Notes under the pieces: generated by a model | Told to the model about the DNA's origin: nothing | The model's database searches: none | Seen by the model: the letters and a program-made list of their open reading frames with translations, nothing else | Assembly: GCF_938002845.1 (NCBI RefSeq) | Contig: NZ_CALKZP010000028.1 | Coordinates: 9,805 to 73,804, forward strand | From: an uncultured Campylobacter sp. | GTDB lineage: Bacteria > Campylobacterota > Campylobacteria > Campylobacterales > Campylobacteraceae | DNA length: 64,000 nucleotides | Direction: 5' to 3' | Translations under genes and position numbers: made by a program | Shown here: positions 1 to 64,000 of the stretch, one piece after another | Layout: every line of letters begins with the position of its first letter | Numbering within the stretch: the first letter of the stretch is position 1

Positions 1-1
1 C

Positions 2-442
2 GAGCGCGAGCTGCCTACGCTCGCGCGTGAGCCGATCGCTCGCGCCAGCATCCAAAACAAAGGCGCGATCATCATCGCGCGCGATATGAGCGAGTGCGTG
101 GGGCTAATGAACGAGCTTGCGGTCGAGCACCTCGAGATCGCGACCGAGAACGCCTACGAGCTGCTTCCGCGCATACGCCACGCAGGCGCGATATTTTTGG
201 GTCACTACACGCCCGAGGCGATGGGCGATTACCTCGCAGGTCCTAATCACACGCTGCCGACCGGCGGAAGCGCGCGATTTTTCTCGCCTCTGGGGGTTTA
301 TAACTTCATCAAACGAAGCTCGATCATAGCGCTAAATAAACGCGCCATAGACGAGTTAGGGGGCGCGTGCATGGCGCTAGCGGATGCCGAGGGGCTGGGC
401 GCGCACAAAAAATCGGTGCAGATTAGATTTGATGAGAAGTGA
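2..442 (+). CDS. hisD: Histidinol dehydrogenase, C-terminal fragment (5' end lies upstream of the window)
   Basis: The reading frame is open from base 2. The C-terminal HisD signature is present (AVEHLEI, GDYLAGPNHTLPTGGSARF, EGLGAHKKSV). Stop codon TGA at 440-442. Confidence 0.85.
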   Translation, partial: ERELPTLAREPIARASIQNKGAIIIARDMSECVGLMNELAVEHLEIATENAYELLPRIRHAGAIFLGHYTPEAMGDYLAGPNHTLPTGGSARFFSPLGVYNFIKRSSIIALNKRAIDELGGACMALADAEGLGAHKKSVQIRFDEK

Positions 443-517
443 TTTTGCGCTGCAGCCCCAAGAGGCGGTGGGGACGGAATTTTAAAAAGCACTGGCGGCA
501 GTTGCGAAACCGCGAAC

Positions 518-617
518 CGAAATTTTAAAATTTAAATATGCGTTAAATTTTAAAAAGCAGTAGCGTCTTAGCGAGGGCGAAATTTTAAAATTTAAAGACG
601 CATTAAATTTTAAAAAA
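518..617. repeat. Two copies of a ~40-bp unit built from AAATTT boxes, with a 60-bp period
   Basis: 518-557 cgaaattttaaaatttaaatatgcgttaaattttaaaaag versus 578-617 cgaaattttaaaatttaaagacgcattaaattttaaaaaa; only a few mismatches by eye. Confidence 0.8.
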
Positions 618-663
618 ATAGGTGATATTTAGGTAAAATTTAAGGTAAATTTGCCAAGCCAGA

Positions 664-672
664 TGCTATACT
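664..672 (+). promoter_or_regulatory. Candidate extended -10 promoter element (TGcTATACT) for the 700..990 gene
   Basis: TG-n-TATACT lies about 28 nt upstream of ATG 700. An AAGGAG ribosome-binding site sits at 689-694. No experimental support. Confidence 0.3.
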
Positions 673-699
673 TTCGCTGATTTTTTACAAGGAGAGAAA

Positions 700-990
700 A
701 TGAAAAAATCACTTTTAGTTTTGGCTAGTTTTGGCTTTGCGCTAAGTCTTAGCGCCGCAGATCTTGCAGATAGCTGCAAAGAGTACTTCGCAGATCTTGA
801 CAAGATGGTCGATACCTACAAACAAGCAGGTCAAGAGCAGCAGGTCAAGATGTACGAGGATCAAAAAAAACAGTCCATGGATCAGATCAGCGCACTTCCT
901 AAGGAGCAGCAAGAGGCCACTTGCAAACAAGCTAAAGAGATATTTAAGCAAATGATGGATCAGATGAAACAACAAGGCGCTATGAAATAA
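700..990 (+). CDS. Small secreted, lysine/glutamine-rich hypothetical protein (96 aa)
   Basis: Strong AAGGAG ribosome-binding site 6 nt upstream. Signal peptide MKKSLLVLASFGFALSLSA/AD. No family recognised. Confidence 0.7.
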   Translation: MKKSLLVLASFGFALSLSAADLADSCKEYFADLDKMVDTYKQAGQEQQVKMYEDQKKQSMDQISALPKEQQEATCKQAKEIFKQMMDQMKQQGAMK

Positions 991-1444
991 GCACCTTCGC
1001 AGGCACGATGATGCCTTCTTCAGTCGCGGCGATGTGATATCGTCGCGATTAATTCTCTTTAATCTCACATTTTTTTAAAAATTTTTAAATTTTAAAATTT
1101 GGATGTTTTATCCTCGTTGCTTTCAGGGCTTGCTAAGAATTTCAGATTTGATATTTAGCTTGTTGCAGGAAGTCAAAACCAATAAAGCGCTCGTCGTCGT
1201 TAAAATGCTCCGCAAGGCGACGCATCTTAGTGGGACGCTGCGGTGCACCAAAGATTTACGAGCCGTTTTGGCGCGGCTCGAAACAGCGCCTCATCAATAT
1301 GATGAATTCGAGGCTCGGTTTAAGCGTTATTTTATCGCGATTTGAAATAGCCGGGGCTCATAGATAGAGCGAATTTACGTATAAGTTTGCGGCTCTGCCT
1401 ATGAAATTTACGGCCAAAAACATCTCGCAAAATCGCCTCGGATT

Positions 1445-2062
1445 TTAATCCTTAGTAACGATCGCGCCGTTTTTTATTTCGTGCACGCAGACATTTCTGT
1501 GCAGCTCCTTGCCGGCATCTAAAGTATAGTAGTGCGTTGTTACTGTGCAGCGTAAATCGGCGTCGATGACGAACTCCTGCTTGGCGCGCATCGGCGGCTT
1601 GCTTTTACCGCAGTGCACGTAATCGGCGTAAATTTCGCGACAATCGCTTATATGAAATGCGTCGTTTAAAAGGCAGATAAAAACGTATTCGTGCCCCTGT
1701 TTGCTATCTTGAAAATCCATCAGATAAAGCCTTAGCAGAATTGTTTTGGCGCTCTTTTTTGGCAAACGACAAGCCCTTATGTCTCTGATCCTCTCCCAAT
1801 ACGCGCTTAGATTGTCGATTAAAAAATTCTCCTTTGCGAACGAAAACAGCTCATTTTTATCAAGTAAATTTTTATCGATAGCTGCTAAGGGCGAAATTTC
1901 TCCCGGATAGCGCATTGGCAGTTGCGCGATCGGTAGATCGTCGTAGATATTTTTCATACTCTGATAAATCTCTGGCCGCGGCGCATCGTCTTCCTTGACC
2001 GCGGCATTTTCCATGCCGCATAGCGCAAGTAGGCACAGCAAAAATATCCACACCTGCTTCAT
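1445..2062 (-). CDS. Secreted hypothetical protein
   Basis: I prefer the start at Met16 of the tracked ORF (ATG at 2062). A GAGGGGA ribosome-binding site lies upstream, and this start gives signal peptide MKQVWIFLLCLLALCGMENA. Alternative start at 2107. Confidence 0.65.
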   Translation of the reverse strand: MKQVWIFLLCLLALCGMENAAVKEDDAPRPEIYQSMKNIYDDLPIAQLPMRYPGEISPLAAIDKNLLDKNELFSFAKENFLIDNLSAYWERIRDIRACRLPKKSAKTILLRLYLMDFQDSKQGHEYVFICLLNDAFHISDCREIYADYVHCGKSKPPMRAKQEFVIDADLRCTVTTHYYTLDAGKELHRNVCVHEIKNGAIVTKD

Positions 2063-2257
2063 AACATTTCCCCTCGTTTCGGTCGCGATCTCTTTACTCC
2101 TGATCATACTGCAAATTTTAAAGCCTTAATATGAAGAAAAAAAGATCAAAAATCAAAGCGCCCTTTTTACAACCACTCTCGCGCTGTCTTTTTCTGCCCT
2201 TACTTTTGGGTTAATTTAATCAGAGTTTTCTTCTTGTGTGAAACGGACGATGCGCTG

Positions 2258-2959
2258 CTATTCGTCTTCCGTAGCCTTTTCGGTGAAGCTAACGATGCGC
2301 GGCGCTGCGATGCGCGCGTAATCCCGCGCGTTTAAAATGATCGAGTGATCGAGCAAGCCTGCGTTGAAAGCGATCTCATCAAAGCGTCCGAATAGCGACG
2401 GATCGGCGATTAGCAGCAGCTTGTCGTGGAAGCTAAAGGGTGGCACCGAGCCGATGACGCAGTCCGTGAGATCGCCCACTTCATCGGGGCTTACGAGCGA
2501 TGCTTTCGTGCCGCCGAGCCCCTCTGCCAAGCGCTTTAGATCGGTTTTATGATCGGCTGCGAAGACCGCTAGGACGTAGATTCTGCCGTTTCTGCCCGCG
2601 GGTTTGTCGCTAGGAAGCTTCAGCTGCTGCGGCACGTTGGCGCAAATTTGATCGGCGGTTAAAGCTAAATTTGCTGCGCAGGCGCCGTTTTCGCAGCCTT
2701 GAGCGCTCGCAAAGCTGGAAGCGTTAGGGTTTTGCGCATCATCGACGTTTGCTAAATTTAAATTTTGCGCGAAAGAAATTCGCCCGTCCTTAAAGCCCTT
2801 GATCGTGCAAACTAGCGCCTTTGCGCCTTGTCCCAGCTGCGTGCCTCGGGCTTTGGCGACTTCGGCGGAGGTGCCCGCGCTTTGGTGAGCTACTACGCGG
2901 AAGTGCGCGCCCTGCTGCGTCAAAAGCTCTTTTAGACTTTCAAAAATTCTCTCTGACAT
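2258..2959 (-). CDS. YbaK/ProX-type aminoacyl-tRNA deacylase domain protein carrying a ~70-aa low-complexity insert
   Basis: The N-terminal (GAKALVCTIKG) and C-terminal (YVLAVFAADHKTDLKRLAEGLG...CVIGSVPPF) halves resemble the YbaK/EbsC editing domain. The central Asn/Ala/Gln-rich segment is not part of that fold. Confidence 0.6.
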   Translation of the reverse strand: MSERIFESLKELLTQQGAHFRVVAHQSAGTSAEVAKARGTQLGQGAKALVCTIKGFKDGRISFAQNLNLANVDDAQNPNASSFASAQGCENGACAANLALTADQICANVPQQLKLPSDKPAGRNGRIYVLAVFAADHKTDLKRLAEGLGGTKASLVSPDEVGDLTDCVIGSVPPFSFHDKLLLIADPSLFGRFDEIAFNAGLLDHSIILNARDYARIAAPRIVSFTEKATEDE

Positions 2960-2989
2960 GCTCTCTCCTTGTTTTTGCGAAATTATACT

Positions 2990-3290
2990 GAAATTTTAAC
3001 TAAACGACGCATCGGCGCCAAATTTTGCAACCTCGCCACTTTTGTTGGCGCAATGCTTGCCGCCGCCGCATAGGCTTTGTATGTCGCGCATTTTACGGCT
3101 AAATTTTTAAAATTTAAAAGGCGGATAGGCTGAAGGCGCGCTAAATTTTACGGCCGCAATCTACGCAGAAGCGCGATAAGGTCCCGTCGCGCATAAAATT
3201 TACGCAAAGCCCGCGGTAAAATTTCGCGGTTAAAATTTGTGCAAAGGCGCAGCATAGTTTTTAAAAAGGGCGGTTAAATTTTCTACGCGC
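2990..3290. repeat. Intergenic AAATTT-box / GC-linker array
   Basis: Repeated motifs such as ggctaaatttttaaaatttaaaagg, gcgctaaattttacgg, cataaaatttacgc, ggtaaaatttcgcggttaaaatttg and ggttaaattttc alternate with G+C-rich linkers. No credible ORF. Confidence 0.7.
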
Positions 3291-3447
3291 AGTTCAGCTC
3301 TTGCGAGCGATTTGACTTTTGTGAGCAGTTTGGCTTTTGCAAGTAGTTCGGCTAGTCGGCTCGTTTGCAAACGGCTAGGCTTTCCTTGCGGCGCGGACAT
3401 CTATAGGCGGGGCTTAAAAGCAGATCGCGTATCTCTTTTGCAGGCGG

Positions 3448-3957
3448 TTAGGCTTTTCTGCGTGCACGCACCCGTGCGACGACCTGCCAAAGCCCTGTAT
3501 CATTTCGCAGCTCCTTCCGCCACGAAAACGACGCCTCGCTCATCTATGAAAAGACGTAGCGCATCGCCCCCTCGCCGTTTTGCACGAGCACAATCTCCTC
3601 CGCTTCTTTGTGCGCGGTTAGGCGCAGCGCCGTGCCGACGCAGCCGTAAAAAATATCCCACGTCCCGCTTGCGGGCTCATAAATCCTTATCGTCGTGCCG
3701 TATTCGGCGTCCGGTTGCGGATTTGCGAGCCGCTGCGCGCGCGAGGGCACGATAAATACGTCCTGTACCGCGGATCCGTCCAAAACCCGCGCGAAGAGCC
3801 ACTCGCCTCTGACTTCACGCGGCGTGCCGCTCTGCAGGCCGTCCGTCCACCATATGTCCCAATCGCCGATGAGCGGTGCGAAAAAATCGTGCTCGCTCGG
3901 TATCTTTGCGCTCCGTGCGTCGCTGCACAGAGCCTTTGCAAATCCGCTTTTTTGCAT
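3448..3957 (-). pseudogene. Conserved-hypothetical gene interrupted by an in-frame TAG at 3544-3546 (intact N-terminal ORF 3544..3957)
   Basis: Reading through the TAG in the same frame adds 31 protein-like codons (MSEASFSWRKELRNDTGLWQVVARVRARRKA) up to TAA at 3448-3450. The combined length is about 169 aa. Confidence 0.5.
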
Positions 3958-3974
3958 TAACGCTCCTTGTGAAA

Positions 3975-4400
3975 TTATTTCATCTTGCGGATTTTAGGCT
4001 CTTTGCTCTCTACGAGCTCGTAAATTCTAAGCTCGACCTTGACGTCTTTGGGCGCTAAAATTCTAATTTCGCCGCCGTCGTAGGCGAATGGATGCGTAAG
4101 CTCGTAATAGATCCGCTTCTTTTGCTTCTTGCCGTCGCAGAGCATCAGCGTTTGAGCAAGCTCATCGCCGCCGCTAAACTCGTAATAAAGCCCGTCCGAG
4201 CCCTCTTTTTGCTCTATTTTGCCGCCGATTAGATACGCGTCGTTGCAGTCGGCCTTGATCTCTTTTGAAAAGATCGCTTCGACCTTAAATTGCTGCGGCG
4301 GCATCTTTGACGGCATTAGCTGAAAGACGTTTAGCTGCTTTTGCGCCTCGCCGCCGAACAAAAATAGCGGCAAGAGGAAAAATAAAACGATTTTTCTCAT
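3975..4400 (-). CDS. eco: Ecotin (periplasmic serine-protease inhibitor)
   Basis: Signal peptide present. Aligns by eye with E. coli ecotin: KVEAIFSKEIKADCN..LIGGKIEQK..YYEF, the reactive-loop region AQTLMLCDGKKQKK (E. coli VSTMMACPDGKKEKK), and a C-terminal VKVELRIYEL. Both cysteines of the conserved disulfide are present. Confidence 0.8.
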   Translation of the reverse strand: MRKIVLFFLLPLFLFGGEAQKQLNVFQLMPSKMPPQQFKVEAIFSKEIKADCNDAYLIGGKIEQKEGSDGLYYEFSGGDELAQTLMLCDGKKQKKRIYYELTHPFAYDGGEIRILAPKDVKVELRIYELVESKEPKIRKMK

Positions 4401-4468
4401 TTTTTACTCCTTGAAAAGATATTTTTATTCAAAATTTTAGCGAAATTTTTACTCATTAGTCTGAATTT

Positions 4469-5200
4469 TCAATTGACTTCGTTTTTGCCTACAATACAGA
4501 TGATGTCTTTTAGCGCCTCCGTCTCTGATTTTAACGCCTCGCTATCGGTTTTTTGCGCGGCACTCTTTTTGTTTGCTAAATTTTTGCTAGAGCCTTGCGG
4601 CGAGGGTTTTTCGCGCGAGTTTAAAATTTCGGCGGCGTCGCGCGATATTTCGCCCTGCGTCTGCGCGATGGAAATTTCGCCGCTAGCCCCGCTGGCCTTA
4701 CCCGTGCGGCGGCTTAGCACGCTTTTGACGCTTATCTTTTCGCCTGCGTAAAACGCCTCGCAAAGCCCGTCTCGCGCCTCATAGTCCGTCACCTTGACGC
4801 TGCCTTCTTGAAATTTATAAAATTTCACCCGTTTTGCTCCTCGTAGTTCTTCGGCTCCGCGCCATACGTCGCTCTGCGCATCGAGACCCGCGAGCGCAAA
4901 TGCGCCGTCTGCCGCCTTATACATATCGCCGAGCCTTATCGGTATTCGTTCGCCGCTCTTTTTGGTAAGCACGAAGCCGATCTTTTCGCCATCTTTTGGG
5001 TGCGGGCGGAACTGCCCCGAGAAAAACGCCGTGAAAAACGCGACCTCCTTGATCTCGCCGTCGGTGCCTAGGTATCTCGTCCAGCCATCTTCGGGCACGT
5101 CGATCTCGGCGACGTCTCGCCCGTCTTTTGCGCCGCATTTTAAGCCCGCGCAGCCGCTAAGCGCTAATGCTGCAAGCGCGGCTAAAAATAAGTTTTTCAT
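4469..5200 (-). CDS. Lipoprotein, function unknown
   Basis: Lipobox ALALSGC at the N-terminus. The C-terminal third is Ser/Lys/Ala-rich and low in complexity. Confidence 0.7.
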   Translation of the reverse strand: MKNLFLAALAALALSGCAGLKCGAKDGRDVAEIDVPEDGWTRYLGTDGEIKEVAFFTAFFSGQFRPHPKDGEKIGFVLTKKSGERIPIRLGDMYKAADGAFALAGLDAQSDVWRGAEELRGAKRVKFYKFQEGSVKVTDYEARDGLCEAFYAGEKISVKSVLSRRTGKASGASGEISIAQTQGEISRDAAEILNSREKPSPQGSSKNLANKKSAAQKTDSEALKSETEALKDIICIVGKNEVN

Positions 5201-5448
5201 ATTTTCCCTTCAAATAAATTTTGGCTCAGAGCAGGGCGCCCGCCCCGCCTCGGCGCGTAAATTTGCGCAAAATAGGCGCGCTAGCTTGCTCTGCGGTATT
5301 GAGGCGCTACCGCATCTAAACACACATAAATCGCGCGAGATAAGCGGTAGCGCGGAATTTTAACGTCGCTCGGCGCGTTTTGCAAGCGCTTTGCGGCAAA
5401 TCCGCTTGAAACCTCGGGCGCGCAAAGCCCGTATTGCGGCTAAATTTA

Positions 5449-5808
5449 TCAAGCCGACGTCGCCCAGATGCGTAAAAATCGCTGTCCGCTCGTCTCAAAC
5501 GAGCACTCCTGCCAGTCCCAGTCGTTTTCGCCGCCCATTGCAAAATTTTGAGGTTCGCCTGATAGATCCGCCGCGCTCAAAGCAGCCGTTATCCGCTCTT
5601 TCATAAAATCATCGGGCTCGCAGGACTTGAATTTTTCAAATTTTATCTCGTGAAGGGAGGCGAGCCCAAAGTCCGCGCGCACGAGCTTGCCGCACTCTCG
5701 CGCGAACTCCGCCGCGCTGCATTCGTGCTTTGGGGCGTAGTACCAAACCTCCAGCTCCTCGATGCTTTCGCCCCCAAATTTTATGGATTTTATCATTTCG
5801 TCTTCCAT
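5449..5808 (-). CDS. Small acidic cytoplasmic hypothetical protein
   Basis: ORF of 119 aa with no signal peptide and no recognised motif. The start may be the second ATG at 5796. The 3' end runs into repeat-type DNA, so the C-terminus is uncertain. Confidence 0.45.
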   Translation of the reverse strand: MEDEMIKSIKFGGESIEELEVWYYAPKHECSAAEFARECGKLVRADFGLASLHEIKFEKFKSCEPDDFMKERITAALSAADLSGEPQNFAMGGENDWDWQECSFETSGQRFLRIWATSA

Positions 5809-5954
5809 TTCGCTAGTCGCGGCGGTTTAAATTTGATCGCTTAAATTTCACTTGCCCCATACGGCGCATGGCTTACGCGCAAGATAAAACCTTCGCCATT
5901 TGGCGCAAGCGCGCTGCGCGGTCAAATTTTAAATTTATCCGCCGCGCTTTAAAT

Positions 5955-6498
5955 TTAGACGCCGAAGTCCGCCCGCATCCCCTCTTTGCCTTTCGGCGTA
6001 AAATAGCAAACGACGTAGCAGAGCATTCGGTCTTTGCAGTCGTATTTGGCTTCGAGAGCCTCGATAATGCGCGCAAACTCCTGCGGCGCTCTGCCCTCAA
6101 AGGCGCCTCGTAGCTCCTATGCGGCTATGTGTTTCGGACTAAGGAGCAGATATGTCGCGCCGCCGTCCTCATCCTCGCTTATCGCGCGTAAAATTTCACC
6201 GCTCGCGCGAATGCCCCTTGCCGTCCCACTCGCGCAGGCTTAAAAACGTCGTGCCGCCGTCAGCGTCCAAAGCCTTTTCGTTTAAAATTTGAGCGCGTAA
6301 GGCGCCTTCATTTAAGCTTTCCTCGCTCGCGACCTCGATAAAAACGTCCGTGCCGAGTAGATAGCTGGTCCGCTCAAACTCGCTTTCGTACTCCCAGCTG
6401 TCAAATTTAGCGACAAATTCGCGCACCCGCTCGTCTGCTTCGCAGCCGAACATCATCGCGTCGCTATCTGAAATTTTAACGATATAAGGCTCGTTCAT
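5955..6498 (-). pseudogene. Decayed small acidic protein gene (one frameshift near 6196-6215 and one in-frame TAG at 6117-6119)
   Basis: The tracked ORF 6196..6498 stops at TGA. A shifted frame continues with protein-like sequence: SGEILRAISEDEDGGATYLLLSPKHIAA-TAG-ELRGAFEGRAPQEFARIIEALEAKYDCKDRMLCYVVCYFTPKGKEGMRADFGV. It ends at TAA 5955-5957. Confidence 0.5.
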
Positions 6499-6514
6499 GA
6501 GGCTTTTCTAAATT

Positions 6515-7957
6515 TTATTGCGGCTCGCATTTGCCGTAAACCCACTCGCGAGTTTCGTTTAACTTAAACTCGCCGTCTTTTAGAAAGTACTGCTTGCTGC
6601 TTTTGATCGCGTTTTTGCCCGCGGCTATGTAGTCGCCGATGAAGCCGCGATCCAGGACGTCGTGCGCTAAAATTTCAGGCTCAAAGACGTTTTGCGTCTT
6701 TTGCGTTTCGTGCCATTTGCCGCTCTCATCAGGCTCGCGCAGGGTGATCGAGATGTTGTTGCCCGCCTCGTCGTAGTCGTAGATATACTCGTACTGCTTG
6801 CCATTGGAAACCTGGCGATTTTTTATCACGTTGCCGCGCGCATCGTAGCTAAACTCGTTTTCAAACACGACCTCCCAGCGCTGCAGCTCCTCGCGCCAAA
6901 GCACGGTTTGCTCGCGTAGAGGCCTGCTTTCCTCGGTCTCCTCGTGTACGTTTTTGTAGTACTCCCTCCACTCGTTTTTTGCGGCGTCCCAGCGCGATCT
7001 TAGCTCGGTAAAACGCCTATGCTTAGGCTCGATTTTGCGCAAGATCTTTTCATCGCGCTGCCATGTGTCGTCCTTCCATATAAAATTTATCTCGCTGCGC
7101 GTCCCGTCCCCTGCCGTAAAGACGGTGTGTTTTGTAAGAGGTACCCATTTGCCGCGCCACGCGTAGCCTTCGGAGCCCGCGTAAACGTCGCCGTTATAGT
7201 GATATATCGATTTTTCGTATGGCATCCATTTTTTTGCTTTGGCGTTCCATTCATAGGTCGCTACGAAATTGTTTCTATCGTTTTCATCGACAATCCTTTT
7301 TGTAAGGTGCGTCGGCGTCCATCTGCCCTTTTTTAGCGTGAAATTTTGCAAAATTTCCGTTTTGCCTTCGCGCTTTTCGACGGCTTTTTCACCCTCGTAT
7401 GGCTTGCCGTCCTTGCTTTGCAGGCTGAAATAAATTTTTGAGCCGTCAGCAGCGATCTCCTGCTTGCTCATCGCCGTTTCGCGCAATTTGTTTGTATTCG
7501 CGTCCCAGTCGTATTCGACATTTTCGATTTCGCGCTCGCCGCTTTCGTCAAATTTGCTAAAGCTTTTCGATACGGATACCCCCTCTTCGCCGCTCTTTTT
7601 GTAGATTTTTTCTAGGCGGCGGGTTTTGGCGTCGTAGTTTTGGCTCACTTCATATTCGTAGCGCGGTACGGCGCCGCCCTCTGTTTTGTAGCTCGTCTTT
7701 TGCAGGCAAATTTTATCCGTTCGCGCTTTGAAATTTGATGCCGTTTCGTGCGTCTCGCCCGTCTCGGCCGCGCCCACAGGCATCGCAAGCGCTAATGTCG
7801 CCGCCAAAATAAAGCCTGCTAAAACCGCCGTCCGCGCCCTCGAATTTACCGCCGTCCGCGCTCTAAAAGCGCCCGCCGAAATAATCGCTCGCGCCTTTAA
7901 ATTTAGCGCTGCAAAATCTGCCGCACCCTCGGGCGAAATTTTAAAAACACCTCTCAT
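6515..7957 (-). CDS. Secreted repeat protein, paralog A (eight aromatic-x-W...K/G-W modules with YD-like motifs)
   Basis: Hydrophobic signal-like segment VLAGFILAATLALAMPVGA. Recurrent motifs YDWDANTNK, YEWNAKAKKW, YAWRGKW, FIWKDDTW, SRWDAAKNEW, LWREELQRW, ESGKWHE and FSYDARGN/YDYDEAGN. The start codon is uncertain because the first ~45 codons are AAATTT-box-type sequence. Confidence 0.7.
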   Translation of the reverse strand: MRGVFKISPEGAADFAALNLKARAIISAGAFRARTAVNSRARTAVLAGFILAATLALAMPVGAAETGETHETASNFKARTDKICLQKTSYKTEGGAVPRYEYEVSQNYDAKTRRLEKIYKKSGEEGVSVSKSFSKFDESGEREIENVEYDWDANTNKLRETAMSKQEIAADGSKIYFSLQSKDGKPYEGEKAVEKREGKTEILQNFTLKKGRWTPTHLTKRIVDENDRNNFVATYEWNAKAKKWMPYEKSIYHYNGDVYAGSEGYAWRGKWVPLTKHTVFTAGDGTRSEINFIWKDDTWQRDEKILRKIEPKHRRFTELRSRWDAAKNEWREYYKNVHEETEESRPLREQTVLWREELQRWEVVFENEFSYDARGNVIKNRQVSNGKQYEYIYDYDEAGNNISITLREPDESGKWHETQKTQNVFEPEILAHDVLDRGFIGDYIAAGKNAIKSSKQYFLKDGEFKLNETREWVYGKCEPQ

Positions 7958-8090
7958 GACCGCTCCTTTTATTGTCTAAATTTTAATCCATGCTATGTCC
8001 GCTAAATTTAAACGCAAAGCTCGCGCAACGCCGCGTCCGCATAAATAGCGTCGCACCTGCTAAATTTAACCGCGACGTTCGCGTAAGGCT

Positions 8091-8127
8091 GCGCAGGTAA
8101 AATTTATCCGCGAAATTTTACCTGCGC
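8091..8127 (-). terminator. Perfect 15-bp stem / 7-nt loop hairpin immediately downstream of the 8139..9374 gene
   Basis: GCGCAGGTAAAATTT-atccgcg-AAATTTTACCTGCGC. The stem is built from two inverted AAATTT boxes. No U-tract follows it. Confidence 0.5.
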
Positions 8128-8138
8128 ATCTTCAAACG

Positions 8139-9374
8139 CTACTTTATCTTTTTATATTTCCACGTCTGCTCCGTTATGAGCTCGAGTTTTCCGTTTTTAA
8201 GCTTAAATTCCTTAAAGCTCGTTATCGCGTAGATACTAGGCATCTCAAACATCATCAGCGCGGCTCCGTGCCCCACGCTGTCTGCCGGGATTGCGGTATC
8301 GTAAGTAGCCTCCGAGCGCCCGGTTTGCACCCATTTGCCGCTCGCATCAAGCTTGTAGATATCCATCGCCGTATTGCTGCCGTGCTCGTCGTAGCTATAG
8401 ACGTATTTGCCGCTGCTGGAATTTGATTCGTAGCTTTGCACGAGCGGGCGCTCGCCCGATTTGTCGTAAATTTCGCCGTTTGAGTAGCTTTTGATCCAAT
8501 CTTTAAGTTGTTCGTCCCACAGATACGAGGTCATATTAAGATCTGCGCCCTTCTTTATAGCGGTCTGTTTGCTCATATTATCCCACGCGCCCTTCTCGTC
8601 GTTCCAGATGAAGCTCGTAACGACCTCCTCGCCCTTTGCGGCATCAAGCTCATGCTTACTCATCGTCGCGTTTTGCCATGCGCCGCCCCTAAAAGTGCTG
8701 CGGATCTGCTCGTAGCTGCCGTTTCGATCGCCGTTAAGCATCTCTCGCTCGCTGTTTTGCCACGCGCCGTTTACAAACTCGTAGCTCACGTATCCGCTCA
8801 TTTCTCCTGCGGCGTCGTAGAAAATTTCGGTTTTATCTTTGGGCTGCCAGCTCTTGCCGTCCCATTTGAAGCTTATCGTAAGCTCCTCCTTATCCAACGC
8901 GTTTTTTACGGATCTGTTCATGCTATCTTTCTGCCATTTGCCCTTTACAAACTTATATCGCACGTCCTGCGTCGCGTTACCGTCGTAGCTGGAGACGGTT
9001 TTACTCGCATTGCGCGTGCCGTCATCCGCTATCGAATTGCTTTCGCGCGTCGTGACGTTACCCTTTACGCTTTCCGTGTAGTCTTCTATTTTTTTCCACT
9101 TGCCGCTTTTAAGATCGAGGTTAAATACTTCAAATTTAACCATATCCCCCTTTTCGTCAAAGTAGCTGATCTCTTTGTAGCTAGAGCCTAGGCCGTCCGA
9201 GGAGTTCGTATCTCTTACCTGCTCCAGCTTGCGCGCCGCCGCGTCGTAGCTTAGATGCGTGCTCTCCTTGCGCTCCCCGAGTGAGCTGTAGCTCATGCTT
9301 TGCACCATATACTCATACTCCTTGGCAAACGCCGCCGCACAGAGCAGCGCAAGTATCGTAGCGAGCTTTTTCAT
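8139..9374 (-). CDS. Secreted repeat protein, paralog B (eight aromatic-x-W...G-W modules with YD-like motifs)
   Basis: Signal peptide MKKLATILALLCAAAFA. Motifs SGKWKK, VKGKWQK, FKWDGKSWQ, FVNGAWQN, RGGAWQN, IWNDEKGAWD, LWDEQLKDW and ASGKWVQ, plus YSYDEHGS. The C-terminus (FKLKNGKLELITEQTWKY) resembles that of paralog A (YFLKDGEFKLNETREWVY). Confidence 0.8.
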   Translation of the reverse strand: MKKLATILALLCAAAFAKEYEYMVQSMSYSSLGERKESTHLSYDAAARKLEQVRDTNSSDGLGSSYKEISYFDEKGDMVKFEVFNLDLKSGKWKKIEDYTESVKGNVTTRESNSIADDGTRNASKTVSSYDGNATQDVRYKFVKGKWQKDSMNRSVKNALDKEELTISFKWDGKSWQPKDKTEIFYDAAGEMSGYVSYEFVNGAWQNSEREMLNGDRNGSYEQIRSTFRGGAWQNATMSKHELDAAKGEEVVTSFIWNDEKGAWDNMSKQTAIKKGADLNMTSYLWDEQLKDWIKSYSNGEIYDKSGERPLVQSYESNSSSGKYVYSYDEHGSNTAMDIYKLDASGKWVQTGRSEATYDTAIPADSVGHGAALMMFEMPSIYAITSFKEFKLKNGKLELITEQTWKYKKIK

Positions 9375-9623
9375 CCTCTCTCCTTGGAAAAATTTTTGAT
9401 AATTATATAATATTCGTATATAAAAACGGATAAAATTTCGGCGCGCGGCTAAATTTAAAAAACTTCGATTTCTAGGCGGTAGCGGTGGAATTTTACGTCG
9501 CCGAAGCGCCGGTTTTACTCAAATATGTGGCGCAAATTTTACGCAAGCCGCCAGGGACGCCTTTGGGTGAAATTTAAGAGAAATTTCTATAAAATTCGGC
9601 TCAAATTACATTAAGGAGCGCTT

Positions 9624-9947
9624 ATGGGATACGTTTATTTGGGGCTTGCTATAGTTTTGGAGCTAGCGGGGACCAACTGTATGAAGCTCTCGGACGGATT
9701 TAGTAAGCTGAATTATTCTCTAGCCACGCTAGCGGCATACGGCGCGTGCTTTTATTTTTTAGCGCTTGCGCTAAAAACGGTAAAGCTTAGCGTCGCTTAC
9801 GCTACGTGGGGTGGGCTCGGCATAGTATTAGCATCGCTGCTTTCGGTGTTTTACTTCCACGAAAAGCTCTCTGTGCCCGCGATATGCGGCATAGCGCTCA
9901 TCGTGATAGGCACGGCGATGTGTAATTTCTTCGGCGCAGGACACTAA
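9624..9947 (+). CDS. SMR-family small multidrug/cation efflux protein (EmrE/QacE-like)
   Basis: 107 aa with four predicted TM helices. The conserved membrane-embedded Glu sits in LELAGTNCMK, and an AYATWGGLG motif is present. AAGGAG ribosome-binding site upstream. Confidence 0.8.
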   Translation: MGYVYLGLAIVLELAGTNCMKLSDGFSKLNYSLATLAAYGACFYFLALALKTVKLSVAYATWGGLGIVLASLLSVFYFHEKLSVPAICGIALIVIGTAMCNFFGAGH

Positions 9948-10277
9948 GGCCGCGCGCCTTTACGAGCTAGCAATGCGTTTAAATTTGGGCGAGGAATAGG
10001 GTGTAAAAGCGGATCGAATGACGCAGTGGCTAAATTTTAAGCCGCCCAATCTCGCAAAAATTTCTTATCGATCAGGTCGTAGTTTTTATACAGCCTGTGC
10101 AGCTCGTCTCGCACCTCCATCAGCGCAAAGCCGAGCAGATTTCGCTCACGCCTTTTCCTTAAAATTTTATTTTGAAGCATAGTTTGAAATTTGCCTAAAT
10201 TTAGCCTGTAAGCTGAAATTTAGACAAAATACGGCTAAGCTAGCAAAGCCCGCCAGAGGGCAAGCTTAGCCGCAAAT

Positions 10278-10985
10278 TTAGTCGCAGAAGCGCTCGTCCG
10301 TACGGTATTTCTTGCGCTCGGCGATGTAATCGGCTCTGTTTTTCGGATCGGCAAAATACTGCTTTTGCTTCTGCTGATCGGCTTTGAGCTTTTCTATCAC
10401 TTCCTTTAGAGCCGCCTTGCGGTCGCTAGCCATGGATGGGAATTTATCCGAAAATATCGCCTTGTACGGATGATCCTTTACCCAATCGACCGCCTTTTCG
10501 ACTATGATCTGCTGCTTATCGATGTCGCAAAACGCGTATGGGTTGATCACGTCGCCCGCAAGGTGCATGAAAGCGGAATTTGCCTCTACCGTCTCCATAA
10601 ACATCGCGCCGCTGACGTCGATTACCGAAGCGAAAGAGATAAAGCGGTATTTGCCCGCGTAGAACCAAAACACCGCGTCGTCCTTGAGCCCTAGATCATA
10701 AGCGCGCGCAGCGACGGTCATCAGCGTGGTCGGAGCGACCATATCCGGGGCGTCCTCGATGATTTTGATCGCCTTTTTTAGGCTCGGCACGTCGTTTTTC
10801 ATCAACAGATCGTCGATCGGCTCGTAAACATGCACGTATTCGGGCTTACCCTCCTTAGCCGAATAAAACGGCGAAACATAGATGTCGATCGAAGTGATTT
10901 TTTCCACCTTACCCTCACCCTGGTCTTGGGCGCTCAAAGTCGCAGCCGCCGCCGCGCAGAGTAGCAGTGAGCGAAATTTTTTCAT
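10278..10985 (-). CDS. Secreted/periplasmic hypothetical protein
   Basis: Signal peptide MKKFRSLLLCAAAAATLSA/QD. 235 aa. No recognised family. Confidence 0.7.
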   Translation of the reverse strand: MKKFRSLLLCAAAAATLSAQDQGEGKVEKITSIDIYVSPFYSAKEGKPEYVHVYEPIDDLLMKNDVPSLKKAIKIIEDAPDMVAPTTLMTVAARAYDLGLKDDAVFWFYAGKYRFISFASVIDVSGAMFMETVEANSAFMHLAGDVINPYAFCDIDKQQIIVEKAVDWVKDHPYKAIFSDKFPSMASDRKAALKEVIEKLKADQQKQKQYFADPKNRADYIAERKKYRTDERFCD

Positions 10986-11181
10986 GGTTTCTCCTTCGGT
11001 TAAATTTTGTAAATTTGCTTCGTAATTATACCTTGAAATTTAAGAGCGCGAGCTTGATTTTTAACGAATATATTTTTGCGGAATTTTAATTTTTGCGGCG
11101 GCTCTATTTTCTTTTTATTCGGCTTTATCGCGACGCTTTACGCGGCTAAATTTAAGCGCCGTTAGCTGCTAAATTTACATT

Positions 11182-12132
11182 TCAATTTAGCTCGCTCACG
11201 CAAATTTTATAAATTTTGGCGCCTTTTAAAAGAGCTAAATATTCGCCGTTCCCGTACGAGCCGCAGCCCTCATTTTTGTTATTTTTCGATCCGTCTGCGC
11301 CGAGAAAATTTAGGCTGATTTTTCTGTCGAATTCTAGCGTTTCGCCTTTAAATTTAAACAAAAACAGCTCATCTTTGTCGTTATCAGCCGGGCAAAACAG
11401 CACGCTTCGCTCATCCAGCGCGAAGTCGCGGCTCGCAAAAATATAATCGCTCTTTGAAAATTCTAGCTCGCACGTTTCAATAGCCGCGGAGCCTGGTTTA
11501 TAAGAACTGATTTTCGGAGTATACGCCGTGGCTTGCCCGTCCTTGATACGAACGAAATCAAAGCTACTGCAATAGTGCGCGTAGCACGCGCCGCCAAATA
11601 GATTTATTGCGTAGCAGTCGTGAATCCGGCTGAGGTCAAATCCATAGAGCTTTTCGCCCGCTTCGTTCCAAACGGCGAGTTCGCACTCGTCTCCGCCGAA
11701 GTTGCCGAAGAGCCCGTCGCCAAAATATGAAACGTAGAGGTGCCCGCCTTGCGCTATGATCTTTGCTATGCCGTCGCCCACGCAAATTTTGCCCGTTTGG
11801 GCGCCCGGCTCATCGATAAATTTTAAATTTTCCTCGCTGCGTCTTAACTTCTCATCGTAGCGCGAGCGAGCGTTTAGCAGCGCCCAACGGTTTGGAAAAT
11901 CCACGGGCACGGCGAAGCGGTAGCCGTTTTCGTCCGCGCCGGTTTTTATCTCGCGCAGCCGCCCGTCTCGCATAAATTTTATGACGTATTCGCCCGCATC
12001 CTCGCATAGAAAATATATCTCGCCGTGCTCGGTGATGCCGATGCTGACGAGCTCTCGCGCCTCTTTTGGCGTTAGTTCATAACAAGGGGTTAAATTTAAC
12101 CGCGATTCTTTGATTTTAATGGACTTTGACAT
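11182..12132 (-). CDS. Cytoplasmic hypothetical protein, probably co-transcribed with pyk
   Basis: 316-aa ORF that starts 9 nt downstream of the pyk stop, on the same strand. No recognised motif. Confidence 0.65.
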   Translation of the reverse strand: MSKSIKIKESRLNLTPCYELTPKEARELVSIGITEHGEIYFLCEDAGEYVIKFMRDGRLREIKTGADENGYRFAVPVDFPNRWALLNARSRYDEKLRRSEENLKFIDEPGAQTGKICVGDGIAKIIAQGGHLYVSYFGDGLFGNFGGDECELAVWNEAGEKLYGFDLSRIHDCYAINLFGGACYAHYCSSFDFVRIKDGQATAYTPKISSYKPGSAAIETCELEFSKSDYIFASRDFALDERSVLFCPADNDKDELFLFKFKGETLEFDRKISLNFLGADGSKNNKNEGCGSYGNGEYLALLKGAKIYKICVSELN

Positions 12133-12141
12133 TTTGATTTT

Positions 12142-13611
12142 TTAAATTTTACCGCTAAAGCCCGTTTCCGCCGCGTCGCGGTAGAAATCGATCTGATCTT
12201 TTTTGATGATGCGGATGTAGTCGGTGCTGCCGGGATGACCGCTTTGAAAGCCCGCCGTCATCACATAGGTGCCGTCCTCTTCGATGAGCCCGCGCTGTAG
12301 AGCCTCGCTTATGATACGTGCGAGCAGCGAGTTGATGCTCGTTTTTTCCCTGACCATCGCTGGATTTACGCCCCACACGAGACTTAACGCGTGCGCGGTT
12401 TGCTCGTCGTGTGCGATTGCGATGATGTCGATTTTGGCGCGGTTGCGTGCGAGTTTGATCGCCGAACGCCCCGAGCCCGTGATCGAAAGTATCGCGCCCG
12501 CGCCCAGCCTTGCGGCAAGCGCTGCGGTGCTTGAGGTGATCATATCGGTCTCGTCGTAGAAATCGTAATCGTTAAATTTATCGTAAGGGTAGATCTTTTC
12601 GGTCTCGCGGATCGTCTCGCTCATCGCGGCGACCACGGCTGCAGGGTTTTTGCCGATGGCGCTTTCCTCGCTTAGCATCACGGCGTCGGTGCCGTCGAGC
12701 ACGGCGTTTGCGACGTCGCTGATCTCGGCTCTGGTAGCGCGCTCGTGCTCGGTCATGCTAAGCATCATCTGCGTGGCGGTGATGACGGGCTTTGAGCGGG
12801 CGTTGGCAAGAGCTATGATGCGCTTTTGTATACGCGGGATCTCATAAAACGGCATCTCGATGCCCAGATCTCCGCGCGCGACCATTATGCCGTCGCTTGC
12901 TTCGATGATCTGCTCGATGTTTTCTACAGCGTCGAATTTTTCGATCTTGGCGTAAATTTTAGCCTTTGAGCCCAGCGAGTTTAAAATTTCGCGCACGCGC
13001 AGGATGTCGTTTTGCGACTGCACGAAGGAGATGCCTACGAAATTTACGCCGTGCGCCGCGCCCCAGCGCAGATCCTCGAGGTCTTTTTGCGTTATAACGT
13101 CGATATTTAGGCGGGTGTTTGGGAAGTTCACCCCCTTATTCGAGCTCAAAAAGCCGTCGTTTTCGAGCACCGCTCGCACGCCTTGCTCGCTTACCGCGAC
13201 TACCTTGGCGCGGATTGAGCCGTCGTAGAGGTAGATAAACTCGCCTACCTTCATCAGCGGCAAAATTTCGGGGTGGTTGATACACAGCTCGTATTCGCCC
13301 TCTGCGGTCTTTTTGCCGATGATTTCGCGAGGAAGGAAGGTGATTTTATCGCCCGTTTTTAGTTTAAAATTTTCCTCGAGTTTGCCGACGCGGATCTTTG
13401 GGCCGCTGATGTCCTGAAAGACGCCTACGCGCACGCCCAGGCTCTTTTCTATGGTGCGGATTTTGTTTAAATTTGCCTCGTGATACTCGTGCGTGCCGTG
13501 GCTGAAGTTCATCCTAAAGGCGTTGCAACCCGCCTTTACCATCGCGCTCATCATCTCTTCGCCATCGCTTGCGGGCCCGATGGTCGCTAAAATTTTGGTT
13601 TTTTTAAGCAT
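12142..13611 (-). CDS. pyk: Pyruvate kinase
   Basis: TKILATIGPAS, FRMNFSHG, MVARGDLGIE and the C-terminal regulatory domain are present. The neighbouring mqo matches the arrangement in C. jejuni. Confidence 0.95.
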   Translation of the reverse strand: MLKKTKILATIGPASDGEEMMSAMVKAGCNAFRMNFSHGTHEYHEANLNKIRTIEKSLGVRVGVFQDISGPKIRVGKLEENFKLKTGDKITFLPREIIGKKTAEGEYELCINHPEILPLMKVGEFIYLYDGSIRAKVVAVSEQGVRAVLENDGFLSSNKGVNFPNTRLNIDVITQKDLEDLRWGAAHGVNFVGISFVQSQNDILRVREILNSLGSKAKIYAKIEKFDAVENIEQIIEASDGIMVARGDLGIEMPFYEIPRIQKRIIALANARSKPVITATQMMLSMTEHERATRAEISDVANAVLDGTDAVMLSEESAIGKNPAAVVAAMSETIRETEKIYPYDKFNDYDFYDETDMITSSTAALAARLGAGAILSITGSGRSAIKLARNRAKIDIIAIAHDEQTAHALSLVWGVNPAMVREKTSINSLLARIISEALQRGLIEEDGTYVMTAGFQSGHPGSTDYIRIIKKDQIDFYRDAAETGFSGKI

Positions 13612-13620
13612 CTTTTCTCC

Positions 13621-13917
13621 TTTAAATTTAAAATTTATCGCCGCATTAGGCGAAATTTTACGTGAAATTTTAAAATTTCTAAATTTTAAAATTCGCTAGA
13701 CGAAGGAATTTTAAAATTTTATGGCTCGAGAGAATTTCAGAATTCTACGGCATGGTGAAATTTTAAAATTTCATAGCTTGCTGTGTGGGTTAAATTCTAA
13801 AAATTCGCGTTTGAATGAAATTCAAAAATCCCCTATATATGTGAAGCGCGAGCAAAATTCTAAAATCCTCGCCGAAGTAAAATTTTAAAATTCTTGCCCG
13901 AGCGAAATTTAAAAATT
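13621..13917. repeat. Array of 12 A/T-only palindromic boxes (consensus GAAATTTTAAAATTTC) separated by short GC-rich linkers
   Basis: Boxes start at about 13621, 13652, 13664, 13680, 13705, 13732, 13757, 13791, 13817, 13853, 13878 and 13904. Identical 16-mers occur at 13664-13679 and 13757-13772. The array lies between the mqo stop and the pyk start. Confidence 0.85.
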
Positions 13918-13922
13918 CCTCT

Positions 13923-15269
13923 TTATCGCATCATTTCCGCGTCAAATTTTGCATCATCAAAGCTCACTCCCAAATATTCGCAGGCACTTTTTGCGTCGCG
14001 AAGTGCGTTGCCTAGGCAGCTCGTAGCGCCGGGGCTTGGGGTCATATTAAAGATAATCCCCGGATTTTCGCCTATTCTAGCTTCGCCTAAAAGCAGCTTT
14101 TTTTGCGAGTGTGAGATTACTTGTGGGCGCACGCCGCCAAAGCCCTTGGCATAATAAATATCCTCCTCGCGGATGCTAGGTATGATCTTGCGCGCATTTT
14201 TGACGAAAAGCTTTTTACCTAAAATCGGTATCTCAAAGCCTATATTGCGGATTAAGAAGTCCCTTACCTCGCTATCGCCAAAATTTTGCCAAATGACCTT
14301 GGCTACGTCCATGTCAAAATTTAATGATTGAAAAAATTCCGGCACCGAACGACAGCCCTTGTAGCGCTCAAGCTTCGGCATCGTAAGCGCGGTAGGACCA
14401 AATCTCGTGCAGCCGTCTGCGAGCAAATCCGGATCGCCGTGAAGCGCGGCAAATGGAAGCTTTGGGTTTTGTACCATGTAAACCTTGCCGTTTAGAAGTT
14501 TTTGCTTGGTTAGATAGAAGCTGCCAGCGATGCAAATCGTGCTAAGATCCTGCCCAAGCCCCATTTTGTGCGCGAGCCATAGCGAGTGAGCGCCCGCATC
14601 TACGACTACGAAATCAGCACTTAGCGAGAGTCTATTTGCGGTGCGGATATAGAACTTATCGCCTACTTTAGTGATGTTTTGCACCTCGGTGTTTAGGTAC
14701 AGATCGCAGGTTTTACCCTCCACGTTTTTAGCGTTTTGCACGAAGGAATTCGCCATCGCGCCGTAATCGATCGTCGTGTAAACTCCCGATTGCACGCCCA
14801 TTGCTACGATATCCTCCACTCGCTCCTCGCCGCGTCCGTCAAAAACTAACTTGGGCTCGATTTTTTTGAGCTCTTCCTTGTCGAAAAGCTGCAGATACGG
14901 ATAAAGCTCTTTAAATTTTTCAAAGCGCTCTTTAATTAGCTCTACCTCGCTCTCGCCCACGCCAAGAGCCATTTTCTGCCCCTGAAATAAAAATTTATTC
15001 TCATATCCGTGCTTTTGGCAATATTTCACGATCATATCCGCCTTGCGCTTGACTTCGGTCGCTTTTTGCAGGTCGTAGTTGGTCTCGATGTCGCCGCAAT
15101 GAATCGTCTGGGAATTTGCACTGGCTTTAGAATTCAGCGTCGCAAGCCCTTCGTATTTTTCAAGTAGAGCTATATTTTTGATTCCGCTAAATTCCGCCAG
15201 TACATATGCTAGCGCGCTGCCCGTGATACCGCCGCCTATGATGATTACTTCGTAATGTTTTTCTTGCAT
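13923..15269 (-). CDS. mqo: Malate:quinone oxidoreductase (epsilonproteobacterial FAD-dependent type)
   Basis: N-terminal FAD fold YEVIIIGGGITGSALAY. Its length (~448 aa) and its position next to pyk match C. jejuni Cj0393c and H. pylori Mqo. Confidence 0.8.
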   Translation of the reverse strand: MQEKHYEVIIIGGGITGSALAYVLAEFSGIKNIALLEKYEGLATLNSKASANSQTIHCGDIETNYDLQKATEVKRKADMIVKYCQKHGYENKFLFQGQKMALGVGESEVELIKERFEKFKELYPYLQLFDKEELKKIEPKLVFDGRGEERVEDIVAMGVQSGVYTTIDYGAMANSFVQNAKNVEGKTCDLYLNTEVQNITKVGDKFYIRTANRLSLSADFVVVDAGAHSLWLAHKMGLGQDLSTICIAGSFYLTKQKLLNGKVYMVQNPKLPFAALHGDPDLLADGCTRFGPTALTMPKLERYKGCRSVPEFFQSLNFDMDVAKVIWQNFGDSEVRDFLIRNIGFEIPILGKKLFVKNARKIIPSIREEDIYYAKGFGGVRPQVISHSQKKLLLGEARIGENPGIIFNMTPSPGATSCLGNALRDAKSACEYLGVSFDDAKFDAEMMR

Positions 15270-15390
15270 GCCCTTTCCTTATCGAATTTGGCTGCAATTG
15301 TGCGAAAATTTCGCTTAAAAGCTAGTTATAAAAGCGTGAATTTAGATGATTTTATATAAAATTCGCACCATTTCATTTTGGGAGTAGTAT

Positions 15391-16575
15391 ATGAAAAAAT
15401 CGATTCTTGTCGGATTAAGTTTGATTATAGCCACGTCGCTGTGGGGCGCGGATAAGAAAGTTTATCACCTTAAGCTAGCTCAGACTTACGAGCTTAGTAT
15501 GCCTATCGTAGGCGATGTCGCCAAGCGTATGGCAGATCTTGCAGATAGTATGTCTGATGGTAGACTAAAAATCAGCATCGACGCGCCTAGCAAGCATAAA
15601 GCGCCTTTTGCAATCTATGATATGGTCAAAAACGGACAATACGATTTAGGCTATACTGCGAGCTACTATTATAAGGGTAAAAATAGCGCGAATATGCTGT
15701 TTACGACGGTGCCTTTTGGTATGACGAAAGACGAACAGCACGCTTGGTATTACTTCGGCGGAGGCAAGGAGCTAGCCGATAAATTCTATGCTAAAAGCAA
15801 TCTAAAGGTCTTTAATATCCTAAATAGCGGTATGCAGATGGGTGGTTGGTTTAAAAAAGAGATTAATACGCTAGACGATTTAAAAGGGCTTAAATTTAGA
15901 ATTCCAAGCTTTGGCGGGGAGGTTATGAGCCGCCTTGGCGTCGCAGTCGCTACGATACCGGTAGGTGAGCTATATATGGCGCTAGAGATGGGCACTATCG
16001 ATGCGGTCGAGTGGGCAAGCCCCAGCTTTGATATACCTCTAGGCTTTCACAAGGTCGCAAATTACTATTATACGGGATGGCAAGAACCCGCTAGCGAGCA
16101 GCAGATCGTGATAAATCTACAAACTTGGCAGAAGCTTCCTAAAGACTTGCAAAATATCCTAGAGGCTTCGATCGCAAAGGCGCGCGAATACGCAGAAAAC
16201 GAGACGTTTTATAAAAATGTAATAATTTGGGACGAGATCAAAAAGAAATATCCGAACGTTCAGATTCGCTCTTTTTCGCCCGAGATCATGCGTGCGCTTC
16301 GCAAGGCGACGGATGAAATTTTAGCCGAAGAAAGCGAGAAAAATCCTGATTTCAAAGAGATTTGGGAGAGCCAAAAGGCGTTTTTAGCTAAAGCTAGAAC
16401 GTGGACGAAGATGGGCGATTTTACATATATCGAAAAAACGGGCGACGTTGAAGCCGAGCAGAATTTCACCGCTTCGGTGAAAAAAATCTCTGTTCCTGAG
16501 CCCGTAAATAGCGCAGCCAGCGAGATAAATGCAAGCACTGCTGCGCCAAAAAACGAGGATAATCAGACGAAATAG
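15391..16575 (+). CDS. TRAP-transporter periplasmic solute-binding protein (DctP family), with no adjacent membrane subunits
   Basis: Signal peptide plus DctP-type motifs (YDLGYTASYYYKGK, GGWFKKEINTLDDLKGLKFRIP, GTIDAVEW). The C-terminal ~40 aa are low in complexity. Confidence 0.8.
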   Translation: MKKSILVGLSLIIATSLWGADKKVYHLKLAQTYELSMPIVGDVAKRMADLADSMSDGRLKISIDAPSKHKAPFAIYDMVKNGQYDLGYTASYYYKGKNSANMLFTTVPFGMTKDEQHAWYYFGGGKELADKFYAKSNLKVFNILNSGMQMGGWFKKEINTLDDLKGLKFRIPSFGGEVMSRLGVAVATIPVGELYMALEMGTIDAVEWASPSFDIPLGFHKVANYYYTGWQEPASEQQIVINLQTWQKLPKDLQNILEASIAKAREYAENETFYKNVIIWDEIKKKYPNVQIRSFSPEIMRALRKATDEILAEESEKNPDFKEIWESQKAFLAKARTWTKMGDFTYIEKTGDVEAEQNFTASVKKISVPEPVNSAASEINASTAAPKNEDNQTK

Positions 16576-16750
16576 TGCTTCGCTTTTAAGTTGCGTTTTT
16601 ATGCCACGCGGCTAAACTAAGCGCCAGATAAAGGTGTATGCGACTTAAATTTGATCGGCAATTTAGGCGAGGTGCGGGTGATTAAAATGCAGGCGATTTA
16701 CTTATTTGCAGCTGCGTAGTTCGGCAATATCTTTAAAATTTTAATTTATG

Positions 16751-16780
16751 AAAGCGGCGATAAAATTTTATCGCCGCTTT
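16751..16780. terminator. Perfect 30-nt palindrome, candidate bidirectional terminator
   Basis: AAAGCGGCGATAAAATTTTATCGCCGCTTT is a GC-rich stem flanked by an A run and a T run. It lies 175 nt downstream of the TRAP solute-binding protein gene. Confidence 0.5.
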
Positions 16781-17527
16781 AGCATTTAAGTTAAGGCGTG
16801 CAATTCGCATCACTGCGTTTAAAGCCCAATTTAAAAGCTGCTCGGTTGCCGCCGCACAAGGCTAGAATTTTAGAAAGCTTTGAGCCTCCTCCTTTTGTCT
16901 TATTCTTTTATCTCTTATGTTATTTAATCTTGATATTTTGCCGTGCTTGCTTGCGGGTGACATTGAGCGAGAGAGAATTTAATCTTGCTTTTTCATTTCG
17001 CGTAGTTAGCGGAGGAGCTTTGGCGAAGCGCGCCAATCTGAGATTTTAAATTAGTAGCGTTCATAAATTCCACATTTTAAAATTTTAATGTTTTTGTCTT
17101 GCCGATACCGCTTTTAAATAGAATTTGCTTTGGGTTTTCTTGCTGTATAAAACAGTGAACTTCAAATAAAATGCAAAATTTTAAAATTTTGGGCCTGAAT
17201 ATCACAAGTAATGAGAATTTAAAATTTTGTCTTTCGGAGGTTAAGTACAAAGCGCGTTAGGAAAAATTTTATAGGTCAAATTTCATTTTAAGCGATTGCA
17301 GATTTAAAGCTTGTATGCAAATACTTTTAAAGCCTGCTCTAGTTAGAATTTATCACTAAACTAGACGGGCTTAGCCTTGGAATTTCACCGCGTCAATTTT
17401 AAAATTTTGCGCGAGTTAGGCTTAAAATTTTAAAATTCGATTCTACCTGCGAAAACTCTTAAATTCCACGGTTTAGAATTTTGATGGAGAATTTTGCCAT
17501 AACGCTATTTCTTGGGATGCGATAAAA

Positions 17528-17553
17528 CTACGCGGCATGCAAAAGCCGCGTAG
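17528..17553 (-). terminator. Candidate metK terminator hairpin
   Basis: CTACGCGGC-atgcaaaa-GCCGCGTAG. On the minus strand it is followed by TTTTAT. A second hairpin (GCTAGGC...GCCTAGC) sits at 17562-17587. Confidence 0.55.
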
Positions 17554-17631
17554 AATATTGAGCTAGGCTCGCTGCTGCAAGCCTAGCGAATGTCGTAAGC
17601 TAAAAAAGGCGCTACTGCAAAGCGTAAAATT

Positions 17632-18831
17632 TTATTTCAAAGCCCTAAAAAGCTCCACGCCGTCAAGCTGCTCCCACGGGTATTCGTCGTTTCCGACTTG
17701 TCCGCGCGCTGCGACGTCGGCGTAGAGAAAGCTTTCTCTACCGGGGCGATCAAGACCGAATTTATCGATGATCCAGCGCGGCGTGAGCGGGAATTTTTCA
17801 AGCACGAAAGCGGACAACTCATCGTCACTCGCCGCGCCTAAGTTCGTCCCCATGCAATCGACGCTGACGCTGACGGGTTTAGCTACGCCGATTGCGTAGC
17901 TGAGCTGGACGATGCATTTTTTCGCAAGCCCCGCTGCGACGATGTTTTTGGCGATATAGCGCGCCGCATAAAGCCCGCTGCGATCGACCTTGGTGTAGTC
18001 TTTGCTGCTTTGAGCGCCGCCGCCGATCGGGCTGTAGCCGCCGAAGCTATCTACGATTAGTTTGCGCCCCGTTAGGCCGCTGTCGTGAAGCGAGCTATGA
18101 TTTACGTAGCGGCCGGTAGGATTGATGTAGATGATCGTTTTGCTTTTGTCGTAAAGCTCCTTTGGAAGCCCCGCCGAATCGATTAAATTTCCGATTAGAT
18201 CTCGGACTCGCTCGATACTCATGCTCTCGACGCATGGCGCTGAAACCACGATCGTATGGATGCTTTGCGGCTTACACTCCTCAAAATTGCTCTTCGTGCC
18301 GTAATCGACCGTAACCTGCGTTTTAATATCGACGCCAAGCTCGTTGGGATGAGATTTTGCGTAGGCATAAACGTGATCGCAAAGCGCTCTTGCGTAGGTG
18401 ATCGCCGCCGGCATAAAATTTTTCGTCTCGCAGCTTGCGAAGCCGAACATTATGCCCTGATCCCCCGCTCCGATCTCACCGCCCTCTTGATCGACGCCTT
18501 GGTTGATGTCGGGGCTTTGCTGGTTTAAAAATACGTCCACTTGCAGATCCTGCGGATGCAGGCACTGCGCGCGCGTGAAATGAGGGTTGTCATTGTAACC
18601 AATCTCGCTAAGCGCGCCCTTTACGATGTGGCGGTAATCGTCGTGGGTAAAATCGATCTTGGCGTTTACTTCGCCGCCGATTACTACGTGTTTGCCCGCG
18701 ATGAAAACCTCCGCCGCGACGCGCCCGTTGGGATCTTGCTTTAAAATTTCATCCACGATGCTGTCTGCGATGATATCGGCGCATTTATCCGGATGTCCGG
18801 GGCTTACTACTTCGCTTGTGAATAGATACAT
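17632..18831 (-). CDS. metK: S-adenosylmethionine synthetase
   Basis: GHPDKCADIIADS, GAGDQGIMFGFA and GGGAQSSKD motifs are present. Confidence 0.95.
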   Translation of the reverse strand: MYLFTSEVVSPGHPDKCADIIADSIVDEILKQDPNGRVAAEVFIAGKHVVIGGEVNAKIDFTHDDYRHIVKGALSEIGYNDNPHFTRAQCLHPQDLQVDVFLNQQSPDINQGVDQEGGEIGAGDQGIMFGFASCETKNFMPAAITYARALCDHVYAYAKSHPNELGVDIKTQVTVDYGTKSNFEECKPQSIHTIVVSAPCVESMSIERVRDLIGNLIDSAGLPKELYDKSKTIIYINPTGRYVNHSSLHDSGLTGRKLIVDSFGGYSPIGGGAQSSKDYTKVDRSGLYAARYIAKNIVAAGLAKKCIVQLSYAIGVAKPVSVSVDCMGTNLGAASDDELSAFVLEKFPLTPRWIIDKFGLDRPGRESFLYADVAARGQVGNDEYPWEQLDGVELFRALK

Positions 18832-18975
18832 ATCTGCTCCTAATTAAAATTTCGGGGCATTTTATCTAACGAGGTTTTAAGATTAACTAAAAATTACGAA
18901 ATTTCGCCCAAATTTAAATGTGCTTAAATAAAATTTCGATATATTTCAAACGACGTTTTGATTGAAAGGTAAAAA

Positions 18976-20235
18976 ATGAGTTCGATTCAAAAATTAGTAG
19001 CCAGCTACAAAGATAAAAATCTAGTTCTGCGCATAGTTACAGGCTTGATAATAGGCGCCATTTTGGGCTTTGCTGCGCGTTCGACGGCGGGCGATATTGC
19101 GGCAGAGCACGCTTCATTTTTAATAAACGTAGTAGCTTTTGGGGAAATTTTAGGAAATTTATTTGTAGGTGCCCTTAAAGCGGTAGCTCCGATTTTAGTT
19201 TTTATCTTGATTTTAAGCTCGATCGTAAATAAACAATACGGCAGCGCAAGCGGCTTAAAACGCGTGGTTGTTCTATATATCGTAGGCACCTTTTTAGCCT
19301 CGTGCGTGGGGGTAGCAGCCAGCTTTTTATTTCCGACGGAGCTTGCTCTAAGCAATGTCGGTGCGGCGGAAAATGCGGTCCCTGCGAGCGTTTGGATCGT
19401 GCTAAAAGATCTGCTTTTTAAGGTCGTAGATAATCCGCTAAACGCTATCGCGCACGGAAACTATGTAGGAATTTTAACCTGGGCGATAGGTCTTGGCGTC
19501 GCGCTTAAATTTTGCACTAATGAAACAAAGAAGATTTTTACCGATCTGAGCGAAGCGGTAACTAAAATCGTGCAGTTCGTAATCCAGCTCGCGCCGTTTG
19601 GAATTTTCGGTCTAGTAGCTTCTACCGTGTATCAAACCGGCGTCGATGCGCTGCTTGGATACGTGCGAATAGTAGTCGTGCTAGTAGGCGCGATGGCGTT
19701 CGTAGCCCTCGTGGTAAATCCGCTCATCGTCTTTGTGGTGATTAAGAAAAATCCGTATCCGCTCGTATTTACTTGCCTGCGCGAAAGCGGCCTCACGGCG
19801 TTTTTCACCCGCAGCTCGGCGGCGAATATCCCCGTAAATTTAAATTTATGCAAAAAGCTCGGCATCAGTGACGAGCTAAGCTCGATCTCGATACCTTTGG
19901 GAGCTACGATAAATATGGCGGGCGCTGCGGTGGTAATCGCGATCTTGGCGCTTGCTGCGGCTCATACGCTTGGCGTGCGTCCCGATTTTTGGACGGCGCT
20001 ACTGCTTTGCGTGGTCTCAGCAGTCGGTGCGTGCGGCGCTAGCGGCGTGCCCGGCGGCTCATTGATGCTGATACCGCTTGCGTGCTCGCTCTTTAATATC
20101 TCAAACGATATCGCAATGCAAGTAGTCGCGATCGGCTTTATCATCGGCGTGATCCAAGACTCGGTAGAAACCGCGATCAATAGCTCCACCGACGTGATTT
20201 TTACGGCGATCGCGTCGCAAAGTATGCAAAAATAA
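18976..20235 (+). CDS. sstT: Serine/threonine:sodium symporter (DAACS family)
   Basis: About 419 aa and polytopic, with SSAANIPV and GASGVPGGS motifs. It lies next to metK, as in C. jejuni. Confidence 0.8.
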
Positions 20236-20346
20236 CTCACCTTAAAATTTTACCGCGAATTCCGCTGGAGCGGCGGATCTCGCGGTTTTTAACATTTTAC
20301 TTATTCTTTTTTGATAAAATTATCCAAAAATTTTAAAAGGAAATCG

Positions 20347-22260
20347 ATGAATTGGAATTTAGGCGAGCTATTTGCAAACGAAGCGGAATTTAGTGCCGCG
20401 ATAGATAGTGCGGCCGCGCAGGCTAGGGATTTTGAGCTTAAATTTAAAGATAAGCTGCACGCCCTTAGCGCGGAGGAATTTTTAGGCGCGCTTGAGCTTT
20501 ACGAGAGCATCAGCGAGCAGATCGGCAAGATAATGAGCTTTGCGCATCTAAGATTCGCGCGAGATACGAGCCTTGGGGCGCAGCAGGCTAAGACGGAGCA
20601 GGCTTGCAACGACATTTCGCAGAGCCTGCTCTTTTTCGAGCTCGAGTTTAACGAGCTTGACGCCGCAAAACAGGACGAGTTTATCGCGCAAGGCGGTAGG
20701 TTTAAATATTATTTGAGCCTGCTTAAGCGGCGTAAGGCCCATCAGCTAAGCTTGCCGCAAGAAAGCGTGCTTTTAAAAACTTCGCCCGTAAGCGGCGAGG
20801 CGTTTTCGCGGCTTTTTGACGAAAGCATGGCGCGGATGAGCTTTGATTTTCGCGGGCAAAAGCTTGGAGAGGAGGAAATTTTAAGCCTGCTTCATAGCCC
20901 TGATCGCGAGGTGCGAAAGGATGCCGCAGCCTCGCTAAGTGCGGTGCTGCAGCAGAACTCCCACCTACTTGGCTATATCTACAATATGATCAAAACCGAT
21001 CTTAAAATTCGCTGCGAGCTGCGGGGTTACGATAAAGCCGAGTCGGTGATGCACGAAGAAAATCAAATAAACATCGCAAGCGTCGATACGCTGATCGCAG
21101 AGGCGGAGCGAAGCTTCGCTCTGGTCGGCAAATTTTACGCCAAAAAGCGCGAAATTTTAGGCTACAACGCGCTGTATGATTACGACAGATACGCGCCGCT
21201 CGGCGGCGATGAGAGCGAGTTTAGCTTCGAGCAGGCTAAGCAGATCGTGCTTGCGGCGTTTGAAAAATTTAGCCCGAAATTTAAGCAGATTGCGCTGATC
21301 GCGTTTGAGCAAAACTGGATCGACGCGATGCCCGCGCAAAATAAGCAAAGCGGCGCGTTTTCGCATTCGGGCTCGCGCGATACGCACCCATTCGTGCTTT
21401 TAAATTTCACGCGCAAGCGCCGCGACATATTTACCCTCGCGCACGAGCTGGGGCACGCGATACATCAGTATCTAAGCTACGGCGTGGGCTATTTTAACTC
21501 CTTCACGCCGCTAACGACGGCTGAGACCGCATCGGTTTTCTGCGAGATGCTGGTGTTTGATTATATGCGCGAAAATTTTTCAAATTTAAGCGGCTCTCAA
21601 AATTTAAAAAGCGCCGTCGCCTCGGACGACTCGCAAAATTTAAAGTGCGATGCTTCACAAGAGGCTCAGAGCGGTGAAATTCCAAACGAGCACGCCGTAA
21701 AAAATGCCGCTTCGCAAGGCTCTGCGGGTTCGTGCGAGCTTGCAGCACGCGATACGGATACGCCATCGCAGACCGCAAGCGATAAGACCGCGCTAAGAGC
21801 GATGCTTGCGGCAAAGATCGAAGATATCTTCGCTACGCTTTACCGCCAGATCGGATTTACGACCTTTGAACGGCGCGTGCATGCGAGCGCGGATGAGCTA
21901 AGCACGGGGCAAATAGATGAGCTTTGGATGGAGGAATCGCGCAAGATGTTTGCGGGCGAGCTGATCTTGCAGGATCATTACAAAAGCTGGTGGAGCTACA
22001 TCCCGCACTTCGTTCACTCGCCGTTTTACTGCTACTCCTACGCCTACGCGCAGCTTTTGGTGCTCGCGCTTTACGGGCTGTATAAGAGCGGCAGGCTCGA
22101 AAATTTCGTTCAAATTTACACCGAGTTTTTAAGCTCGGGCGGCAGCGACGCGCCGCAAAAGCTAGTGGCGAAATTCGGGTTTGACATCAATAAAAGCGAG
22201 TTTTGGCGCATCGGCATAGAGCAGGTCGCGGCGCTTGTAGATGAGTTTGTGAGGGGTTAG
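20347..22260 (+). CDS. pepF: Oligoendopeptidase F (M3B) with a ~70-aa low-complexity insert
   Basis: Zinc motif HELGHAIH and a downstream ETASVFCE. I prefer ATG 20347, which has an AAGGAAA ribosome-binding site, over the tracked TTG 20311. Insert at roughly 21574-21789. Confidence 0.85.
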   Translation: MNWNLGELFANEAEFSAAIDSAAAQARDFELKFKDKLHALSAEEFLGALELYESISEQIGKIMSFAHLRFARDTSLGAQQAKTEQACNDISQSLLFFELEFNELDAAKQDEFIAQGGRFKYYLSLLKRRKAHQLSLPQESVLLKTSPVSGEAFSRLFDESMARMSFDFRGQKLGEEEILSLLHSPDREVRKDAAASLSAVLQQNSHLLGYIYNMIKTDLKIRCELRGYDKAESVMHEENQINIASVDTLIAEAERSFALVGKFYAKKREILGYNALYDYDRYAPLGGDESEFSFEQAKQIVLAAFEKFSPKFKQIALIAFEQNWIDAMPAQNKQSGAFSHSGSRDTHPFVLLNFTRKRRDIFTLAHELGHAIHQYLSYGVGYFNSFTPLTTAETASVFCEMLVFDYMRENFSNLSGSQNLKSAVASDDSQNLKCDASQEAQSGEIPNEHAVKNAASQGSAGSCELAARDTDTPSQTASDKTALRAMLAAKIEDIFATLYRQIGFTTFERRVHASADELSTGQIDELWMEESRKMFAGELILQDHYKSWWSYIPHFVHSPFYCYSYAYAQLLVLALYGLYKSGRLENFVQIYTEFLSSGGSDAPQKLVAKFGFDINKSEFWRIGIEQVAALVDEFVRG

Positions 22261-22261
22261 G

Positions 22262-22669
22262 ATGATAGATAAAATTTTAAAAGACGATAAATTTATCGCT
22301 GCGAGCAGCGCGAATATAGGCGCGGTTTTGGATTACGTTTTGGCTCTTGGATGCGGATTTGGCATCGTTGTGAGGACGGATCAGATAAAATTTGACCCGC
22401 CGCTGCCGGAGGAAATTTTAAAAAGCTTCAAAATGCCCGCGATCTTTTTGCAGCTGGAGGAATACACGCTTTCTAGCGCGCATCTTAGCAAGGATGAGCT
22501 GGTTTTCGAGGCGGGATTTGGACCGCAGGATTTTGCAAGCACGCTTAGCGTGCCGTTTTACGCGGTTTTGCAGATCGTCGTGGACGGCAAGCCCATCGCG
22601 GTAAATTTTTCTCGTCCCGAGTCCGAGTGGCTTAAGCGCGAAAAATCGCGTAAAATTTTTTCAAAATGA
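22262..22669 (+). CDS. Conserved hypothetical protein (weak resemblance to the SspB adaptor fold)
   Basis: 135-aa ORF packed tightly between pepF and pcrA, the position of Cj1100. The segment LVFEAGFGPQDFASTLSVPFYAVLQIV is reminiscent of SspB. The functional call is weak. Confidence 0.5.
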   Translation: MIDKILKDDKFIAASSANIGAVLDYVLALGCGFGIVVRTDQIKFDPPLPEEILKSFKMPAIFLQLEEYTLSSAHLSKDELVFEAGFGPQDFASTLSVPFYAVLQIVVDGKPIAVNFSRPESEWLKREKSRKIFSK

Positions 22670-24726
22670 GCGATATTTTAGAAGGTCTTAATCCCGCTCA
22701 GCGCGAGGCTGCGAGCCACGTGGACGGAGCGATGCTAATCTTAGCGGGTGCTGGTAGCGGCAAAACCAAAACGATCACCGCGCGCCTTGCCTATCTGCTA
22801 TCAATCGGCGTGCCTCCGGGAAATACTCTCACGCTTACGTTTACGAATAAAGCCGCCGCCGAGATGCGCTCGCGAGCGCTTAATCTGATAAGCGGGTTAA
22901 ATTTAAGCGGCGTGCCGCTTCTGTGCACCTTCCATAAATTCGGGCTTTTGTTTTTGAAATTTCATATTAGCGAGCTTGGTCGCAGCGCAAACTTCCAAGT
23001 AATCGATACCGATGATAAGAAAAAGATCATCAAGGGCTTTGAGATAAATTTGCCCACATCGCTATTAGCGGCTAAAATTTCAACCTACAAAAATTCTCTG
23101 ATCGATCCCAAGGATATCGACGAGATTCTAAAGGGCGAGGACGACGAGCTAAGCAGGATGTATAGCGGATTTTACGCGCATTGCGCTAGAGCGTATAAGC
23201 GCTACGAGGCGTATTTGGCGGCGAATAATCTTGTGGATTTTGATGATCTACTGATCTTGCCGTATAAAATTTTAAGCGCGAATGAGCGACTATGCGATGA
23301 AATTTCGCGCCGTTACGCCTACATCACGGTCGATGAGTATCAGGACACCAACGACATTCAATTCAAACTGCTGCAAAAGCTCTGCACCGCGCACGAAAAC
23401 CTCGTGGTGGTGGGTGATGACGATCAGAGTATCTACGGCTGGCGCGGCGCGCGGATAGAAAATATTCTAAATTTTAAAGATCAGTTCTCAAACGTAAAAT
23501 TTATCAAACTCGAGCAGAACTACCGCTCCACGGATGAAATTTTAAATGCCGCCAACGAGCTCATCTCGCATAACAAAAACCGCCTCGGCAAGAGCCTTAC
23601 TAGCATGAACGGCGGCGGCGAAAAGATCGAAATTTTGCGTTCAGACGAGGAGAGTATCGAGGCGGCAAAGATCGCAGAAGCTATCAAAAAGCTGCTTTCA
23701 AGCGGCGTAGCGCCCTCTCAAATCGCCGTGCTTTACCGCGTAAACGCTCTTTCGCGCGCGCTGGAAGAGGGGCTGAATCGCGCCAAAATCCCGTACAAAA
23801 TGGTAGGCGGCGTGAAATTTTACGAGCGAGCCGAGATCAAGGACACGATCGCCTATCTGCGCTTGGTAAACGACGAGCACGACGACTTTTCGATGAGGCG
23901 GATCATAAACGTGCCCAAGCGCGGCATCGGCAAGGTCTCGCTGGCAAAGCTCGAGGAGCTTTCGCGCCTGCGACTCATAAGCCTATTTGACGCTTTTAGC
24001 GAGCCGGACGCGGGGCTTAGCGCCAAGGCGGCGCAGGCTCTAGCGGAGCTTAAAAGCGGCATCGCTTCTATCTCTGCGCTAGCCGATACGATCAAAAAAA
24101 TAGAGGCTTTGGAGCCCGCTTTCGGGCTAAAGGCTTACTACGCCTCGCTTCCGGACGGCGCCGATCGGGTAGCGAACATCGACGAGTTTTTGGCTATGCT
24201 AAAGGATGAAGCTAGCAATAAGCCCGATTTTGATCTGGCGGAATTTTTAAACGAGCTGAGCCTTCTTAGCGATCAAGACGCCATCATGGGCGATGCGATA
24301 AATATAATGAGCGTGCACGCGAGCAAAGGGCTTGAGTTCGAGCATCTTTTCGTAATCGGACTGGAGGAGGGCTTTTTCCCGCTTTTGGGCGACAGCAATG
24401 ACATCGAGGAGGAGCGTAGGCTCGCATACGTAGCGATTACGCGCGCCAAACGCACTCTCACGCTTAGCTTTGCCGCTAGCCGCTTTTATCGCGGCAAGCG
24501 CGAGAGGCTTGATGCTAGCAGGTTTATAGCCGAGGCGGGTTTGGTGGCTAAAGAGCCTCCGCGCGAGCAAAGCAGCGGCTTTAGTAAGGGCGAGCTGATC
24601 AAACACAAACTCTTCGGTATCGGACAGATCACGGCGGTAAACGGCGATCGGCTCACTATAAATTTCGGCGGAATTTCGCGCGTGATAATGTCAAATTTCA
24701 TAGAAAAGATCGGCTCTTATGAATAG
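22666..24726 (+). CDS. pcrA: ATP-dependent DNA helicase, UvrD/PcrA family
   Basis: Walker A GAGSGKT. Motifs DEYQDTN, VVGDDDQSIYGWRGA, QNYRS and VHASKGLEF are present. Confidence 0.9.
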   Translation: MSDILEGLNPAQREAASHVDGAMLILAGAGSGKTKTITARLAYLLSIGVPPGNTLTLTFTNKAAAEMRSRALNLISGLNLSGVPLLCTFHKFGLLFLKFHISELGRSANFQVIDTDDKKKIIKGFEINLPTSLLAAKISTYKNSLIDPKDIDEILKGEDDELSRMYSGFYAHCARAYKRYEAYLAANNLVDFDDLLILPYKILSANERLCDEISRRYAYITVDEYQDTNDIQFKLLQKLCTAHENLVVVGDDDQSIYGWRGARIENILNFKDQFSNVKFIKLEQNYRSTDEILNAANELISHNKNRLGKSLTSMNGGGEKIEILRSDEESIEAAKIAEAIKKLLSSGVAPSQIAVLYRVNALSRALEEGLNRAKIPYKMVGGVKFYERAEIKDTIAYLRLVNDEHDDFSMRRIINVPKRGIGKVSLAKLEELSRLRLISLFDAFSEPDAGLSAKAAQALAELKSGIASISALADTIKKIEALEPAFGLKAYYASLPDGADRVANIDEFLAMLKDEASNKPDFDLAEFLNELSLLSDQDAIMGDAINIMSVHASKGLEFEHLFVIGLEEGFFPLLGDSNDIEEERRLAYVAITRAKRTLTLSFAASRFYRGKRERLDASRFIAEAGLVAKEPPREQSSGFSKGELIKHKLFGIGQITAVNGDRLTINFGGISRVIMSNFIEKIGSYE

Positions 24727-25567
24727 ATTGTTTTTGGCGGACAAGCCCGCGGGCATCGGCAGCAATAAATTTTTAAGCGCTCTTAAACGCAAATACGGCG
24801 TGAAAAAGGCTGGCTTTAGCGGTACGCTCGATCCCTTCGCAAGCGGCGCGCTGATCGTGGCATTCGGGCAATACGCACGCTTTTTTAGGTTTTTGAAAAA
24901 GGAGCCAAAAGTCTACGCCGCGACGCTGTGGCTGGGCGCGCAGAGCCCAAGCGGCGATAACGAAAACATCGAGCGCGTGAAGCAAATCCCGCCGCTTTCG
25001 CGCGAGGTTTTAGATGCCGCGATGGCGCAAATGCGCGGCGAGATAAAATTTATCCCACCCGCTTTCAGCGCCAAGAAAATTGACGGCGTGCGCGCATACA
25101 AGCTCGCTCGCGCGGGCGAAGAGGTGAGCTTGAAAGAGAGCTCGATGCGGGTTTTTGATGCCGAAATTTTAAGCTATGCTCACCCCTTCGTAAGCTTTCG
25201 CGTAGCACTCAGCGAGGGTGGCTACGTGCGCTCTTACGCGCAAATTTTAGCAGAAAAGCTAGGCGTTTGTGGCACGCTAAGCGCGCTTAGACGAGAAAGC
25301 GAGGGGGTTTTTGATTTGAAAGATCCGCGCTTTGCGGACGAGGCAGCGCTAAATCCGCTCGAGTTTTTGGACCTCGCGCCGAACTTTTACGACGGCGACG
25401 CGCGCGACGTGATCTTGGGTAAGAAGCTTGCCGCAAAGGATCTGGCGAGCCGCGCGGACGGCCGCTATCTGCTTATCTGCGGCGATTTTTACTCGATCAT
25501 CGAGATAAGCTCGGGCGAGGTGCGCTATCTTTGGAACGACGTTCCGATCGCAGGCGGCATGTTTTAA
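24719..25567 (+). CDS. truB: tRNA pseudouridine(55) synthase
   Basis: Catalytic motif GFSGTLDPFASG. Overlaps the pcrA 3' end by 8 nt. Confidence 0.85.
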   Translation: MNRLFLADKPAGIGSNKFLSALKRKYGVKKAGFSGTLDPFASGALIVAFGQYARFFRFLKKEPKVYAATLWLGAQSPSGDNENIERVKQIPPLSREVLDAAMAQMRGEIKFIPPAFSAKKIDGVRAYKLARAGEEVSLKESSMRVFDAEILSYAHPFVSFRVALSEGGYVRSYAQILAEKLGVCGTLSALRRESEGVFDLKDPRFADEAALNPLEFLDLAPNFYDGDARDVILGKKLAAKDLASRADGRYLLICGDFYSIIEISSGEVRYLWNDVPIAGGMF

Positions 25568-25599
25568 TCAGCGGCTCTAGCCTGCGGCGGAATTTTGAT

Positions 25600-26345
25600 C
25601 GGGCGGCCCTGGCTTGAAATTTGAGCGGTTATAAATACGGTGCGTTTTAAATTTGCTCGCATAGCGCGCCGCCATGCGCGGTTAAATTTTATCACGGGCG
25701 GCGGCGGGATTGCGCTCTTTCGTTGCGAGCAGATCGCAAATCGGCATCGGGCGGAGTAAATTTAAAATTTAAACATGCGGCTTCTTGGGCGGCGCTCGCT
25801 CGTGAAAGGTATAAATCCGCGGGGGCTAAATTTAAACGCGGCGAAGCGGCGTTTAAATTTGCTTTTGTCGCGCGATGGCGACGCGCTGCGAGATTAAAAT
25901 TTCTCGATTTAAAAAGCGCGTAGGTTGGAGCTTAGTGCCGTGGCAAGCGGTCTTTGCCGAATAAAATTCCGGCTCGCGGCGGCGCATAGTATGCAACGAT
26001 AGACTTGATTGCGGCGTACCGATAAGCTAAATTACGATCTATCGCAGCGCGCGGCTGCACGGTCTTGGTTTATAGCGAGGCTTAGAATTTTAATCACGCA
26101 GATAGATTTGCACCGCGAGTTGAAATTCGGCCGCATGCGTTGCGGATTAAAATTTCGCGCTTTATAAAATTTACGTATCAGGCGCCGCGATCGCGGGTTA
26201 AATTCTGCGGTGCGCGCTTCACGGTACGCGGTTTTAATTTTGATTGCACTGGGCGGGCGCGCCGCAGGCTGAAATTTAACTCGCGCACGGATTGAAATTT
26301 TAATCGCGCTAGATAAGCTCGCCGCCGGCTAAATTTAACGCAAGC
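25600..26345. repeat. ~0.75-kb intergenic AAATTT-box / GC-linker array
   Basis: More than 20 boxes by eye (ggttaaattttatc, gtaaatttaaaatttaaac, ggctaaatttaaacgcgg, gtttaaatttgc, gattaaaatttc, gaattttaatcacgc, ggattaaaatttcgcg, ggttaaattctg, ggttttaattttg, ctgaaatttaac, ttgaaattttaatcgcgc, ggctaaatttaac). No credible ORF on either strand. Confidence 0.8.
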
Positions 26346-26372
26346 GCGCCAAAGCGTGGAAGGAGTAAAATT

Positions 26373-27116
26373 TTGAAAGCTTATGCAAAGATTAACGTTT
26401 TTTTAAAAGTCGTCGGCACGCGCGGCGGCTACCACGAGATCGCCTCGCGCTTCGTGCTGCGCAGGGAGCTGTTTGATGAGATAAGCTTTGAGCGCGCGAG
26501 CGGCTTTGCGCTTGAATGTGACGCCGCGCAGATCGCGGATAATATAATTTTAAAGGCCAAAGCGGCGCTTGAGCGGGCGGGCTTTGCGCGCGAGCTTGCA
26601 GAATTTTTCAGCTCGCACAAGATCGTGCTTAAAAAACATATTCCGATCGGTGCGGGTCTTGGGGGCGGTAGTAGCGATGCGGCGGCGTTTTTGCAGCTTG
26701 CGAACGAGGAATTAAGCTTAAAAATTCCGCGCGAGCGGCTTACTAAAATCACGCAAAGTATCGGCGCGGACGTTGCGTTTTTTGTTAGCGGGCTAGAGGC
26801 CGCAAACGTGCGCGGCATCGGCGAGATCATCGAGCCTTTCGAGGACCGGCTGCCCGCGATCGAAATTTTAATGCCCGCGATCTTTTGCTCTACCGGCGCG
26901 GTTTATAATGAGTTTCGCGCAAGCTTTATGCAAAATATAAACGCCGCGCAGGCGCAAGAGATGTTGCGTTTAAGCAGCGAGCAGCTGCTGGCACGATACG
27001 GCAGCTTTACGTTAAATGATCTTTTCGCGCCGTGCATAAAGCTATATCCGCAGATGAGCAAGTATCGCGATATGTTTCTAAGCGGCAGCGGCAGCAGCGT
27101 GTTTTTCTTAAAATAA
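26373..27116 (+). CDS. ispE: 4-diphosphocytidyl-2-C-methyl-D-erythritol kinase
   Basis: GHMP-kinase motif PIGAGLGGGSSDAAA. TTG start preceded by GGAAGGAG. Confidence 0.85.
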   Translation: MKAYAKINVFLKVVGTRGGYHEIASRFVLRRELFDEISFERASGFALECDAAQIADNIILKAKAALERAGFARELAEFFSSHKIVLKKHIPIGAGLGGGSSDAAAFLQLANEELSLKIPRERLTKITQSIGADVAFFVSGLEAANVRGIGEIIEPFEDRLPAIEILMPAIFCSTGAVYNEFRASFMQNINAAQAQEMLRLSSEQLLARYGSFTLNDLFAPCIKLYPQMSKYRDMFLSGSGSSVFFLK

Positions 27117-27241
27117 GAATTCCAAGGCGCGCGGTTAAAATTTAAAAGCTAAATTTAAAGATAAAATTTAAAATTTGCTCGCCCGCTTTTAAATTTAAGC
27201 AAAAACGGGCTAAGCTTAGGACTAAATTTAGAAGGAAAAAG

Positions 27242-27706
27242 ATGAAAGAACTGAGTAAAAATCGCAAGGCATTTCACGATTTTACGATACTTGAAAGCTT
27301 TGAAGCGGGCATCGTGCTAAAGGGAAGCGAGGTCAAAGCTCTGCGCGCGGGCAGGGGCAATCTCAAAGATAGCTTTTGTCGCGTGATCCGCGGCGAGCTG
27401 TTTTTGCTAAACGCGCATATCAGCTATCTTGAAAGCACAAACGCTCACTTTCGTCCCGATGAAGGAGCTGCGCGAAAGCTTTTAATGCACCGAAAGCAGA
27501 TCGATAAACTGCTTGGCGCGGTTAGCAAAGAGGGCCTTACCATCGTGGTTTTGTCGCTGTATCTCAATGATAAAAACCGCGTAAAGGCACGTATCGCTTT
27601 AGCAAAAGGCAAAAATCTGCACGACAAGCGCGAATCGCTAAAGCGCAAGGAAGCCGACCGCGAAGCGCAAAGCGCGATGAAGCGATACGACAAGCATTCA
27701 TTTTAA
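27242..27706 (+). CDS. smpB: SsrA-binding protein
   Basis: KNRKAFHDF...[13 protein letters not shown]...HISYLE...[10 protein letters not shown] are present. Confidence 0.95.
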
Positions 27707-27761
27707 ATTCACAAAACTTTGGTTAAAATGCGGGCTTAAATTTAAACCCGAAGGAAATGCA

Positions 27762-28460
27762 ATGAAGAAATTTTTACTATTATGTTTGGCGATTTTTGTT
27801 TTAAGTGGCTGCGGAGATGATTCGCAGAAAAAGACGGGCTCTGCTGGCGAGAATCCTGCCGCGAGCGAGAATCAGATGGCAAAAAATTCCGCTCAAGATA
27901 AAAATGGCGAGCGTATTGGCGGAGAAAGTGGCGAGGAGGTAGCTTTTGCGCCGTTTAAAACGGGCGAGCGCCTTACGCTTAAAAGCGTCGTAGGCGGCGA
28001 GGTAACGATTGAGCGGACAGAAAAGGGCTTTAAGCTTGCGGACAGCGATAAAATTTTAATGTTTGATATTTTTGGTACGTACTGCCAGCCGTGCCGCATC
28101 GAAGCGCCGCATCTGATGGACTTTCAGTTAAAAAATTCCGCGGATTTTCTAATGGTCGGCTTGATTTATTTTGAGGACATTACGGACGCGCAAGTGATCG
28201 AAAATTTTACGAAAAAGTTTAATGCGTATTATTTCATCTCCAATTCAAAACAAAACGAGCGCATAGTGGGTCAAATTTTAAGCGACATCGGTTATCGTCA
28301 CGCGCTTTCGATCCCTTTTAAGGTAGTACTTAAAGATGGAAAATATCAAAGGCTTACCGACATCAATGAGGGCGATGAGCGGGGCAAGCCGTATTACTTA
28401 GGCATGGTCGATACCGATGTGATAAAAAGCGATATTGCCAGGATAAAAAATGGCAACTAA
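27762..28460 (+). CDS. Thioredoxin-fold lipoprotein (TlpA/ResA-like thiol:disulfide oxidoreductase)
   Basis: Lipobox FVLSGC and CxxC motif GTYCQPCRIEAP. Occupies the same position as C. jejuni Cj1106. Confidence 0.75.
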   Translation: MKKFLLLCLAIFVLSGCGDDSQKKTGSAGENPAASENQMAKNSAQDKNGERIGGESGEEVAFAPFKTGERLTLKSVVGGEVTIERTEKGFKLADSDKILMFDIFGTYCQPCRIEAPHLMDFQLKNSADFLMVGLIYFEDITDAQVIENFTKKFNAYYFISNSKQNERIVGQILSDIGYRHALSIPFKVVLKDGKYQRLTDINEGDERGKPYYLGMVDTDVIKSDIARIKNGN

Positions 28461-28755
28461 AACCGGTGTGCAGATTCACACTCGCGCCAAAACAAAATCT
28501 TTCGTGCCTCGCCCGTATAAAGTAATTTTGCTAAATGACGACGTGACGACGATGGATTTCGTGGTTTATATTTTGATGGAGATTTTCGCCAAAAACTTTA
28601 ACGACGCCGTAGATTTAATGATGAAAGTTCATAGGCAGGGTCGCGCGGTTTGCGGCGCGTATCCCAAAGAGATAGCCGAGTGCAAGCAACAAGCGGTTTT
28701 ACAAGCGGCAAAGGCCGCAGGATTCCCTCTTAGATGCGAGATCGAAGAGGATTAA
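28450..28755 (+). CDS. clpS: ATP-dependent Clp protease adaptor ClpS
   Basis: YKVILLNDDVTTMDFVVYIL...KVHRQGRAVCG. Overlaps the upstream gene by 11 nt. Confidence 0.9.
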   Translation: MATKTGVQIHTRAKTKSFVPRPYKVILLNDDVTTMDFVVYILMEIFAKNFNDAVDLMMKVHRQGRAVCGAYPKEIAECKQQAVLQAAKAAGFPLRCEIEED

Positions 28756-28770
28756 ATTTAAAGGAAAGCA

Positions 28771-31152
28771 ATGATAGGATTTTTTTTAAACAAACATTTT
28801 GAACAAGCAATCAGCGTCGCAAACGACGGCGAGGATGAATATATCACCACTTCGCACGTAGTTTATGCGATTTTTAAATACAATAAGCCCTTCCATGGGC
28901 TCATCGCCAAAGAAATTCCGGATATTAACTACCTAAATATCTTGGATAATCTGGGCGGGCTTTTGGATATGATGCCTAAATCAAGCGGCAAGGCTCCGGC
29001 GCAGACGATAGAATTTAAGCAGTTCTATACTGAATTAAATAACGCTAAAGAGCCTAAAAACGAGCTTGATTTTATGCTTAAAATTCTAAATGATAAGGAA
29101 AACGACTGCACTAAAATTTTAAATCACTACGGTATCAATGCCGCGATTTTTGAGCTCATCGTGCGAAAGTACAAATCCGCTTTCGATCACCGTGATGAGG
29201 TCGTTTCTCGCGACGAAGCCGCAGCGATTAAGCTAAACTCATACGATATCGATGATATCACGCATGCGATGAATTATGACGAAAGTCGCAGGCAGTGGCA
29301 GAATACGGAATTTGAGCCTGCGTTTGAGGGCGAAAAGGACGCCATAAACGAGCGCGATATTAAAAAGGACTCGCCTAGCTCGCTTTATACAGCAAACCTC
29401 AATAAAATTGCGCTTGAAGGTAAGATCGATCCACTCATCGGACGCGAAAAAGAGATCGAAAAGACGCTGCAAACCCTCTGTCGCCGCAAGAAAAACAATC
29501 CGATCTTAGTGGGCGAAGCAGGAGTTGGTAAAACCGCGATCATTGAGGGTATCGCGCTAAAAATCGTCCGCGGCGAAGTGCCAGAAAAGCTAAAAAACAA
29601 GGTGATTTACGCCCTTGATGCTGGCGCGCTGATCGCAGGCACTACGTTGCGCGGTGAATTTGAAGAGAGGCTAAAGGATCTCATAGACGAGTTTAGCGCT
29701 AATCAAAATGCGATTTTATTTATCGATGAAATTCACACGATCGTGGGTGCAGGCACGGGCAATCGCAACGAGCTTGATATGTCAAACATCCTAAAGCCTT
29801 CGCTTGCAAGTGGTGAGCTATCGGTCATCGGCGCTACTACATACGGTGAATACCGCTCGTTTTCGCAGGATAAAGCGCTTAGCCGCAGGTTTTGCAAAAT
29901 TGACGTGAGCGAGCCTAGTATCGACGATAGCGTCGAAATTTTAAAAGGCGTAGCCAAAAAATATGAGGAATTTCACGGCGTAAAATTTAGCGACGAAATT
30001 TTGCGTGATAGCGTAACGCTTGCTAAAAAATATCAAAGCGATAAATTTCTTCCCGACAGCGCCATTGATCTCATCGACGAGGTGGGCGCGAGCTTTGCGT
30101 TTAAGCCGCATGAAGCTCCGCTTGAAATCAGCAAGGACGATTTAGTAAATACGCTTTCGATTAGCGCAAATATCGCAAATTTAAGCAGTAGCGTCGATAA
30201 TAAACAGGTACTAAAAAATCTGGAAGCTAATATCAAGCGTGAAATTTTCGGTCAAGACGAAGCGGTTAGCAGTCTTTGCAAGGCGCTTCTGCGCTCTTAC
30301 GCCGGGCTTGGAGGCGCAAGCTCCCCAATCGGCGTATTTTTGTTCGCAGGTAGTAGCGGCGTGGGCAAAAGTGAGCTAGCTAAGGTCTTAGCCGCGCAGC
30401 TTGGAGTACATTTTGAGCGCTACGATATGAGCGAATATATGGAAGCTCACAGCGTCTCTAGGCTCATCGGAGCACCTCCTGGATACGTGGGCTTTGAAAA
30501 TGGCGGAATTTTAACGAATAATATCAAAAAGCACCCTTACAGCGTCATTTTATTTGATGAAGTAGAAAAAGCTCATCCTAGCATGACGAATATTTTTTTA
30601 GGAATTTTCGATAACGCAAGTCTTACCGATAACAACGGCGTTACGACCGATTTTAAAAATACGATCATAATAATGACGTCTAATTTAGGCACGAAAGAAG
30701 CGCCGCAGGTCGGATTTACAAAAGACGAGAGCTATAAAGTAGATAGCGCCATAAGAAGCTTCTTTGCGCCGGAATTTCGCAACCGCATCGATAAAATCAT
30801 AAATTTTAACCGCTTAAGCGGCGAAATTTTAGAAAAGATCATGGATAAAACTATCGGCGAGCTAGAGTCGCAGCTAAAAAATGTAAAGATTAGTCTAAAC
30901 AAGGAAGCAAAAGATTTGATTATCTCGCGCGGCTATTCGGACGAGTTTGGCGCGCGAAATTTAAAGCGCGAGATCAGCTCTCAGATCAGCGATCATATAA
31001 GCGGCGAGCTGCTTTTTGGCGCGCTGCAAGAGGGCGGCTTAGTTAGCGTGAGCGTAAAAGATGGCGAGCTAAGCTTTAGCTTTGCTTCTACGCCTTTGCC
31101 GCAGATAGAAAAAAAGCAACCCGCACTAGCTCAAAGCAGTGTCGTTAAATAA
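28771..31152 (+). CDS. clpA: ATP-dependent Clp protease ATP-binding subunit ClpA
   Basis: Two AAA+ modules with Walker A motifs GEAGVGKT and GSSGVGKS. No middle coiled-coil of the ClpB type. Confidence 0.9.
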
Positions 31153-31835
31153 TGGCTCGGTTTTACGATTTTCCAGATCCTATGGATGCGCCCGATTTTG
31201 CGCCGCTTGCAAGTGGCGGCGATCTGAGCGAGGATTGCTTGCTTAGCGCTTATAGCGCAGGGATATTTCCGTGGTTTAACGAGGATGAGCCGATTTTATG
31301 GTGGTCGCCCGATCCGCGCGCAGTGCTTGATCCACGCGAAGTGCGTGTGCAAAAGTCCATCAAGCCCTATCTTAAGCGATATGAAGTGAAATTTGACGCA
31401 AATTTTAAGGGCTTCATCGAGCGCTGCAAAGACGTACGAAAAAAAGAGAGCGACGGCACGTGGATCAGCGAGCAGATCGTGCAGGCTTACTCGCGTTTGG
31501 CAGCAGACGGCTACGCTCACAGCGTCGAGGCGTACGAGGACGGCGAGCTTGTGGGTGGGCTATACGGGCTAATTTTTGGGCGTGTGTTTTGCGGCGAGAG
31601 TATGCTGAGCCTAAAGAGCAATGCTTCGAAAGTCGCGCTGATTAGGCTTTGTGAGGTGCTTGCAAATTTCGGCTTTCTAATCGATTGTCAGATTATGAAC
31701 GAGCATCTGAAATTTATGGGTGCTAAAGAGATGCCGCGAGCGGAATTCCTCGCTCTATTTGCTGAGCTTAGTGCGCAAGATAGCGGCTTTGAGCGCTTTG
31801 CGGATCTTAAAGTTCCGCGCGGAGCGCAGCATTGA
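31152..31835 (+). CDS. aat: Leucyl/phenylalanyl-tRNA--protein transferase
   Basis: GIFPWFNEDEPILWWSPDPRAVL and GESMLS motifs. The TAATG junction overlaps the clpA stop. Confidence 0.9.
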   Translation: MARFYDFPDPMDAPDFAPLASGGDLSEDCLLSAYSAGIFPWFNEDEPILWWSPDPRAVLDPREVRVQKSIKPYLKRYEVKFDANFKGFIERCKDVRKKESDGTWISEQIVQAYSRLAADGYAHSVEAYEDGELVGGLYGLIFGRVFCGESMLSLKSNASKVALIRLCEVLANFGFLIDCQIMNEHLKFMGAKEMPRAEFLALFAELSAQDSGFERFADLKVPRGAQH

Positions 31836-31897
31836 GTCAAAGCTTGAGATGCAGCAGCGTAAAAAATGCGCGGAATTTAGAATTTTAAAGAAATAAG

Positions 31898-33718
31898 ATG
31901 TGGCAAAGAGATAAAAGCTCCTCGGTCGGTATGATTATTGTGATGTTTATATTCGTGCCGGCGGCGCTTTTTGTATTTTTGGCGATTTTATATTTTTGGG
32001 GCAGCACTGAGCGCAAGCTACCGCGCCTGGATGTCAATGAAACCAACAGCGCGATCCGCGGCGCGATAATCGCAAAAGATAATTATGTCGCGGCAAATTC
32101 CGTCAAACTCTATAAAGTTAGCGTCGATGCGCGAAGCATCGATAAAAACAAGCTTGATCTTTTCGTGCGGCTTTATTGCATCTATACGGGCGATAGCGAA
32201 AAGCGTGTCAAAAGCGCGATCGAGGGCTCTGGCGGCACGACCGTGCTGTCGTATAAGATCGACGCCAAAACCGCCGTGCATCTAAAAGAGCTTGCATATA
32301 AGCTAAATTTAAAAAAGGTCTTCGTCAGCTTCATGGGCTCAAACGGCAGGTTAAATCCGCCTATCCGCATGAGCGTGACCGAAAGCGGCGAGAAGCGCAG
32401 TTACAATGTCGGCGATTCGCTCACTCCGTTAATCGGCTATATCAATAAAAAAGAGGTTGATGGCATCACCAAGGTTAGCGGCATCAAAGGGATCGAGAAG
32501 TACTATGAGTATTATCTAGCGCCGGTTAGAGATGAGTTTATCGTGGGTCCGCGCGATATCGGCGGCAATATCATTCTAGAGCGCAGCAGCAAAAAAACGG
32601 GAAGGATCGACGGCTACAATGTCCGCCTAAGCGTGCCGCTAACGCTGCAAAGAAAGATAGAGCGCCTAAGCGATGAGGGCGCTGATAATTACGATGCGCG
32701 AGAAATCGTTGTGGGCATTATGAACTCCAAAACGGGCAAAATTTTATCTCTTGCGACCAACGCTCGCTATGATCCCTCAAACATCACGAAAAACGATCTT
32801 AAGAATTTAAATTTTACCGCGAGCGAATACGCCTACGAAGTGGGCTCGATTATGAAGCCGATAATTTTCGCAATCGCCTATGATGCCAAAGCCGTCAAAC
32901 CGGGCGAGATCATTAATACCTATAACGGCAGCTATAAGCTTGGTACTCGCACGATCCGCGACACGCATCCTGCAAAGCAGATGAGCGGCGAGGAGATCAT
33001 CATCCACAGCTCAAATATTGGAATGATTAAAATTTCAGAGCGGCTGGAGGGGCAGGCTATTTATGACGGGCTGATGAATTTTGGTATGTCGCAAAAAACG
33101 GGTATCGATCTGCCGTATGAGCAAAGCGGAAATATACCTAGTATCAAAAGCCTGAATAATAAAATTTACAAAGCCACGATCAGCTACGGCTACGGCGCGC
33201 AGATGACCTTCCTTCAGATGCTCAATGCCTATACCGTCTTTAACAACGGCGGCGTCATGATTAGCCCGCGTCTAGTCGAAAATCTAGAAAATAACGGCAA
33301 AACTTACATCGTCAACGAAAGCGAAACCCGCCAGGTCATCTCTAAACCTACCGCCGACGTAATCAAAGGAATTTTAATCAAAACGGTTGAGAGCGGCACT
33401 GGGCGCAAGGGGCGGGTAGCGGGGCTGCAAATCGGCGGTAAGACGGGCACTGCGCGTATCGCCAAGGGAGGCGGCTATTCGAGCGCCTATAACAGCTCGT
33501 TTTTCGGCTTTGCCAACGACGCGGACACCAGCTACACGATCGGCGTTTTGGTGCGCGAGCCTAAAAGAGGCAGCTACTACGCCGCTCAAAATGCGCTGCC
33601 GATCTTTAAGCGAGCGGTAGGAATTTTGATTGAGGAGGGCTATCTAAAGCCCGCAGCTGACGCAAACGCTACGCAAAAGGTTGAGATCAAGGATGAGGCA
33701 GTTGAAATTAAAGATTAA
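31898..33718 (+). CDS. Class B penicillin-binding protein (PBP2/FtsI-type transpeptidase)
   Basis: N-terminal membrane anchor and the SxxK (GSIMKP), SxN (HSSN) and KTGT motifs. I cannot assign it to the elongation or division paralog by eye. Confidence 0.85.
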   Translation: MWQRDKSSSVGMIIVMFIFVPAALFVFLAILYFWGSTERKLPRLDVNETNSAIRGAIIAKDNYVAANSVKLYKVSVDARSIDKNKLDLFVRLYCIYTGDSEKRVKSAIEGSGGTTVLSYKIDAKTAVHLKELAYKLNLKKVFVSFMGSNGRLNPPIRMSVTESGEKRSYNVGDSLTPLIGYINKKEVDGITKVSGIKGIEKYYEYYLAPVRDEFIVGPRDIGGNIILERSSKKTGRIDGYNVRLSVPLTLQRKIERLSDEGADNYDAREIVVGIMNSKTGKILSLATNARYDPSNITKNDLKNLNFTASEYAYEVGSIMKPIIFAIAYDAKAVKPGEIINTYNGSYKLGTRTIRDTHPAKQMSGEEIIIHSSNIGMIKISERLEGQAIYDGLMNFGMSQKTGIDLPYEQSGNIPSIKSLNNKIYKATISYGYGAQMTFLQMLNAYTVFNNGGVMISPRLVENLENNGKTYIVNESETRQVISKPTADVIKGILIKTVESGTGRKGRVAGLQIGGKTGTARIAKGGGYSSAYNSSFFGFANDADTSYTIGVLVREPKRGSYYAAQNALPIFKRAVGILIEEGYLKPAADANATQKVEIKDEAVEIKD

Positions 33719-33724
33719 ATTTGC

Positions 33725-34160
33725 TAAATTTCGCGAGGTTTTTTAAAATTTTGCGACTTGCGACGACGAAAATTCGCGGAATTTGGCGCGGCTTTTTGAA
33801 ATTTTACGGCGTTTAAATTTTATGGCGCGGAATTTTGGCGGCATAGAATTTCGTGGCGTAAATTTTAACGGCACGAAGATGGAATTTTATCGCGATGCGG
33901 GATTTTGGCGCGGTAGTAAAATTTTATCACGGTTTGAAATTTTGCATGGCGCCGCTCGCTGCACTAAAGCAACTGAATTTTATCGTGATGCGAAATTCGG
34001 TGCGGCATAAAATTCCGTATCAAGGCAAAATTTTAAATTTGCCGCCGTGCAAATAAGCGCAAGTAAAACGGCGAGCGAGCTTGAAATGTTAAATTTAAGA
34101 CGCGCAATGTATCTGCGTAGCCCTGAAATTTAGCGAGTTTGAGAGCGAAATTTAACTATG
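33725..34160. repeat. Intergenic array of RAATTTT boxes followed by GGCG-type linkers (~16-20-bp period)
   Basis: Units include ggaatttggcgcgg, gaaattttacggcg, taaattttatggcgcgg, gaattttggcggc, gaatttcgtggcg, taaattttaacggc, ggaattttatcgcg, ggattttggcgcgg, aaattttatcacgg, gaaattttgcatggcg, gaattttatcgtg and gaaattcggtgcgg. Confidence 0.8.
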
Positions 34161-34188
34161 AAATTTAACGCAAAGAAAAGAGGAAAAT

Positions 34189-35445
34189 ATGAAAGCAAAT
34201 GAGGGAAAAATGAAAATAGCGATAATCGGACTTGGCTACGTGGGGCTTCCTTTGGCGGCGGCGTTTGCCGCAAAACACGAGGTTGTGGGCTTTGACGTCT
34301 CGCAAGAGCGCATAGAGGAGCTGCGCGGCGGGCACGACCGCACGCTGGAGCTTAGCGACGAGGAGCTTGCTGCGGCGATTCAAAACGGACTTAAATTTAG
34401 CGCAAATCTAGATGATATGAGGCAGAGCAATTTTTATATCGTGTGCGTGCCGACGCCCGTAGATAGGCTAAATCGCCCCGATCTCACGCCGCTAATCAAG
34501 GCCAGCGAAAGCGTTGGAGCCGTGCTTAAAAAGGGCGACATCGTCGTGTATGAAAGCACCGTCTATCCGGGCGCTACGGAGGAGGACTGCGTGCCGGTGT
34601 TGCAGCGCGTAAGCGGGCTAAAATTTAACCGCGATTTTTTCTGTGGATATTCGCCCGAGCGTATCAATCCGGGCGATAAAGTTCACACCGTCACGAAGAT
34701 CAAAAAGATCGTCTCGGCAAGCACCCCAGAGGCTCTGGACGTCGTAGATAGCGTCTATCTTAGCATCCTGCAAAACGGCACCTTTCGCGCTAGCAGCATT
34801 AAGGTCGCCGAAGCCGCGAAGGTGATCGAAAACACCCAGCGCGACATCAACATCGGCTTTATCAACGAGCTTGCGATCCTGTTCGGCAAGCTCGGTATCA
34901 ACACCAACGACGTCATCGACGCAGCGGCTACGAAGTGGAATTTCTTAAGCTTCCGTCCGGGGCTCGTCGGCGGACACTGTATCGGCATCGATCCGTATTA
35001 TCTGGCGCAGAAGGCGACCGAGGTGGGCTATCACCCCGAAATCATCCTCTCAAGCCGCCGCATTAACGACAATATGGGAAGCTACGTCGCTACGGAGGTC
35101 GTTAAGATGATGATAAAATACGACGAAAAGGTAAAGGGCGCGAAGGTCTTGATCTTGGGGCTGACGTTTAAAGAAAACTGCCCCGACACCCGCAATACGC
35201 GCGTCGTGGATATGATAAACGAGCTTAAAAATTTCGGCTGCGAGGTAAGCGTCTATGATCCTTGGGCGAGCGCCGCCGACGCCAAGAGATACTACGACAT
35301 CGATCTGCTGCAAAAGCCTGACTTGCGCAAATTTGACTGCGTCGTAATCGCCGTAGCGCATAAGCAGTTTTTCGAGCTTGATTACGCGGGCTCTCTGGTT
35401 TACGACGTGAAAAACGTCTATAAAGGCGCGCAAGGAAAGCTCTGA
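34189..35445 (+). CDS. Nucleotide-sugar 6-dehydrogenase (TviB/WbpO-like UDP-N-acetylhexosamine dehydrogenase family)
   Basis: Rossmann motif KIAIIGLGYVGLPLA, then GFDVSQERIEELRGGHDRTLE and a catalytic-Cys region GGHCIGIDPYY. The start could be ATG 34189 or ATG 34210. Confidence 0.8.
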   Translation: MKANEGKMKIAIIGLGYVGLPLAAAFAAKHEVVGFDVSQERIEELRGGHDRTLELSDEELAAAIQNGLKFSANLDDMRQSNFYIVCVPTPVDRLNRPDLTPLIKASESVGAVLKKGDIVVYESTVYPGATEEDCVPVLQRVSGLKFNRDFFCGYSPERINPGDKVHTVTKIKKIVSASTPEALDVVDSVYLSILQNGTFRASSIKVAEAAKVIENTQRDINIGFINELAILFGKLGINTNDVIDAAATKWNFLSFRPGLVGGHCIGIDPYYLAQKATEVGYHPEIILSSRRINDNMGSYVATEVVKMMIKYDEKVKGAKVLILGLTFKENCPDTRNTRVVDMINELKNFGCEVSVYDPWASAADAKRYYDIDLLQKPDLRKFDCVVIAVAHKQFFELDYAGSLVYDVKNVYKGAQGKL

Positions 35446-35480
35446 AATTTAGCCGAGGTTTAAATTTAGATTTTATCAGT

Positions 35481-35526
35481 GCGGTTTACTTTTTATGTTT
35501 TGAAGCTCAAACATAATGTAAGCCGC
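35481..35526 (+). terminator. Nested hairpin downstream of the dehydrogenase gene
   Basis: The outer arms GCGGTTTAC and GTAAGCCGC pair with one G-U. The inner arms ATGTTT(T)GA and TCAAACAT also pair. No clear U-tract. Confidence 0.4.
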
Positions 35527-35677
35527 AAAATAGATAAAATTTTGTATAAGTGAAAGTTAACCCTTATAGTTATATAATCGCGGCACTTTCGGGGAAATAA
35601 AACGAGTTGTCGCTTTAGGTTTTGTTTAAAAGCTAAAGCTCTTTGCAGGCTAGTGTTTTAAGGCTAAAGGATCAAAT

Positions 35678-36997
35678 TTGAAGACCTTTTTGAAGACCTT
35701 GCTTAAAATCATAAAAAACATCTTTAAAGGTATATTTTATATAGTTGTTTTTATAGGTCTTTTTGCCTTGGCGCTCAAAGTTCAGACCGGCAGATTTAAA
35801 TCAACCTCCCATCACTATACCGTCACTGCAAATACCAAAGTAGATCCTAACTCCGAGCTAGCTAAATACGTAACACAAAAGGAGATAAACGCAGTTGGCT
35901 ATAGATATTGGGATATAGACGAAGAGGAGGTTAGAGATAACCCCACGATGGAACTTTTACGCAGGAGTTTAAAATCAAAAGATACGGATAAAATTTTAAA
36001 ATTTATGCAGGATAATAATATAAGCGTAGATACCCCTCTTCATTTCGGCGTTACCCCTTTGATGTACGCTAGCTTTTACGATGACGAAAAGACAGCAAAA
36101 AAGCTGATAGAGATGGGTGCCGATCCTCATAAGAAAGATAATTACGAGCTATCTCCTATGGCATACGCTATGGAAAATAACGCCACTAAGTCGGTTAGGC
36201 TTTTACTAGATAGCGGAGTTAAGTTTGACGAAGTAGAGATAGTGCAAGAAACCTACGGCATTAGAGATGTCGAAAATTGGATAGATTCTGTAAGCTTTGA
36301 CGAAAACGCTACTCCGATCATACATTACCGCACGAAAGAGGTTCTTTTTAGCGGCGGAGGCGAGCCATATTATTTTATCAGCCACCTAGTTAGAAACAAT
36401 ATGTACGATATAATGAAAATGGTGCTAGAGAGTGGTTATAGACCGTATACCTACTCCACTTTCAATATGGGAGAGGTCTATGTTTCAAATAAACTAGAGG
36501 AGATACCGAGCTATAGAAACATAAAGAATACCCATAAAAGATATGGAGTAGAGGAGTTTAGGCTTTATAAATCGGTATATGGCGATCTGTTAGACGTGCC
36601 CGAGCCCGGAGCTATGATAGATCTACTTTTGCAATATGATATAGGCGGAATCCCAAACGATGAATTTTTAAAAAGAATGTATGATGATAAATGCTATAAA
36701 GAATATAGGTATGATATAGAAAGCGAATATTATAAGAAAGCAACTAAAGCTAGGTTCGAACTTGCTTTTTTACAAAAACATTGTTCCGACAAGAACGCTA
36801 CCTTTAAAAATATCAAAGAGTATATACTATTTGCGGTAGAGCGGAAAAAAGTTCGCGTGATAGAATTTACGGCAGATGAAAGAAATATAAAAAATCCCAA
36901 CTTCCATATATCTAAAGAGGAAGTCGAGAGGCTAACGAACGATTATAAAGAATATAAAAGAAATTTATTTAGTAAAGAAGCGGAAGATCAAAAATAA
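35678..36997 (+). CDS. Membrane-anchored ankyrin-repeat protein in a markedly A+T-rich islet
   Basis: TTG start, then N-terminal TM helix IFYIVVFIGLFALAL. ANK-like repeats are present (GVTPLMYASFYDDEKTAKKLIEMGADPHKKD; LSPMAYAMENNATKSVRLLLDSGVKFD). The ~230-aa C-terminal domain is unrecognised. Confidence 0.7.
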   Translation: MKTFLKTLLKIIKNIFKGIFYIVVFIGLFALALKVQTGRFKSTSHHYTVTANTKVDPNSELAKYVTQKEINAVGYRYWDIDEEEVRDNPTMELLRRSLKSKDTDKILKFMQDNNISVDTPLHFGVTPLMYASFYDDEKTAKKLIEMGADPHKKDNYELSPMAYAMENNATKSVRLLLDSGVKFDEVEIVQETYGIRDVENWIDSVSFDENATPIIHYRTKEVLFSGGGEPYYFISHLVRNNMYDIMKMVLESGYRPYTYSTFNMGEVYVSNKLEEIPSYRNIKNTHKRYGVEEFRLYKSVYGDLLDVPEPGAMIDLLLQYDIGGIPNDEFLKRMYDDKCYKEYRYDIESEYYKKATKARFELAFLQKHCSDKNATFKNIKEYILFAVERKKVRVIEFTADERNIKNPNFHISKEEVERLTNDYKEYKRNLFSKEAEDQK

Positions 36998-37060
36998 TAG
37001 GCGGCTAGGCAACCCGCTGTGAAATAATTAAATTTAAAGCCCCATCTAATTACCGAAAAA

Positions 37061-37086
37061 GATAAAATTTCGCCGATTTTATCGGC
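37061..37086. terminator. Alternative hairpins between the convergent ankyrin gene and hemH
   Basis: Either GATAAAAT-ttcgccg-ATTTTATC or GCCGAT-ttt-ATCGGC can form. Confidence 0.4.
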
Positions 37087-37156
37087 ATTGTATTTGGCCT
37101 GCGAACTCCGCAAAAGTATAAAAACTCGAATAGAAAAGTTAAATTAATCTCTAAAT

Positions 37157-38254
37157 TTACAGCGCCTGCGCGAGTATAAATTTTGCAAAATCCTCGCGGG
37201 AGTTCGGGCATTTGCACACTTCGTAGTATTCATAACCCAGCTCGCACGCCTGGGCCCTATAAAAAATATCCAGCTCAAAATCGGTCTCGGAGTTATCCAC
37301 GCAAAACGCGATCGGAAATATCAGCGCTTTTTTGCTCTGCAGATCTCGCAAAACGTCCGCGACATTGGGCTCTAGCCACTTCACGGGGCCAAGGCGCGAT
37401 TGATACGCCAAAATGATCTCTTTAAATTTAATCCCGCGCGCAGCCAGCAGATCTTTTAAAATTTCCACGTGTGCTTCTACCTGCGCCTCGTAAGGATCGC
37501 CCGCGGCGATCATTTTTACCGGCAGCGAATGGGCAGAAAATATGAGTGAAATTTGCGAAATTTCATCCGCGCTAAATTTTGCGACGCAGCTTGCGATTAA
37601 ATTTAGCAAAATTTCGTTGTAAGCGGCGTTGTCGTAGAAAATATCAACTATCTTATAATTTTTTATACCGAGCTGTTTAAGTGCCGCCTCGGCAGAGCAC
37701 AGGCTCGATTGCACCGTAGTTTTTGAGAAGTGCGGATACAAAGGCATCAAAATTATCTCATCAAAATCCGCATATTTTTTAAGCACGTCCTCCGCAAATG
37801 GCGGCGTGTAATTCATCGCATAATCGCAAATTAACTCGTCTATCGGTTTTTTATCCCGCGGCGCCTCGTTTTGCAGCGCCTTGCCCTGCGTCGGGGCGTC
37901 TTGCGGCGGCTTGCTCTGCAATGAAATGTCTTGCGGCGGCTCATTCGCGGCGCCCGCATCCGCTGCATTTTCAAATTTTAATCCCGCGCCTAATTTTGCT
38001 CGCGCGAGTAAATTTACCCGCTCGCAAAGCGCTTCGGTGATGGAGCATATCGGCGAGCGCCCGCCCAATTTTTCGTAGTTGCTGCGCGCCGATGCGGTTC
38101 TGCTTTTTACGATGAGCGCGGCTAAAACGCTGCGCCAAAAATCGCTCTTAACGCCCAAAATAAAGGGGTCGTTAAACATATTTTTTAAAAAAACTTCAAC
38201 CTCGCTCAGATTGTTCGGACCGCCCATGTTGAGCAAAATTAGGGCTTTTTTCAT
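37157..38254 (-). CDS. hemH: Ferrochelatase with a ~55-aa low-complexity insert
   Basis: ILLNMGGPNNLSEVEVFLKNMFNDP and a conserved C-terminal half (SAHSLP...). The insert at roughly 37835-38005 contains a 30-bp-spaced direct repeat, GTCTTGCGGCGGC, at 37898 and 37928. Confidence 0.85.
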   Translation of the reverse strand: MKKALILLNMGGPNNLSEVEVFLKNMFNDPFILGVKSDFWRSVLAALIVKSRTASARSNYEKLGGRSPICSITEALCERVNLLARAKLGAGLKFENAADAGAANEPPQDISLQSKPPQDAPTQGKALQNEAPRDKKPIDELICDYAMNYTPPFAEDVLKKYADFDEIILMPLYPHFSKTTVQSSLCSAEAALKQLGIKNYKIVDIFYDNAAYNEILLNLIASCVAKFSADEISQISLIFSAHSLPVKMIAAGDPYEAQVEAHVEILKDLLAARGIKFKEIILAYQSRLGPVKWLEPNVADVLRDLQSKKALIFPIAFCVDNSETDFELDIFYRAQACELGYEYYEVCKCPNSREDFAKFILAQAL

Positions 38255-39129
38255 GAGATGATTTCTCTGATTTTTATCGCATCCTCGACGCTTGCAAGAC
38301 CTGCGTTAGTACTGCTGTCGCACATCGCGCAAAATGCTTCGTGTTCGCGGCGCAGCGAAAAGTCATCGCGATCGACGCGCAGATTTACGCGCCCGTCAGG
38401 CGTAATTTTAAAAAGAGTTATTGAGATTAGATCGCCGAAATACACACCGCTGTCGGTGCAAATCTCGATACCGTGGCGTCTGATCGGATAGAGATTGGAC
38501 TGCATTAGCGTGCAATAGCAGCCGCTTTTTGTGTGAAGCGTCGCGCATGCGGCTAGAGTGCGCTCTTTAGAGATATTTTTGCTAAGTTCTATGCAGGCGA
38601 TCTCGCTGTGAGAAAGCAGCCGCACAAGATCGATATCTCTAAAAAGGGCATTGGCGACAATATCTGCTCTATCATCGTTTGCAAAACCGCTTACAAAGCT
38701 CATCGAAAAAATTTTATCCCCCTTGGCAAGCTCGCGTAGCAAGGATACGATGACGGGATTGTAGCGGTCGGAGTAGCCTACGGCTAGGCGCGTACCGTTA
38801 GTAGTGACTGCGTAGTTTATCTCTCTGGCTTCGGCTAGGCTTTGTGCGAGCGGAGATTCTACAAAGATATTTTTGGTAAACGGCAGGCATTTTAAAATCA
38901 GCTCTTTATGCGATGGCGGGGGAGCCGTTATGACTACGGCATCGGGCTTGGCGACGTTAAAAAGATCGGTTAGATTATCAAAGATCGGATAGCGCGGGCC
39001 GAAATTTTCACTGCTGCCCTTATGATAAAGCGCTACAAGCTCGAAATAATCGCTCCTTCTTAGCTCGCTGAAGTGCTTTTGACCAAGCTCGCCCATGCCT
39101 ATGATCGCTATCTTTTTTTTCATCGCCAT
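38251..39129 (-). CDS. Gfo/Idh/MocA-family NAD(P)-dependent oxidoreductase
   Basis: N-terminal Rossmann motif KIAIIGMGELG and an ESPLA motif. Its stop overlaps the hemH start (ATGA). Confidence 0.75.
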   Translation of the reverse strand: MAMKKKIAIIGMGELGQKHFSELRRSDYFELVALYHKGSSENFGPRYPIFDNLTDLFNVAKPDAVVITAPPPSHKELILKCLPFTKNIFVESPLAQSLAEAREINYAVTTNGTRLAVGYSDRYNPVIVSLLRELAKGDKIFSMSFVSGFANDDRADIVANALFRDIDLVRLLSHSEIACIELSKNISKERTLAACATLHTKSGCYCTLMQSNLYPIRRHGIEICTDSGVYFGDLISITLFKITPDGRVNLRVDRDDFSLRREHEAFCAMCDSSTNAGLASVEDAIKIREIIS

Positions 39130-39245
39130 GCCCTAAATTTAATCTTTCGCGCCATTATAACTAAGAATGGTTAAAATTTTATAGTTTTTAAAATCTAATT
39201 TAGCTAAAATGCGCCTTTAAAATTTAACTTGAAATAGGACAAATC

Positions 39246-41789
39246 ATGGATATTAGAAGCGAATATTTAAATTTCTTTGCAAGCAAGGGCCATCAGATCA
39301 TCCCCAGCGCGCCGTTGGTGCCCGATGATGATAGCTTGCTTTTTACGAATGCGGGCATGGTGCCCTTTAAAAGCATATTTACAGGAGCCGTTCCGCGTCC
39401 GACGCCGCCTATCCGCACGAGCTGTCAGACCTGCATCCGCGCCGGCGGCAAGCACAACGACCTAGACAACGTCGGCTACACCGCGCGCCACCATACGTTT
39501 TTTGAGATGCTTGGAAATTTCAGCTTCGGCGAGTATTTTAAAGAGCAAGCGATCGCCTATGCGTGGGAGTTTATCACTGAAATTTTAAAGCTTCCCAAAG
39601 AAAAACTCTACGTCACCGTGCACGAAAAGGACAACGAAGCTTACGAGTTCTGGGCGCGCCACATAGCACAGGAGCGCATATATCGCTTTGGCGATCACGA
39701 TAACTTTTGGGCGATGGGCGATACCGGACCTTGCGGACCGTGCAGCGAAATTTTTTACGATCAGGGTGAGGAGCATTTTCACTCATCCGAGGATTATATG
39801 GGCGGCGACGGCGACCGCTTTTTAGAGATTTGGAATTTAGTTTTCATGCAGTATGAGCGCAGCAAAGACGGCAAGCTTAGCCCGCTTCCAAAGCCTAGCA
39901 TCGACACGGGCATGGGGCTTGAACGCGTCACGGCGATTAAGGAAGGCAAATTTAGCAACTACGACAGCTCGCTTTTTATGCCGCTAATAGACGAGGTTGC
40001 AAAGCTTTGCGGCAAACCTTACGTTTATGAAAGCGGCGCGAGCTATCGCGTCATCGCCGATCATATCCGCTCGGTTACGTTTTTGCTAGCGCAGGGAACA
40101 AATTTTAATCGCGAGGGCAGAGGATACGTTTTGCGTAGAATTCTGCGCCGTGCCGTTCGCCACGGCTATCTGCTCGGCATCAAAGAGCCCTTTATGTATC
40201 GCCTTGTGGATAAAGTATGCGAGCTGATGGGCGGGCACTATGCCTATCTGAACGAGAAAAAGCAAGCCGTAAAGGAGCAGATCAAACTCGAAGAGGAGCG
40301 GTTTTTTGCCACTTTGGCAAACGGTATCGAGCTTTTTAACGAGGAGCTTAAGCATACTAAAGAAATTTTTAGCGGCGAGGTCGCGTTTAAGTTATATGAT
40401 ACCTACGGCTTTCCGCTCGATCTGACCGCCGATATGCTGCGCGAGAAAAATTTGCGCGTGGATGAAGCTAAATTTGACGCGCTTATGAGCGAGCAAAGGC
40501 AGATAGCTAAAGCCGCATGGAAGGGCAGTGGCGATAAAAATGTCCGTGGCGATTTCAAGGCGCTGTTAGAGAAATTCGGCGAGAATAAATTTAGCGGTTA
40601 CGAAGAGCTTAGCCGCACGAGCAAGGTTTTAGCACTACTTAACGAGGATTTTGCAGAAGTGGATGAGCTCAAAGCTGGCGATATCGGCTGGGCGATGTTT
40701 GATATCACTCCGTTTTATGCACAAAGCGGCGGTCAAACGGGCGATAGCGGCGAAGTGGAGTCCATAGCCGATGTGTTTGATACGCAGAAATTTTATGGGC
40801 TAAATTTATCCCACTTGCGCCTTAATCGTAACCTGAAAATCGGCGATATCGTCGGGCTTAAAGTTTCTGAGGAGCGTGAGCAGATTGCACGTCATCACAG
40901 CGCGACACATCTTTTGCACGCGGCGCTTCGTGCGGTGCTAGGGGCTCATATCGCTCAAGCAGGAAGCTTGGTTGAAGCGGACCGCTTAAGATTTGACTTC
41001 TCGCATCCTAAGGCACTTAGCGGCGAGGAGCTAGCTAAAATCGAGGAATTTGTAAATAATGCCGTTTGCAAGGGCTGTGCGGCAAAAACTGAGATTATGG
41101 ATATAGATGACGCTAAAAACAGCGGCGCGATTGCGCTTTTTGGCGAAAAATACGGCTCAAAAGTGCGCGTTGTGAGCTTCGGAGAGATTAGTAAGGAGCT
41201 TTGCGGCGGAATTCACGTGCGTAATTTAAGCGAAATAGGACCGTTTTTTATCGTCAAAGAAAGCAGTGTAAGTGCGGGCGTTAGGCGTATTGAGGCAGTT
41301 TGTTCGCGCGCTGCTTTAAATTTGGCGCTTCAAAATCGCGCTAAGCTTGCTGAAATTTCTGCGGAGCTAAAGGGGATTGAGCCTCTCCGCGCGATTGAGA
41401 AATTAAAAGATGAGATTAGATCGCTAAAAGATCAGATCAAGCATGCAAGCAGTTCTCATGCACTGGCTTTTTTAAATGTCGGCGATACCAAACTTTGCGT
41501 AGCCTCGGTCGAAAGCGGTGATATAAAAACTATGATAGATGAGTTTAAAAATAGCCACGAAAAGGCGGCGATAATGCTGATGCAAGTGGGCGCGGACGGT
41601 AAAATTTCAATCGCGGCGGGCGTTAAAAACGCGCCGATCAAAGCTGGCGAGTGGGTTAAGCTCGCGGCACAAATTTTAGGCGGTGGCGGCGGCGGACGCG
41701 ACGATTTTGCGACCGCGGGCGGTAGGGACGTGCTAAAAATCGAAGAAGCGATCAAAGAGGCGATCTCTTACGCAAAAGGTAAAATTTGA
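39246..41789 (+). CDS. alaS: Alanine--tRNA ligase
   Basis: [18 protein letters not shown], an editing-domain HxxxH (HHSATHLLH), and a C-terminal DHHA1-like [14 protein letters not shown]. Confidence 0.95.
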
Positions 41790-42295
41790 ACGAAATCGAT
41801 ACTGGCTTCATCAAAGCCTCGCAAATTTTGCCGCTGATTCACATTTTAAGCGTGATTTTTTTGGTCTGCGCGCAGATCTGCGTATTTTTGATCGCGCGGA
41901 TTTTTATGAATTTAAGCAGTAAAAGTCAAGCGGATGCGAAGGATGTAAAATTTGCAGAAATTTTACGATATATGAAACGCTATGAACAGTTCTTTGCACT
42001 ATTTTTGGTGATCGTTTGCGTAAGTGGATTTTTTCTTGCGGACGGCGGAAGTTTTAAATTTTCAGATCCTATGGTAAAAGGTGCGATTGCCACGCTATGG
42101 GCTGGCGCCGGCTTTATACTACTAAATTTTATCTACATGCATTATAAAATTTCATCTTTGAAGCGAGCTTTGGATGCAGGAGATGAGCTTGAGGCGAATG
42201 AGCATTTAATCATCGTCGTTAAATATTTCATCCCACTAAATATCGTAGTTACGCTGATTTGCGTTTATTTGGGCGTGACGGTGGGCGAGTTTTGA
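41786..42295 (+). CDS. Integral membrane protein, function unknown
   Basis: TTG start overlapping the alaS stop. Four predicted TM helices. Translationally coupled to maf through a TGATG junction. Confidence 0.6.
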
Positions 42296-42840
42296 TGATC
42301 TATTTAGCTTCCAGCTCGCCTACTAGGGCGCAAATTCTAAAAGATAACGGCGTAGAATTTACGCAAATTCCTTTTAATTTCGACGAAAGCGGCATTAGTA
42401 AGGACGATGCACGCACCTATGCTTACCGCGTTGCCGTAGCCAAGAAAGTGCAGTTTTTTAAAATTTATAAAAATTATGATAGAGTGCTGTTTGCCGATAG
42501 CTCCGTACTTGCCGGCGGCGAAATTTTAGGCAAGGCGCGGGATGAAGCGGACGCGTTAAGGATGCTGCGGGCTCAAAGCGGTGCTAGCTGCGCTGTTTAT
42601 ACTGCGATGATTTTTTGCAGTAAGGCGCTAGAACTTTCGGCACTTAGCGTCGCAAGCTTTGAATTTGCAGAATTTAATGAAGCAGATTTAAAAGGCTATA
42701 TCACTAGCGGCGATTGGCGCGGCAAGGCGGGTGCGATGAGTATCGAAGGCTTTAACGAAAAATATATCAAAAGCTCGCGTGGGTCGAAATTTACGGCGAT
42801 GGGGCTTGATCTGGAAATTTTAAAGAGGTTTGTATGGTAA
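42295..42840 (+). CDS. maf: Maf-like nucleoside-triphosphate pyrophosphatase
   Basis: [15 protein letters not shown]...GKAGAMSIEG. I prefer ATG 42295 to the tracked upstream start at 42259. Confidence 0.8.
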   Translation: MIYLASSSPTRAQILKDNGVEFTQIPFNFDESGISKDDARTYAYRVAVAKKVQFFKIYKNYDRVLFADSSVLAGGEILGKARDEADALRMLRAQSGASCAVYTAMIFCSKALELSALSVASFEFAEFNEADLKGYITSGDWRGKAGAMSIEGFNEKYIKSSRGSKFTAMGLDLEILKRFVW

Positions 42841-44744
42841 GAGTTTTATTTAGTTTTATTACGGTTTGTGCGTTTGCCGCAGGCGGGATTTTTTTGTATT
42901 TTTACTCGCAAATCCGCTTGGAATCGGACTCTATCATCGATTATCATCCCGAGCTTACGACTAAAATTTATGACCGCAACGGCAATTTGATAGCCAATGT
43001 TTTTAATGAACAAAATAGAATTTACGTAAAATTCGACGAGATTCCAGGCCGCGTAATCGAGGCGCTCGTAGCTATCGAGGATACGGCGTTTTTCGAACAC
43101 GGCGGCGTGAATGTCGAGGCGATTTTTAGGGCGATTATTAAGGATGTCAAAGCGATGAAATTCGTCGAAGGGGCTTCTACGATTACGCAGCAGATCACGC
43201 GAAATTTAGTTCTTTCGAGCGAAAAGAAGCTTGATCGCAAGATCAAAGAAGCGATCCTATCGCTTAAGATAGAAAATGCTCTAAGCAAGGAACAAATTCT
43301 AGAGCGTTACTTTAACGAAGTGTATTTTGGGCACGGATATTACGGCATTCGCACGGCGGCTTTGGGATATTTCAAAAAGGATTTGCAAGATTTAAGCCTT
43401 AAAGAGATCGCGATTTTAGTGGGTTTGCCGAAAGCTCCTAGCAGCTTTGATCCTACTAAGCACCTGGATTTGTCGCTTTCGCGTGCCAATAACGTGATTT
43501 ATAGGATGCATGAGCTCGGCTGGATAAATAAGACCGAATATGAGCTTGCGATGAACGAGCAGCCTACGATCTACAACGAAACGCTCACGCAAAACGTAGC
43601 GCCGTATGCCGTAGATGAGATCATAAAAGAAGCGGAAAAAATTCTACCGGACGTCCGCACGGGCGGATACCGCATAGATACGAGCCTTGATTTAAAGGCG
43701 CAAGCGATGGCGCAAGAGGCATTAGTTTTCGGCTACAATGAAATTTTAAAGCGCAATAAAGACGCCAATGCAAGCAACGTAAACGGCGCTATGGTCGTCA
43801 CGCATCCGCAAAACGGCGAAATTTTAGCCTTAGTAGGCGGCGTGGATTACGCGAAATCAAATTTCAATCGCGCCAGCCAATCCCAGCGCCAAACTGGCTC
43901 CAGCTTTAAGCCTTTCGTCTATCAAATCGCCCTTGATATGGGCTACTCGACGATGACTGAGGTGCCCGATATAGCTAGAGAATTCGACGACGGCAGCGAC
44001 AAAACGTGGAAGCCGAAAAATTACGACAAGACTTACAGTGGCTATATCACGATCAAAGAAGCTTTAACTCGCTCGCGTAACCTTGCCTCGATCAATTTGA
44101 TGCAATCTATCGGCGTTGATCGCGCGGTAAAAAAGCTGGGCGAGTTCGGCTTTAAAAACGTTCCGCCCGCCCTGTCGGTGGCTATCGGCAGCTACGGAAT
44201 TTCGCCGCTTGAATACTCCACGATGTATTCGATGTTCCCGGGGCTTGGGATTACAGCAAAATCAAAATTTATCGTTTCGATTACCGATAAGGACGGCAAA
44301 ACTCGCTTTATCGAGCCTGAGAGACGTCGCGTGCTGCGCCCTGAACAGGCATATCTGATGACCACACTACTAAAAAATATCGTGCAGCGCGGCACCGGTA
44401 CTCGCGCGCGCGTGCAAGGCATCGACATAGCGGGCAAAACCGGCACCTCAAACGATAGCATAGACGCGTGGTTTTGCGGCTTCACGCCCGATTTGCAGAT
44501 CATTATATGGTACGGCAACGACGATTATAAACCGATGCGAAAGGTCGAGGGTGGCGGGCGTACTGCAGCACCAGTCTTTGCGCGCTTTTTAGCAAACTAC
44601 CTCAAAGAGTATCCGCAAACTAAACGAAATTTCACGGTTCCGGACGGCGTCTTTAGCAGCTCATACAACGGCAAGGAGGAGTATTATACTAAAATTTCGC
44701 CGCTTCCTAAACCCCGTGAAAGCAGCAGCGACGGATCATTTTAA
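42834..44744 (+). CDS. pbpA: Class A penicillin-binding protein 1A (glycosyltransferase/transpeptidase)
   Basis: GT51 motifs EDTAFFEHGGV and GASTITQQ. Transpeptidase motifs SSFKP and KTGTS. The order alaS-maf-pbpA matches C. jejuni. Confidence 0.9.
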   Translation: MVRVLFSFITVCAFAAGGIFLYFYSQIRLESDSIIDYHPELTTKIYDRNGNLIANVFNEQNRIYVKFDEIPGRVIEALVAIEDTAFFEHGGVNVEAIFRAIIKDVKAMKFVEGASTITQQITRNLVLSSEKKLDRKIKEAILSLKIENALSKEQILERYFNEVYFGHGYYGIRTAALGYFKKDLQDLSLKEIAILVGLPKAPSSFDPTKHLDLSLSRANNVIYRMHELGWINKTEYELAMNEQPTIYNETLTQNVAPYAVDEIIKEAEKILPDVRTGGYRIDTSLDLKAQAMAQEALVFGYNEILKRNKDANASNVNGAMVVTHPQNGEILALVGGVDYAKSNFNRASQSQRQTGSSFKPFVYQIALDMGYSTMTEVPDIAREFDDGSDKTWKPKNYDKTYSGYITIKEALTRSRNLASINLMQSIGVDRAVKKLGEFGFKNVPPALSVAIGSYGISPLEYSTMYSMFPGLGITAKSKFIVSITDKDGKTRFIEPERRRVLRPEQAYLMTTLLKNIVQRGTGTRARVQGIDIAGKTGTSNDSIDAWFCGFTPDLQIIIWYGNDDYKPMRKVEGGGRTAAPVFARFLANYLKEYPQTKRNFTVPDGVFSSSYNGKEEYYTKISPLPKPRESSSDGSF

Positions 44745-44889
44745 ATTTGGATGGAAATCTAAATTTGATCCACTTTCGGAAGCCCTTGCATGAATTGCGT
44801 TTATTACACAAACATAAATATGCTAATTTTATAGTTTGTTTAAGGTTGTAGGCGCTAAAATGCGTAATCATTTTATTTAGGGGTTAAGA

Positions 44890-45540
44890 TTGCAGGATTT
44901 AGAATTCGAAAGTAAAAAGATAAGAATAGAAAATACTCGTGTAAAATTCGGCAAATTTTTTACGAAATTATGTTTTATATATTTTTTATATTCTCTTAGC
45001 GCCTTTATAATTCCTAAAAATATTTTAGATATTTCTCCTGCGTGCTTGAATTTCGTAAATTTTATGAAAAGCTATTTTCCAAATATCGAAATTATCGGTA
45101 GTATTAGCCCATACACCCAACTTTCTGAATTTTACGTTAGTATTATGTGGATATACGGGATTATTATTTTTGCGGTTTCTAGCTTATATTCATTGGTTTA
45201 TTATATTTACTTTTGCAGATATGATGATGATTTTATATTGCTTTCAAAAAAGAAGTGTGAAAACGATTGCCCGTTTTTGTTGCTTCCGTTTATGTTTGGT
45301 CTTGGTATTTTTATGTTTGAGGTTTATTATACCGGATATTTTGCAAGCAGCGGTATAAGCATAAGAACAAGCCATTTTATGCCGGAATTTCAAAGTAGAT
45401 TTTCAATTTTTGGATATATTATTTTCTTTCAATCTGGTTTTTCTCTTTCTGGTTCCGTAATATTAATGTCTGCATTTGAATTTATTTACAAAATATATTT
45501 CTATTTAAAAGAAGTGAAAGATGCAGAGCAAAGTCAATGA
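44890..45540 (+). CDS. Polytopic membrane protein in a very A+T-rich islet, function unknown
   Basis: TTG start preceded by AGGGG. 216 aa with 4-5 hydrophobic helices, rich in Phe, Tyr and Ile. No recognised family. Confidence 0.6.
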   Translation: MQDLEFESKKIRIENTRVKFGKFFTKLCFIYFLYSLSAFIIPKNILDISPACLNFVNFMKSYFPNIEIIGSISPYTQLSEFYVSIMWIYGIIIFAVSSLYSLVYYIYFCRYDDDFILLSKKKCENDCPFLLLPFMFGLGIFMFEVYYTGYFASSGISIRTSHFMPEFQSRFSIFGYIIFFQSGFSLSGSVILMSAFEFIYKIYFYLKEVKDAEQSQ

Positions 45541-45581
45541 AAAGAGCGGTGTATTGAATTAAAAATTTGGAGTATTATCGT

Positions 45582-46232
45582 ATGGAATTTCAAAGTTATA
45601 AATCTGAAATGCCTCTTTTTATGATCAAAGATTATTGGACTAAAATCAGCACAGAATGTTATTTAATATTAGCTGTATTTTTAGTTATATTCCTATTTTT
45701 CTGCAGAGGAAGTGCTTGGGCATACCAGTTTTTAGGAGCCGTTACTTTTTTGGTGGGAATTTTATTTATTAATAAACATAAATTTTTAAATTTCTATTCC
45801 GATAGAATAGAATATAATTCTTTATGCAAAAATTATAACGATGTATATTCGGTACATAAAAGTGTAAAGACTTCTAATTTCGATAAAATCGCTATTTATA
45901 AATTTTCTGGACTCGTGATTGAAGACGCGTGCAAATACAATGCCAATATAACTAGGTTTAAAAAATTTCTCTTGCTAATTTTATCGTACGCTCTACATCC
46001 GATAAATCTTCTTTGCTTCGGTGTACTTAAAATTTTAAGAAGAATAGATAGCATAAATTTAAATGTTCTAATTTTATTAGATAGTACTCATAGTAATTAT
46101 TTTGCCATTCCGCTAACTATGTTAAGTGAGTATGAACGAGTAAATTTGAAAAAGTATTTAAAAGACAAACTAAATCTAAATCTTAATAATATCGAGGTAA
46201 GGGATAGATTTATAGATATAAATTTTATATAA
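45582..46232 (+). CDS. Membrane protein in a very A+T-rich islet, function unknown
   Basis: ATG 45582 lies 9 nt downstream of GGAG; the tracked TTG 45567 is the alternative start. Two N-terminal TM helices plus a later hydrophobic segment. No recognised family. Confidence 0.6.
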   Translation: MEFQSYKSEMPLFMIKDYWTKISTECYLILAVFLVIFLFFCRGSAWAYQFLGAVTFLVGILFINKHKFLNFYSDRIEYNSLCKNYNDVYSVHKSVKTSNFDKIAIYKFSGLVIEDACKYNANITRFKKFLLLILSYALHPINLLCFGVLKILRRIDSINLNVLILLDSTHSNYFAIPLTMLSEYERVNLKKYLKDKLNLNLNNIEVRDRFIDINFI

Positions 46233-46304
46233 AATTTTTTAAAACCCTTTATTTCAGTATATTTTAATAAATTCCAGCTTAAGCAGATAAATTTTATCTT
46301 TTTA

Positions 46305-46318
46305 TTGACGAGCCTCAA
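46305..46318 (+). promoter_or_regulatory. Crp/Fnr-family-type box TTGAC-N4-CTCAA upstream of qNOR
   Basis: Matches the TTGAT-N4-ATCAA consensus at 8 of 10 positions. Its centre lies about 41.5 nt upstream of the start site predicted from the TAAAAT -10 hexamer at 46341-46346. Confidence 0.45.
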
Positions 46319-46376
46319 TGCTTATCGAAATTTAAATAGGTAAAATTCTCTCCTAATTTCAGTTAAAGGAGTGAGA

Positions 46377-48614
46377 ATGAGAGAATATAAAAAGCTCTGG
46401 ATGGCGCTTGTAGCGGTACTCATCGTGGGCTTTAGTTTCTTGGGTTTTTACGGCGGCGAGGTGTATAGACAGTCTCCGCCGGTGGTAAAATTTACCGATG
46501 CTAGCGGCAACGAGTTAATCAGCACCGAGCGCATTTACCGCGGGCAGGAGGCCTGGCAGAGTATCGGCGGTATGCAGGTAGGCTCGATCTGGGGTCACGG
46601 AGCGTATCAGGCGCCTGATTGGAGCGCGGATTGGCTGCATAAGGAGCTGGTCGCGTTTATGGATATCAAGGCGCAGGAGCGTTTCGGCGCTAAATTTGAC
46701 GCCTTAAATGACGAGCAAAAGGCGCAGATTAAGGCGCTTACCAAGGCTGAGTACCGCACCAATACCGTAAAAGACGGCACCGTCAAGCTAAGCGATGATC
46801 GCTTGAAAGCTATGGCGGTCGTAAAAGACGAGTACATGGGCGTTTTCGGAAACGATCCGCGCTTTAAAAAGCTTCGCGAGGATTACGCGATGAAGGAAAA
46901 CACGCTCGCAAACGAGCAACACCGCGCCGAGCTCGTGGATTTCATATTTTGGACTGCTTGGGCTGTTTCTACGGATCGTCCGAGCGGAGAGGCGACCTAT
47001 ACCAATAACTGGCCGCACGAGCCGCTGATAGACAATGTCCCTACCACGGAAAACGTCATTTGGACTATCGTAAGCCTCGTTGTTTTGCTTACCGGCATCG
47101 GCTTGTTGGTTTGGTTTGGAAATTTCTACGGCAAAAAGGACGAGGATTTCGAGGCTCCTGCGAAGCTAAATGCAGATCCGATCGCCGCTTTAGCGCTTAC
47201 GCCGTCGCAAAAGGCGCTCGGCAAGTACCTTTTCGTAGCGATTGCATTGTTTGCATTTCAAGCCTTTATCGGCGGCTTTGTTGCGCACTATACGATCGAG
47301 GGTCAGTCCTTTTTCGGGCTTGATATTTCGCAATATATCCCTTACTCGCTAGCTCGCACCTGGCACGTGCAGGCATCCATTTTCTGGATTGCTACGGGCT
47401 TTTTGGCGGCGGGATTGTTTCTAGCTCCGATCATCAACGGCGGCAAAGATCCTAAATTTCAAAAGCTCGGCGTGGACGTGCTTTTCTACGCGCTTCTTTT
47501 CTTGGTCGTCGGCAGCTTCGCGGGCGAATATATGGCGATTGCGGGCAAGATGGATCCAAGCAGCAGCTTCTGGATCGGACATCAAGGATACGAGTATTTA
47601 GACCTCGGTAGAATTTGGCAGCTGATACTGTTTGTGGGCCTTGTGATCTGGATGGTGCTCGTGCTGCGCGGCTTTATCGCGGGCTTCAGAGCCGAGGGCG
47701 ATAAGAATTTATTGGCGATCTTTACTGCTTCGGTTATCGCCGTAGGGCTTTTTTACGGCGCAGGTCTGTTCTACGGACAGCGCTCGCCGATCCCGGTGAT
47801 GGAGTACTGGCGCTGGTGGGTCGTGCACCTTTGGGTCGAGGGATTTTTCGAGGTTTTCGCGACGGCGTCTTTGGCGTTCGTGTTTGCGTCCTTGGGCTTA
47901 GTAAGCAAGAAATTTGCCACCTACACCTCGATTGCTAGCGCGTCGATTTTCCTAATCGGCGGAATTCCGGGTACCTTCCACCACCTCTATTTTGCGGGCA
48001 CCACTACTCCGATAATGGCTGTGGGTGCGAGCTTCTCGGCGCTTGAGGTCGTGCCTTTGGTGCTTTTGGGTTCGGAAGCGTTTCATTACTACAAGCTTCA
48101 ATTTGCGCAGGATTGGGCTAAGCGTCTAAAATGGCCGCTTTACTGCTTCATCGCCGTAGCGTTTTGGAATATGCTAGGCGCGGGCGTTTTCGGCTTTTTA
48201 ATTAATCCGCCGCTTGCGTTATTTTACATCCAGGGCTTAAACACCACCGCGGTGCACGCACATACGGCGCTATTTGGCGTATACGGCTTTTTGGCGCTCG
48301 GCTTCGTATGGCTCGTGGCGCTGTATATCTACAGAGAAAAGAGCTTTGACGATACGCTGATGAAGATCGGCTTTTGGGCGCTTAACGCGGGTCTGCTTCT
48401 AATGGTGCTGATTTCGCTATTGCCTGTCGGAATTTTGCAGGCATTCGCGGCGATCGACGTGGGTATGTGGTACGCAAGAAGCGCGGAATTCTTGCAAAAA
48501 GACAGCCTCTACGGGCTTCGCTGGGCGCGCATCATCGGCGATACTATCTTTTTGGTAGGAAGCGTGTGCTTCTTGCTTCAAATCGTGCGAATGATATTCT
48601 CACGCGCTAAATAG
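46377..48614 (+). CDS. norZ: Quinol-dependent nitric-oxide reductase (single-subunit qNOR, NorZ/NorB large-subunit type)
   Basis: About 745 aa. An N-terminal periplasmic extension is fused to a 12-TM heme-copper-oxidase-like core (HLWVEGFFE, HHLYF, histidine ligands). AAGGAG lies 5 nt upstream of ATG 46377. Confidence 0.85.
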   Translation: MREYKKLWMALVAVLIVGFSFLGFYGGEVYRQSPPVVKFTDASGNELISTERIYRGQEAWQSIGGMQVGSIWGHGAYQAPDWSADWLHKELVAFMDIKAQERFGAKFDALNDEQKAQIKALTKAEYRTNTVKDGTVKLSDDRLKAMAVVKDEYMGVFGNDPRFKKLREDYAMKENTLANEQHRAELVDFIFWTAWAVSTDRPSGEATYTNNWPHEPLIDNVPTTENVIWTIVSLVVLLTGIGLLVWFGNFYGKKDEDFEAPAKLNADPIAALALTPSQKALGKYLFVAIALFAFQAFIGGFVAHYTIEGQSFFGLDISQYIPYSLARTWHVQASIFWIATGFLAAGLFLAPIINGGKDPKFQKLGVDVLFYALLFLVVGSFAGEYMAIAGKMDPSSSFWIGHQGYEYLDLGRIWQLILFVGLVIWMVLVLRGFIAGFRAEGDKNLLAIFTASVIAVGLFYGAGLFYGQRSPIPVMEYWRWWVVHLWVEGFFEVFATASLAFVFASLGLVSKKFATYTSIASASIFLIGGIPGTFHHLYFAGTTTPIMAVGASFSALEVVPLVLLGSEAFHYYKLQFAQDWAKRLKWPLYCFIAVAFWNMLGAGVFGFLINPPLALFYIQGLNTTAVHAHTALFGVYGFLALGFVWLVALYIYREKSFDDTLMKIGFWALNAGLLLMVLISLLPVGILQAFAAIDVGMWYARSAEFLQKDSLYGLRWARIIGDTIFLVGSVCFLLQIVRMIFSRAK

Positions 48615-48643
48615 AGCTTTCGCGAGCTCTTATCGCTTGTTTG

Positions 48644-48677
48644 CCTCGCAGGAATTTTATTCCTCGCGGGGCTTTTT
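48644..48677 (+). terminator. Candidate rho-independent terminator of norZ
   Basis: An interrupted stem, CCTCGC-AGGAAT ttt ATTCCT-(c)GCGGGG, is followed by CTTTTT. Confidence 0.5.
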
Positions 48678-48887
48678 AAATTTAGCGCACTTCGCGCGAG
48701 CTTTTTTCCGCAAAGGGGAGCTGCGCGCGAGTCTTTGCCGCAGACGGTACCTGCGGCTAGTTTTAAATTTAGCCGCAAATCGCGATCAATCTTTAAAATT
48801 TTAAAATTTCATCCCCTTAAATTTACCCGAGCCAAATTTTAAATTTGCTAAAATTACCGCCGAAATTTCAATCTAAAGGAGTGAAAA

Positions 48888-49331
48888 ATGGGTGTGCGAG
48901 AGCAAATTTTAGAAGACATTAAAACGGCGATGAAAAGCGGCGATCACTTCCGCAGAGACAGCCTTAGGATGCTTAACGCCGCGCTTAAGCAGGTCGAGGT
49001 GGACGAGCGCATCAGCCTTAGCGACGAGCGCGTCTTTAGCATACTTCAAAGCGAGATCAAGCGCCGAAACGACTCCGCGGCGCAGTATCGCGCGGGCGGT
49101 CGCGACGATCTGGTGCAAAAAGAGCAGGGCGAGATCGAGATCATCGCGTCTTATCTGCCCGCGCAGCTAAGCGATACCGAGCTTGCCGCCGAGGTTAGCT
49201 CGCTAATCGCTAAGCTCGGCGCGAGCGGCGCAAAGGACATGGGGCGCGTGATGAAAGCCGCCAAAGAAGCGCTCGGCTCAAGCGTGGACGGCAAGCGGCT
49301 GAGCGAGGCAGTCAAAGCGGCACTGAAGTAG
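48888..49331 (+). CDS. yqeY: GatB/YqeY-domain protein
   Basis: Typical YqeY sequence: ILEDIKTAMKSGD...LRMLNAALKQVEVDER...EIEIIASYLP...MGRVMKAAK. Confidence 0.85.
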   Translation: MGVREQILEDIKTAMKSGDHFRRDSLRMLNAALKQVEVDERISLSDERVFSILQSEIKRRNDSAAQYRAGGRDDLVQKEQGEIEIIASYLPAQLSDTELAAEVSSLIAKLGASGAKDMGRVMKAAKEALGSSVDGKRLSEAVKAALK

Positions 49332-49464
49332 CCTGCGTTTGAGGCTAAATTTAAGTCCGGCTACGGCTAAATCGTATCGGCGCAAAATTTCGCTGCTGAA
49401 ATTTTTTGAGATAGAGCTTTGGCTGCGGAATTTATACGCTAATTTAAAATTTTAAAGGATCATC

Positions 49465-50094
49465 ATGAAAAAATTTATCGCGGTTTTACTAGCTGTCCTG
49501 CTTGTGGGGTGCCAGTGCAAACAAAACGTAGTGCCTGGGGCGAACGAAACGCCCGAAAAGATCACGGCATTTTTCATAAACGATGGCAAGGAATACATCG
49601 TAGGCGAGAAACTCAGCTATGTCCTAACGAACGGCTCGTCGCTTAAGAATATCTCGGAATTTTACGATGGCGGATACGCCAAAGGGCTTAAGCGCGAGTT
49701 TGTGCAGATCGAAGTAACCGATGCTAAAAACGGCGAGGCGCGCGGTAGTTTCAGCGCATTTTTGAATTCCGCAGCCGGTGCAGACGTCGCCAAAATCAAA
49801 GCTCTGGCGAACCGTATCGAAATCGATGAGAAAAAGGGCGAGATAGAAGCGATTTTCTACTTCGATGCGCGCGTCGTGCAGATCAAAAATCTGAGCGAAA
49901 TAATGAAGCCAAGCGATAGGCTGCGCTCTCCGATCCCGGCAAATATCGAGGTTAAACCTGAACGCTGCGAGGGCAACGCCCTGCTGGATACGCTAGGCAT
50001 CATCGTGGCTATACCAGTGGTAATCGTGGGCGTAGTGCTATTTCTGCCCGTCGGGGCGATGGAGGCACTGGCGATGCAGCATAGCTCGCGATAA
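49465..50094 (+). CDS. Lipoprotein with an additional C-terminal hydrophobic helix, function unknown
   Basis: Lipobox LLVGC at the N-terminus. C-terminal segment LLDTLGIIVAIPVVIVGVVLFLPVGAM. Confidence 0.65.
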   Translation: MKKFIAVLLAVLLVGCQCKQNVVPGANETPEKITAFFINDGKEYIVGEKLSYVLTNGSSLKNISEFYDGGYAKGLKREFVQIEVTDAKNGEARGSFSAFLNSAAGADVAKIKALANRIEIDEKKGEIEAIFYFDARVVQIKNLSEIMKPSDRLRSPIPANIEVKPERCEGNALLDTLGIIVAIPVVIVGVVLFLPVGAMEALAMQHSSR

Positions 50095-50146
50095 TAAAAG
50101 CCGTGAAATTGCGTATTTTGCAGCGAAACTTACAATGTAATGATCG

Positions 50147-50782
50147 ATGAAGCTCGGCGAAATTTGGCATAACTTAGATCGTAAGTTCGATCTATTTATG
50201 ATCGCATTTTATTTGGCGGCGATGTGGTACGGATTTCTTTTTAGCTTGAATCCTAAAAGCTTAGATGATCTGAAAATCGCAAATGGAATAATCATGGATG
50301 TCAGAAGCGATGATGGGCGCGAATATATGCAGATTTTTACGGATGAGCGCAAATTTATCAAAGTCTTTTTAAATGGCGATACGGATAACTTAACCTCTTT
50401 TTATAAAAATAAAATTTTGCTCAATGCAGCAATTGCTGAAGCTAATTTTAAGCGCTCAGGAGCGGACGAGTGGCAAGGTGTAAATATCAAGCCTTCTATC
50501 TCGCTAATCGCACACGAATGGCTGGAAGGCAAGCGAGTTAAAGCTTGGTATCAAAGCCGTCCGTTTCCGTTTCGGGGTCGCGGTACGGCATATCAGGTCT
50601 TATTTTTGGATTATAATGCGAGCGGCGATCCGCCGCAGCGCGAGTATCTGATGAAATTCAGATATGACAAATACGCTACGACGGATGATAAATTTACAGC
50701 TACGATATTTGGAGCTTTGACGCTCATTTTTCTTGCGATAATGGCGGGCAAATTTTATCAAGCATGGCGCCAACTGCAATAA
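50147..50782 (+). CDS. Membrane protein (N- and C-terminal TM helices), function unknown
   Basis: 211-aa ORF with TM segments FDLFMIAFYLAAMWYGFLF and IFGALTLIFLAIMAG. Confidence 0.6.
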   Translation: MKLGEIWHNLDRKFDLFMIAFYLAAMWYGFLFSLNPKSLDDLKIANGIIMDVRSDDGREYMQIFTDERKFIKVFLNGDTDNLTSFYKNKILLNAAIAEANFKRSGADEWQGVNIKPSISLIAHEWLEGKRVKAWYQSRPFPFRGRGTAYQVLFLDYNASGDPPQREYLMKFRYDKYATTDDKFTATIFGALTLIFLAIMAGKFYQAWRQLQ

Positions 50783-51141
50783 ACATTGCGCCGCGAAATT
50801 TTAATTAGCATCGGATAACCTGAAAACACGGCACGCAGTATTGATACGAAGCATTTTAAAAGGCGCTAGGCTTGCGGCGTGCATTTCATTGCGAATAGCG
50901 GCGCGAGCAGGATAAGCTTACGGCGATAAATTTAAATCGTCATCAAAAACAGATCGAAACGAGATTTAAAATTTTGATAAATAGCGTGCGCCGAGTTTTG
51001 AAATTTTGCGACTCTAGCTACCCCGGCTAGCGCTAAATTTTAAAATTTAAACTGCGCGAGATTTCAAAATTTCAAAATTTTAAATCTCGCGCTCGTTTAG
51101 CAGTATCCATAAATTCCAAACGCCAAATGGGAGCGAATGGG

Positions 51142-53388
51142 CTAAAATAGCCCATTTATCAGCCCTTTAATCGCGTCTGACTGCTCCTTTTTCGCGTCGT
51201 TTTTGCTGCTGTTATCGTCCTTTTTCACGCCGAAAAGCTTGTCGATGCCCTTGCCGATCTGTTTGTCGAGCTTGCCCTTTAGATAGTCTGATTGGATATT
51301 GTATTTCGGCTCTTTGATCGTGCCGGTGATGTTTATTTCAAGATCGGTTTTTTCGATGTTTGCCTTAACCGGCACCGAAATCGCGCCCGTTTTGCTATCC
51401 AGCGTGCCGCCTGTAACGTTTAGCTTGCTTTTTTGCGCGCTCATATCGGCGTTGAAATTGATTAAATTTTGCTTGATCGTGCCGTTTACTTTGGCGTCGT
51501 TATAGACCTCGCCGCCTAGATCGCGGCCTAAAATTTTGCCGATTTTATCGATCAATCCACCGCTAGGAAGGCGGCCGTTATTGATGATCGAGTCAAATTT
51601 TCCGCTGTGCGAGCTGGTATTATACGTAAGATTCGCATTGCCCGTGCCGTCGTAGACGTGATCGATATTTAAAAGCGTCGTAAGCTCTTTGACGATGAAA
51701 TTTTGAATTTTAAAGCTTGCCTCATCGCCCGCGATCTGTCCGTTCAGCTCGCCGCCCGCGACCTTGGAATTTATGGTCGCAAACAGGCTCTTGCCGTCGT
51801 GCGAAAGCTCGCCGGTAGCGGCGATCTTGCCGTTTAGTCTGCGATTTAAGAAAAACTCCAGTCGCTGCAAGCTCGGGATCAGCAGCGCGTAGTTTGCCTT
51901 AAGCGCTTTGTTTTTAAGCTCGTAGGTGCCGTTTAGGCTCTGAAGCTGCGCCAGATCGGAGTTTACGCTAGCGCTAAAGGTCGCGACTGAGTTTTTGATA
52001 TTTGTCTGCGCCTGCGCGTCCGCTTTTAGATCGCTCGGGAAGTTCTTGCCGCTCACGCCGTCTAAAAATTTCTTAAAAATCACGCCGTTAGCGAGCGAAA
52101 TTTGCGCCGTGCCGTTAATGCCGTCCTTTAAGCTTAACTTCGCATCGCCGTTTATCGTGCCGTTTCCGATCGCGCTGCCGTAAAACAGAGCCGAAAGTAC
52201 GACCAGATTTAGATTGCTCGCTTTAAGCTTAAGATCGCTTAAATTTCCGTTCGCATTCAGGTTGCCGCCCATCGCGTTTAGATTTAAGCTTAGATTTTTA
52301 AGCTCATTTTGCGCTAAAGCCGCGCTAAGCTCGCCGTTTGCCTTGCCTTGCAGCTTCACCCCCAGGACGTTTTGCAGCGCGGCTAGATCGTTTGCGTTTA
52401 GCTTCGCGGACAGCTCGCCGTTTTTGTTTTTAAGATCGTATTTAGCCTTCGCATCCGCTTTAAGCGCGTCTTTAAACGCCGAAATTTGCGAGTTTAAAAG
52501 CTCAAGCGTAGAAAAATCGGTCTTTAAATTTCCGTTTGCTTTAACGTCGCCAGAAATTTTGCGCCCGATAAGGCTTTCGAGTTTCGCTAAATCGGGCAAA
52601 TTTAGATTAAAATCGGAATTTAAAGTTTTGTTTTTCAGATCAAATTCCGATTTTTCGGCGCTGATCTTGCCCAGCGTCGAATCGATCTTGCTTGCTGCTC
52701 GCAGGACGTCATTTTGCGCCGTGATGTCCGAGTTTAACGTGATCTGCACGCCCTTTGGGATGGAGATATTCATATCTTTAAACGCAGATTCGTTTAGGAT
52801 CAAATTTGAGCTTTTGATGCTTGCGTTGCCCTCTGCGCCGCTACCACCGGCTTTGATATCCGAGAGCACGTCGATATTTCCTTTGGCGTATATCGGTAGC
52901 GAAGCCACGGCAAGGGCTTTTTCGACGTTTAGAGCTTTAGCGTCGATTTGTAGATCAAGCGGACTAAGGTCTTTTAAATTTGCTAAAAATTTTACGTTGC
53001 TATCAAAAATCCGCCCGCTGCCGTTGATGCCGAATTTGCTAAGATCGCCTAAAATTTGCCCTTTAAGGCTTAGCTCTTCGTCCATTTTTATGCCGAGCTT
53101 GGCTAGATCGTGCGCGTTTGCGTCGTAGCTAAGATCGAAGGAGCGCGCAAAAAGCGAGTATTTGCCCTTTACGTTTACGCTCGCAGCATCATTTACGTTG
53201 GCGCTAATATCCAAATCGCCGAAATTTAGATCGAATTTATCGAGCTTCACGTCAAGGCCGCTTTTTTCTTTGATCAAATTTTCTATGTAAGGCTTGGTGA
53301 GATTGTTGCCAAAATCGCTGAAAAATAGGCAGCCGGCGCCTACGATAAGCAGGATTAAAATTCCTGCGATTATGCCGAAAATTTTCAT
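51142..53388 (-). CDS. AsmA-family/large periplasmic repeat protein (N-terminal membrane anchor)
   Basis: N-terminal TM helix, then about 700 aa of repetitive Asn/Lys/Leu/Gly-rich beta-type sequence. It lies upstream of and divergent from groES, as does a large periplasmic protein gene in C. jejuni. Confidence 0.65.
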   Translation of the reverse strand: MKIFGIIAGILILLIVGAGCLFFSDFGNNLTKPYIENLIKEKSGLDVKLDKFDLNFGDLDISANVNDAASVNVKGKYSLFARSFDLSYDANAHDLAKLGIKMDEELSLKGQILGDLSKFGINGSGRIFDSNVKFLANLKDLSPLDLQIDAKALNVEKALAVASLPIYAKGNIDVLSDIKAGGSGAEGNASIKSSNLILNESAFKDMNISIPKGVQITLNSDITAQNDVLRAASKIDSTLGKISAEKSEFDLKNKTLNSDFNLNLPDLAKLESLIGRKISGDVKANGNLKTDFSTLELLNSQISAFKDALKADAKAKYDLKNKNGELSAKLNANDLAALQNVLGVKLQGKANGELSAALAQNELKNLSLNLNAMGGNLNANGNLSDLKLKASNLNLVVLSALFYGSAIGNGTINGDAKLSLKDGINGTAQISLANGVIFKKFLDGVSGKNFPSDLKADAQAQTNIKNSVATFSASVNSDLAQLQSLNGTYELKNKALKANYALLIPSLQRLEFFLNRRLNGKIAATGELSHDGKSLFATINSKVAGGELNGQIAGDEASFKIQNFIVKELTTLLNIDHVYDGTGNANLTYNTSSHSGKFDSIINNGRLPSGGLIDKIGKILGRDLGGEVYNDAKVNGTIKQNLINFNADMSAQKSKLNVTGGTLDSKTGAISVPVKANIEKTDLEINITGTIKEPKYNIQSDYLKGKLDKQIGKGIDKLFGVKKDDNSSKNDAKKEQSDAIKGLINGLF

Positions 53389-53503
53389 TTCGTCCCCTTA
53401 AAATTTAAAATTTGAAGGTATTATAGCCCTTAAAATTTAACGTTTGAAATCTCAATACTTGAGTTTAAATCACTAAAGTTTTATAAAAATTTTTCATAAA
53501 CTA

Positions 53504-53532
53504 TTGACAAGAATATAAATTTTGCATATAAT
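53504..53532 (+). promoter_or_regulatory. Consensus sigma70 promoter of groES-groEL
   Basis: TTGACA (53504-53509), a 17-nt spacer, then TATAAT (53527-53532). Confidence 0.75.
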
Positions 53533-53533
53533 C

Positions 53534-53560
53534 TTAGCACTCAAACACATTGAGTGCCAA
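53534..53560 (+). promoter_or_regulatory. CIRCE operator (HrcA binding site)
   Basis: TTAGCACTC-N9-GAGTGCCAA compared with the consensus TTAGCACTC-N9-GAGTGCTAA. It sits immediately downstream of the -10 hexamer. Confidence 0.85.
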
Positions 53561-53593
53561 TTTTAGAAATCACAAATCAAAGAAAGGACTGAA

Positions 53594-53857
53594 ATGAAAT
53601 TTCAACCACTTGGCAAGCGCGTTCTAATAGAGCGCGAGGAGGAAACAAAAAAGACCGCTTCGGGCATCATCATCCCAGACAATGCTTCAAAAGAAAAGCC
53701 CTCAACTGGCAAAATCGTAGCCGTCGGCAGCGAATGTGAAGGCGTCAAAAATGGCGATATCGTAGCGTTTGCAAAATACGCAGGTAGCGAGATTAGCTTA
53801 GATGATAAGAAATTTCTTATCTTAAATTTAGAAGATGTTTTAGGCATAATTAAATAA
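53594..53857 (+). CDS. groES: Co-chaperonin GroES
   Basis: [17 protein letters not shown]...GIIIPD...GKIVAVG. Confidence 0.95.
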
Positions 53858-55507
<1,650 letters not shown>

Positions 55508-55510
55508 TCC

Positions 55511-55538
55511 CATAGGAGCGTCATTCGGCGCTCCTATG
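55511..55538 (+). terminator. Hairpin 4 nt downstream of the groEL stop
   Basis: CATAGGAGCG-tcattcgg-CGCTCCTATG forms a 10-bp perfect stem. No U-tract. Confidence 0.5.
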
Positions 55539-56102
55539 CCATTACAACGGCGCTGTGAGATTTTGCAGCGCCGCGAAATGCTTTATGCGCGGCGATGCTT
55601 TTGCTGTGCGCCGTAAAATGCGATGTGCCGCGTTTTGGATATGTCTAAGGCGCGGCGATTTATTATGAATTAGCGATTAAGTGGTGTGATTTTTAGTCAC
55701 TGCATGATCTCGCAAATTTCGTATCTCGCCGCAAATTTGCGGTCTTGCTGCATTATCCTTTAAAATTAAAAATTTTATCTGAGCTTGCTTTTTACCTTAA
55801 ATTCTGACTTGCCGCTCAAAATCTAAGCGCAGAATTCTAAAACTTTAAAATTTTTCAGCTCTCCTTCTTAAACGCTTACAAGATAAAATTTTGCTGTGGC
55901 GTCATATTTTTAATGTGATAAAATTCTATTGCCAAACAGAATCCTAGCTGTGGAATTTTTACAGCTTAGCCTTTATCAATGTTTTTATTTGGCGATACGG
56001 CTTGGAATTAGAGCTGAAATTTCATAGCCTCACTCATTAAATTTAACGCGGCTTAATCTAAGCTTTGCTAAATTTCGCCTAAAATCCATGGAAAGGAAAA
56101 CG

Positions 56103-57167
56103 ATGAAAAATTTAGCTCGTATTTTTTTAATTGCGTTCATTTTGGCGAGTTTTTCTAGCGCTTTTGCCGCTCAGCAAAGCCATAAATCGCCCGCCGCGTT
56201 GCAAAACCATAAATATAAAATTTCATCTCAGAATTTACGAGCCAAAGATCATTCGAGCAAAAATATAGCGGCAAGATCCTCTGCCGAGCCGCATGCTAAA
56301 AAATCTGCAAATGCTAAAAGCCTTTCAAAATCCAAGCTCACAAAAAATACGCGTGCGTCTAGGAAATCCGCTAAAAATTTCACGCGAAAAAGTGCGAAAA
56401 ATTTTACTAAAAATCCCGGGCAAAATTTCGCATCGCATTCTGCGAGAAATAAAGCATCTAGGCGCCCGACTAATCAATCAAGCAGCCAGAATGAAGCTAG
56501 CAAGAGTCTAGTTGCGACGCTGATGCGTTTGCCAAAGACCCGCATCTATGAGGACGAGGCGCCAAGCGCTCGCGATACGGAGCAAACTTACAGAGGCGCA
56601 GATATGCGGAGAAGCGTAAGCGCGCAAACTCACGGAGGCGCGGATGAGCAGACCGGCAAAACCGTAGACGCACAAGCTCGAAAATTAACGACGACTCGAA
56701 TTGCACAGCCGCAAGCTCGCTACGGCTATAGTGCAACTCGTTCTGGCGCTATGGGGCATACAGCTGCATCTCATTCGAGCGCCACGAAGTATACGGCTCG
56801 TAAAAATGCCCGCGCGCCCTATCTTCCCACATCTGCTCGCTCTAGCCGTGCGATAGGGCGCTCTGGCGGTAGCGCGCTTGGTAGGATGCCGTCGCCAAAG
56901 CGGGGTAATGCGTTAGGACAAGGTGCTGCGATGCGTTATGATGAGCGTTGGGCGAAGCCCGCTCCACAGCCTTATGAGCCTGCGCCTGAGACTGAGAAAA
57001 AGCACGGGCTAATATTTTCGTCGCAGTGGGGCCCCGCCGCGACGAAAAGCAAGTGGCAGCAGCACGAAGCCCCGACGGATGATGCTTCGTCGCGCAATGA
57101 GTCGGTGATGGATATGCTGCAGGACAAGATGAGCAGGGTCAAGGTGAATATGGAGCTAGTGCGCTAG
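56103..57167 (+). CDS. Secreted, very basic, low-complexity (Ser/Ala/Arg/Lys-rich) protein
   Basis: ATG 56103 is preceded by AAGGAA. Signal peptide MKNLARIFLIAFILASFSSAFA/AQ. Tandem RKSAKNFT repeats. Only the last ~60 aa look globular. Confidence 0.6.
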   Translation: MKNLARIFLIAFILASFSSAFAAQQSHKSPAALQNHKYKISSQNLRAKDHSSKNIAARSSAEPHAKKSANAKSLSKSKLTKNTRASRKSAKNFTRKSAKNFTKNPGQNFASHSARNKASRRPTNQSSSQNEASKSLVATLMRLPKTRIYEDEAPSARDTEQTYRGADMRRSVSAQTHGGADEQTGKTVDAQARKLTTTRIAQPQARYGYSATRSGAMGHTAASHSSATKYTARKNARAPYLPTSARSSRAIGRSGGSALGRMPSPKRGNALGQGAAMRYDERWAKPAPQPYEPAPETEKKHGLIFSSQWGPAATKSKWQQHEAPTDDASSRNESVMDMLQDKMSRVKVNMELVR

Positions 57168-57798
57168 CCTAGGCGGCACGCTAGCGCAATTTATATGCAT
57201 AGGCGGTTTAAATTTTGCTGCCTCTATAAGATCGCGATACTGGCGCGGTGTGCTAAACACGAACGGCTGACGTTTTTTCGGCTTTGCCGCCGTGCGAAAC
57301 AATGCCCTAATGCTGCAATTAAAGATAGAATGTTCATATTTCATCTACTTGCTTTGAATTTCACGGCTGCATGCCGCGCTGCTAGGATAAACCATACTGC
57401 ACTCGTTTTGTGCGAGTGAGCGCTGCGACGATACTGCGGTTAAAATTTCGCGGAAATTTCAAAAGCTTAATTTTGTAATTTTACGTCGCAGGACCTCGCT
57501 TACCTGCCAAGTTTGCGGAATTTTGCTTGGCTACGTGGTTTATTAAATTTCGCTTGCCATAAAATTTTGTATAGTTTTATTTGCTACCGGAATTTTTAGA
57601 ATTTTATTAGATGGCGGAATTTTATAGAGCTCTATTCGCTAAAATTTCGCGGCGAAATGAAATTTTTCGTAAGTGCGAAAGCAAAATTTAGTGGGTAAAA
57701 TCCTGCAGGCGAAATTCTACGGCGGCTAGCGAGTGCGAATTATTAAATTTTAACCCCGTTTTGAATAAAATAGCGCAAAAAATTCTAAAGGCTTAAAT

Positions 57799-58866
57799 TT
57801 GAAAAATCGCTATCCGACCCGCCAAATCTCCGTCGGCTCCGTCAAAATCGGCGGCGGCGCGCCCATCTCCGTGCAGTCGATGAGCTTTTCTAAAACGAAG
57901 GACGTGGAGGGCACGCTAGAGCAGATAAACCGCCTGTATTTCGCGGGCTGCGACATCGTGCGCTGCGCCGTGCTCGATAAGGCGGACGCGGATGCGCTCG
58001 CACAGATCAAAAAAAGCTCGCCGCTTCCCATCGTAGCGGACATCCATTTTAATTTTCGCTTGGCGTTGCAGGTCGCGGAGTTTGTCGATGCCATCCGCAT
58101 CAATCCCGGCAATATCGGCGGCAAGGAGCGTATTAAAGAGGTCGTGCGCGCATGTAAAGCTCGCAGCCTACCTATCCGCATCGGCGTAAATTTGGGCTCA
58201 CTCGAGGAGCAGTTCGAGCAAAAGTACGGCCGCAGCGTGGAGGCGATGGTACAAAGCGCGCTGTATAACGCCGCGCTGCTGCAGGATGAGGACTTTAGCG
58301 ACATCGCGATCTCGCTTAAGACCTCCGACGCGCCGAGCACGGTGGCTGCGTATCGCGCGCTGCGCCCGCTGTGCGAGTATCCTTTTCATCTGGGCGTGAC
58401 TGAGGCGGGGACGAAATTTCACGCGAGCATCAAGAGCGCGATCGCGCTTGGTACGCTTCTAATGGAGGGGATCGGCGATACGATGCGCGTGAGTATCACG
58501 GGCGAGCTTGAGGAGGAGATCCGCGTCGCGCGTGCGATCCTGCAGGACGCGGGCGTGCAAAAAAGCGGCGTCAATATCATTTCGTGCCCTACCTGCGGGC
58601 GTTTGCAAAGCGATCTGCTAAGCGCGATCAAAATTGTCGAAGAAAAAACCGCGCATATCAAAACGCCGCTAAATATCAGCGTCATGGGCTGCGTCGTAAA
58701 TGCGATCGGCGAGGCGAAGGGCGCGGACGTGGCGATCGCGTTCGGCAACGGGCGCGGCATCGTGATGCGCCACGGCGAGGTGGTCGCTAAACTCGATGAG
58801 AGCAAGCTTGTGGAGCGGTTTTTGCAAGAGGTCGAGGACGAGGTGCGGGCTCGCGAAGGAGCGTGA
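57799..58866 (+). CDS. ispG: 4-hydroxy-3-methylbut-2-en-1-yl diphosphate synthase
   Basis: TTG start. [25 protein letters not shown] and SCPTCGR...[10 protein letters not shown] Fe-S motifs are present. Confidence 0.9.
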
Positions 58867-58989
58867 GAGCTGCGGAGCGTCTAGCCGGTTAAAGCGGTTA
58901 AAAGCCGCTACGGCGCGCGGCTCAGCCTCGCGGCTCGGCGTTTCAGCGCGCTGGACTCACTGCGGTTCGTTTAGGCTCATCAATACAGC

Positions 58990-59797
58990 GTGTCTTGGCG
59001 TAAAATTTTAAAATTTAATTCCGAGGCAGCGCTTTTAAATTTGAGTCTTTGGGAATGCGGCTTGGAATTCCGGATTTAAATTTTAACTCTGGAATTTTGT
59101 TTTTAAATTTTGGGTTTGAAATTTTAACTTTGCAATTCGCCGTGAAATTTTATTTTAAAATTTGAGCCTCGCGATTCGGTGCTAAATTTGCGGCGTGAAA
59201 TTTCGATACGTAAAATTTTAAACCATAGAGCTCAGCGGCGTAAAATTTCAAGGCACGGCGCGGGAGTCGGGCCGCATTAAATTTAGCGTGACGGACGCAC
59301 CGTTTGCGAAACAGCGAGCGAGCGTTAAATTTAAATGCCGCGGCATTTGGCTCATTGTTTAAGGCATTTGAAAAATTTCAGATCGCGACGCTCGGTTTAA
59401 GTTTAGAAAGGTTCGCTCGCCGCAGCTCGGGCGCAAAATTTAATGCCCGAGCCGGGGGCGCTAAATTTTAATAGGCGGGCTTAAAATTTTAAAAAATTCT
59501 AAGCCCTAGCGAAATTTCAAGCTCTATGAAATTTCAAAATTTTAAATCCGCCGCGGCAGCCTTTGGGCGCAGCCTTAAATCGCCGCAGTATATGCGGCAT
59601 AAGAGCGTAGCGGCTTAAAATTGCGTGGCTTTTTGAAGCGCGAAATTTTCAAAGCTGCGATAGTTCTAAGGTCTCGCGACGAGCGTTCAAAGCCGCATCG
59701 CTTTTCAAAAGCGCGTACCGGGGCTGTGGATTAAAATTTACGATTTTATAGAGCTTAAAATTTAGACGCGCAAAAGCGCGCGAAACGAGGGGAAGCG
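58990..59797. repeat. ~0.8-kb intergenic AAATTT-box / GC-linker array upstream of dnaB
   Basis: Dozens of boxes, for example gtaaaattttaaaatttaattc, ttttaaatttgag, ggatttaaattttaac, tttttaaattttggg, tgaaattttaac, gtgaaattttattttaaaatttgag, gctaaatttgcgg and gtaaaattttaaacc. No credible ORF. Confidence 0.8.
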
Positions 59798-61891
59798 ATG
59801 GCAACGAAGCAGAATGTGCCTGCAAATTTATACGATCTGGATATGGAGCGCGCGATTTTAAGCTCGCTTTTGCAAAACGAGGACGCATACGGCGAGCTGA
59901 GCGAGATAATCTCGGTCGGCGATTTTTTCTACAAGCCGCACGCCGACATCTACGAGGCGATCGTCAAATGCTCCTCGCACAACGAGCCGATCGCGCCGAG
60001 CTTCGTTAAAAAATGGCTAGCCGAGCGCTACGACGATGGCGCATTTACCGAGGTCGTAGCCACCAGCGGCGTGGTCGATGCCCCAAAATACGCGCTCGAG
60101 CTGCGCGAAAAATCGATCAAGCGCTCACTAATCAAGGTCGCGCACGAGATCCCTTCGATGGTAAACGAAGCCGTGCGCAGCAAAGATACCGCCGATAAGA
60201 TCAGCTCCAAAATTTACGAGCTCATCGACGAGGAGCGTCACGGCGGCATCAAAAAATCGCACGAGATCATCGCCGACGTGGTAGAGGAGCTGAAGCGCCA
60301 AAAGGCGCTCGCAGGCTCGGAGCTCGTGGGGCTGGATACCGGCTTTTGCTTCCTAAACGACTGCACGAAGGGGTTGAAACCGGGTGAGCTCATCATCATC
60401 GCCGCCCGCCCAGGTATGGGCAAGACCGCCTTTGCGCTAAATTTGATGATGAAAACGCTGCAAAGCGGCAAAGGCGTCGTATTTTTCTCGCTCGAGATGC
60501 CCTCCGTGCAGCTGATGTATCGCATACTAAGCGCGCTTAGCTCGATCCCGCTAAGCGACATAATGAGCGCCAAGCTTAGCGACGACGACTGGACGCGCTT
60601 CAACGACGCTTGCGACGCGGTGCTGAATATGCCGCTTTTCGTCTATGACAGCGGCTATGTAAACATCCACCAAGTCCGCACCCAGCTGCGCAAACTCAAA
60701 TCCGCAGACGCCAACATCGAGCTTTGCGTGATCGATTATATCGGACTTATGACGAGCACGAGCAACTACTCCGAGCGCCACCTGCAAATCGCCGAAATTT
60801 CGCGCGGGCTCAAGCTTTTGGCGCGCGAGCTAAACATCCCGATCATCGCGCTGTCGCAGCTAAACCGCTCGCTCGAGGCGCGCTCGAACAAACGCCCGAT
60901 GCTAAGCGATCTACGCGAAAGCGGCGCGATCGAGCAGGACGCCGACATCATACTTTTCGTCTATCGCGACGAGGTTTATAAAGAGCAGATGGAGCGCGAG
61001 CGCATTTCGCGGCTGGAGGCCGAGGGCAAGGACGCGGGCGAGCCCGTGTTTAGGCGTAATGACTATCAGGAAAAGGCCGAAATCATCGTCGGCAAAAACC
61101 GCTCGGGCGAGGCGGGCAGGACGATCGAGGTTGGCTTTCAGGGCAGATTTACCCGCTTTGTCGATACGAGCTTCGGCGGCGAGCCCAGCGAGAGCGCGAT
61201 CTTTAACGAAAATGACAATCTCGACTACGTCTCGCAGCTGCAAGATCAGGGCTTTGAGGAGCCAGTTGGGCAGCATCCCGATACAGTGCAGAATTTGCAA
61301 CAGAATTTAGCGCAAAGCTTTAACGGCGCGGAGAATTTTAACGAAGCGCAAAATAGCGGCGTAAATTTAAATACAAGCTCCGCTAGCGCTCGAAACCCCG
61401 GAGTAAATATCGATTTTGACGAGATGCCTAGCTTTGGCCAAAGCGGTGAGCAGGACAGCGAGGAGATAGACGGCGAGTCTAAGCTTAGCGCAGAGCAGGG
61501 CTTGGCAGAGGTACAGCGCGCGGCACAGAATGCACTGCAAAAACAAGAATTTGAGGAGCAAAATTTAGATGATACGAGAGCGGGCGGTATCGCACCTGAA
61601 ATAGATGCGCATAAAAATTTAGCGGGCACTCCACGAGGCGTAAAAGACACATTGCGGGGCACGAAAGGTGCGCGGCAAGGTGCAGAGGGCGCATCGCAAG
61701 GCGCAGAGAACACGCAGCAAGAGAATGCTGCGTATTTTGAAAACGGCGATGGCGATGAGCCGCCTTTTGAAGCGCAAGAGGACGAGGCGAAATTTAAACC
61801 CGCGCCGCCTTTAAATATCGAAGAGATGGGCATTCCAAAGATCAATGAGGCAAACAGGCTCGATGACGACGACGCGCCGCTGGATCTGTGA
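59798..61891 (+). CDS. dnaB: Replicative DNA helicase DnaB with a ~230-aa acidic low-complexity C-terminal extension
   Basis: DnaB N-domain (DMERAILSSLL), Walker A ARPGMGKTAF, LSQLNRSLE and GKNRSGE motifs. The core ends at about aa 462 (nt ~61184). The remainder is Gln/Asn/Glu/Ala-rich. Confidence 0.9.
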   Translation: MATKQNVPANLYDLDMERAILSSLLQNEDAYGELSEIISVGDFFYKPHADIYEAIVKCSSHNEPIAPSFVKKWLAERYDDGAFTEVVATSGVVDAPKYALELREKSIKRSLIKVAHEIPSMVNEAVRSKDTADKISSKIYELIDEERHGGIKKSHEIIADVVEELKRQKALAGSELVGLDTGFCFLNDCTKGLKPGELIIIAARPGMGKTAFALNLMMKTLQSGKGVVFFSLEMPSVQLMYRILSALSSIPLSDIMSAKLSDDDWTRFNDACDAVLNMPLFVYDSGYVNIHQVRTQLRKLKSADANIELCVIDYIGLMTSTSNYSERHLQIAEISRGLKLLARELNIPIIALSQLNRSLEARSNKRPMLSDLRESGAIEQDADIILFVYRDEVYKEQMERERISRLEAEGKDAGEPVFRRNDYQEKAEIIVGKNRSGEAGRTIEVGFQGRFTRFVDTSFGGEPSESAIFNENDNLDYVSQLQDQGFEEPVGQHPDTVQNLQQNLAQSFNGAENFNEAQNSGVNLNTSSASARNPGVNIDFDEMPSFGQSGEQDSEEIDGESKLSAEQGLAEVQRAAQNALQKQEFEEQNLDDTRAGGIAPEIDAHKNLAGTPRGVKDTLRGTKGARQGAEGASQGAENTQQENAAYFENGDGDEPPFEAQEDEAKFKPAPPLNIEEMGIPKINEANRLDDDDAPLDL

Positions 61892-64000
61892 AATAGCGCT
61901 TAGGCTAGCGCTGATCGTTAGCGTTTTTTGTTTCGCGCTTTACGCGCAGGATTTCAGTGACGCGGGCTTTTGCGCGCTGGCGACGTTTTGGGCTTATGCG
62001 CTATTTCGGGTGCTATTTAGCTTTTTTTACGAGGCGAAGCAGCGCGCCAATGCGGCGCTATTTCGCAGCAGCGGGACTTTGATTAAAATTTTTAGAGGCA
62101 GGCTCATAAGCGGGGTTTTAGCCTTCGCGGGCGCAGTCCTCTTGAGCGTCACTTTGGCGCTAGGCCTAGCGGATCTGCGCGGCGCGGAGCTATTCGTGAC
62201 GCTCGCGGCGCTGCCTGCAGCTCTTGCTCTGATGCGCCTGGCGGTGCTGAAGCTCAGTCTAAAAGAGATTAAAAATCCTAGAATTTTATCGCTCAAACTT
62301 AGCATTTTGCTGCTCGCCGCGCTTGCCGTAGCGGTAAATTTCGCTATAAATTTAGCCTATTTGCAGCTTGCAGACGCTACGGGTTCAGCCGCACACTCTT
62401 TAAATTCCGCGATAAATTTTACTCCGCTTACCCGCACCGTTTCATTCGCCGAAGACTTCGCGAGGAATGACGCTTCCGCACCCGTCGGAAATTTAGCAGC
62501 AGATAATTCCGCTAAGAATTCCGCGGCGAACAACGCCGCCATGGTTGTGCGAAATTCCGAGACTGATAATGCCGTCAAGCCCGCGCCAGGTGCTGCCAAA
62601 AATCCTACCGCTTCGCCCGCAAATTTTAAAGCGGGCTCCGTCAGGGCGGTGCAGGTCTCGGCTGAAAATTCTAAGGCAGATCCCGCCGCTGCGCCGCAAA
62701 TCAACGCTAAAAATTCTACGGCAAGCTCCGCCGCAGCGCAAAATTTAAATTTAGCTCCAACTCCCGCCACGCCGAACGCGTCCGCCGATAATTTGGCTGA
62801 AAAATCCGCGACAAGCTCCGCATCAATCCCTGAAATTTTTGAAATTTTAAAATCTACCGCGCCGCAAGCGCACTTCAGATCCGCTCTGCTAAATGAAATT
62901 TACGCTTTGAAATTTTACAAAAACGCGCTGTTTGATCTGGCGCTGTCGCAGAGCCCTAGCGCGCTAAAAATCGCTCTTTTGTTTCTGATCTGCGCGGGAG
63001 ATTTCCTCTTTTACTGCGCGATTTTGCATCTTTGCGCCTTCGTGCTTTTTATGCCGCGAGCCACGTCCGCGCCCAAAATAGGGCGCTTTAGCGGCACGAT
63101 CTTCGCGCTTGCCTACGTCACGCTGTGTTTGATCTGCGCCGCGCAGACGCGCACGGCAGGCAGCGGCTCGGAGAGTGTGTATCCTAAAAGCACGGTCGAG
63201 ACGGGCGTACAGATCGTGCTGCAAAGCGGCGAACGGCTGATCTTAAGCGCGCGCGAGGCGGATGCGCTAAGAGGCGAGCTAAACGCCACGCGCTTCGCTG
63301 CGGAGGCAAATGCCGCATCCGCGCTAAATAGCTACATCGACGCCGTTTACGACGAGGGCGCGAGGCTTAGCGCACAGAAAATGGCCGATTTCAATTACTC
63401 GTTTCTGAGCGATTATCTGGTGCTGTGGCACGGCGTGTGGGACGATGACGCGGGGGCGTATCTGAATGAGAAATTTGCGGGCTTCGTAAGTGAAAGCTTC
63501 CCGAAAGATTTTGGCGAGAACATCGCTAAAATCGCTGCGGCAAACGTCAAAAATTATGAGAGCTCGCTAAATTTTACGCTCAAAAAATACGGCGCGAAAA
63601 TCGATCTCAATGTCACGCAGAGCTTCAGCCTAAAAAGCAAGGCGTATCGCGCGAGCGGGACGGGGCTAGGGGCGCTGGGCGGCGTGCTGGGCGCAAAGCT
63701 GATAAGCAAGAGCCTCGCTAAAACTGCGGCTAAAACGGGCGCAAAGACTATTACCAAGGCGGGCGCCAGCGCGACTAGCGGTAGTGCGGGGCTCGTGTGC
63801 GGCCCGGGCGCGGTGGTATGCGTGCCTGCGTTTGCCGTGGCTACGTGGTTTGGGCTGGATTTTGCGTTTGCCAAGGGCGACGAGGCGCTCAATCGAGAGG
63901 AGTTTGAAGCTGCGATCGTGCGCGATATGATGGCGGCGAAAGAGGAGCTAAAGCGCGCGCTGGCGGAGGATTTCAACGCGACGATAGATGAAATTTCGAG
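61863..64000 (+). CDS. Large multi-pass membrane protein, function unknown (3' end beyond the window; absent from the ORF track)
   Basis: The frame is open for 712 codons, from ATG 61863 (29 nt overlap with dnaB) to the window end. It has N-terminal TM helices, an Ala/Asn/Ser low-complexity segment at ~62440-62830, further TM helices, then globular-looking sequence. Confidence 0.75.
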   Translation, partial: MTTTRRWICEIALRLALIVSVFCFALYAQDFSDAGFCALATFWAYALFRVLFSFFYEAKQRANAALFRSSGTLIKIFRGRLISGVLAFAGAVLLSVTLALGLADLRGAELFVTLAALPAALALMRLAVLKLSLKEIKNPRILSLKLSILLLAALAVAVNFAINLAYLQLADATGSAAHSLNSAINFTPLTRTVSFAEDFARNDASAPVGNLAADNSAKNSAANNAAMVVRNSETDNAVKPAPGAAKNPTASPANFKAGSVRAVQVSAENSKADPAAAPQINAKNSTASSAAAQNLNLAPTPATPNASADNLAEKSATSSASIPEIFEILKSTAPQAHFRSALLNEIYALKFYKNALFDLALSQSPSALKIALLFLICAGDFLFYCAILHLCAFVLFMPRATSAPKIGRFSGTIFALAYVTLCLICAAQTRTAGSGSESVYPKSTVETGVQIVLQSGERLILSAREADALRGELNATRFAAEANAASALNSYIDAVYDEGARLSAQKMADFNYSFLSDYLVLWHGVWDDDAGAYLNEKFAGFVSESFPKDFGENIAKIAAANVKNYESSLNFTLKKYGAKIDLNVTQSFSLKSKAYRASGTGLGALGGVLGAKLISKSLAKTAAKTGAKTITKAGASATSGSAGLVCGPGAVVCVPAFAVATWFGLDFAFAKGDEALNREEFEAAIVRDMMAAKEELKRALAEDFNATIDEIS

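Follow-up and report, generated by a model that had tools for sequence, protein, structure and literature searches.

Why does the spacer between an mqo-type gene and pyk of an oral Campylobacter from the C. gracilis group (47-48% G+C) carry a quasi-regular array of short palindromic A/T-rich boxes, and which unit of this array is being maintained? We addressed this question within the window, i.e., the entire stretch of 64,000 nucleotides (64 kb) analysed here, and by comparison with orthologous loci. The domain matches of the flanking open reading frames agree with both the coordinates and the gene names given in the initial annotation, and the locus is organised as follows.

12142..13611, minus strand: pyk, pyruvate kinase of 489 aa (pyruvate kinase domains, E 1e-110); downstream gene, with 10 RAATTY sites
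13612..13922, no strand: mqo–pyk intergenic spacer of 311 nt and 30.5% G+C, holding the entire array (21 RAATTY, 12 boxes)
13923..15269, minus strand: mqo-type FAD oxidoreductase of 448 aa (Mqo/DAO match); upstream gene, with 10 RAATTY sites

The region downstream of pyk is not conserved between genomes. The spacer itself contains the following boxes, to which no strand is assigned, and one hairpin.

13621..13638: box 1, TTTAAATTTAAAATTTAT, with AAATTT at 13624 and 13631; directly preceding the ribosome-binding site and start codon of pyk
13638..13653, minus strand: small G+C hairpin TCGCCTAATGCGGCGA with a 5-bp stem, between boxes 1 and 2
13652..13660: half box GAAATTTTA, with AAATTT at 13653
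13664..13679: box GAAATTTTAAAATTTC, with AAATTT at 13665 and 13673; same 16-mer as the 13757 box
13680..13694: box TAAATTTTAAAATTC, with AAATTT at 13681 and AAATTC at 13689
13705..13721: box GGAATTTTAAAATTTTA, with GAATTT at 13706 and AAATTT at 13714
13731..13746: box AGAATTTCAGAATTCT, with GAATTT at 13732 and GAATTC at 13740; not purely A/T
13757..13772: second copy of box GAAATTTTAAAATTTC, with AAATTT at 13758 and 13766
13791..13806: box TAAATTCTAAAAATTC, with AAATTC at 13792 and 13801; within the 62-nt deletion of L040 and L054
13817..13831: box GAAATTCAAAAATCC, with a single hexamer, AAATTC at 13818
13853..13868: box CAAAATTCTAAAATCC, with a single hexamer, AAATTC at 13855
13878..13893: box TAAAATTTTAAAATTC, with AAATTT at 13880 and AAATTC at 13888
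13904..13919: box GAAATTTAAAAATTCC, with AAATTT at 13905 and AAATTC at 13913; the stop codon of mqo is 4 nt away

The twelve boxes that had been annotated in a spacer of ~300 bp are thus all present, each of them carries RAATTY as claimed, and 21 such hexamers were counted. The series of box start-to-start spacings from 13664 (16, 25, 27, 25, 34, 26, 36, 25 and 26 nt) was likewise reproduced exactly; six of the nine fall at 25-27 nt (P ~0.003 for random box placement). The identity noted for the 16-mers at 13664 and 13757 even reaches 18 nt (13662-13679 and 13755-13772). Hexamers are spaced by 8 nt within and by 25-26 nt between boxes, and the array spans 300 nt. Two parts of the initial description have to be revised, however: (i) the boxes, said to be A/T-only and 14-16 nt long, are purely A/T in seven cases out of twelve, five contain C or G (e.g., GAATTTCAGAATTC), and a half box of 9 nt is among them; and (ii) the linkers are not G+C-rich, since the positions outside the hexamers have 48% G+C, which is the genome average.

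The mqo–pyk spacer represents the densest RAATTY cluster of the window, its 21 hexamers comparing with 1.09 in mononucleotide shuffles of the spacer itself and with 4.3 (order-1) and 8.5 (order-2) in Markov simulations of it. The 14-mer AAATTTTAAAATTT, when up to two mismatches are allowed, occurs 56 times in the window versus 2.85 expected, and nine of these 56 occurrences are located in this spacer. Arrays of equal density occur in many other spacers, also between convergent genes (16576-17631); their linkers differ, and what the arrays share is only the hexamer or the 14-mer. RAATTY was counted at 644 sites compared with 216 in dinucleotide shuffles, and in this Campylobacter of 47-48% G+C it is ~9x commoner than composition predicts. 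Counting sites per kb against null models, which had been proposed as a check, revealed enrichment in intergenic (23.5 per kb) as well as coding DNA (6.8 per kb). Within genes, 215 sites compare with 80.7 in synonymous-codon shuffles (2.7x, z = 19) and with 152 in shuffles that additionally keep the dinucleotides (z = 11.7), and coding AAATTT is evenly distributed across the three reading frames. Relative to the mononucleotide expectation, AAATTT is in excess by 17.7x within coding and by 30x within intergenic DNA; relative to the strictest null, the factor is 1.7x. Under that null, AAATTT is the only form enriched in genes, with GAATTY and AAATTC at expectation (72 vs 68.8), and the signal could thus be one of A3T3, with G or C being tolerated at the flank, and not of the methylase motif as such.

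The motif is specific to its context, AAATTY occurring 589 times versus 50 for AAATTR, and in Campylobacter lineages of higher G+C content 83-91% of AATT tetramers lie inside RAATTY. Although the lineages range from 35-48% G+C, its density is about constant in them at 7.6-12 per kb, values that derive from 9-310 kb of partly redundant loci and not from whole genomes; for C. jejuni, 27,514 motif positions on both strands of ~1.64 Mb correspond to 8.4 per kb (PMC4294202). In a small sample, enrichment extends to loci with an ispG identity of >=70% and to all pyk locus groups, and is absent from outgroup ispG loci at 61-67% and 48-51% identity. Within the window, the signature is weaker in low-G+C islands. 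A lineage switch to GAATTC in L119/L120 was considered and rejected: eight of the twelve sites come from one tandem array of a single organism, and the enrichment is therefore not genome-wide evidence. Our literature search returned no RAATTY or AAATTT enrichment tied to C. gracilis or other oral species; Beauchamp 2017 may already note over-representation.

What is maintained within the array becomes apparent from its orthologues in 49 genomes of the C. gracilis clade, a comparison that had also been proposed as a check and that shows the hexamers to be conserved, with a copy number of 15-21. The AATT cores have the lowest diversity (pi = 0.008), followed by the R/Y flanks (0.060) and the remaining A/T positions (0.075), and linker positions occupied by G/C reach 0.125. 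The 4-fold synonymous sites, which provide a neutral yardstick, yield 0.127 (0.126 for those with an A/T consensus). Core diversity is thus 16-fold below that of either the linkers or the 4-fold sites, and the G/C positions that separate the hexamers change at the neutral rate. Consistently, 962 of 982 hexamer instances (98%) are intact, compared with 75% of control hexamers in the same spacer. The 16-nt palindromic box, initially taken to be the unit, is contradicted by its own middle dinucleotide, which ranks among the most variable positions of the spacer. At the flanks, changes are mostly R-to-R or Y-to-Y (A/G and T/C swaps preserving RAATTY), a pattern (15:3) whose difference from the general transition bias (72:25) is not significant; the hexamer at 13855, for example, occurs in the pyk sense as GAATTT and AAATTT alleles at 30:19.

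The same holds beyond this spacer. In two further arrays, core pi is 0.039 vs 0.117-0.162 and 0.100 vs 0.230-0.278 (both P < 1e-6), and at coding third positions of the C. showae group it is 0.023 inside RAATTY cores vs 0.152 elsewhere (P = 1e-4). In mqo, pyk and dctP, 7% of third positions are polymorphic in cores vs 27% elsewhere (P = 0.026). An adjacent, genuine regulatory spacer (15270-15390) is, unlike the mqo–pyk spacer, conserved at all positions. These comparisons show that each hexamer is under selection or a restoring drive. Moreover, it is the hexamer that is maintained, and neither the 16-mer box nor the linkers nor the period; the constraint follows the degeneracy R-AATT-Y with a nearly invariant core. 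The initial interpretation is thus partly supported, and its linking of the boxes to RAATTY proved productive: genes and spacers of this and related Campylobacter lineages are enriched in the motif, and the outgroup loci are not.

The period appears to have an origin of its own. Tandem Repeats Finder reports a 25-nt repeat of 2.8 copies with 73% matches, which covers 71 nt only (13851..13921). Self-identity is highest at shifts of 25, 26 and 52 nt, and at the 52-nt shift 22 of 26 linker G/C positions match in the clade consensus (z = 3.5, 89 shifts tested); most linkers within the array are dissimilar to each other. Together, the repeat call and the linker match at 52 nt suggest that the period stems from an old tandem duplication, and duplication of a ~52-nt unit comprising two boxes would have given rise to a spacing of 25-26 nt. 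A spacing of ~2.5 helical turns, as initially described, is valid for the mqo–pyk spacer but not genome-wide: a 25-26-nt period was sought in the other intergenic DNA of the window and not found, and similar arrays in other spacers have different periods. Orthologous spacers are 251-313 nt long, and their length differences are deletions of 8, 16-19, 26 or 62 nt with both ends in boxes. In some orthologues an 8-nt or 16-nt deletion takes out part of the box pair at 13680..13694, and the box at 13731..13746 is missing in those with 19-nt or 26-nt deletions. In two sister lineages, L012 and L028, most of the array is replaced by unrelated G+C-rich sequence, with 6-7 hexamers left and with pyk and its proximal upstream sequence kept.

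The array is not a discrete element of 16-nt boxes. We estimate at roughly 50% the probability that it represents a local expansion of a genus-wide hyper-abundant palindrome, RAATTY (mostly AAATTT), that is linked to m6A-based self-recognition or DNA uptake of the CtsM type. The background invoked for this link by the initial annotation is documented: methylases of the CtsM type place m6A on RAATTY in C. jejuni, C. coli and C. fetus, and a homologue from C. hyointestinalis is reported to recognise it (PMC4294202, PMC8627207, PMC13436318). Furthermore, the methylated motif is needed for DNA uptake by C. jejuni (Beauchamp 2017 as cited in PMC10046745, PMC8468864). We infer that RAATTY would be kept as the target of a Campylobacter orphan m6A methylase of the CtsM type, and that uptake, or another methylation-dependent process favouring motif-rich DNA, would let the motif accumulate everywhere. 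Non-coding DNA, being free of coding constraint, might then turn into RAATTY hexamers within DNA of average composition. Among the 52 ORFs of >=90 aa in the window, Pfam identified neither methylase nor competence genes. At ~10 sites per kb, the loss of one site should barely alter uptake of a fragment, and near-invariant cores thus need either very efficient weak selection or a function of each site. Any role in the expression of pyk or mqo is probably limited to the promoter-proximal ~60 nt. One may go further and speculate, tentatively and with the odds rather against it, that RAATTY serves as a genus-wide uptake or self-recognition sequence that is read via methylation. Its density would be held at ~10 per kb at any G+C content, synonymous codons would be biased, and free non-coding DNA would be turned into arrays of conserved hexamers, the dense arrays being preferred entry points for transforming DNA.

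An alternative that we consider unlikely, but which accounts for several of the observations, views the hexamers as sites for an abundant DNA-binding protein or as being kept for a property of DNA shape, e.g., R-AATT-Y having a narrow minor groove. In that case, the array would help to organise the nucleoid or to load a protein, with methylation being only incidental. A core pi of 0.008 is indeed more readily explained by a function of each site than by a diffuse bias of uptake, the strictest null leaves the coding enrichment to AAATTT and not to the whole RAATTY class, and the 8-nt spacing within boxes is kept without indels. In addition, steps from purine runs to pyrimidine runs that are devoid of YR steps constitute a rigid, narrow-groove class of DNA. 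On the other hand, the frame-even synonymous enrichment in genes (z = 19) is unusual for protein-binding sites, whereas uptake sequences or iterated palindromes typically show it, and values of 7.0x for GAATTT/AAATTC vs 7.2x for AAATTT in the lineage with 75% ispG identity fit a degenerate RAATTY better than A3T3 shape alone. Moreover, we know of no candidate protein that would bind the hexamers, and H-NS, Fis and IHF are, to our knowledge, absent from Campylobacter. Net curvature is not expected either, because by a phasing argument a box spacing of 25-26 bp sets neighbouring boxes on opposite faces of the helix. If the methylation/uptake link fails, the site-by-site conservation points to an abundant AATT-binding factor.

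Locus-specific cis-regulation of pyk and/or mqo, with the array acting as an A/T-rich upstream promoter element, as an operator array for a dimeric regulator or as the mqo terminator, appears distinctly improbable. It is true that the pyk promoter must sit in the spacer if pyk is transcribed alone, and that the boxes and hairpin at 13621-13660 are invariant and retained even in array-poor lineages. Box 1 (13621..13638) is the same in 49 of 49 orthologues, with near-identical sequence kept in two array-poor lineages, and the stem of the hairpin (13638..13653) is constant among orthologues, with variation confined to the loop. Box 1 probably overlaps the pyk -10 region. The sole sigma-70-like -10 match, TAAAAT (13660-13655, minus strand) with TTTAGA 17 nt upstream, makes a weak promoter candidate because its first T is polymorphic (T/C) among orthologues; promoter and terminator consensus scans of the spacer, this one match included, remained at chance level. 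The spacer RNA folds more stably than shuffles (z = -3.65), which is trivial because the boxes are self-complementary. A search for covariation supporting a terminator hairpin (RNAalifold, first 80 nt, 15 distinct orthologues) yielded a compensatory change in 1 of 24 pairs, and Rfam returned for 13300-14200 only sub-threshold chance matches, none near the gathering score. A structured RNA or conserved terminator was thus rejected for want of covariation, an Rfam match or an above-chance terminator score. The role in the pyk promoter region envisaged initially is also unlikely in view of (i) L012 and L028, which still keep pyk and its proximal upstream sequence without most of the array, (ii) the short and ordinary region upstream of pyk in C. 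showae-group loci, (iii) the equally dense arrays between convergent genes and in many other spacers, and (iv) the neighbouring regulatory spacer, which is conserved throughout as the mqo–pyk spacer is not.

Very improbable is a neutral degenerate minisatellite or selfish miniature repeat (MITE/REP-like) of unselected content, even though the 25-nt repeat call, the self-identity peaks, the linker matches at 52 nt and the variable hexamer number are in its favour. A comparable spacer of another Campylobacter lineage moreover contains a clean 13-14-nt tandem array, ATCTAGAATTCCT, in ~10 copies. The 16-fold lower core diversity and the intactness of 98% vs 75% contradict neutrality, however, and the hexamer is also enriched and conserved inside genes. 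The selfish repeat proposed initially is not supported, since the unit has 6 nt and is present in genes, linkers differ from array to array, and neither terminal inverted repeats nor target-site duplications nor a longer shared unit were seen. Hence, this reading is largely refuted as a complete explanation; duplication explains the period but not what is conserved. Finally, restriction pressure, by which AATT would be tolerated only under RAATTY methylation protection and purged elsewhere so that the remainder mimics enrichment, is hardly credible: it would fit the ~two-fold depletion of AATT outside RAATTY in genes (47 vs 85-93 in synonymous nulls, z = -6 to -7) and the scarcity of CAATTG, TAATTG and GAATTG (0.04-0.23 of mononucleotide expectation), but purging cannot produce the absolute excess of AAATTT and leaves the conservation of individual hexamers unexplained, and we know of no AATT-specific nuclease in this group.

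RAATTY methylation has been known as the uptake password of C. jejuni, but RAATTY was regarded as a motif that is simply frequent because the genome is A/T-rich. In the present Campylobacter, it shows enrichment via synonymous codon choice, site-by-site conservation and intergenic arrays with neutrally drifting linkers, all at 47-48% G+C. If the link of the hexamers to methylation and uptake is true, Campylobacter has a DUS/USS-like system whose evolutionary footprint is readable in any genome, competence and self-recognition become predictable for uncultured oral species, and the spacer texture of A/T boxes in average DNA is explained. Orthologous spacers with 6 to 21 sites would then also provide a test bed for the relation of site number to uptake. 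Should the more tentative reading of RAATTY as a genus-wide uptake sequence be true as well, RAATTY would provide a counterpart of DUS/USS that depends on methylation, and the first of this type with a demonstrated influence on the make-up of a genome.

How does the array compare with known systems? Campylobacter sigma-70 promoters reportedly possess a periodic A/T-rich upstream signal, as Petersen et al. in 2003 and Dugar et al. in 2013 are said to have described. The array, found in the same genus, likewise consists of A/T-rich runs that precede a -10 box, and its proximal boxes may belong to the pyk promoter. The signal has, however, a 10-11-nt period over ~50 nt, compared with the 8-nt and 25-26-nt spacings of the array over 300 nt. 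As an identity of the array it was rejected for its wrong spacings, the chance-level promoter match and the arrays between convergent genes. With REP/BIME, MITE and minisatellite sequences the array shares repeated, partly palindromic, intergenic units of strain-variable copy number. Those sequences differ, however, in having units of 20-150 nt, often with G+C-rich stems or terminal repeats, which are confined to spacers; in the mqo–pyk array, only a 6-nt core is common and conserved, occurs in genes as well, and is embedded in unrelated linkers. Membership in REP/BIME or MITE was rejected since there is no full-length unit of >=20 nt, the hexamer or 14-mer alone recurs, and the motif is enriched in genes.

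Closer in kind is HIP1 (GCGATCGC) of cyanobacteria, which is reported to have a methylation- and homology-dependent effect on transformation (bioRxiv 10.1101/2024.09.10.611283). HIP1, too, is a short palindrome present in huge excess in the genes and the non-coding DNA of a single clade; it coincides in part with a methylation site and has been linked to transformation efficiency; it differs in being an 8-nt, G+C-rich motif of another phylum for which quasi-periodic intergenic arrays are not known. The CtsM system shares with our findings the genus and the same degenerate motif, which is very frequent in those genomes too. CtsM is a Cj0208-type orphan m6A methylase of the D12 class, and methylated RAATTY the signal for uptake discrimination in C. 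jejuni (Beauchamp et al. 2017 as cited in PMC10046745, PMC8468864). What distinguishes the present case is that the CtsM literature, from which Beauchamp 2017 may differ, is without enrichment beyond composition, single-site conservation, constant density across G+C content or dense intergenic arrays.

The DUS of Neisseria and the USS of Pasteurellaceae are short clade-specific motifs which, like RAATTY, are conserved, strongly over-represented within as well as between genes, and present at higher density where DNA is non-coding. They are thought to accumulate via uptake bias. DUS/USS have 9-12 nt, are non-palindromic, are read by a receptor specific for their sequence and occur at ~1 per kb, and tandem arrays are not typical of them. 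By contrast, RAATTY has 6 nt, is degenerate and palindromic, occurs at ~10 per kb and is, in C. jejuni, recognised only when methylated. Over-representation in genes and spacers, clade specificity (in a small sample) and conservation above the neutral level are found for RAATTY as for DUS/USS.

The array of 21 RAATTY hexamers between mqo and pyk is a real, statistically robust and conserved feature. Rather than a novel array of 16-mer boxes with helical periodicity, as in the initial annotation, it is better seen as the densest local case of a hexamer iterated genus-wide. The flanking genes share the minus strand, with mqo upstream of pyk:

12142-13611, minus strand: pyk, pyruvate kinase
13612-13922: mqo–pyk spacer, 311 nt, site of the array
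13923-15269, minus strand: mqo, Mqo/DAO-type oxidoreductase

The genome belongs to the Campylobacter gracilis group; its pyruvate kinase (12142-13611) shares 97-99% identity with the enzyme of ~54 species-level genomes that carry the label uncultured Campylobacter or C. gracilis, and 62-68% with that of C. showae and other Campylobacter lineages. The window has 48% G+C, and the C. gracilis type strain has a 2.28 Mb genome with 46.55% G+C (PMC4574385). Downstream of pyk (9645-12132), synteny and sequence conservation collapse at once, with diversity rising from ~0.05 to 0.27-0.40 and alignment occupancy falling; since, in addition, Pfam gives no match for ORFs 11182-12132 and 10278-10985, the clade is variable in this stretch.

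The twelve boxes initially proposed are present, as are the two identical 16-mers, each inside identical 18-mers, and the spacings were given correctly (6 of 9 fall within 25-27 nt, as random box placement achieves in ~0.3% of trials). The description of the boxes as A/T-only and 14-16 nt long needs amending, five of them containing C or G and one being a 9-nt half box, and the supposedly G+C-rich linkers are of average composition (48% G+C outside the hexamers, as in the genome). Linking the boxes to RAATTY was apt. The 21 hexamers compare with 1.1 in mononucleotide shuffles and with 4.3 and 8.5 in Markov simulations (order 1 and order 2) of the spacer's own sequence.

Nucleotide diversity (π) by position class, from alignment of orthologous mqo–pyk spacers of 49 C. 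gracilis-clade genomes
AATT cores: 0.008
R/Y flanks: 0.060
Other A/T positions: 0.075
G/C linker positions: 0.125
4-fold synonymous sites in mqo and pyk: 0.127
4-fold sites with A/T consensus: 0.126

The linkers are thus neutral, and slower mutation at A/T sites is excluded as the cause of core conservation by the A/T-consensus 4-fold sites (π 0.126). Variability is among the highest at the central dinucleotide of the 14-16-nt boxes; hence the constrained unit is the hexamer and not, as first supposed, the 16-nt palindromic box. RAATTY is intact in 962 of 982 hexamer instances (98%), versus 75% for control hexamer windows from this spacer under the same criterion. Common flank polymorphisms are A/G or T/C swaps that keep RAATTY (e.g., GAATTT 30 to AAATTT 19), a pattern that does not significantly exceed the general bias towards transitions (15:3 vs 72:25).

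The constraint pattern recurs in two further arrays flanking ispG (26 metagenomic orthologues), with core π of 0.039 vs 0.117-0.162 in one and 0.100 vs 0.230-0.278 in the other (both P < 1e-6). It extends to third codon positions of mqo, pyk and dctP, which are polymorphic in 7% of cases in RAATTY cores vs 27% at other A/T third positions (P = 0.026), and is stronger in the C. showae group (ten genomes; third-position π 0.023 in RAATTY cores vs 0.152, P = 1e-4). As expected of a classical regulatory region, every position is conserved in the spacer with divergent promoters beside mqo (15270-15390). These 121 nt, between mqo and a DctP-family solute-binding gene, have π of 0.00-0.013 in all position classes among 32 genomes and hold short palindromes, e.g., GCGAAATTTTCGC; being near-invariant and palindromic, they are likely a real operator/promoter region.

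The mqo–pyk array is not unique in kind. Sequences matching AAATTTTAAAATTT with at most two mismatches number 56 in the window vs 2.85 expected, nearly all in other intergenic regions, and AAATTT-type patches set in average DNA also occur in long spacers such as 16576-17631, 33719-34188, 57168-57798 and 58867-59797. AAATTT is the top over-represented hexamer in intergenic and coding DNA alike. The proposed comparison of RAATTY per kb gives 23.5 in intergenic vs 6.8 in coding DNA, and 68 in the mqo–pyk spacer, the densest 300-nt cluster within the window. The period did not carry over: spacings of 8, 25-26, 33-34 and 51-52 nt are confined to the mqo–pyk spacer, no 25-26-nt peak was seen in other intergenic DNA of the window, and Tandem Repeats Finder units elsewhere are of 14 and 27 nt (arrays at 59078-59137 and 57563-57641). 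The spacer 16576-17631 separates a convergent dctP-family gene from metK, so that arrays also exist where a promoter is not required. Its 1,056 nt contain 22 RAATTY sites, several perfect AAATTTTAAAATTT boxes and no ORF reaching 90 aa, and could conceal small genes or RNAs. A second dense array, at 33719-34188 (21 RAATTY in 470 nt), consists of single hexamers (GAATTTT or AAATTTT) with GGCG/CGCG-type linkers, whereas the mqo–pyk boxes are double-hexamer. Two stretches of ~800 nt, 25568-26372 and 62771-63553, lack ORFs of at least 90 aa and have a coding-like 51-54% G+C, the latter with a low RAATTY density (6.4 per kb); each may represent an overlooked or degraded gene, or an RNA gene.

Within coding DNA the enrichment is a DNA-level effect with specificity for the RAATTY context. 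The 29 Pfam-supported genes hold 215 RAATTY vs 80.7 in shuffles keeping protein sequence and codon usage (z = 19) and vs 152 when all dinucleotide counts are kept too (z = 11.7), the excess under the strictest null being confined to AAATTT, with GAATTY and AAATTC at expectation. AAATTT is spread evenly across the three reading frames, 83% of coding AATT tetramers lie inside RAATTY, and AAATTY outnumbers AAATTR by 589 to 50. AATT outside this context is about two-fold rarer in the same genes than in synonymous nulls (47 vs 85-93, z = -6 to -7), and CAATTG, TAATTG and GAATTG reach 0.04-0.23 of mononucleotide expectation; this depletion looks like avoidance, e.g., restriction-type pressure against AATT that cannot be methylated, superimposed on the RAATTY excess. 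The fewest sites, 0-1.9 per kb (coding mean 6.8), are found in highly conserved housekeeping genes:

53864-55507: groEL
57799-58866: ispG
27242-27706: smpB
28450-28755: clpS

The signature is also weaker in low-G+C islands of the window. One of these (44745-46370, 28% G+C), with ORFs 44890-45540 and 45567-46232, both without Pfam hits, has A/T runs of a different style (RAATTY 3.6x, 64% of AATT inside RAATTY) and was probably acquired horizontally. The weakest signature seen (2.3x) is that of a 36% G+C stretch (35446-37156), whose ankyrin-repeat gene (35678-36997) is another foreign-gene candidate.

RAATTY per kb in Campylobacter lineages (lineages other than the C. gracilis clade from small locus samples)
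35% G+C lineage: 10.1
40% G+C lineage: 9.6
45% G+C lineage: 11.2
C. showae group, 47% G+C: 7.6
C. gracilis clade, 47-48% G+C: 10-12

Together with published counts for C. jejuni (~8.4 sites per kb, from 27,514 both-strand positions in ~1.64 Mb, 30.5% G+C; PMC4294202) and C. fetus (24,750 positions on both strands; PMC13436318), these values indicate that density is approximately constant across G+C contents while the mononucleotide expectation drops from ~3.7 to 1.1 per kb. Enrichment is genome- and clade-wide. Metagenome ispG loci with IspG at least 70% identical show RAATTY at 5-7x and ~80% of AATT inside it, GAATTT/AAATTC (7.0x) and AAATTT (7.2x) being equally enriched in one lineage; at 61-67% and 48-51% IspG identity, such loci lack the enrichment. 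In another Campylobacter lineage (locus L120, 2770-2950, IspG 75% identical; L119 is identical), a clean tandem array downstream of ispG comprises ~10 copies of the 13-14-nt unit ATCTAGAATTCCT, each with a RAATTY site (mostly GAATTC), in a higher-order repeat of ~57 nt.

As to why RAATTY is maintained, methylation and uptake of the CtsM type would be the closest known biology. This orphan m6A methylase is stated in PMC10046745 and PMC8468864 (citing Beauchamp 2017) to methylate RAATTY in C. jejuni, the mark being required for DNA uptake; C. coli and C. fetus are likewise documented to methylate RAATTY, and a homologue from C. hyointestinalis reportedly recognises it (PMC8627207, PMC13436318). 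A bias in uptake or self-recognition would raise RAATTY everywhere, and most in unconstrained DNA. The near-invariance of every AATT core exceeds the naive prediction of such a diffuse bias, which keeps a per-site reader of RAATTY (a protein that binds the DNA, or a requirement on groove shape) a serious rival.

That the array is a dedicated pyk/mqo regulatory region is poorly supported. In two sister lineages (loci L012 and L028) most of it is replaced by unrelated G+C-rich sequence, leaving only 6-7 hexamers at both ends, the segment AAATTT...AAATTTAAGGA next to pyk among them, and the distal array is thus dispensable for pyk. The replacement (~2170-2500 of these loci) has its own internal repeats, with motifs such as TTTGCTCG and GGCGCG...TTTG. 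In these lineages identity is only 83-84% for mqo against 97-98% for pyk, suggesting a recombination boundary within the spacer or close to it. Among the 49 C. gracilis-clade genomes, comparison of orthologous spacers, as the initial annotation had proposed, finds conserved hexamers and an array length varying box to box (15-21 hexamers in 251-313 nt), through deletions of 8, 16-19, 26 and 62 nt with both ends in boxes. When the spacer is compared with itself, matches peak at shifts of 25, 26 and 52 nt, and because G/C linker positions of the clade consensus match at shift 52 (22 of 26, z = 3.5), a two-box unit may have been duplicated long ago. A neutral or selfish repeat is likewise poorly supported.

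The literature searched does not describe the RAATTY footprint of enrichment, site conservation and arrays. If RAATTY is indeed maintained by CtsM-type methylation and uptake, its closest analogues would be the DNA uptake sequences of Neisseria and Pasteurellaceae (DUS/USS), for which a similar accumulation by uptake bias has been proposed, and, as a second analogue, HIP1 of cyanobacteria.

Follow-up and report, generated by a model that had tools for sequence, protein, structure and literature searches.

In the analyzed stretch of DNA (hereafter the window, 64 kb from the C. gracilis complex), the gene of an M3-family oligoendopeptidase contains an in-frame insert that is probably a clade-specific, intrinsically disordered loop of ~67 residues with instances of a genome-wide DNA motif, the hexamer AAATTT, and no copy of a mobile element. 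By itself, the insert is of an ordinary kind, a lineage-specific disordered loop. It can also be regarded as a natural experiment, in which the peptide drifts almost neutrally and four hexamers stay fixed across dozens of genomes, and the fixed hexamers in the drifting peptide provide a direct demonstration of the DNA-level maintenance of AAATTT inside a gene. Our analysis also brings to light a genome-wide motif of very high density in a Campylobacter lineage of the mouth and gut, and it corrects as unsupported the tempting idea of a Campylobacter equivalent of the Rickettsia palindromic elements (RPEs), which had been proposed in the initial annotation.

The oligoendopeptidase gene and its clade-specific insert

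The gene (20347..22260, plus strand) encodes a PepF-like M3B oligoendopeptidase of 637 aa, as assigned by Pfam, NCBIfam, an AF2 model and Foldseek. The HEXXH motif corresponds to H366-H370 (21442-21456) and the third zinc ligand to E393 (21523-21525), and the residues H366, E367, H370, and E393 are invariant in 90 aligned sequences. The Pfam profiles Peptidase_M3 (8.9e-48) and Peptidase_M3_N match the protein, as do the NCBIfam models TIGR02290 (a subfamily model, 6.4e-153) and TIGR00181 (an equivalog model, 1.8e-89). Since the scores of the latter two models (510.8 and 301.2 bits) are below their curated cut-offs (561.7 and 490.55 bits, respectively), we classified the protein as an M3-family oligoendopeptidase and not strictly as PepF. 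The AF2 model has a mean pLDDT of 90.5, and the Foldseek search with this model matched the PDB structures 3ce2 (TM 0.77/0.82) and 2qr4.

The insert comprises about 67 aa, from N410 to around T476 (21574..21774, plus strand; boundaries uncertain by a few codons). Downstream of the third zinc ligand, it separates two helices, and it was delimited by the spacing between E400 and E492, the alignments with PDB structures, and genome comparison. The E400-E492 spacing is 91 aa in this ORF and 79-91 aa in the C. gracilis-group sequences of the same alignment, versus 23-26 aa in 86 of 86 diverse homologues. The HMMER alignments to 2qr4 and 3ce2 are interrupted at query residues 410 and 485-487, with 75-76 residues of the query facing 9-10 residues of the structures, and both the NCBIfam and the Pfam profile matches are split at the insert. 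The spacing, the breaks and the split matches bear out the lineage-specific in-frame insert of the initial annotation, which had placed it from 21574 (the first base of N410) to 21789 (the last base of T481) and had quoted strings that are indeed present in the sequence. The expectation that the insert would form a loop agrees with the structure prediction, in which it appears as a low-confidence loop between two helices. Residues 422-471 (21610..21759, plus strand) are predicted to be disordered, with pLDDT < 50 and no secondary structure; the helices modeled beside this stretch are 394-409 and 411-422 before it and 477-497 after it, and the model runs the helix preceding the insert on over residues 411-422.

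All 37 C. gracilis-complex genomes carry the insert. The distance between the anchors ranges from 71 to 112 aa (71, 86, 90, 96, 101, 102, and 112 aa, all in frame), which amounts to about 35 to 88 extra residues. No PepF gene with an empty site was found among these 37 genomes, in which the length alone varies; the presence/absence polymorphism envisaged in the initial annotation was thus not observed. The nearest relatives without the insert are Sulfurospirillum-like (50-52% identical, 568-582 aa), and the other nearest outgroups found are Campylobacterales. In this comparison, where the genomes returned by the scan were all of the C. gracilis complex and none of C. rectus, C. concisus, C. 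curvus, or C. jejuni, no intermediate loop length was seen outside the complex, the 86 other lineages being fixed at 23-26 aa. One abrupt insertion event would explain this pattern no less well than gradual growth, and we count it against our preferred explanation.

The peptide of the insert evolves nearly neutrally around conserved boxes. The ratio of nonsynonymous to synonymous codon differences is 1.89 (up to 2.8) in the insert versus 0.35 and 0.41 in the gene segments on either side of it, and in-frame indels make its length vary while the catalytic core remains intact. We found no promoter-like site in the insert and no RNA family or structure, and its weak minus-strand terminator-like matches are as frequent as in shuffled sequences.

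AAATTT boxes in the insert and in the genome

Four AAATTT boxes, to which no strand is assigned, are located within the first 90 nt of the insert, and the reading frame is the same in all of them, giving (E/S/Q)-N-(F/L). Box 1 (21573..21578; codons E409-N410-F411) marks the left junction and does not vary among the 32 aligned genomes. Box 2 (21582..21587; S412-N413-L414) forms a doublet with box 1 at a spacing of 9 and is kept in 30 of these genomes, while box 4 (21636..21641; Q430-N431-L432) is kept in 31. Box 3 (21600..21605; Q418-N419-L420) is retained as AAATTT in 20 of the 32 genomes, the remaining ones having lost the surrounding unit (nine genomes) or carrying GAATTT (two) or GTATTT (one). 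Boxes 3 and 4 are inside the first and second of two tandem 36-nt (12-aa) units, GSQNLKSAVASD and DSQNLKCDASQE (21591..21662, plus strand), which are based on a direct repeat of 23 nt with 83% identity at a spacing of 36. The unit is present once or twice depending on the genome, and the 625-aa variants of PepF lack exactly 12 aa (36 nt) at 21590-21625. These four, at 21573, 21582, 21600, and 21636, are the exact boxes; the fourth string quoted in the initial annotation, ‘ggtgaaattcc’, contains a degenerate box, AAATTC (21677..21682; E444-I445-P446), which was read directly from the sequence and is possibly what is left of a third unit.

The resemblance of the insert to intergenic arrays, described earlier as a texture of boxes and GC linkers, holds for its 5' third in box density, log-odds and module structure. 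At least four AAATTT within 70 nt occur at two places among 46,720 all-coding windows (0.056%). By third-order Markov log-odds (noncoding versus coding), the segment 21571-21660 tops all other 90-nt coding windows in the 64 kb and exceeds 90% of the true noncoding windows. In contrast, the 3' 126 nt of the insert are coding-like and unremarkable, 23% of coding windows scoring as high. Within 21571-21660, box bases are 99.0% identical among the aligned genomes versus 81.4% for non-box bases, and the peptide RENFSNL and the box doublet are invariant in nearly all C. gracilis-complex genomes. This invariance, together with the AF2 helix over residues 411-422, could reflect a role at the protein level, which also counts against the preferred explanation.

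AAATTT is enriched, and conserved at synonymous sites, across the genome. It is the commonest hexamer of the window, with 462 occurrences versus 85.9 expected (about 7 per kb). The coding sequences contain 231 copies versus 67.5 under synonymous shuffling (3.4-fold, z about 22-28), and the enrichment is seen in all three frames (65/83/83). The third positions of AAA, TTT, AAT, and ATT codons are 99.1% conserved in boxes versus 90.9% outside (p = 6e-5; 7.9 kb, 32 genomes), and the retention of AAATTT among genomes is 0.945 versus 0.74 for all hexamers. The best reading of these data is that AAATTT is maintained at the DNA level by selection or some drive, in genes and intergenic regions alike. 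Box density is highest in the unconstrained insert; elsewhere in PepF the box-encoded residues are as conserved as the others (0.36 versus 0.35, n=24), an observation that does not bear out a general tendency of boxes to settle at positions tolerated by the protein and that counts against the preferred explanation.

Two simple interpretations of the motif were rejected. Other forms of RAATTY are much less enriched in coding sequences (1.4-1.5 times for GAATTT and AAATTC and 1.2 times for GAATTC, versus 3.4 times for AAATTT); the strongly enriched motif is AAATTT alone, and it cannot be simply equated with the C. jejuni motif. An association of the boxes with promoters was rejected by their similar density in convergent, divergent, and tandem intergenic regions. 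We found no description of the AAATTT motif in full-text literature searches or in the C. gracilis genome paper.

The boxes also form larger arrangements. Of the 12 occurrences of the module AAATTT-N1-4-AAATTT-N9-14-AAATTT in the window, most belong to intergenic arrays and one to the PepF insert. Since a three-box module is also present in the conserved ferrochelatase core of HemH (37549-37579) and 11 of the 36 box doublets in the window lie inside genes, it is possible that such modules arise in place. The typical intergenic doublet, AAATTTTAAAATTT, has a spacing of 8 and includes TAA in one of the three frames. Tracts similar to those of the insert, to which the initial annotation had drawn attention, are present in HemH, the DnaB tail, ORF 56088, and ORF 51142..53388.

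Origin of the insert

Homologous copies of the insert are absent from the window, a copy search of 64 kb that represents about 3% of the 2.3-Mb genome, and this extent of the search is itself counted against the preferred explanation. With the insert as a single query, the best nhmmer match in the window has 10.4 bits, a score reached or exceeded by 18% of 60 coding controls; the longest exact match found elsewhere in the window by blastn-short is 17 nt; and the tblastn search of the insert peptide against the window ORFs, with filters off, detected no similar peptide (best E = 0.22). A profile of the insert scored 14.3 bits against the window versus a maximum of 10.6 for column-shuffled profiles, which indicates some similarity beyond the bare hexamers, though column shuffling destroys the dinucleotide structure. 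The best matches of this profile are intergenic box arrays, and the result is another that we count against the preferred explanation. The idea that a repeat HMM would score the insert above coding sequence thus holds at the level of texture and fails at the level of homology, which comes close to the outcome named in the initial annotation as its refutation.

The window-wide repeat search likewise led us to reject a dispersed repeat family. It returned families of 63-77% identity built on A/T boxes, the sole exception being one local 60-nt duplication at 518-616. The intergenic arrays are no single sequence family but clusters of one hexamer that is also 3.4-fold enriched in genes, and their mutual similarity of about 64-77% is at the chance level. 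No hairpin beyond chance was detected in the RNA fold of 21560-21800 (z = -0.15 versus shuffles) or in the DNA fold of 21565-21665 (z = -0.37), and the inverted repeats in the insert are limited to imperfect ones of 11-16 nt.

According to the explanation that we favor, the intergenic look of the insert would be due to its AAATTT boxes, three to five in number, and this hexamer is kept genome-wide at the DNA level by selection or some drive. A loop tolerating almost any peptide could then hold boxes at intergenic density. Spaced by multiples of three bases (9, 18, 36), the boxes and further short repeats would provide microhomology for slippage or unequal recombination, by which the loop would lengthen and shorten in frame (one or two 36-nt units; losses of 18 to 93 nt) with the catalytic core intact. 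We infer that the genome-wide pressure has caused the accumulation of boxes in the insert, that slippage accounts for its changes in length, and that the loop itself is without function.

A broader reading, which we put forward only tentatively, is that AAATTT, often arranged as a doublet plus GC linker plus box, serves the C. gracilis complex as a functional DNA signal throughout the genome and is no accident of composition, with the PepF insert as a coding-region carrier. It could act as a self-recognition mark in DNA uptake, via a CtsM-type methylase narrowed to AAATTT, or as a binding or bending site of a nucleoid protein. The accumulation of AAATTT would then write (Q/E/K)-N-(F/L) tracts into tolerant loops and tails (the PepF insert, the HemH insert, and the DnaB tail), and the boxes would supply the microhomology that gives rise to length-polymorphic loops. 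Were it connected with methylation-dependent DNA uptake, like RAATTY in C. jejuni, the motif would link transformation biology to proteome evolution in Campylobacter.

It is unlikely, in our estimate, that the insert originated by a one-off capture, in which a non-mobile intergenic fragment with AAATTT boxes was put into the loop by illegitimate recombination or repair, was open in frame by chance, and later diversified and was partly duplicated. Such an event would agree with the first 90 nt resembling noncoding DNA more than any other coding window of the 64 kb does, with the module of doublet, GC linker and box typical of intergenic arrays, and with the otherwise invariant loop length over 86 homologues, which suggests an abrupt event; moreover, the nhmmer matches of the insert are more often noncoding than those of the controls (coding fraction 0.49 versus 0.80). 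However, neither a donor nor a similar fragment was found in the window, the 3' 126 nt have an ordinary coding-like composition, and identical modules exist in the conserved enzyme core of HemH, where capture is impossible. In addition, the spacings of 9 and 18 in the insert are those of a sequence shaped in frame, versus the spacing of 8 with TAA in the intergenic doublet.

Less probable still is that the insert is an adaptive part of PepF (a flexible lid, tether, or interaction segment), in which the N-F/N-L residues explain the conservation of the boxes. The presence of the insert in all 37 genomes with the reading frame always preserved, and the nearly invariant RENFSNL modeled as a helix extension (H411-422), would be expected for a functional peptide, but the frame is needed anyway for translating the essential C-terminal 160 residues. 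The near-neutral substitution (ratios of 1.9-2.8), the range of about 35 to 88 extra residues and the pLDDT below 50 also argue against such a function, and the conservation of the boxes equals the genome-wide pattern at synonymous sites. Finally, a copy of a dispersed, mobile, RPE-like family that colonizes ORFs in frame, as proposed in the initial annotation, would match the in-frame position in a predicted disordered and presumably surface loop, the box texture, and the low-complexity N-L/N-F tracts in HemH, the DnaB tail, and other ORFs, but is very improbable given that the window has no homologous copy at the DNA or peptide level, that palindromic structure and (in 37 genomes) presence/absence polymorphism are lacking, that the 6-mer constituting the ‘repeat’ is over-represented in conserved genes in every frame, that the intergenic arrays, bar the one local duplication, form no single family above chance-level similarity, and that the module in the HemH core is inexplicable by insertion.

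Comparison with known systems

The protein shares its domain architecture, the HEXXH + E zinc site, and the fold with the M3B oligoendopeptidases F (PDB 2qr4 and 3ce2; TIGR02290/TIGR00181). It differs from them in the connection after the third-ligand helix, which exceeds that of each of the 86 representatives by 66-67 residues.

RPEs, palindromic repeats of 100-150 bp, occur in many recognizably homologous copies, differ in presence or absence between relatives, and are reportedly inserted in frame in ORFs. The PepF insert is like them in being an extra in-frame segment of a housekeeping enzyme that is compatible with its function and occupies a structurally tolerant site, a loop flanked by conserved helices. 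Unlike RPEs, it is not palindromic, none of the 37 genomes has the site empty, and the 64 kb contain no homologous copy; the unit that it shares with the arrays is the hexamer only.

DNA uptake sequences (USS/DUS) are embedded in coding regions, where USS favor poorly conserved protein positions (Findlay & Redfield 2009, PMC2817400). Similarly, AAATTT is a short motif strongly over-represented genome-wide, also inside genes in several frames; it shapes the encoded peptides ((Q/E/K)-N-(F/L), K-F, E-I-L) and is maintained at degenerate positions. As in uptake sequences, its over-representation exceeds that expected from composition and codon usage and it is maintained at synonymous positions. 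Unlike USS/DUS, AAATTT is only 6 bp long, palindromic, and far denser, and the box-encoded residues of PepF are not less conserved than others. We know of no uptake bias in C. gracilis.

In C. jejuni, methylation of RAATTY by CtsM licenses DNA uptake, according to a statement cited in PMC10046745. The likeness to the present case would lie in AAATTT being one of the four RAATTY sequences and in the organism belonging to the same genus; the difference is that AAATTT alone is strongly enriched in the C. gracilis-complex window.

Lineage-specific, low-complexity disordered inserts in conserved enzymes, for example the Asn-rich inserts of Plasmodium, result from composition bias and replication slippage. 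The PepF insert resembles them in being non-globular, fast-evolving, and length-polymorphic, in its location between conserved blocks, in its internal tandem units, and in a composition that mirrors the genome-wide nucleotide bias. In contrast to the Plasmodium inserts, the bias is for one hexamer and not for overall A+T, and this hexamer is conserved while the surrounding peptide drifts.

Extent and distribution of the PepF insert

The ORF at 20347..22260 (+) encodes a 637-aa M3-family oligoendopeptidase, as supported by Pfam, NCBIfam and structure matches. Its Pfam matches are Peptidase_M3 (8.9e-48) and Peptidase_M3_N, and its NCBIfam matches, TIGR02290 (6.4e-153) and TIGR00181/pepF (1.8e-89), score under the curated cut-offs and are each split in two. 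An AlphaFold2 model, built from 90 sequences (mean pLDDT 90.5), matches the PepF-type structures 3ce2 (TM 0.77/0.82) and 2qr4, and residues H366, E367, H370 and E393 are invariant. Every string quoted in the initial annotation was found in the window sequence. Downstream of pepF, a 135-aa ORF contains a sub-threshold Rfam Twister-P5 match (22511-22600, minus strand; 25.6 bits vs gathering 37.6, E = 0.017), which is probably due to chance.

HMMER alignments against 2qr4 and 3ce2 break at PepF residue 409-410 (codon N410 begins at base 21574) and restart at 485-487, with 75-76 PepF residues facing 9-10 structure residues across the gap. The spacing equivalent to E400-E492 is 79-91 residues in PepF sequences of the C. 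gracilis complex vs 23-26 in 86 of 86 diverse aligned cluster representatives, and we therefore delimit an insert of ~67 aa, from N410 to about T476. This insert is real and clade-specific.

A genome scan yielded 38 loci, with uncultured Campylobacter and C. gracilis MAGs as the only sources and PepF 91-96% identical. All 37 loci covering the site carry the insert; presence/absence polymorphism, raised in the initial annotation, was not seen among them. PepF at this identity is present in at least 37 different GTDB species representatives, almost all of them human-associated MAGs, and the complex seems to be divided into many species-level bins. The nearest PepF relatives found outside the clade (Sulfurospirillum, a Helicobacter sp., Campylobacterales; ~50-52% identity, 568-582 aa) are also the closest insert-less ones, one of them on a contig of 32% G+C. 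Judged from these sequences, the branch on which the insert originated is only loosely bounded. Named Campylobacter species are absent among the relatives found outside the complex; other campylobacters may lack the gene or carry a strongly diverged form of it.

Box texture inside and outside genes

The insert contains four AAATTT boxes (21573, 21582, 21600, 21636), and only two places in the window's coding sequence reach at least four boxes per 70 nt. By a third-order Markov log-odds of noncoding vs coding sequence, 21571-21660 ranks first among all 90-nt coding windows and exceeds 90% of noncoding windows, while the insert's 3' 126 nt score ordinarily. The window has 12 instances of a module made up of a box doublet, a GC-rich linker of ~11 nt and a further box; most are in intergenic arrays and one is in the insert. 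The intergenic texture noted initially is thus real for the 5' 90 nt. Such strikingly noncoding-like DNA, together with a loop length fixed in the rest of the family, would fit a first insertion by one-off capture of box DNA, which we consider possible but rather unlikely.

An intergenic origin is not needed to explain the texture, because boxes and modules also lie in conserved parts of PepF, in other genes and in the HemH core. Conserved PepF parts hold nine further boxes, some coding for the highly conserved F308, N353 and F587, and conservation of box-encoded residues is 0.36 vs 0.35 for the rest. Of 36 box doublets, 11 are within genes. In the ferrochelatase HemH (37157-38254, minus strand), a three-box module (37549-37579) lies inside the conserved domain, where residues 122-360 align to Pfam profile positions 73-309 and leave no space for an insertion. 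Boxes and modules can arise in place.

The initial annotation saw the same pattern in several other ORFs; similar tracts are present in HemH, the DnaB tail and ORF 56088-57167 (+), and for the HemH module, set in a conserved core, an insertion is no explanation. HemH carries five boxes at 37525-37614, including the three-box module, within the conserved domain; separately, ~45 extra A/G/N-rich residues (roughly aa 76-121), with noncoding-like DNA at 37925-38014, lie between its two Pfam stretches. In the replicative helicase DnaB (59798-61891, plus strand), DnaB_C ends at aa 455 and is followed by a ~240-aa tail with QNL/ENF/QNS low-complexity tracts (61283-61372). ORF 56088-57167, with no Pfam match, has tandem RKSAKNFT peptide repeats (56361-56450), each coded across a box.

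No hexamer is more frequent in the window than AAATTT (462 observed vs 85.9 expected), which occurs at 15.6 per kb outside gene-assigned ORFs and 4.7 per kb inside. The gene set consists of selected ORFs of 120 aa or longer, and 'noncoding' therefore includes some short genes. Within genes it occurs 231 times vs 67.5 under within-gene synonymous codon shuffling (3.4-fold; 65/83/83 by frame), the largest in-gene excess among hexamers (z about 22-28). The corresponding ratios are 1.4-1.5x for GAATTT and AAATTC, 1.2x for GAATTC and 0.67x for AATATT, and AAGTTT and GAACTT are depleted; the excess is sequence-specific. Intergenic box density is alike whether the flanking genes are convergent, divergent or in tandem, which rules out the boxes as promoter elements. 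The extended consensus is T-W-AAATTT-W-A, doublets are frequent at spacing 7-8, and examples of rich stretches are 520-652, 1079-1100, 13624-13949, 27135-27196 and 59001-59140. At 518-616, upstream of a small ORF starting near 702, a three-box intergenic module has been locally duplicated in tandem (60 nt; 518-556 vs 578-616, 92% identical).

Across 32 orthologous genomes in one 7.9-kb region, AAATTT retention is 0.945 vs 0.74 for all hexamers, and third positions of AAA/TTT/AAT/ATT codons are conserved at 99.1% in boxes vs 90.9% outside (Mann-Whitney p = 6e-5). Within the insert, 99.0% of box bases are identical vs 81.4% of non-box bases. AAATTT is conserved either through selection or through mutational or recombinational drive.

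Evolution of the insert

Between fixed anchors the segment measures 71, 86, 90, 96, 101, 102 or 112 aa, and insert indels in the compared genomes are multiples of three without exception. The most frequent length variant is shorter by exactly 36 nt (21590-21625). The missing stretch is one unit of a tandem 36-nt pair, GSQNLKSAVASD and DSQNLKCDASQE, detected as a 23-nt direct repeat of 83% identity at spacing 36; the genome with scan locus L030 has gained 30 nt, including an additional AAATTT. Nonsynonymous codon differences outnumber synonymous ones 1.89-fold in the insert and 2.79-fold in its box-bearing part; in the flanking PepF parts this ratio is 0.35 and 0.41. The peptide evolves close to neutrally, and this, with the length variation, makes a protein-level function of the insert improbable. 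In the AlphaFold2 model, residues 422-471 have pLDDT <50 and no secondary structure, and are bracketed by helices 394-409/411-422 and 477-497.

The best reading is that the insert is a tolerant, disordered loop carrying instances of a genome-wide DNA motif. Translated in a single frame, its boxes encode (E/S/Q)-N-(F/L), and boxes and short repeats at multiples of three could supply microhomology for in-frame gain and loss; the indel positions suggest that such microhomology is the likely driver of length change.

Comparison with mobile repeats and uptake motifs

The initial annotation compared the insert with Rickettsia palindromic elements, mobile repeats that colonise ORFs in frame. No homologous insert copy was found elsewhere in the 64 kb (longest exact match 17 nt; best tblastn E = 0.22 for the insert peptide against the window). 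The proposed clustering with intergenic units was not recovered: single-sequence nhmmer reached 10.4 bits, equalled or beaten by 18% of 60 random coding segments, and a profile from 37 inserts gave 14.3 bits on intergenic box arrays vs a column-shuffled maximum of 10.6, which reflects shared texture and not homology, because column shuffling destroys local composition. The arrays themselves share too little beyond A/T boxes to make up one family. The insert contains no palindrome (fold z-scores -0.15 and -0.37), Rfam family or promoter-like site. Four features that define such elements were tested, and the insert lacks three of them, with no homologous copies in 64 kb, no palindrome and no empty site in 37 loci; its being a copy of a mobile repeat is very improbable.

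We found no description of the AAATTT motif in a full-text literature search, and the C. gracilis genome paper (PMC4574385) does not mention it; our data cover the 64 kb window and orthologous copies of one 7.9-kb region. Methylated RAATTY is required for DNA uptake in the same genus, as cited in PMC10046745, and AAATTT is one form of RAATTY, so the two may be linked; the lack of strong enrichment of the other RAATTY forms speaks against simply equating them. The nearest functional analogy to the AAATTT boxes may be uptake sequences that lie within genes and alter peptide frequencies (PMC2817400).
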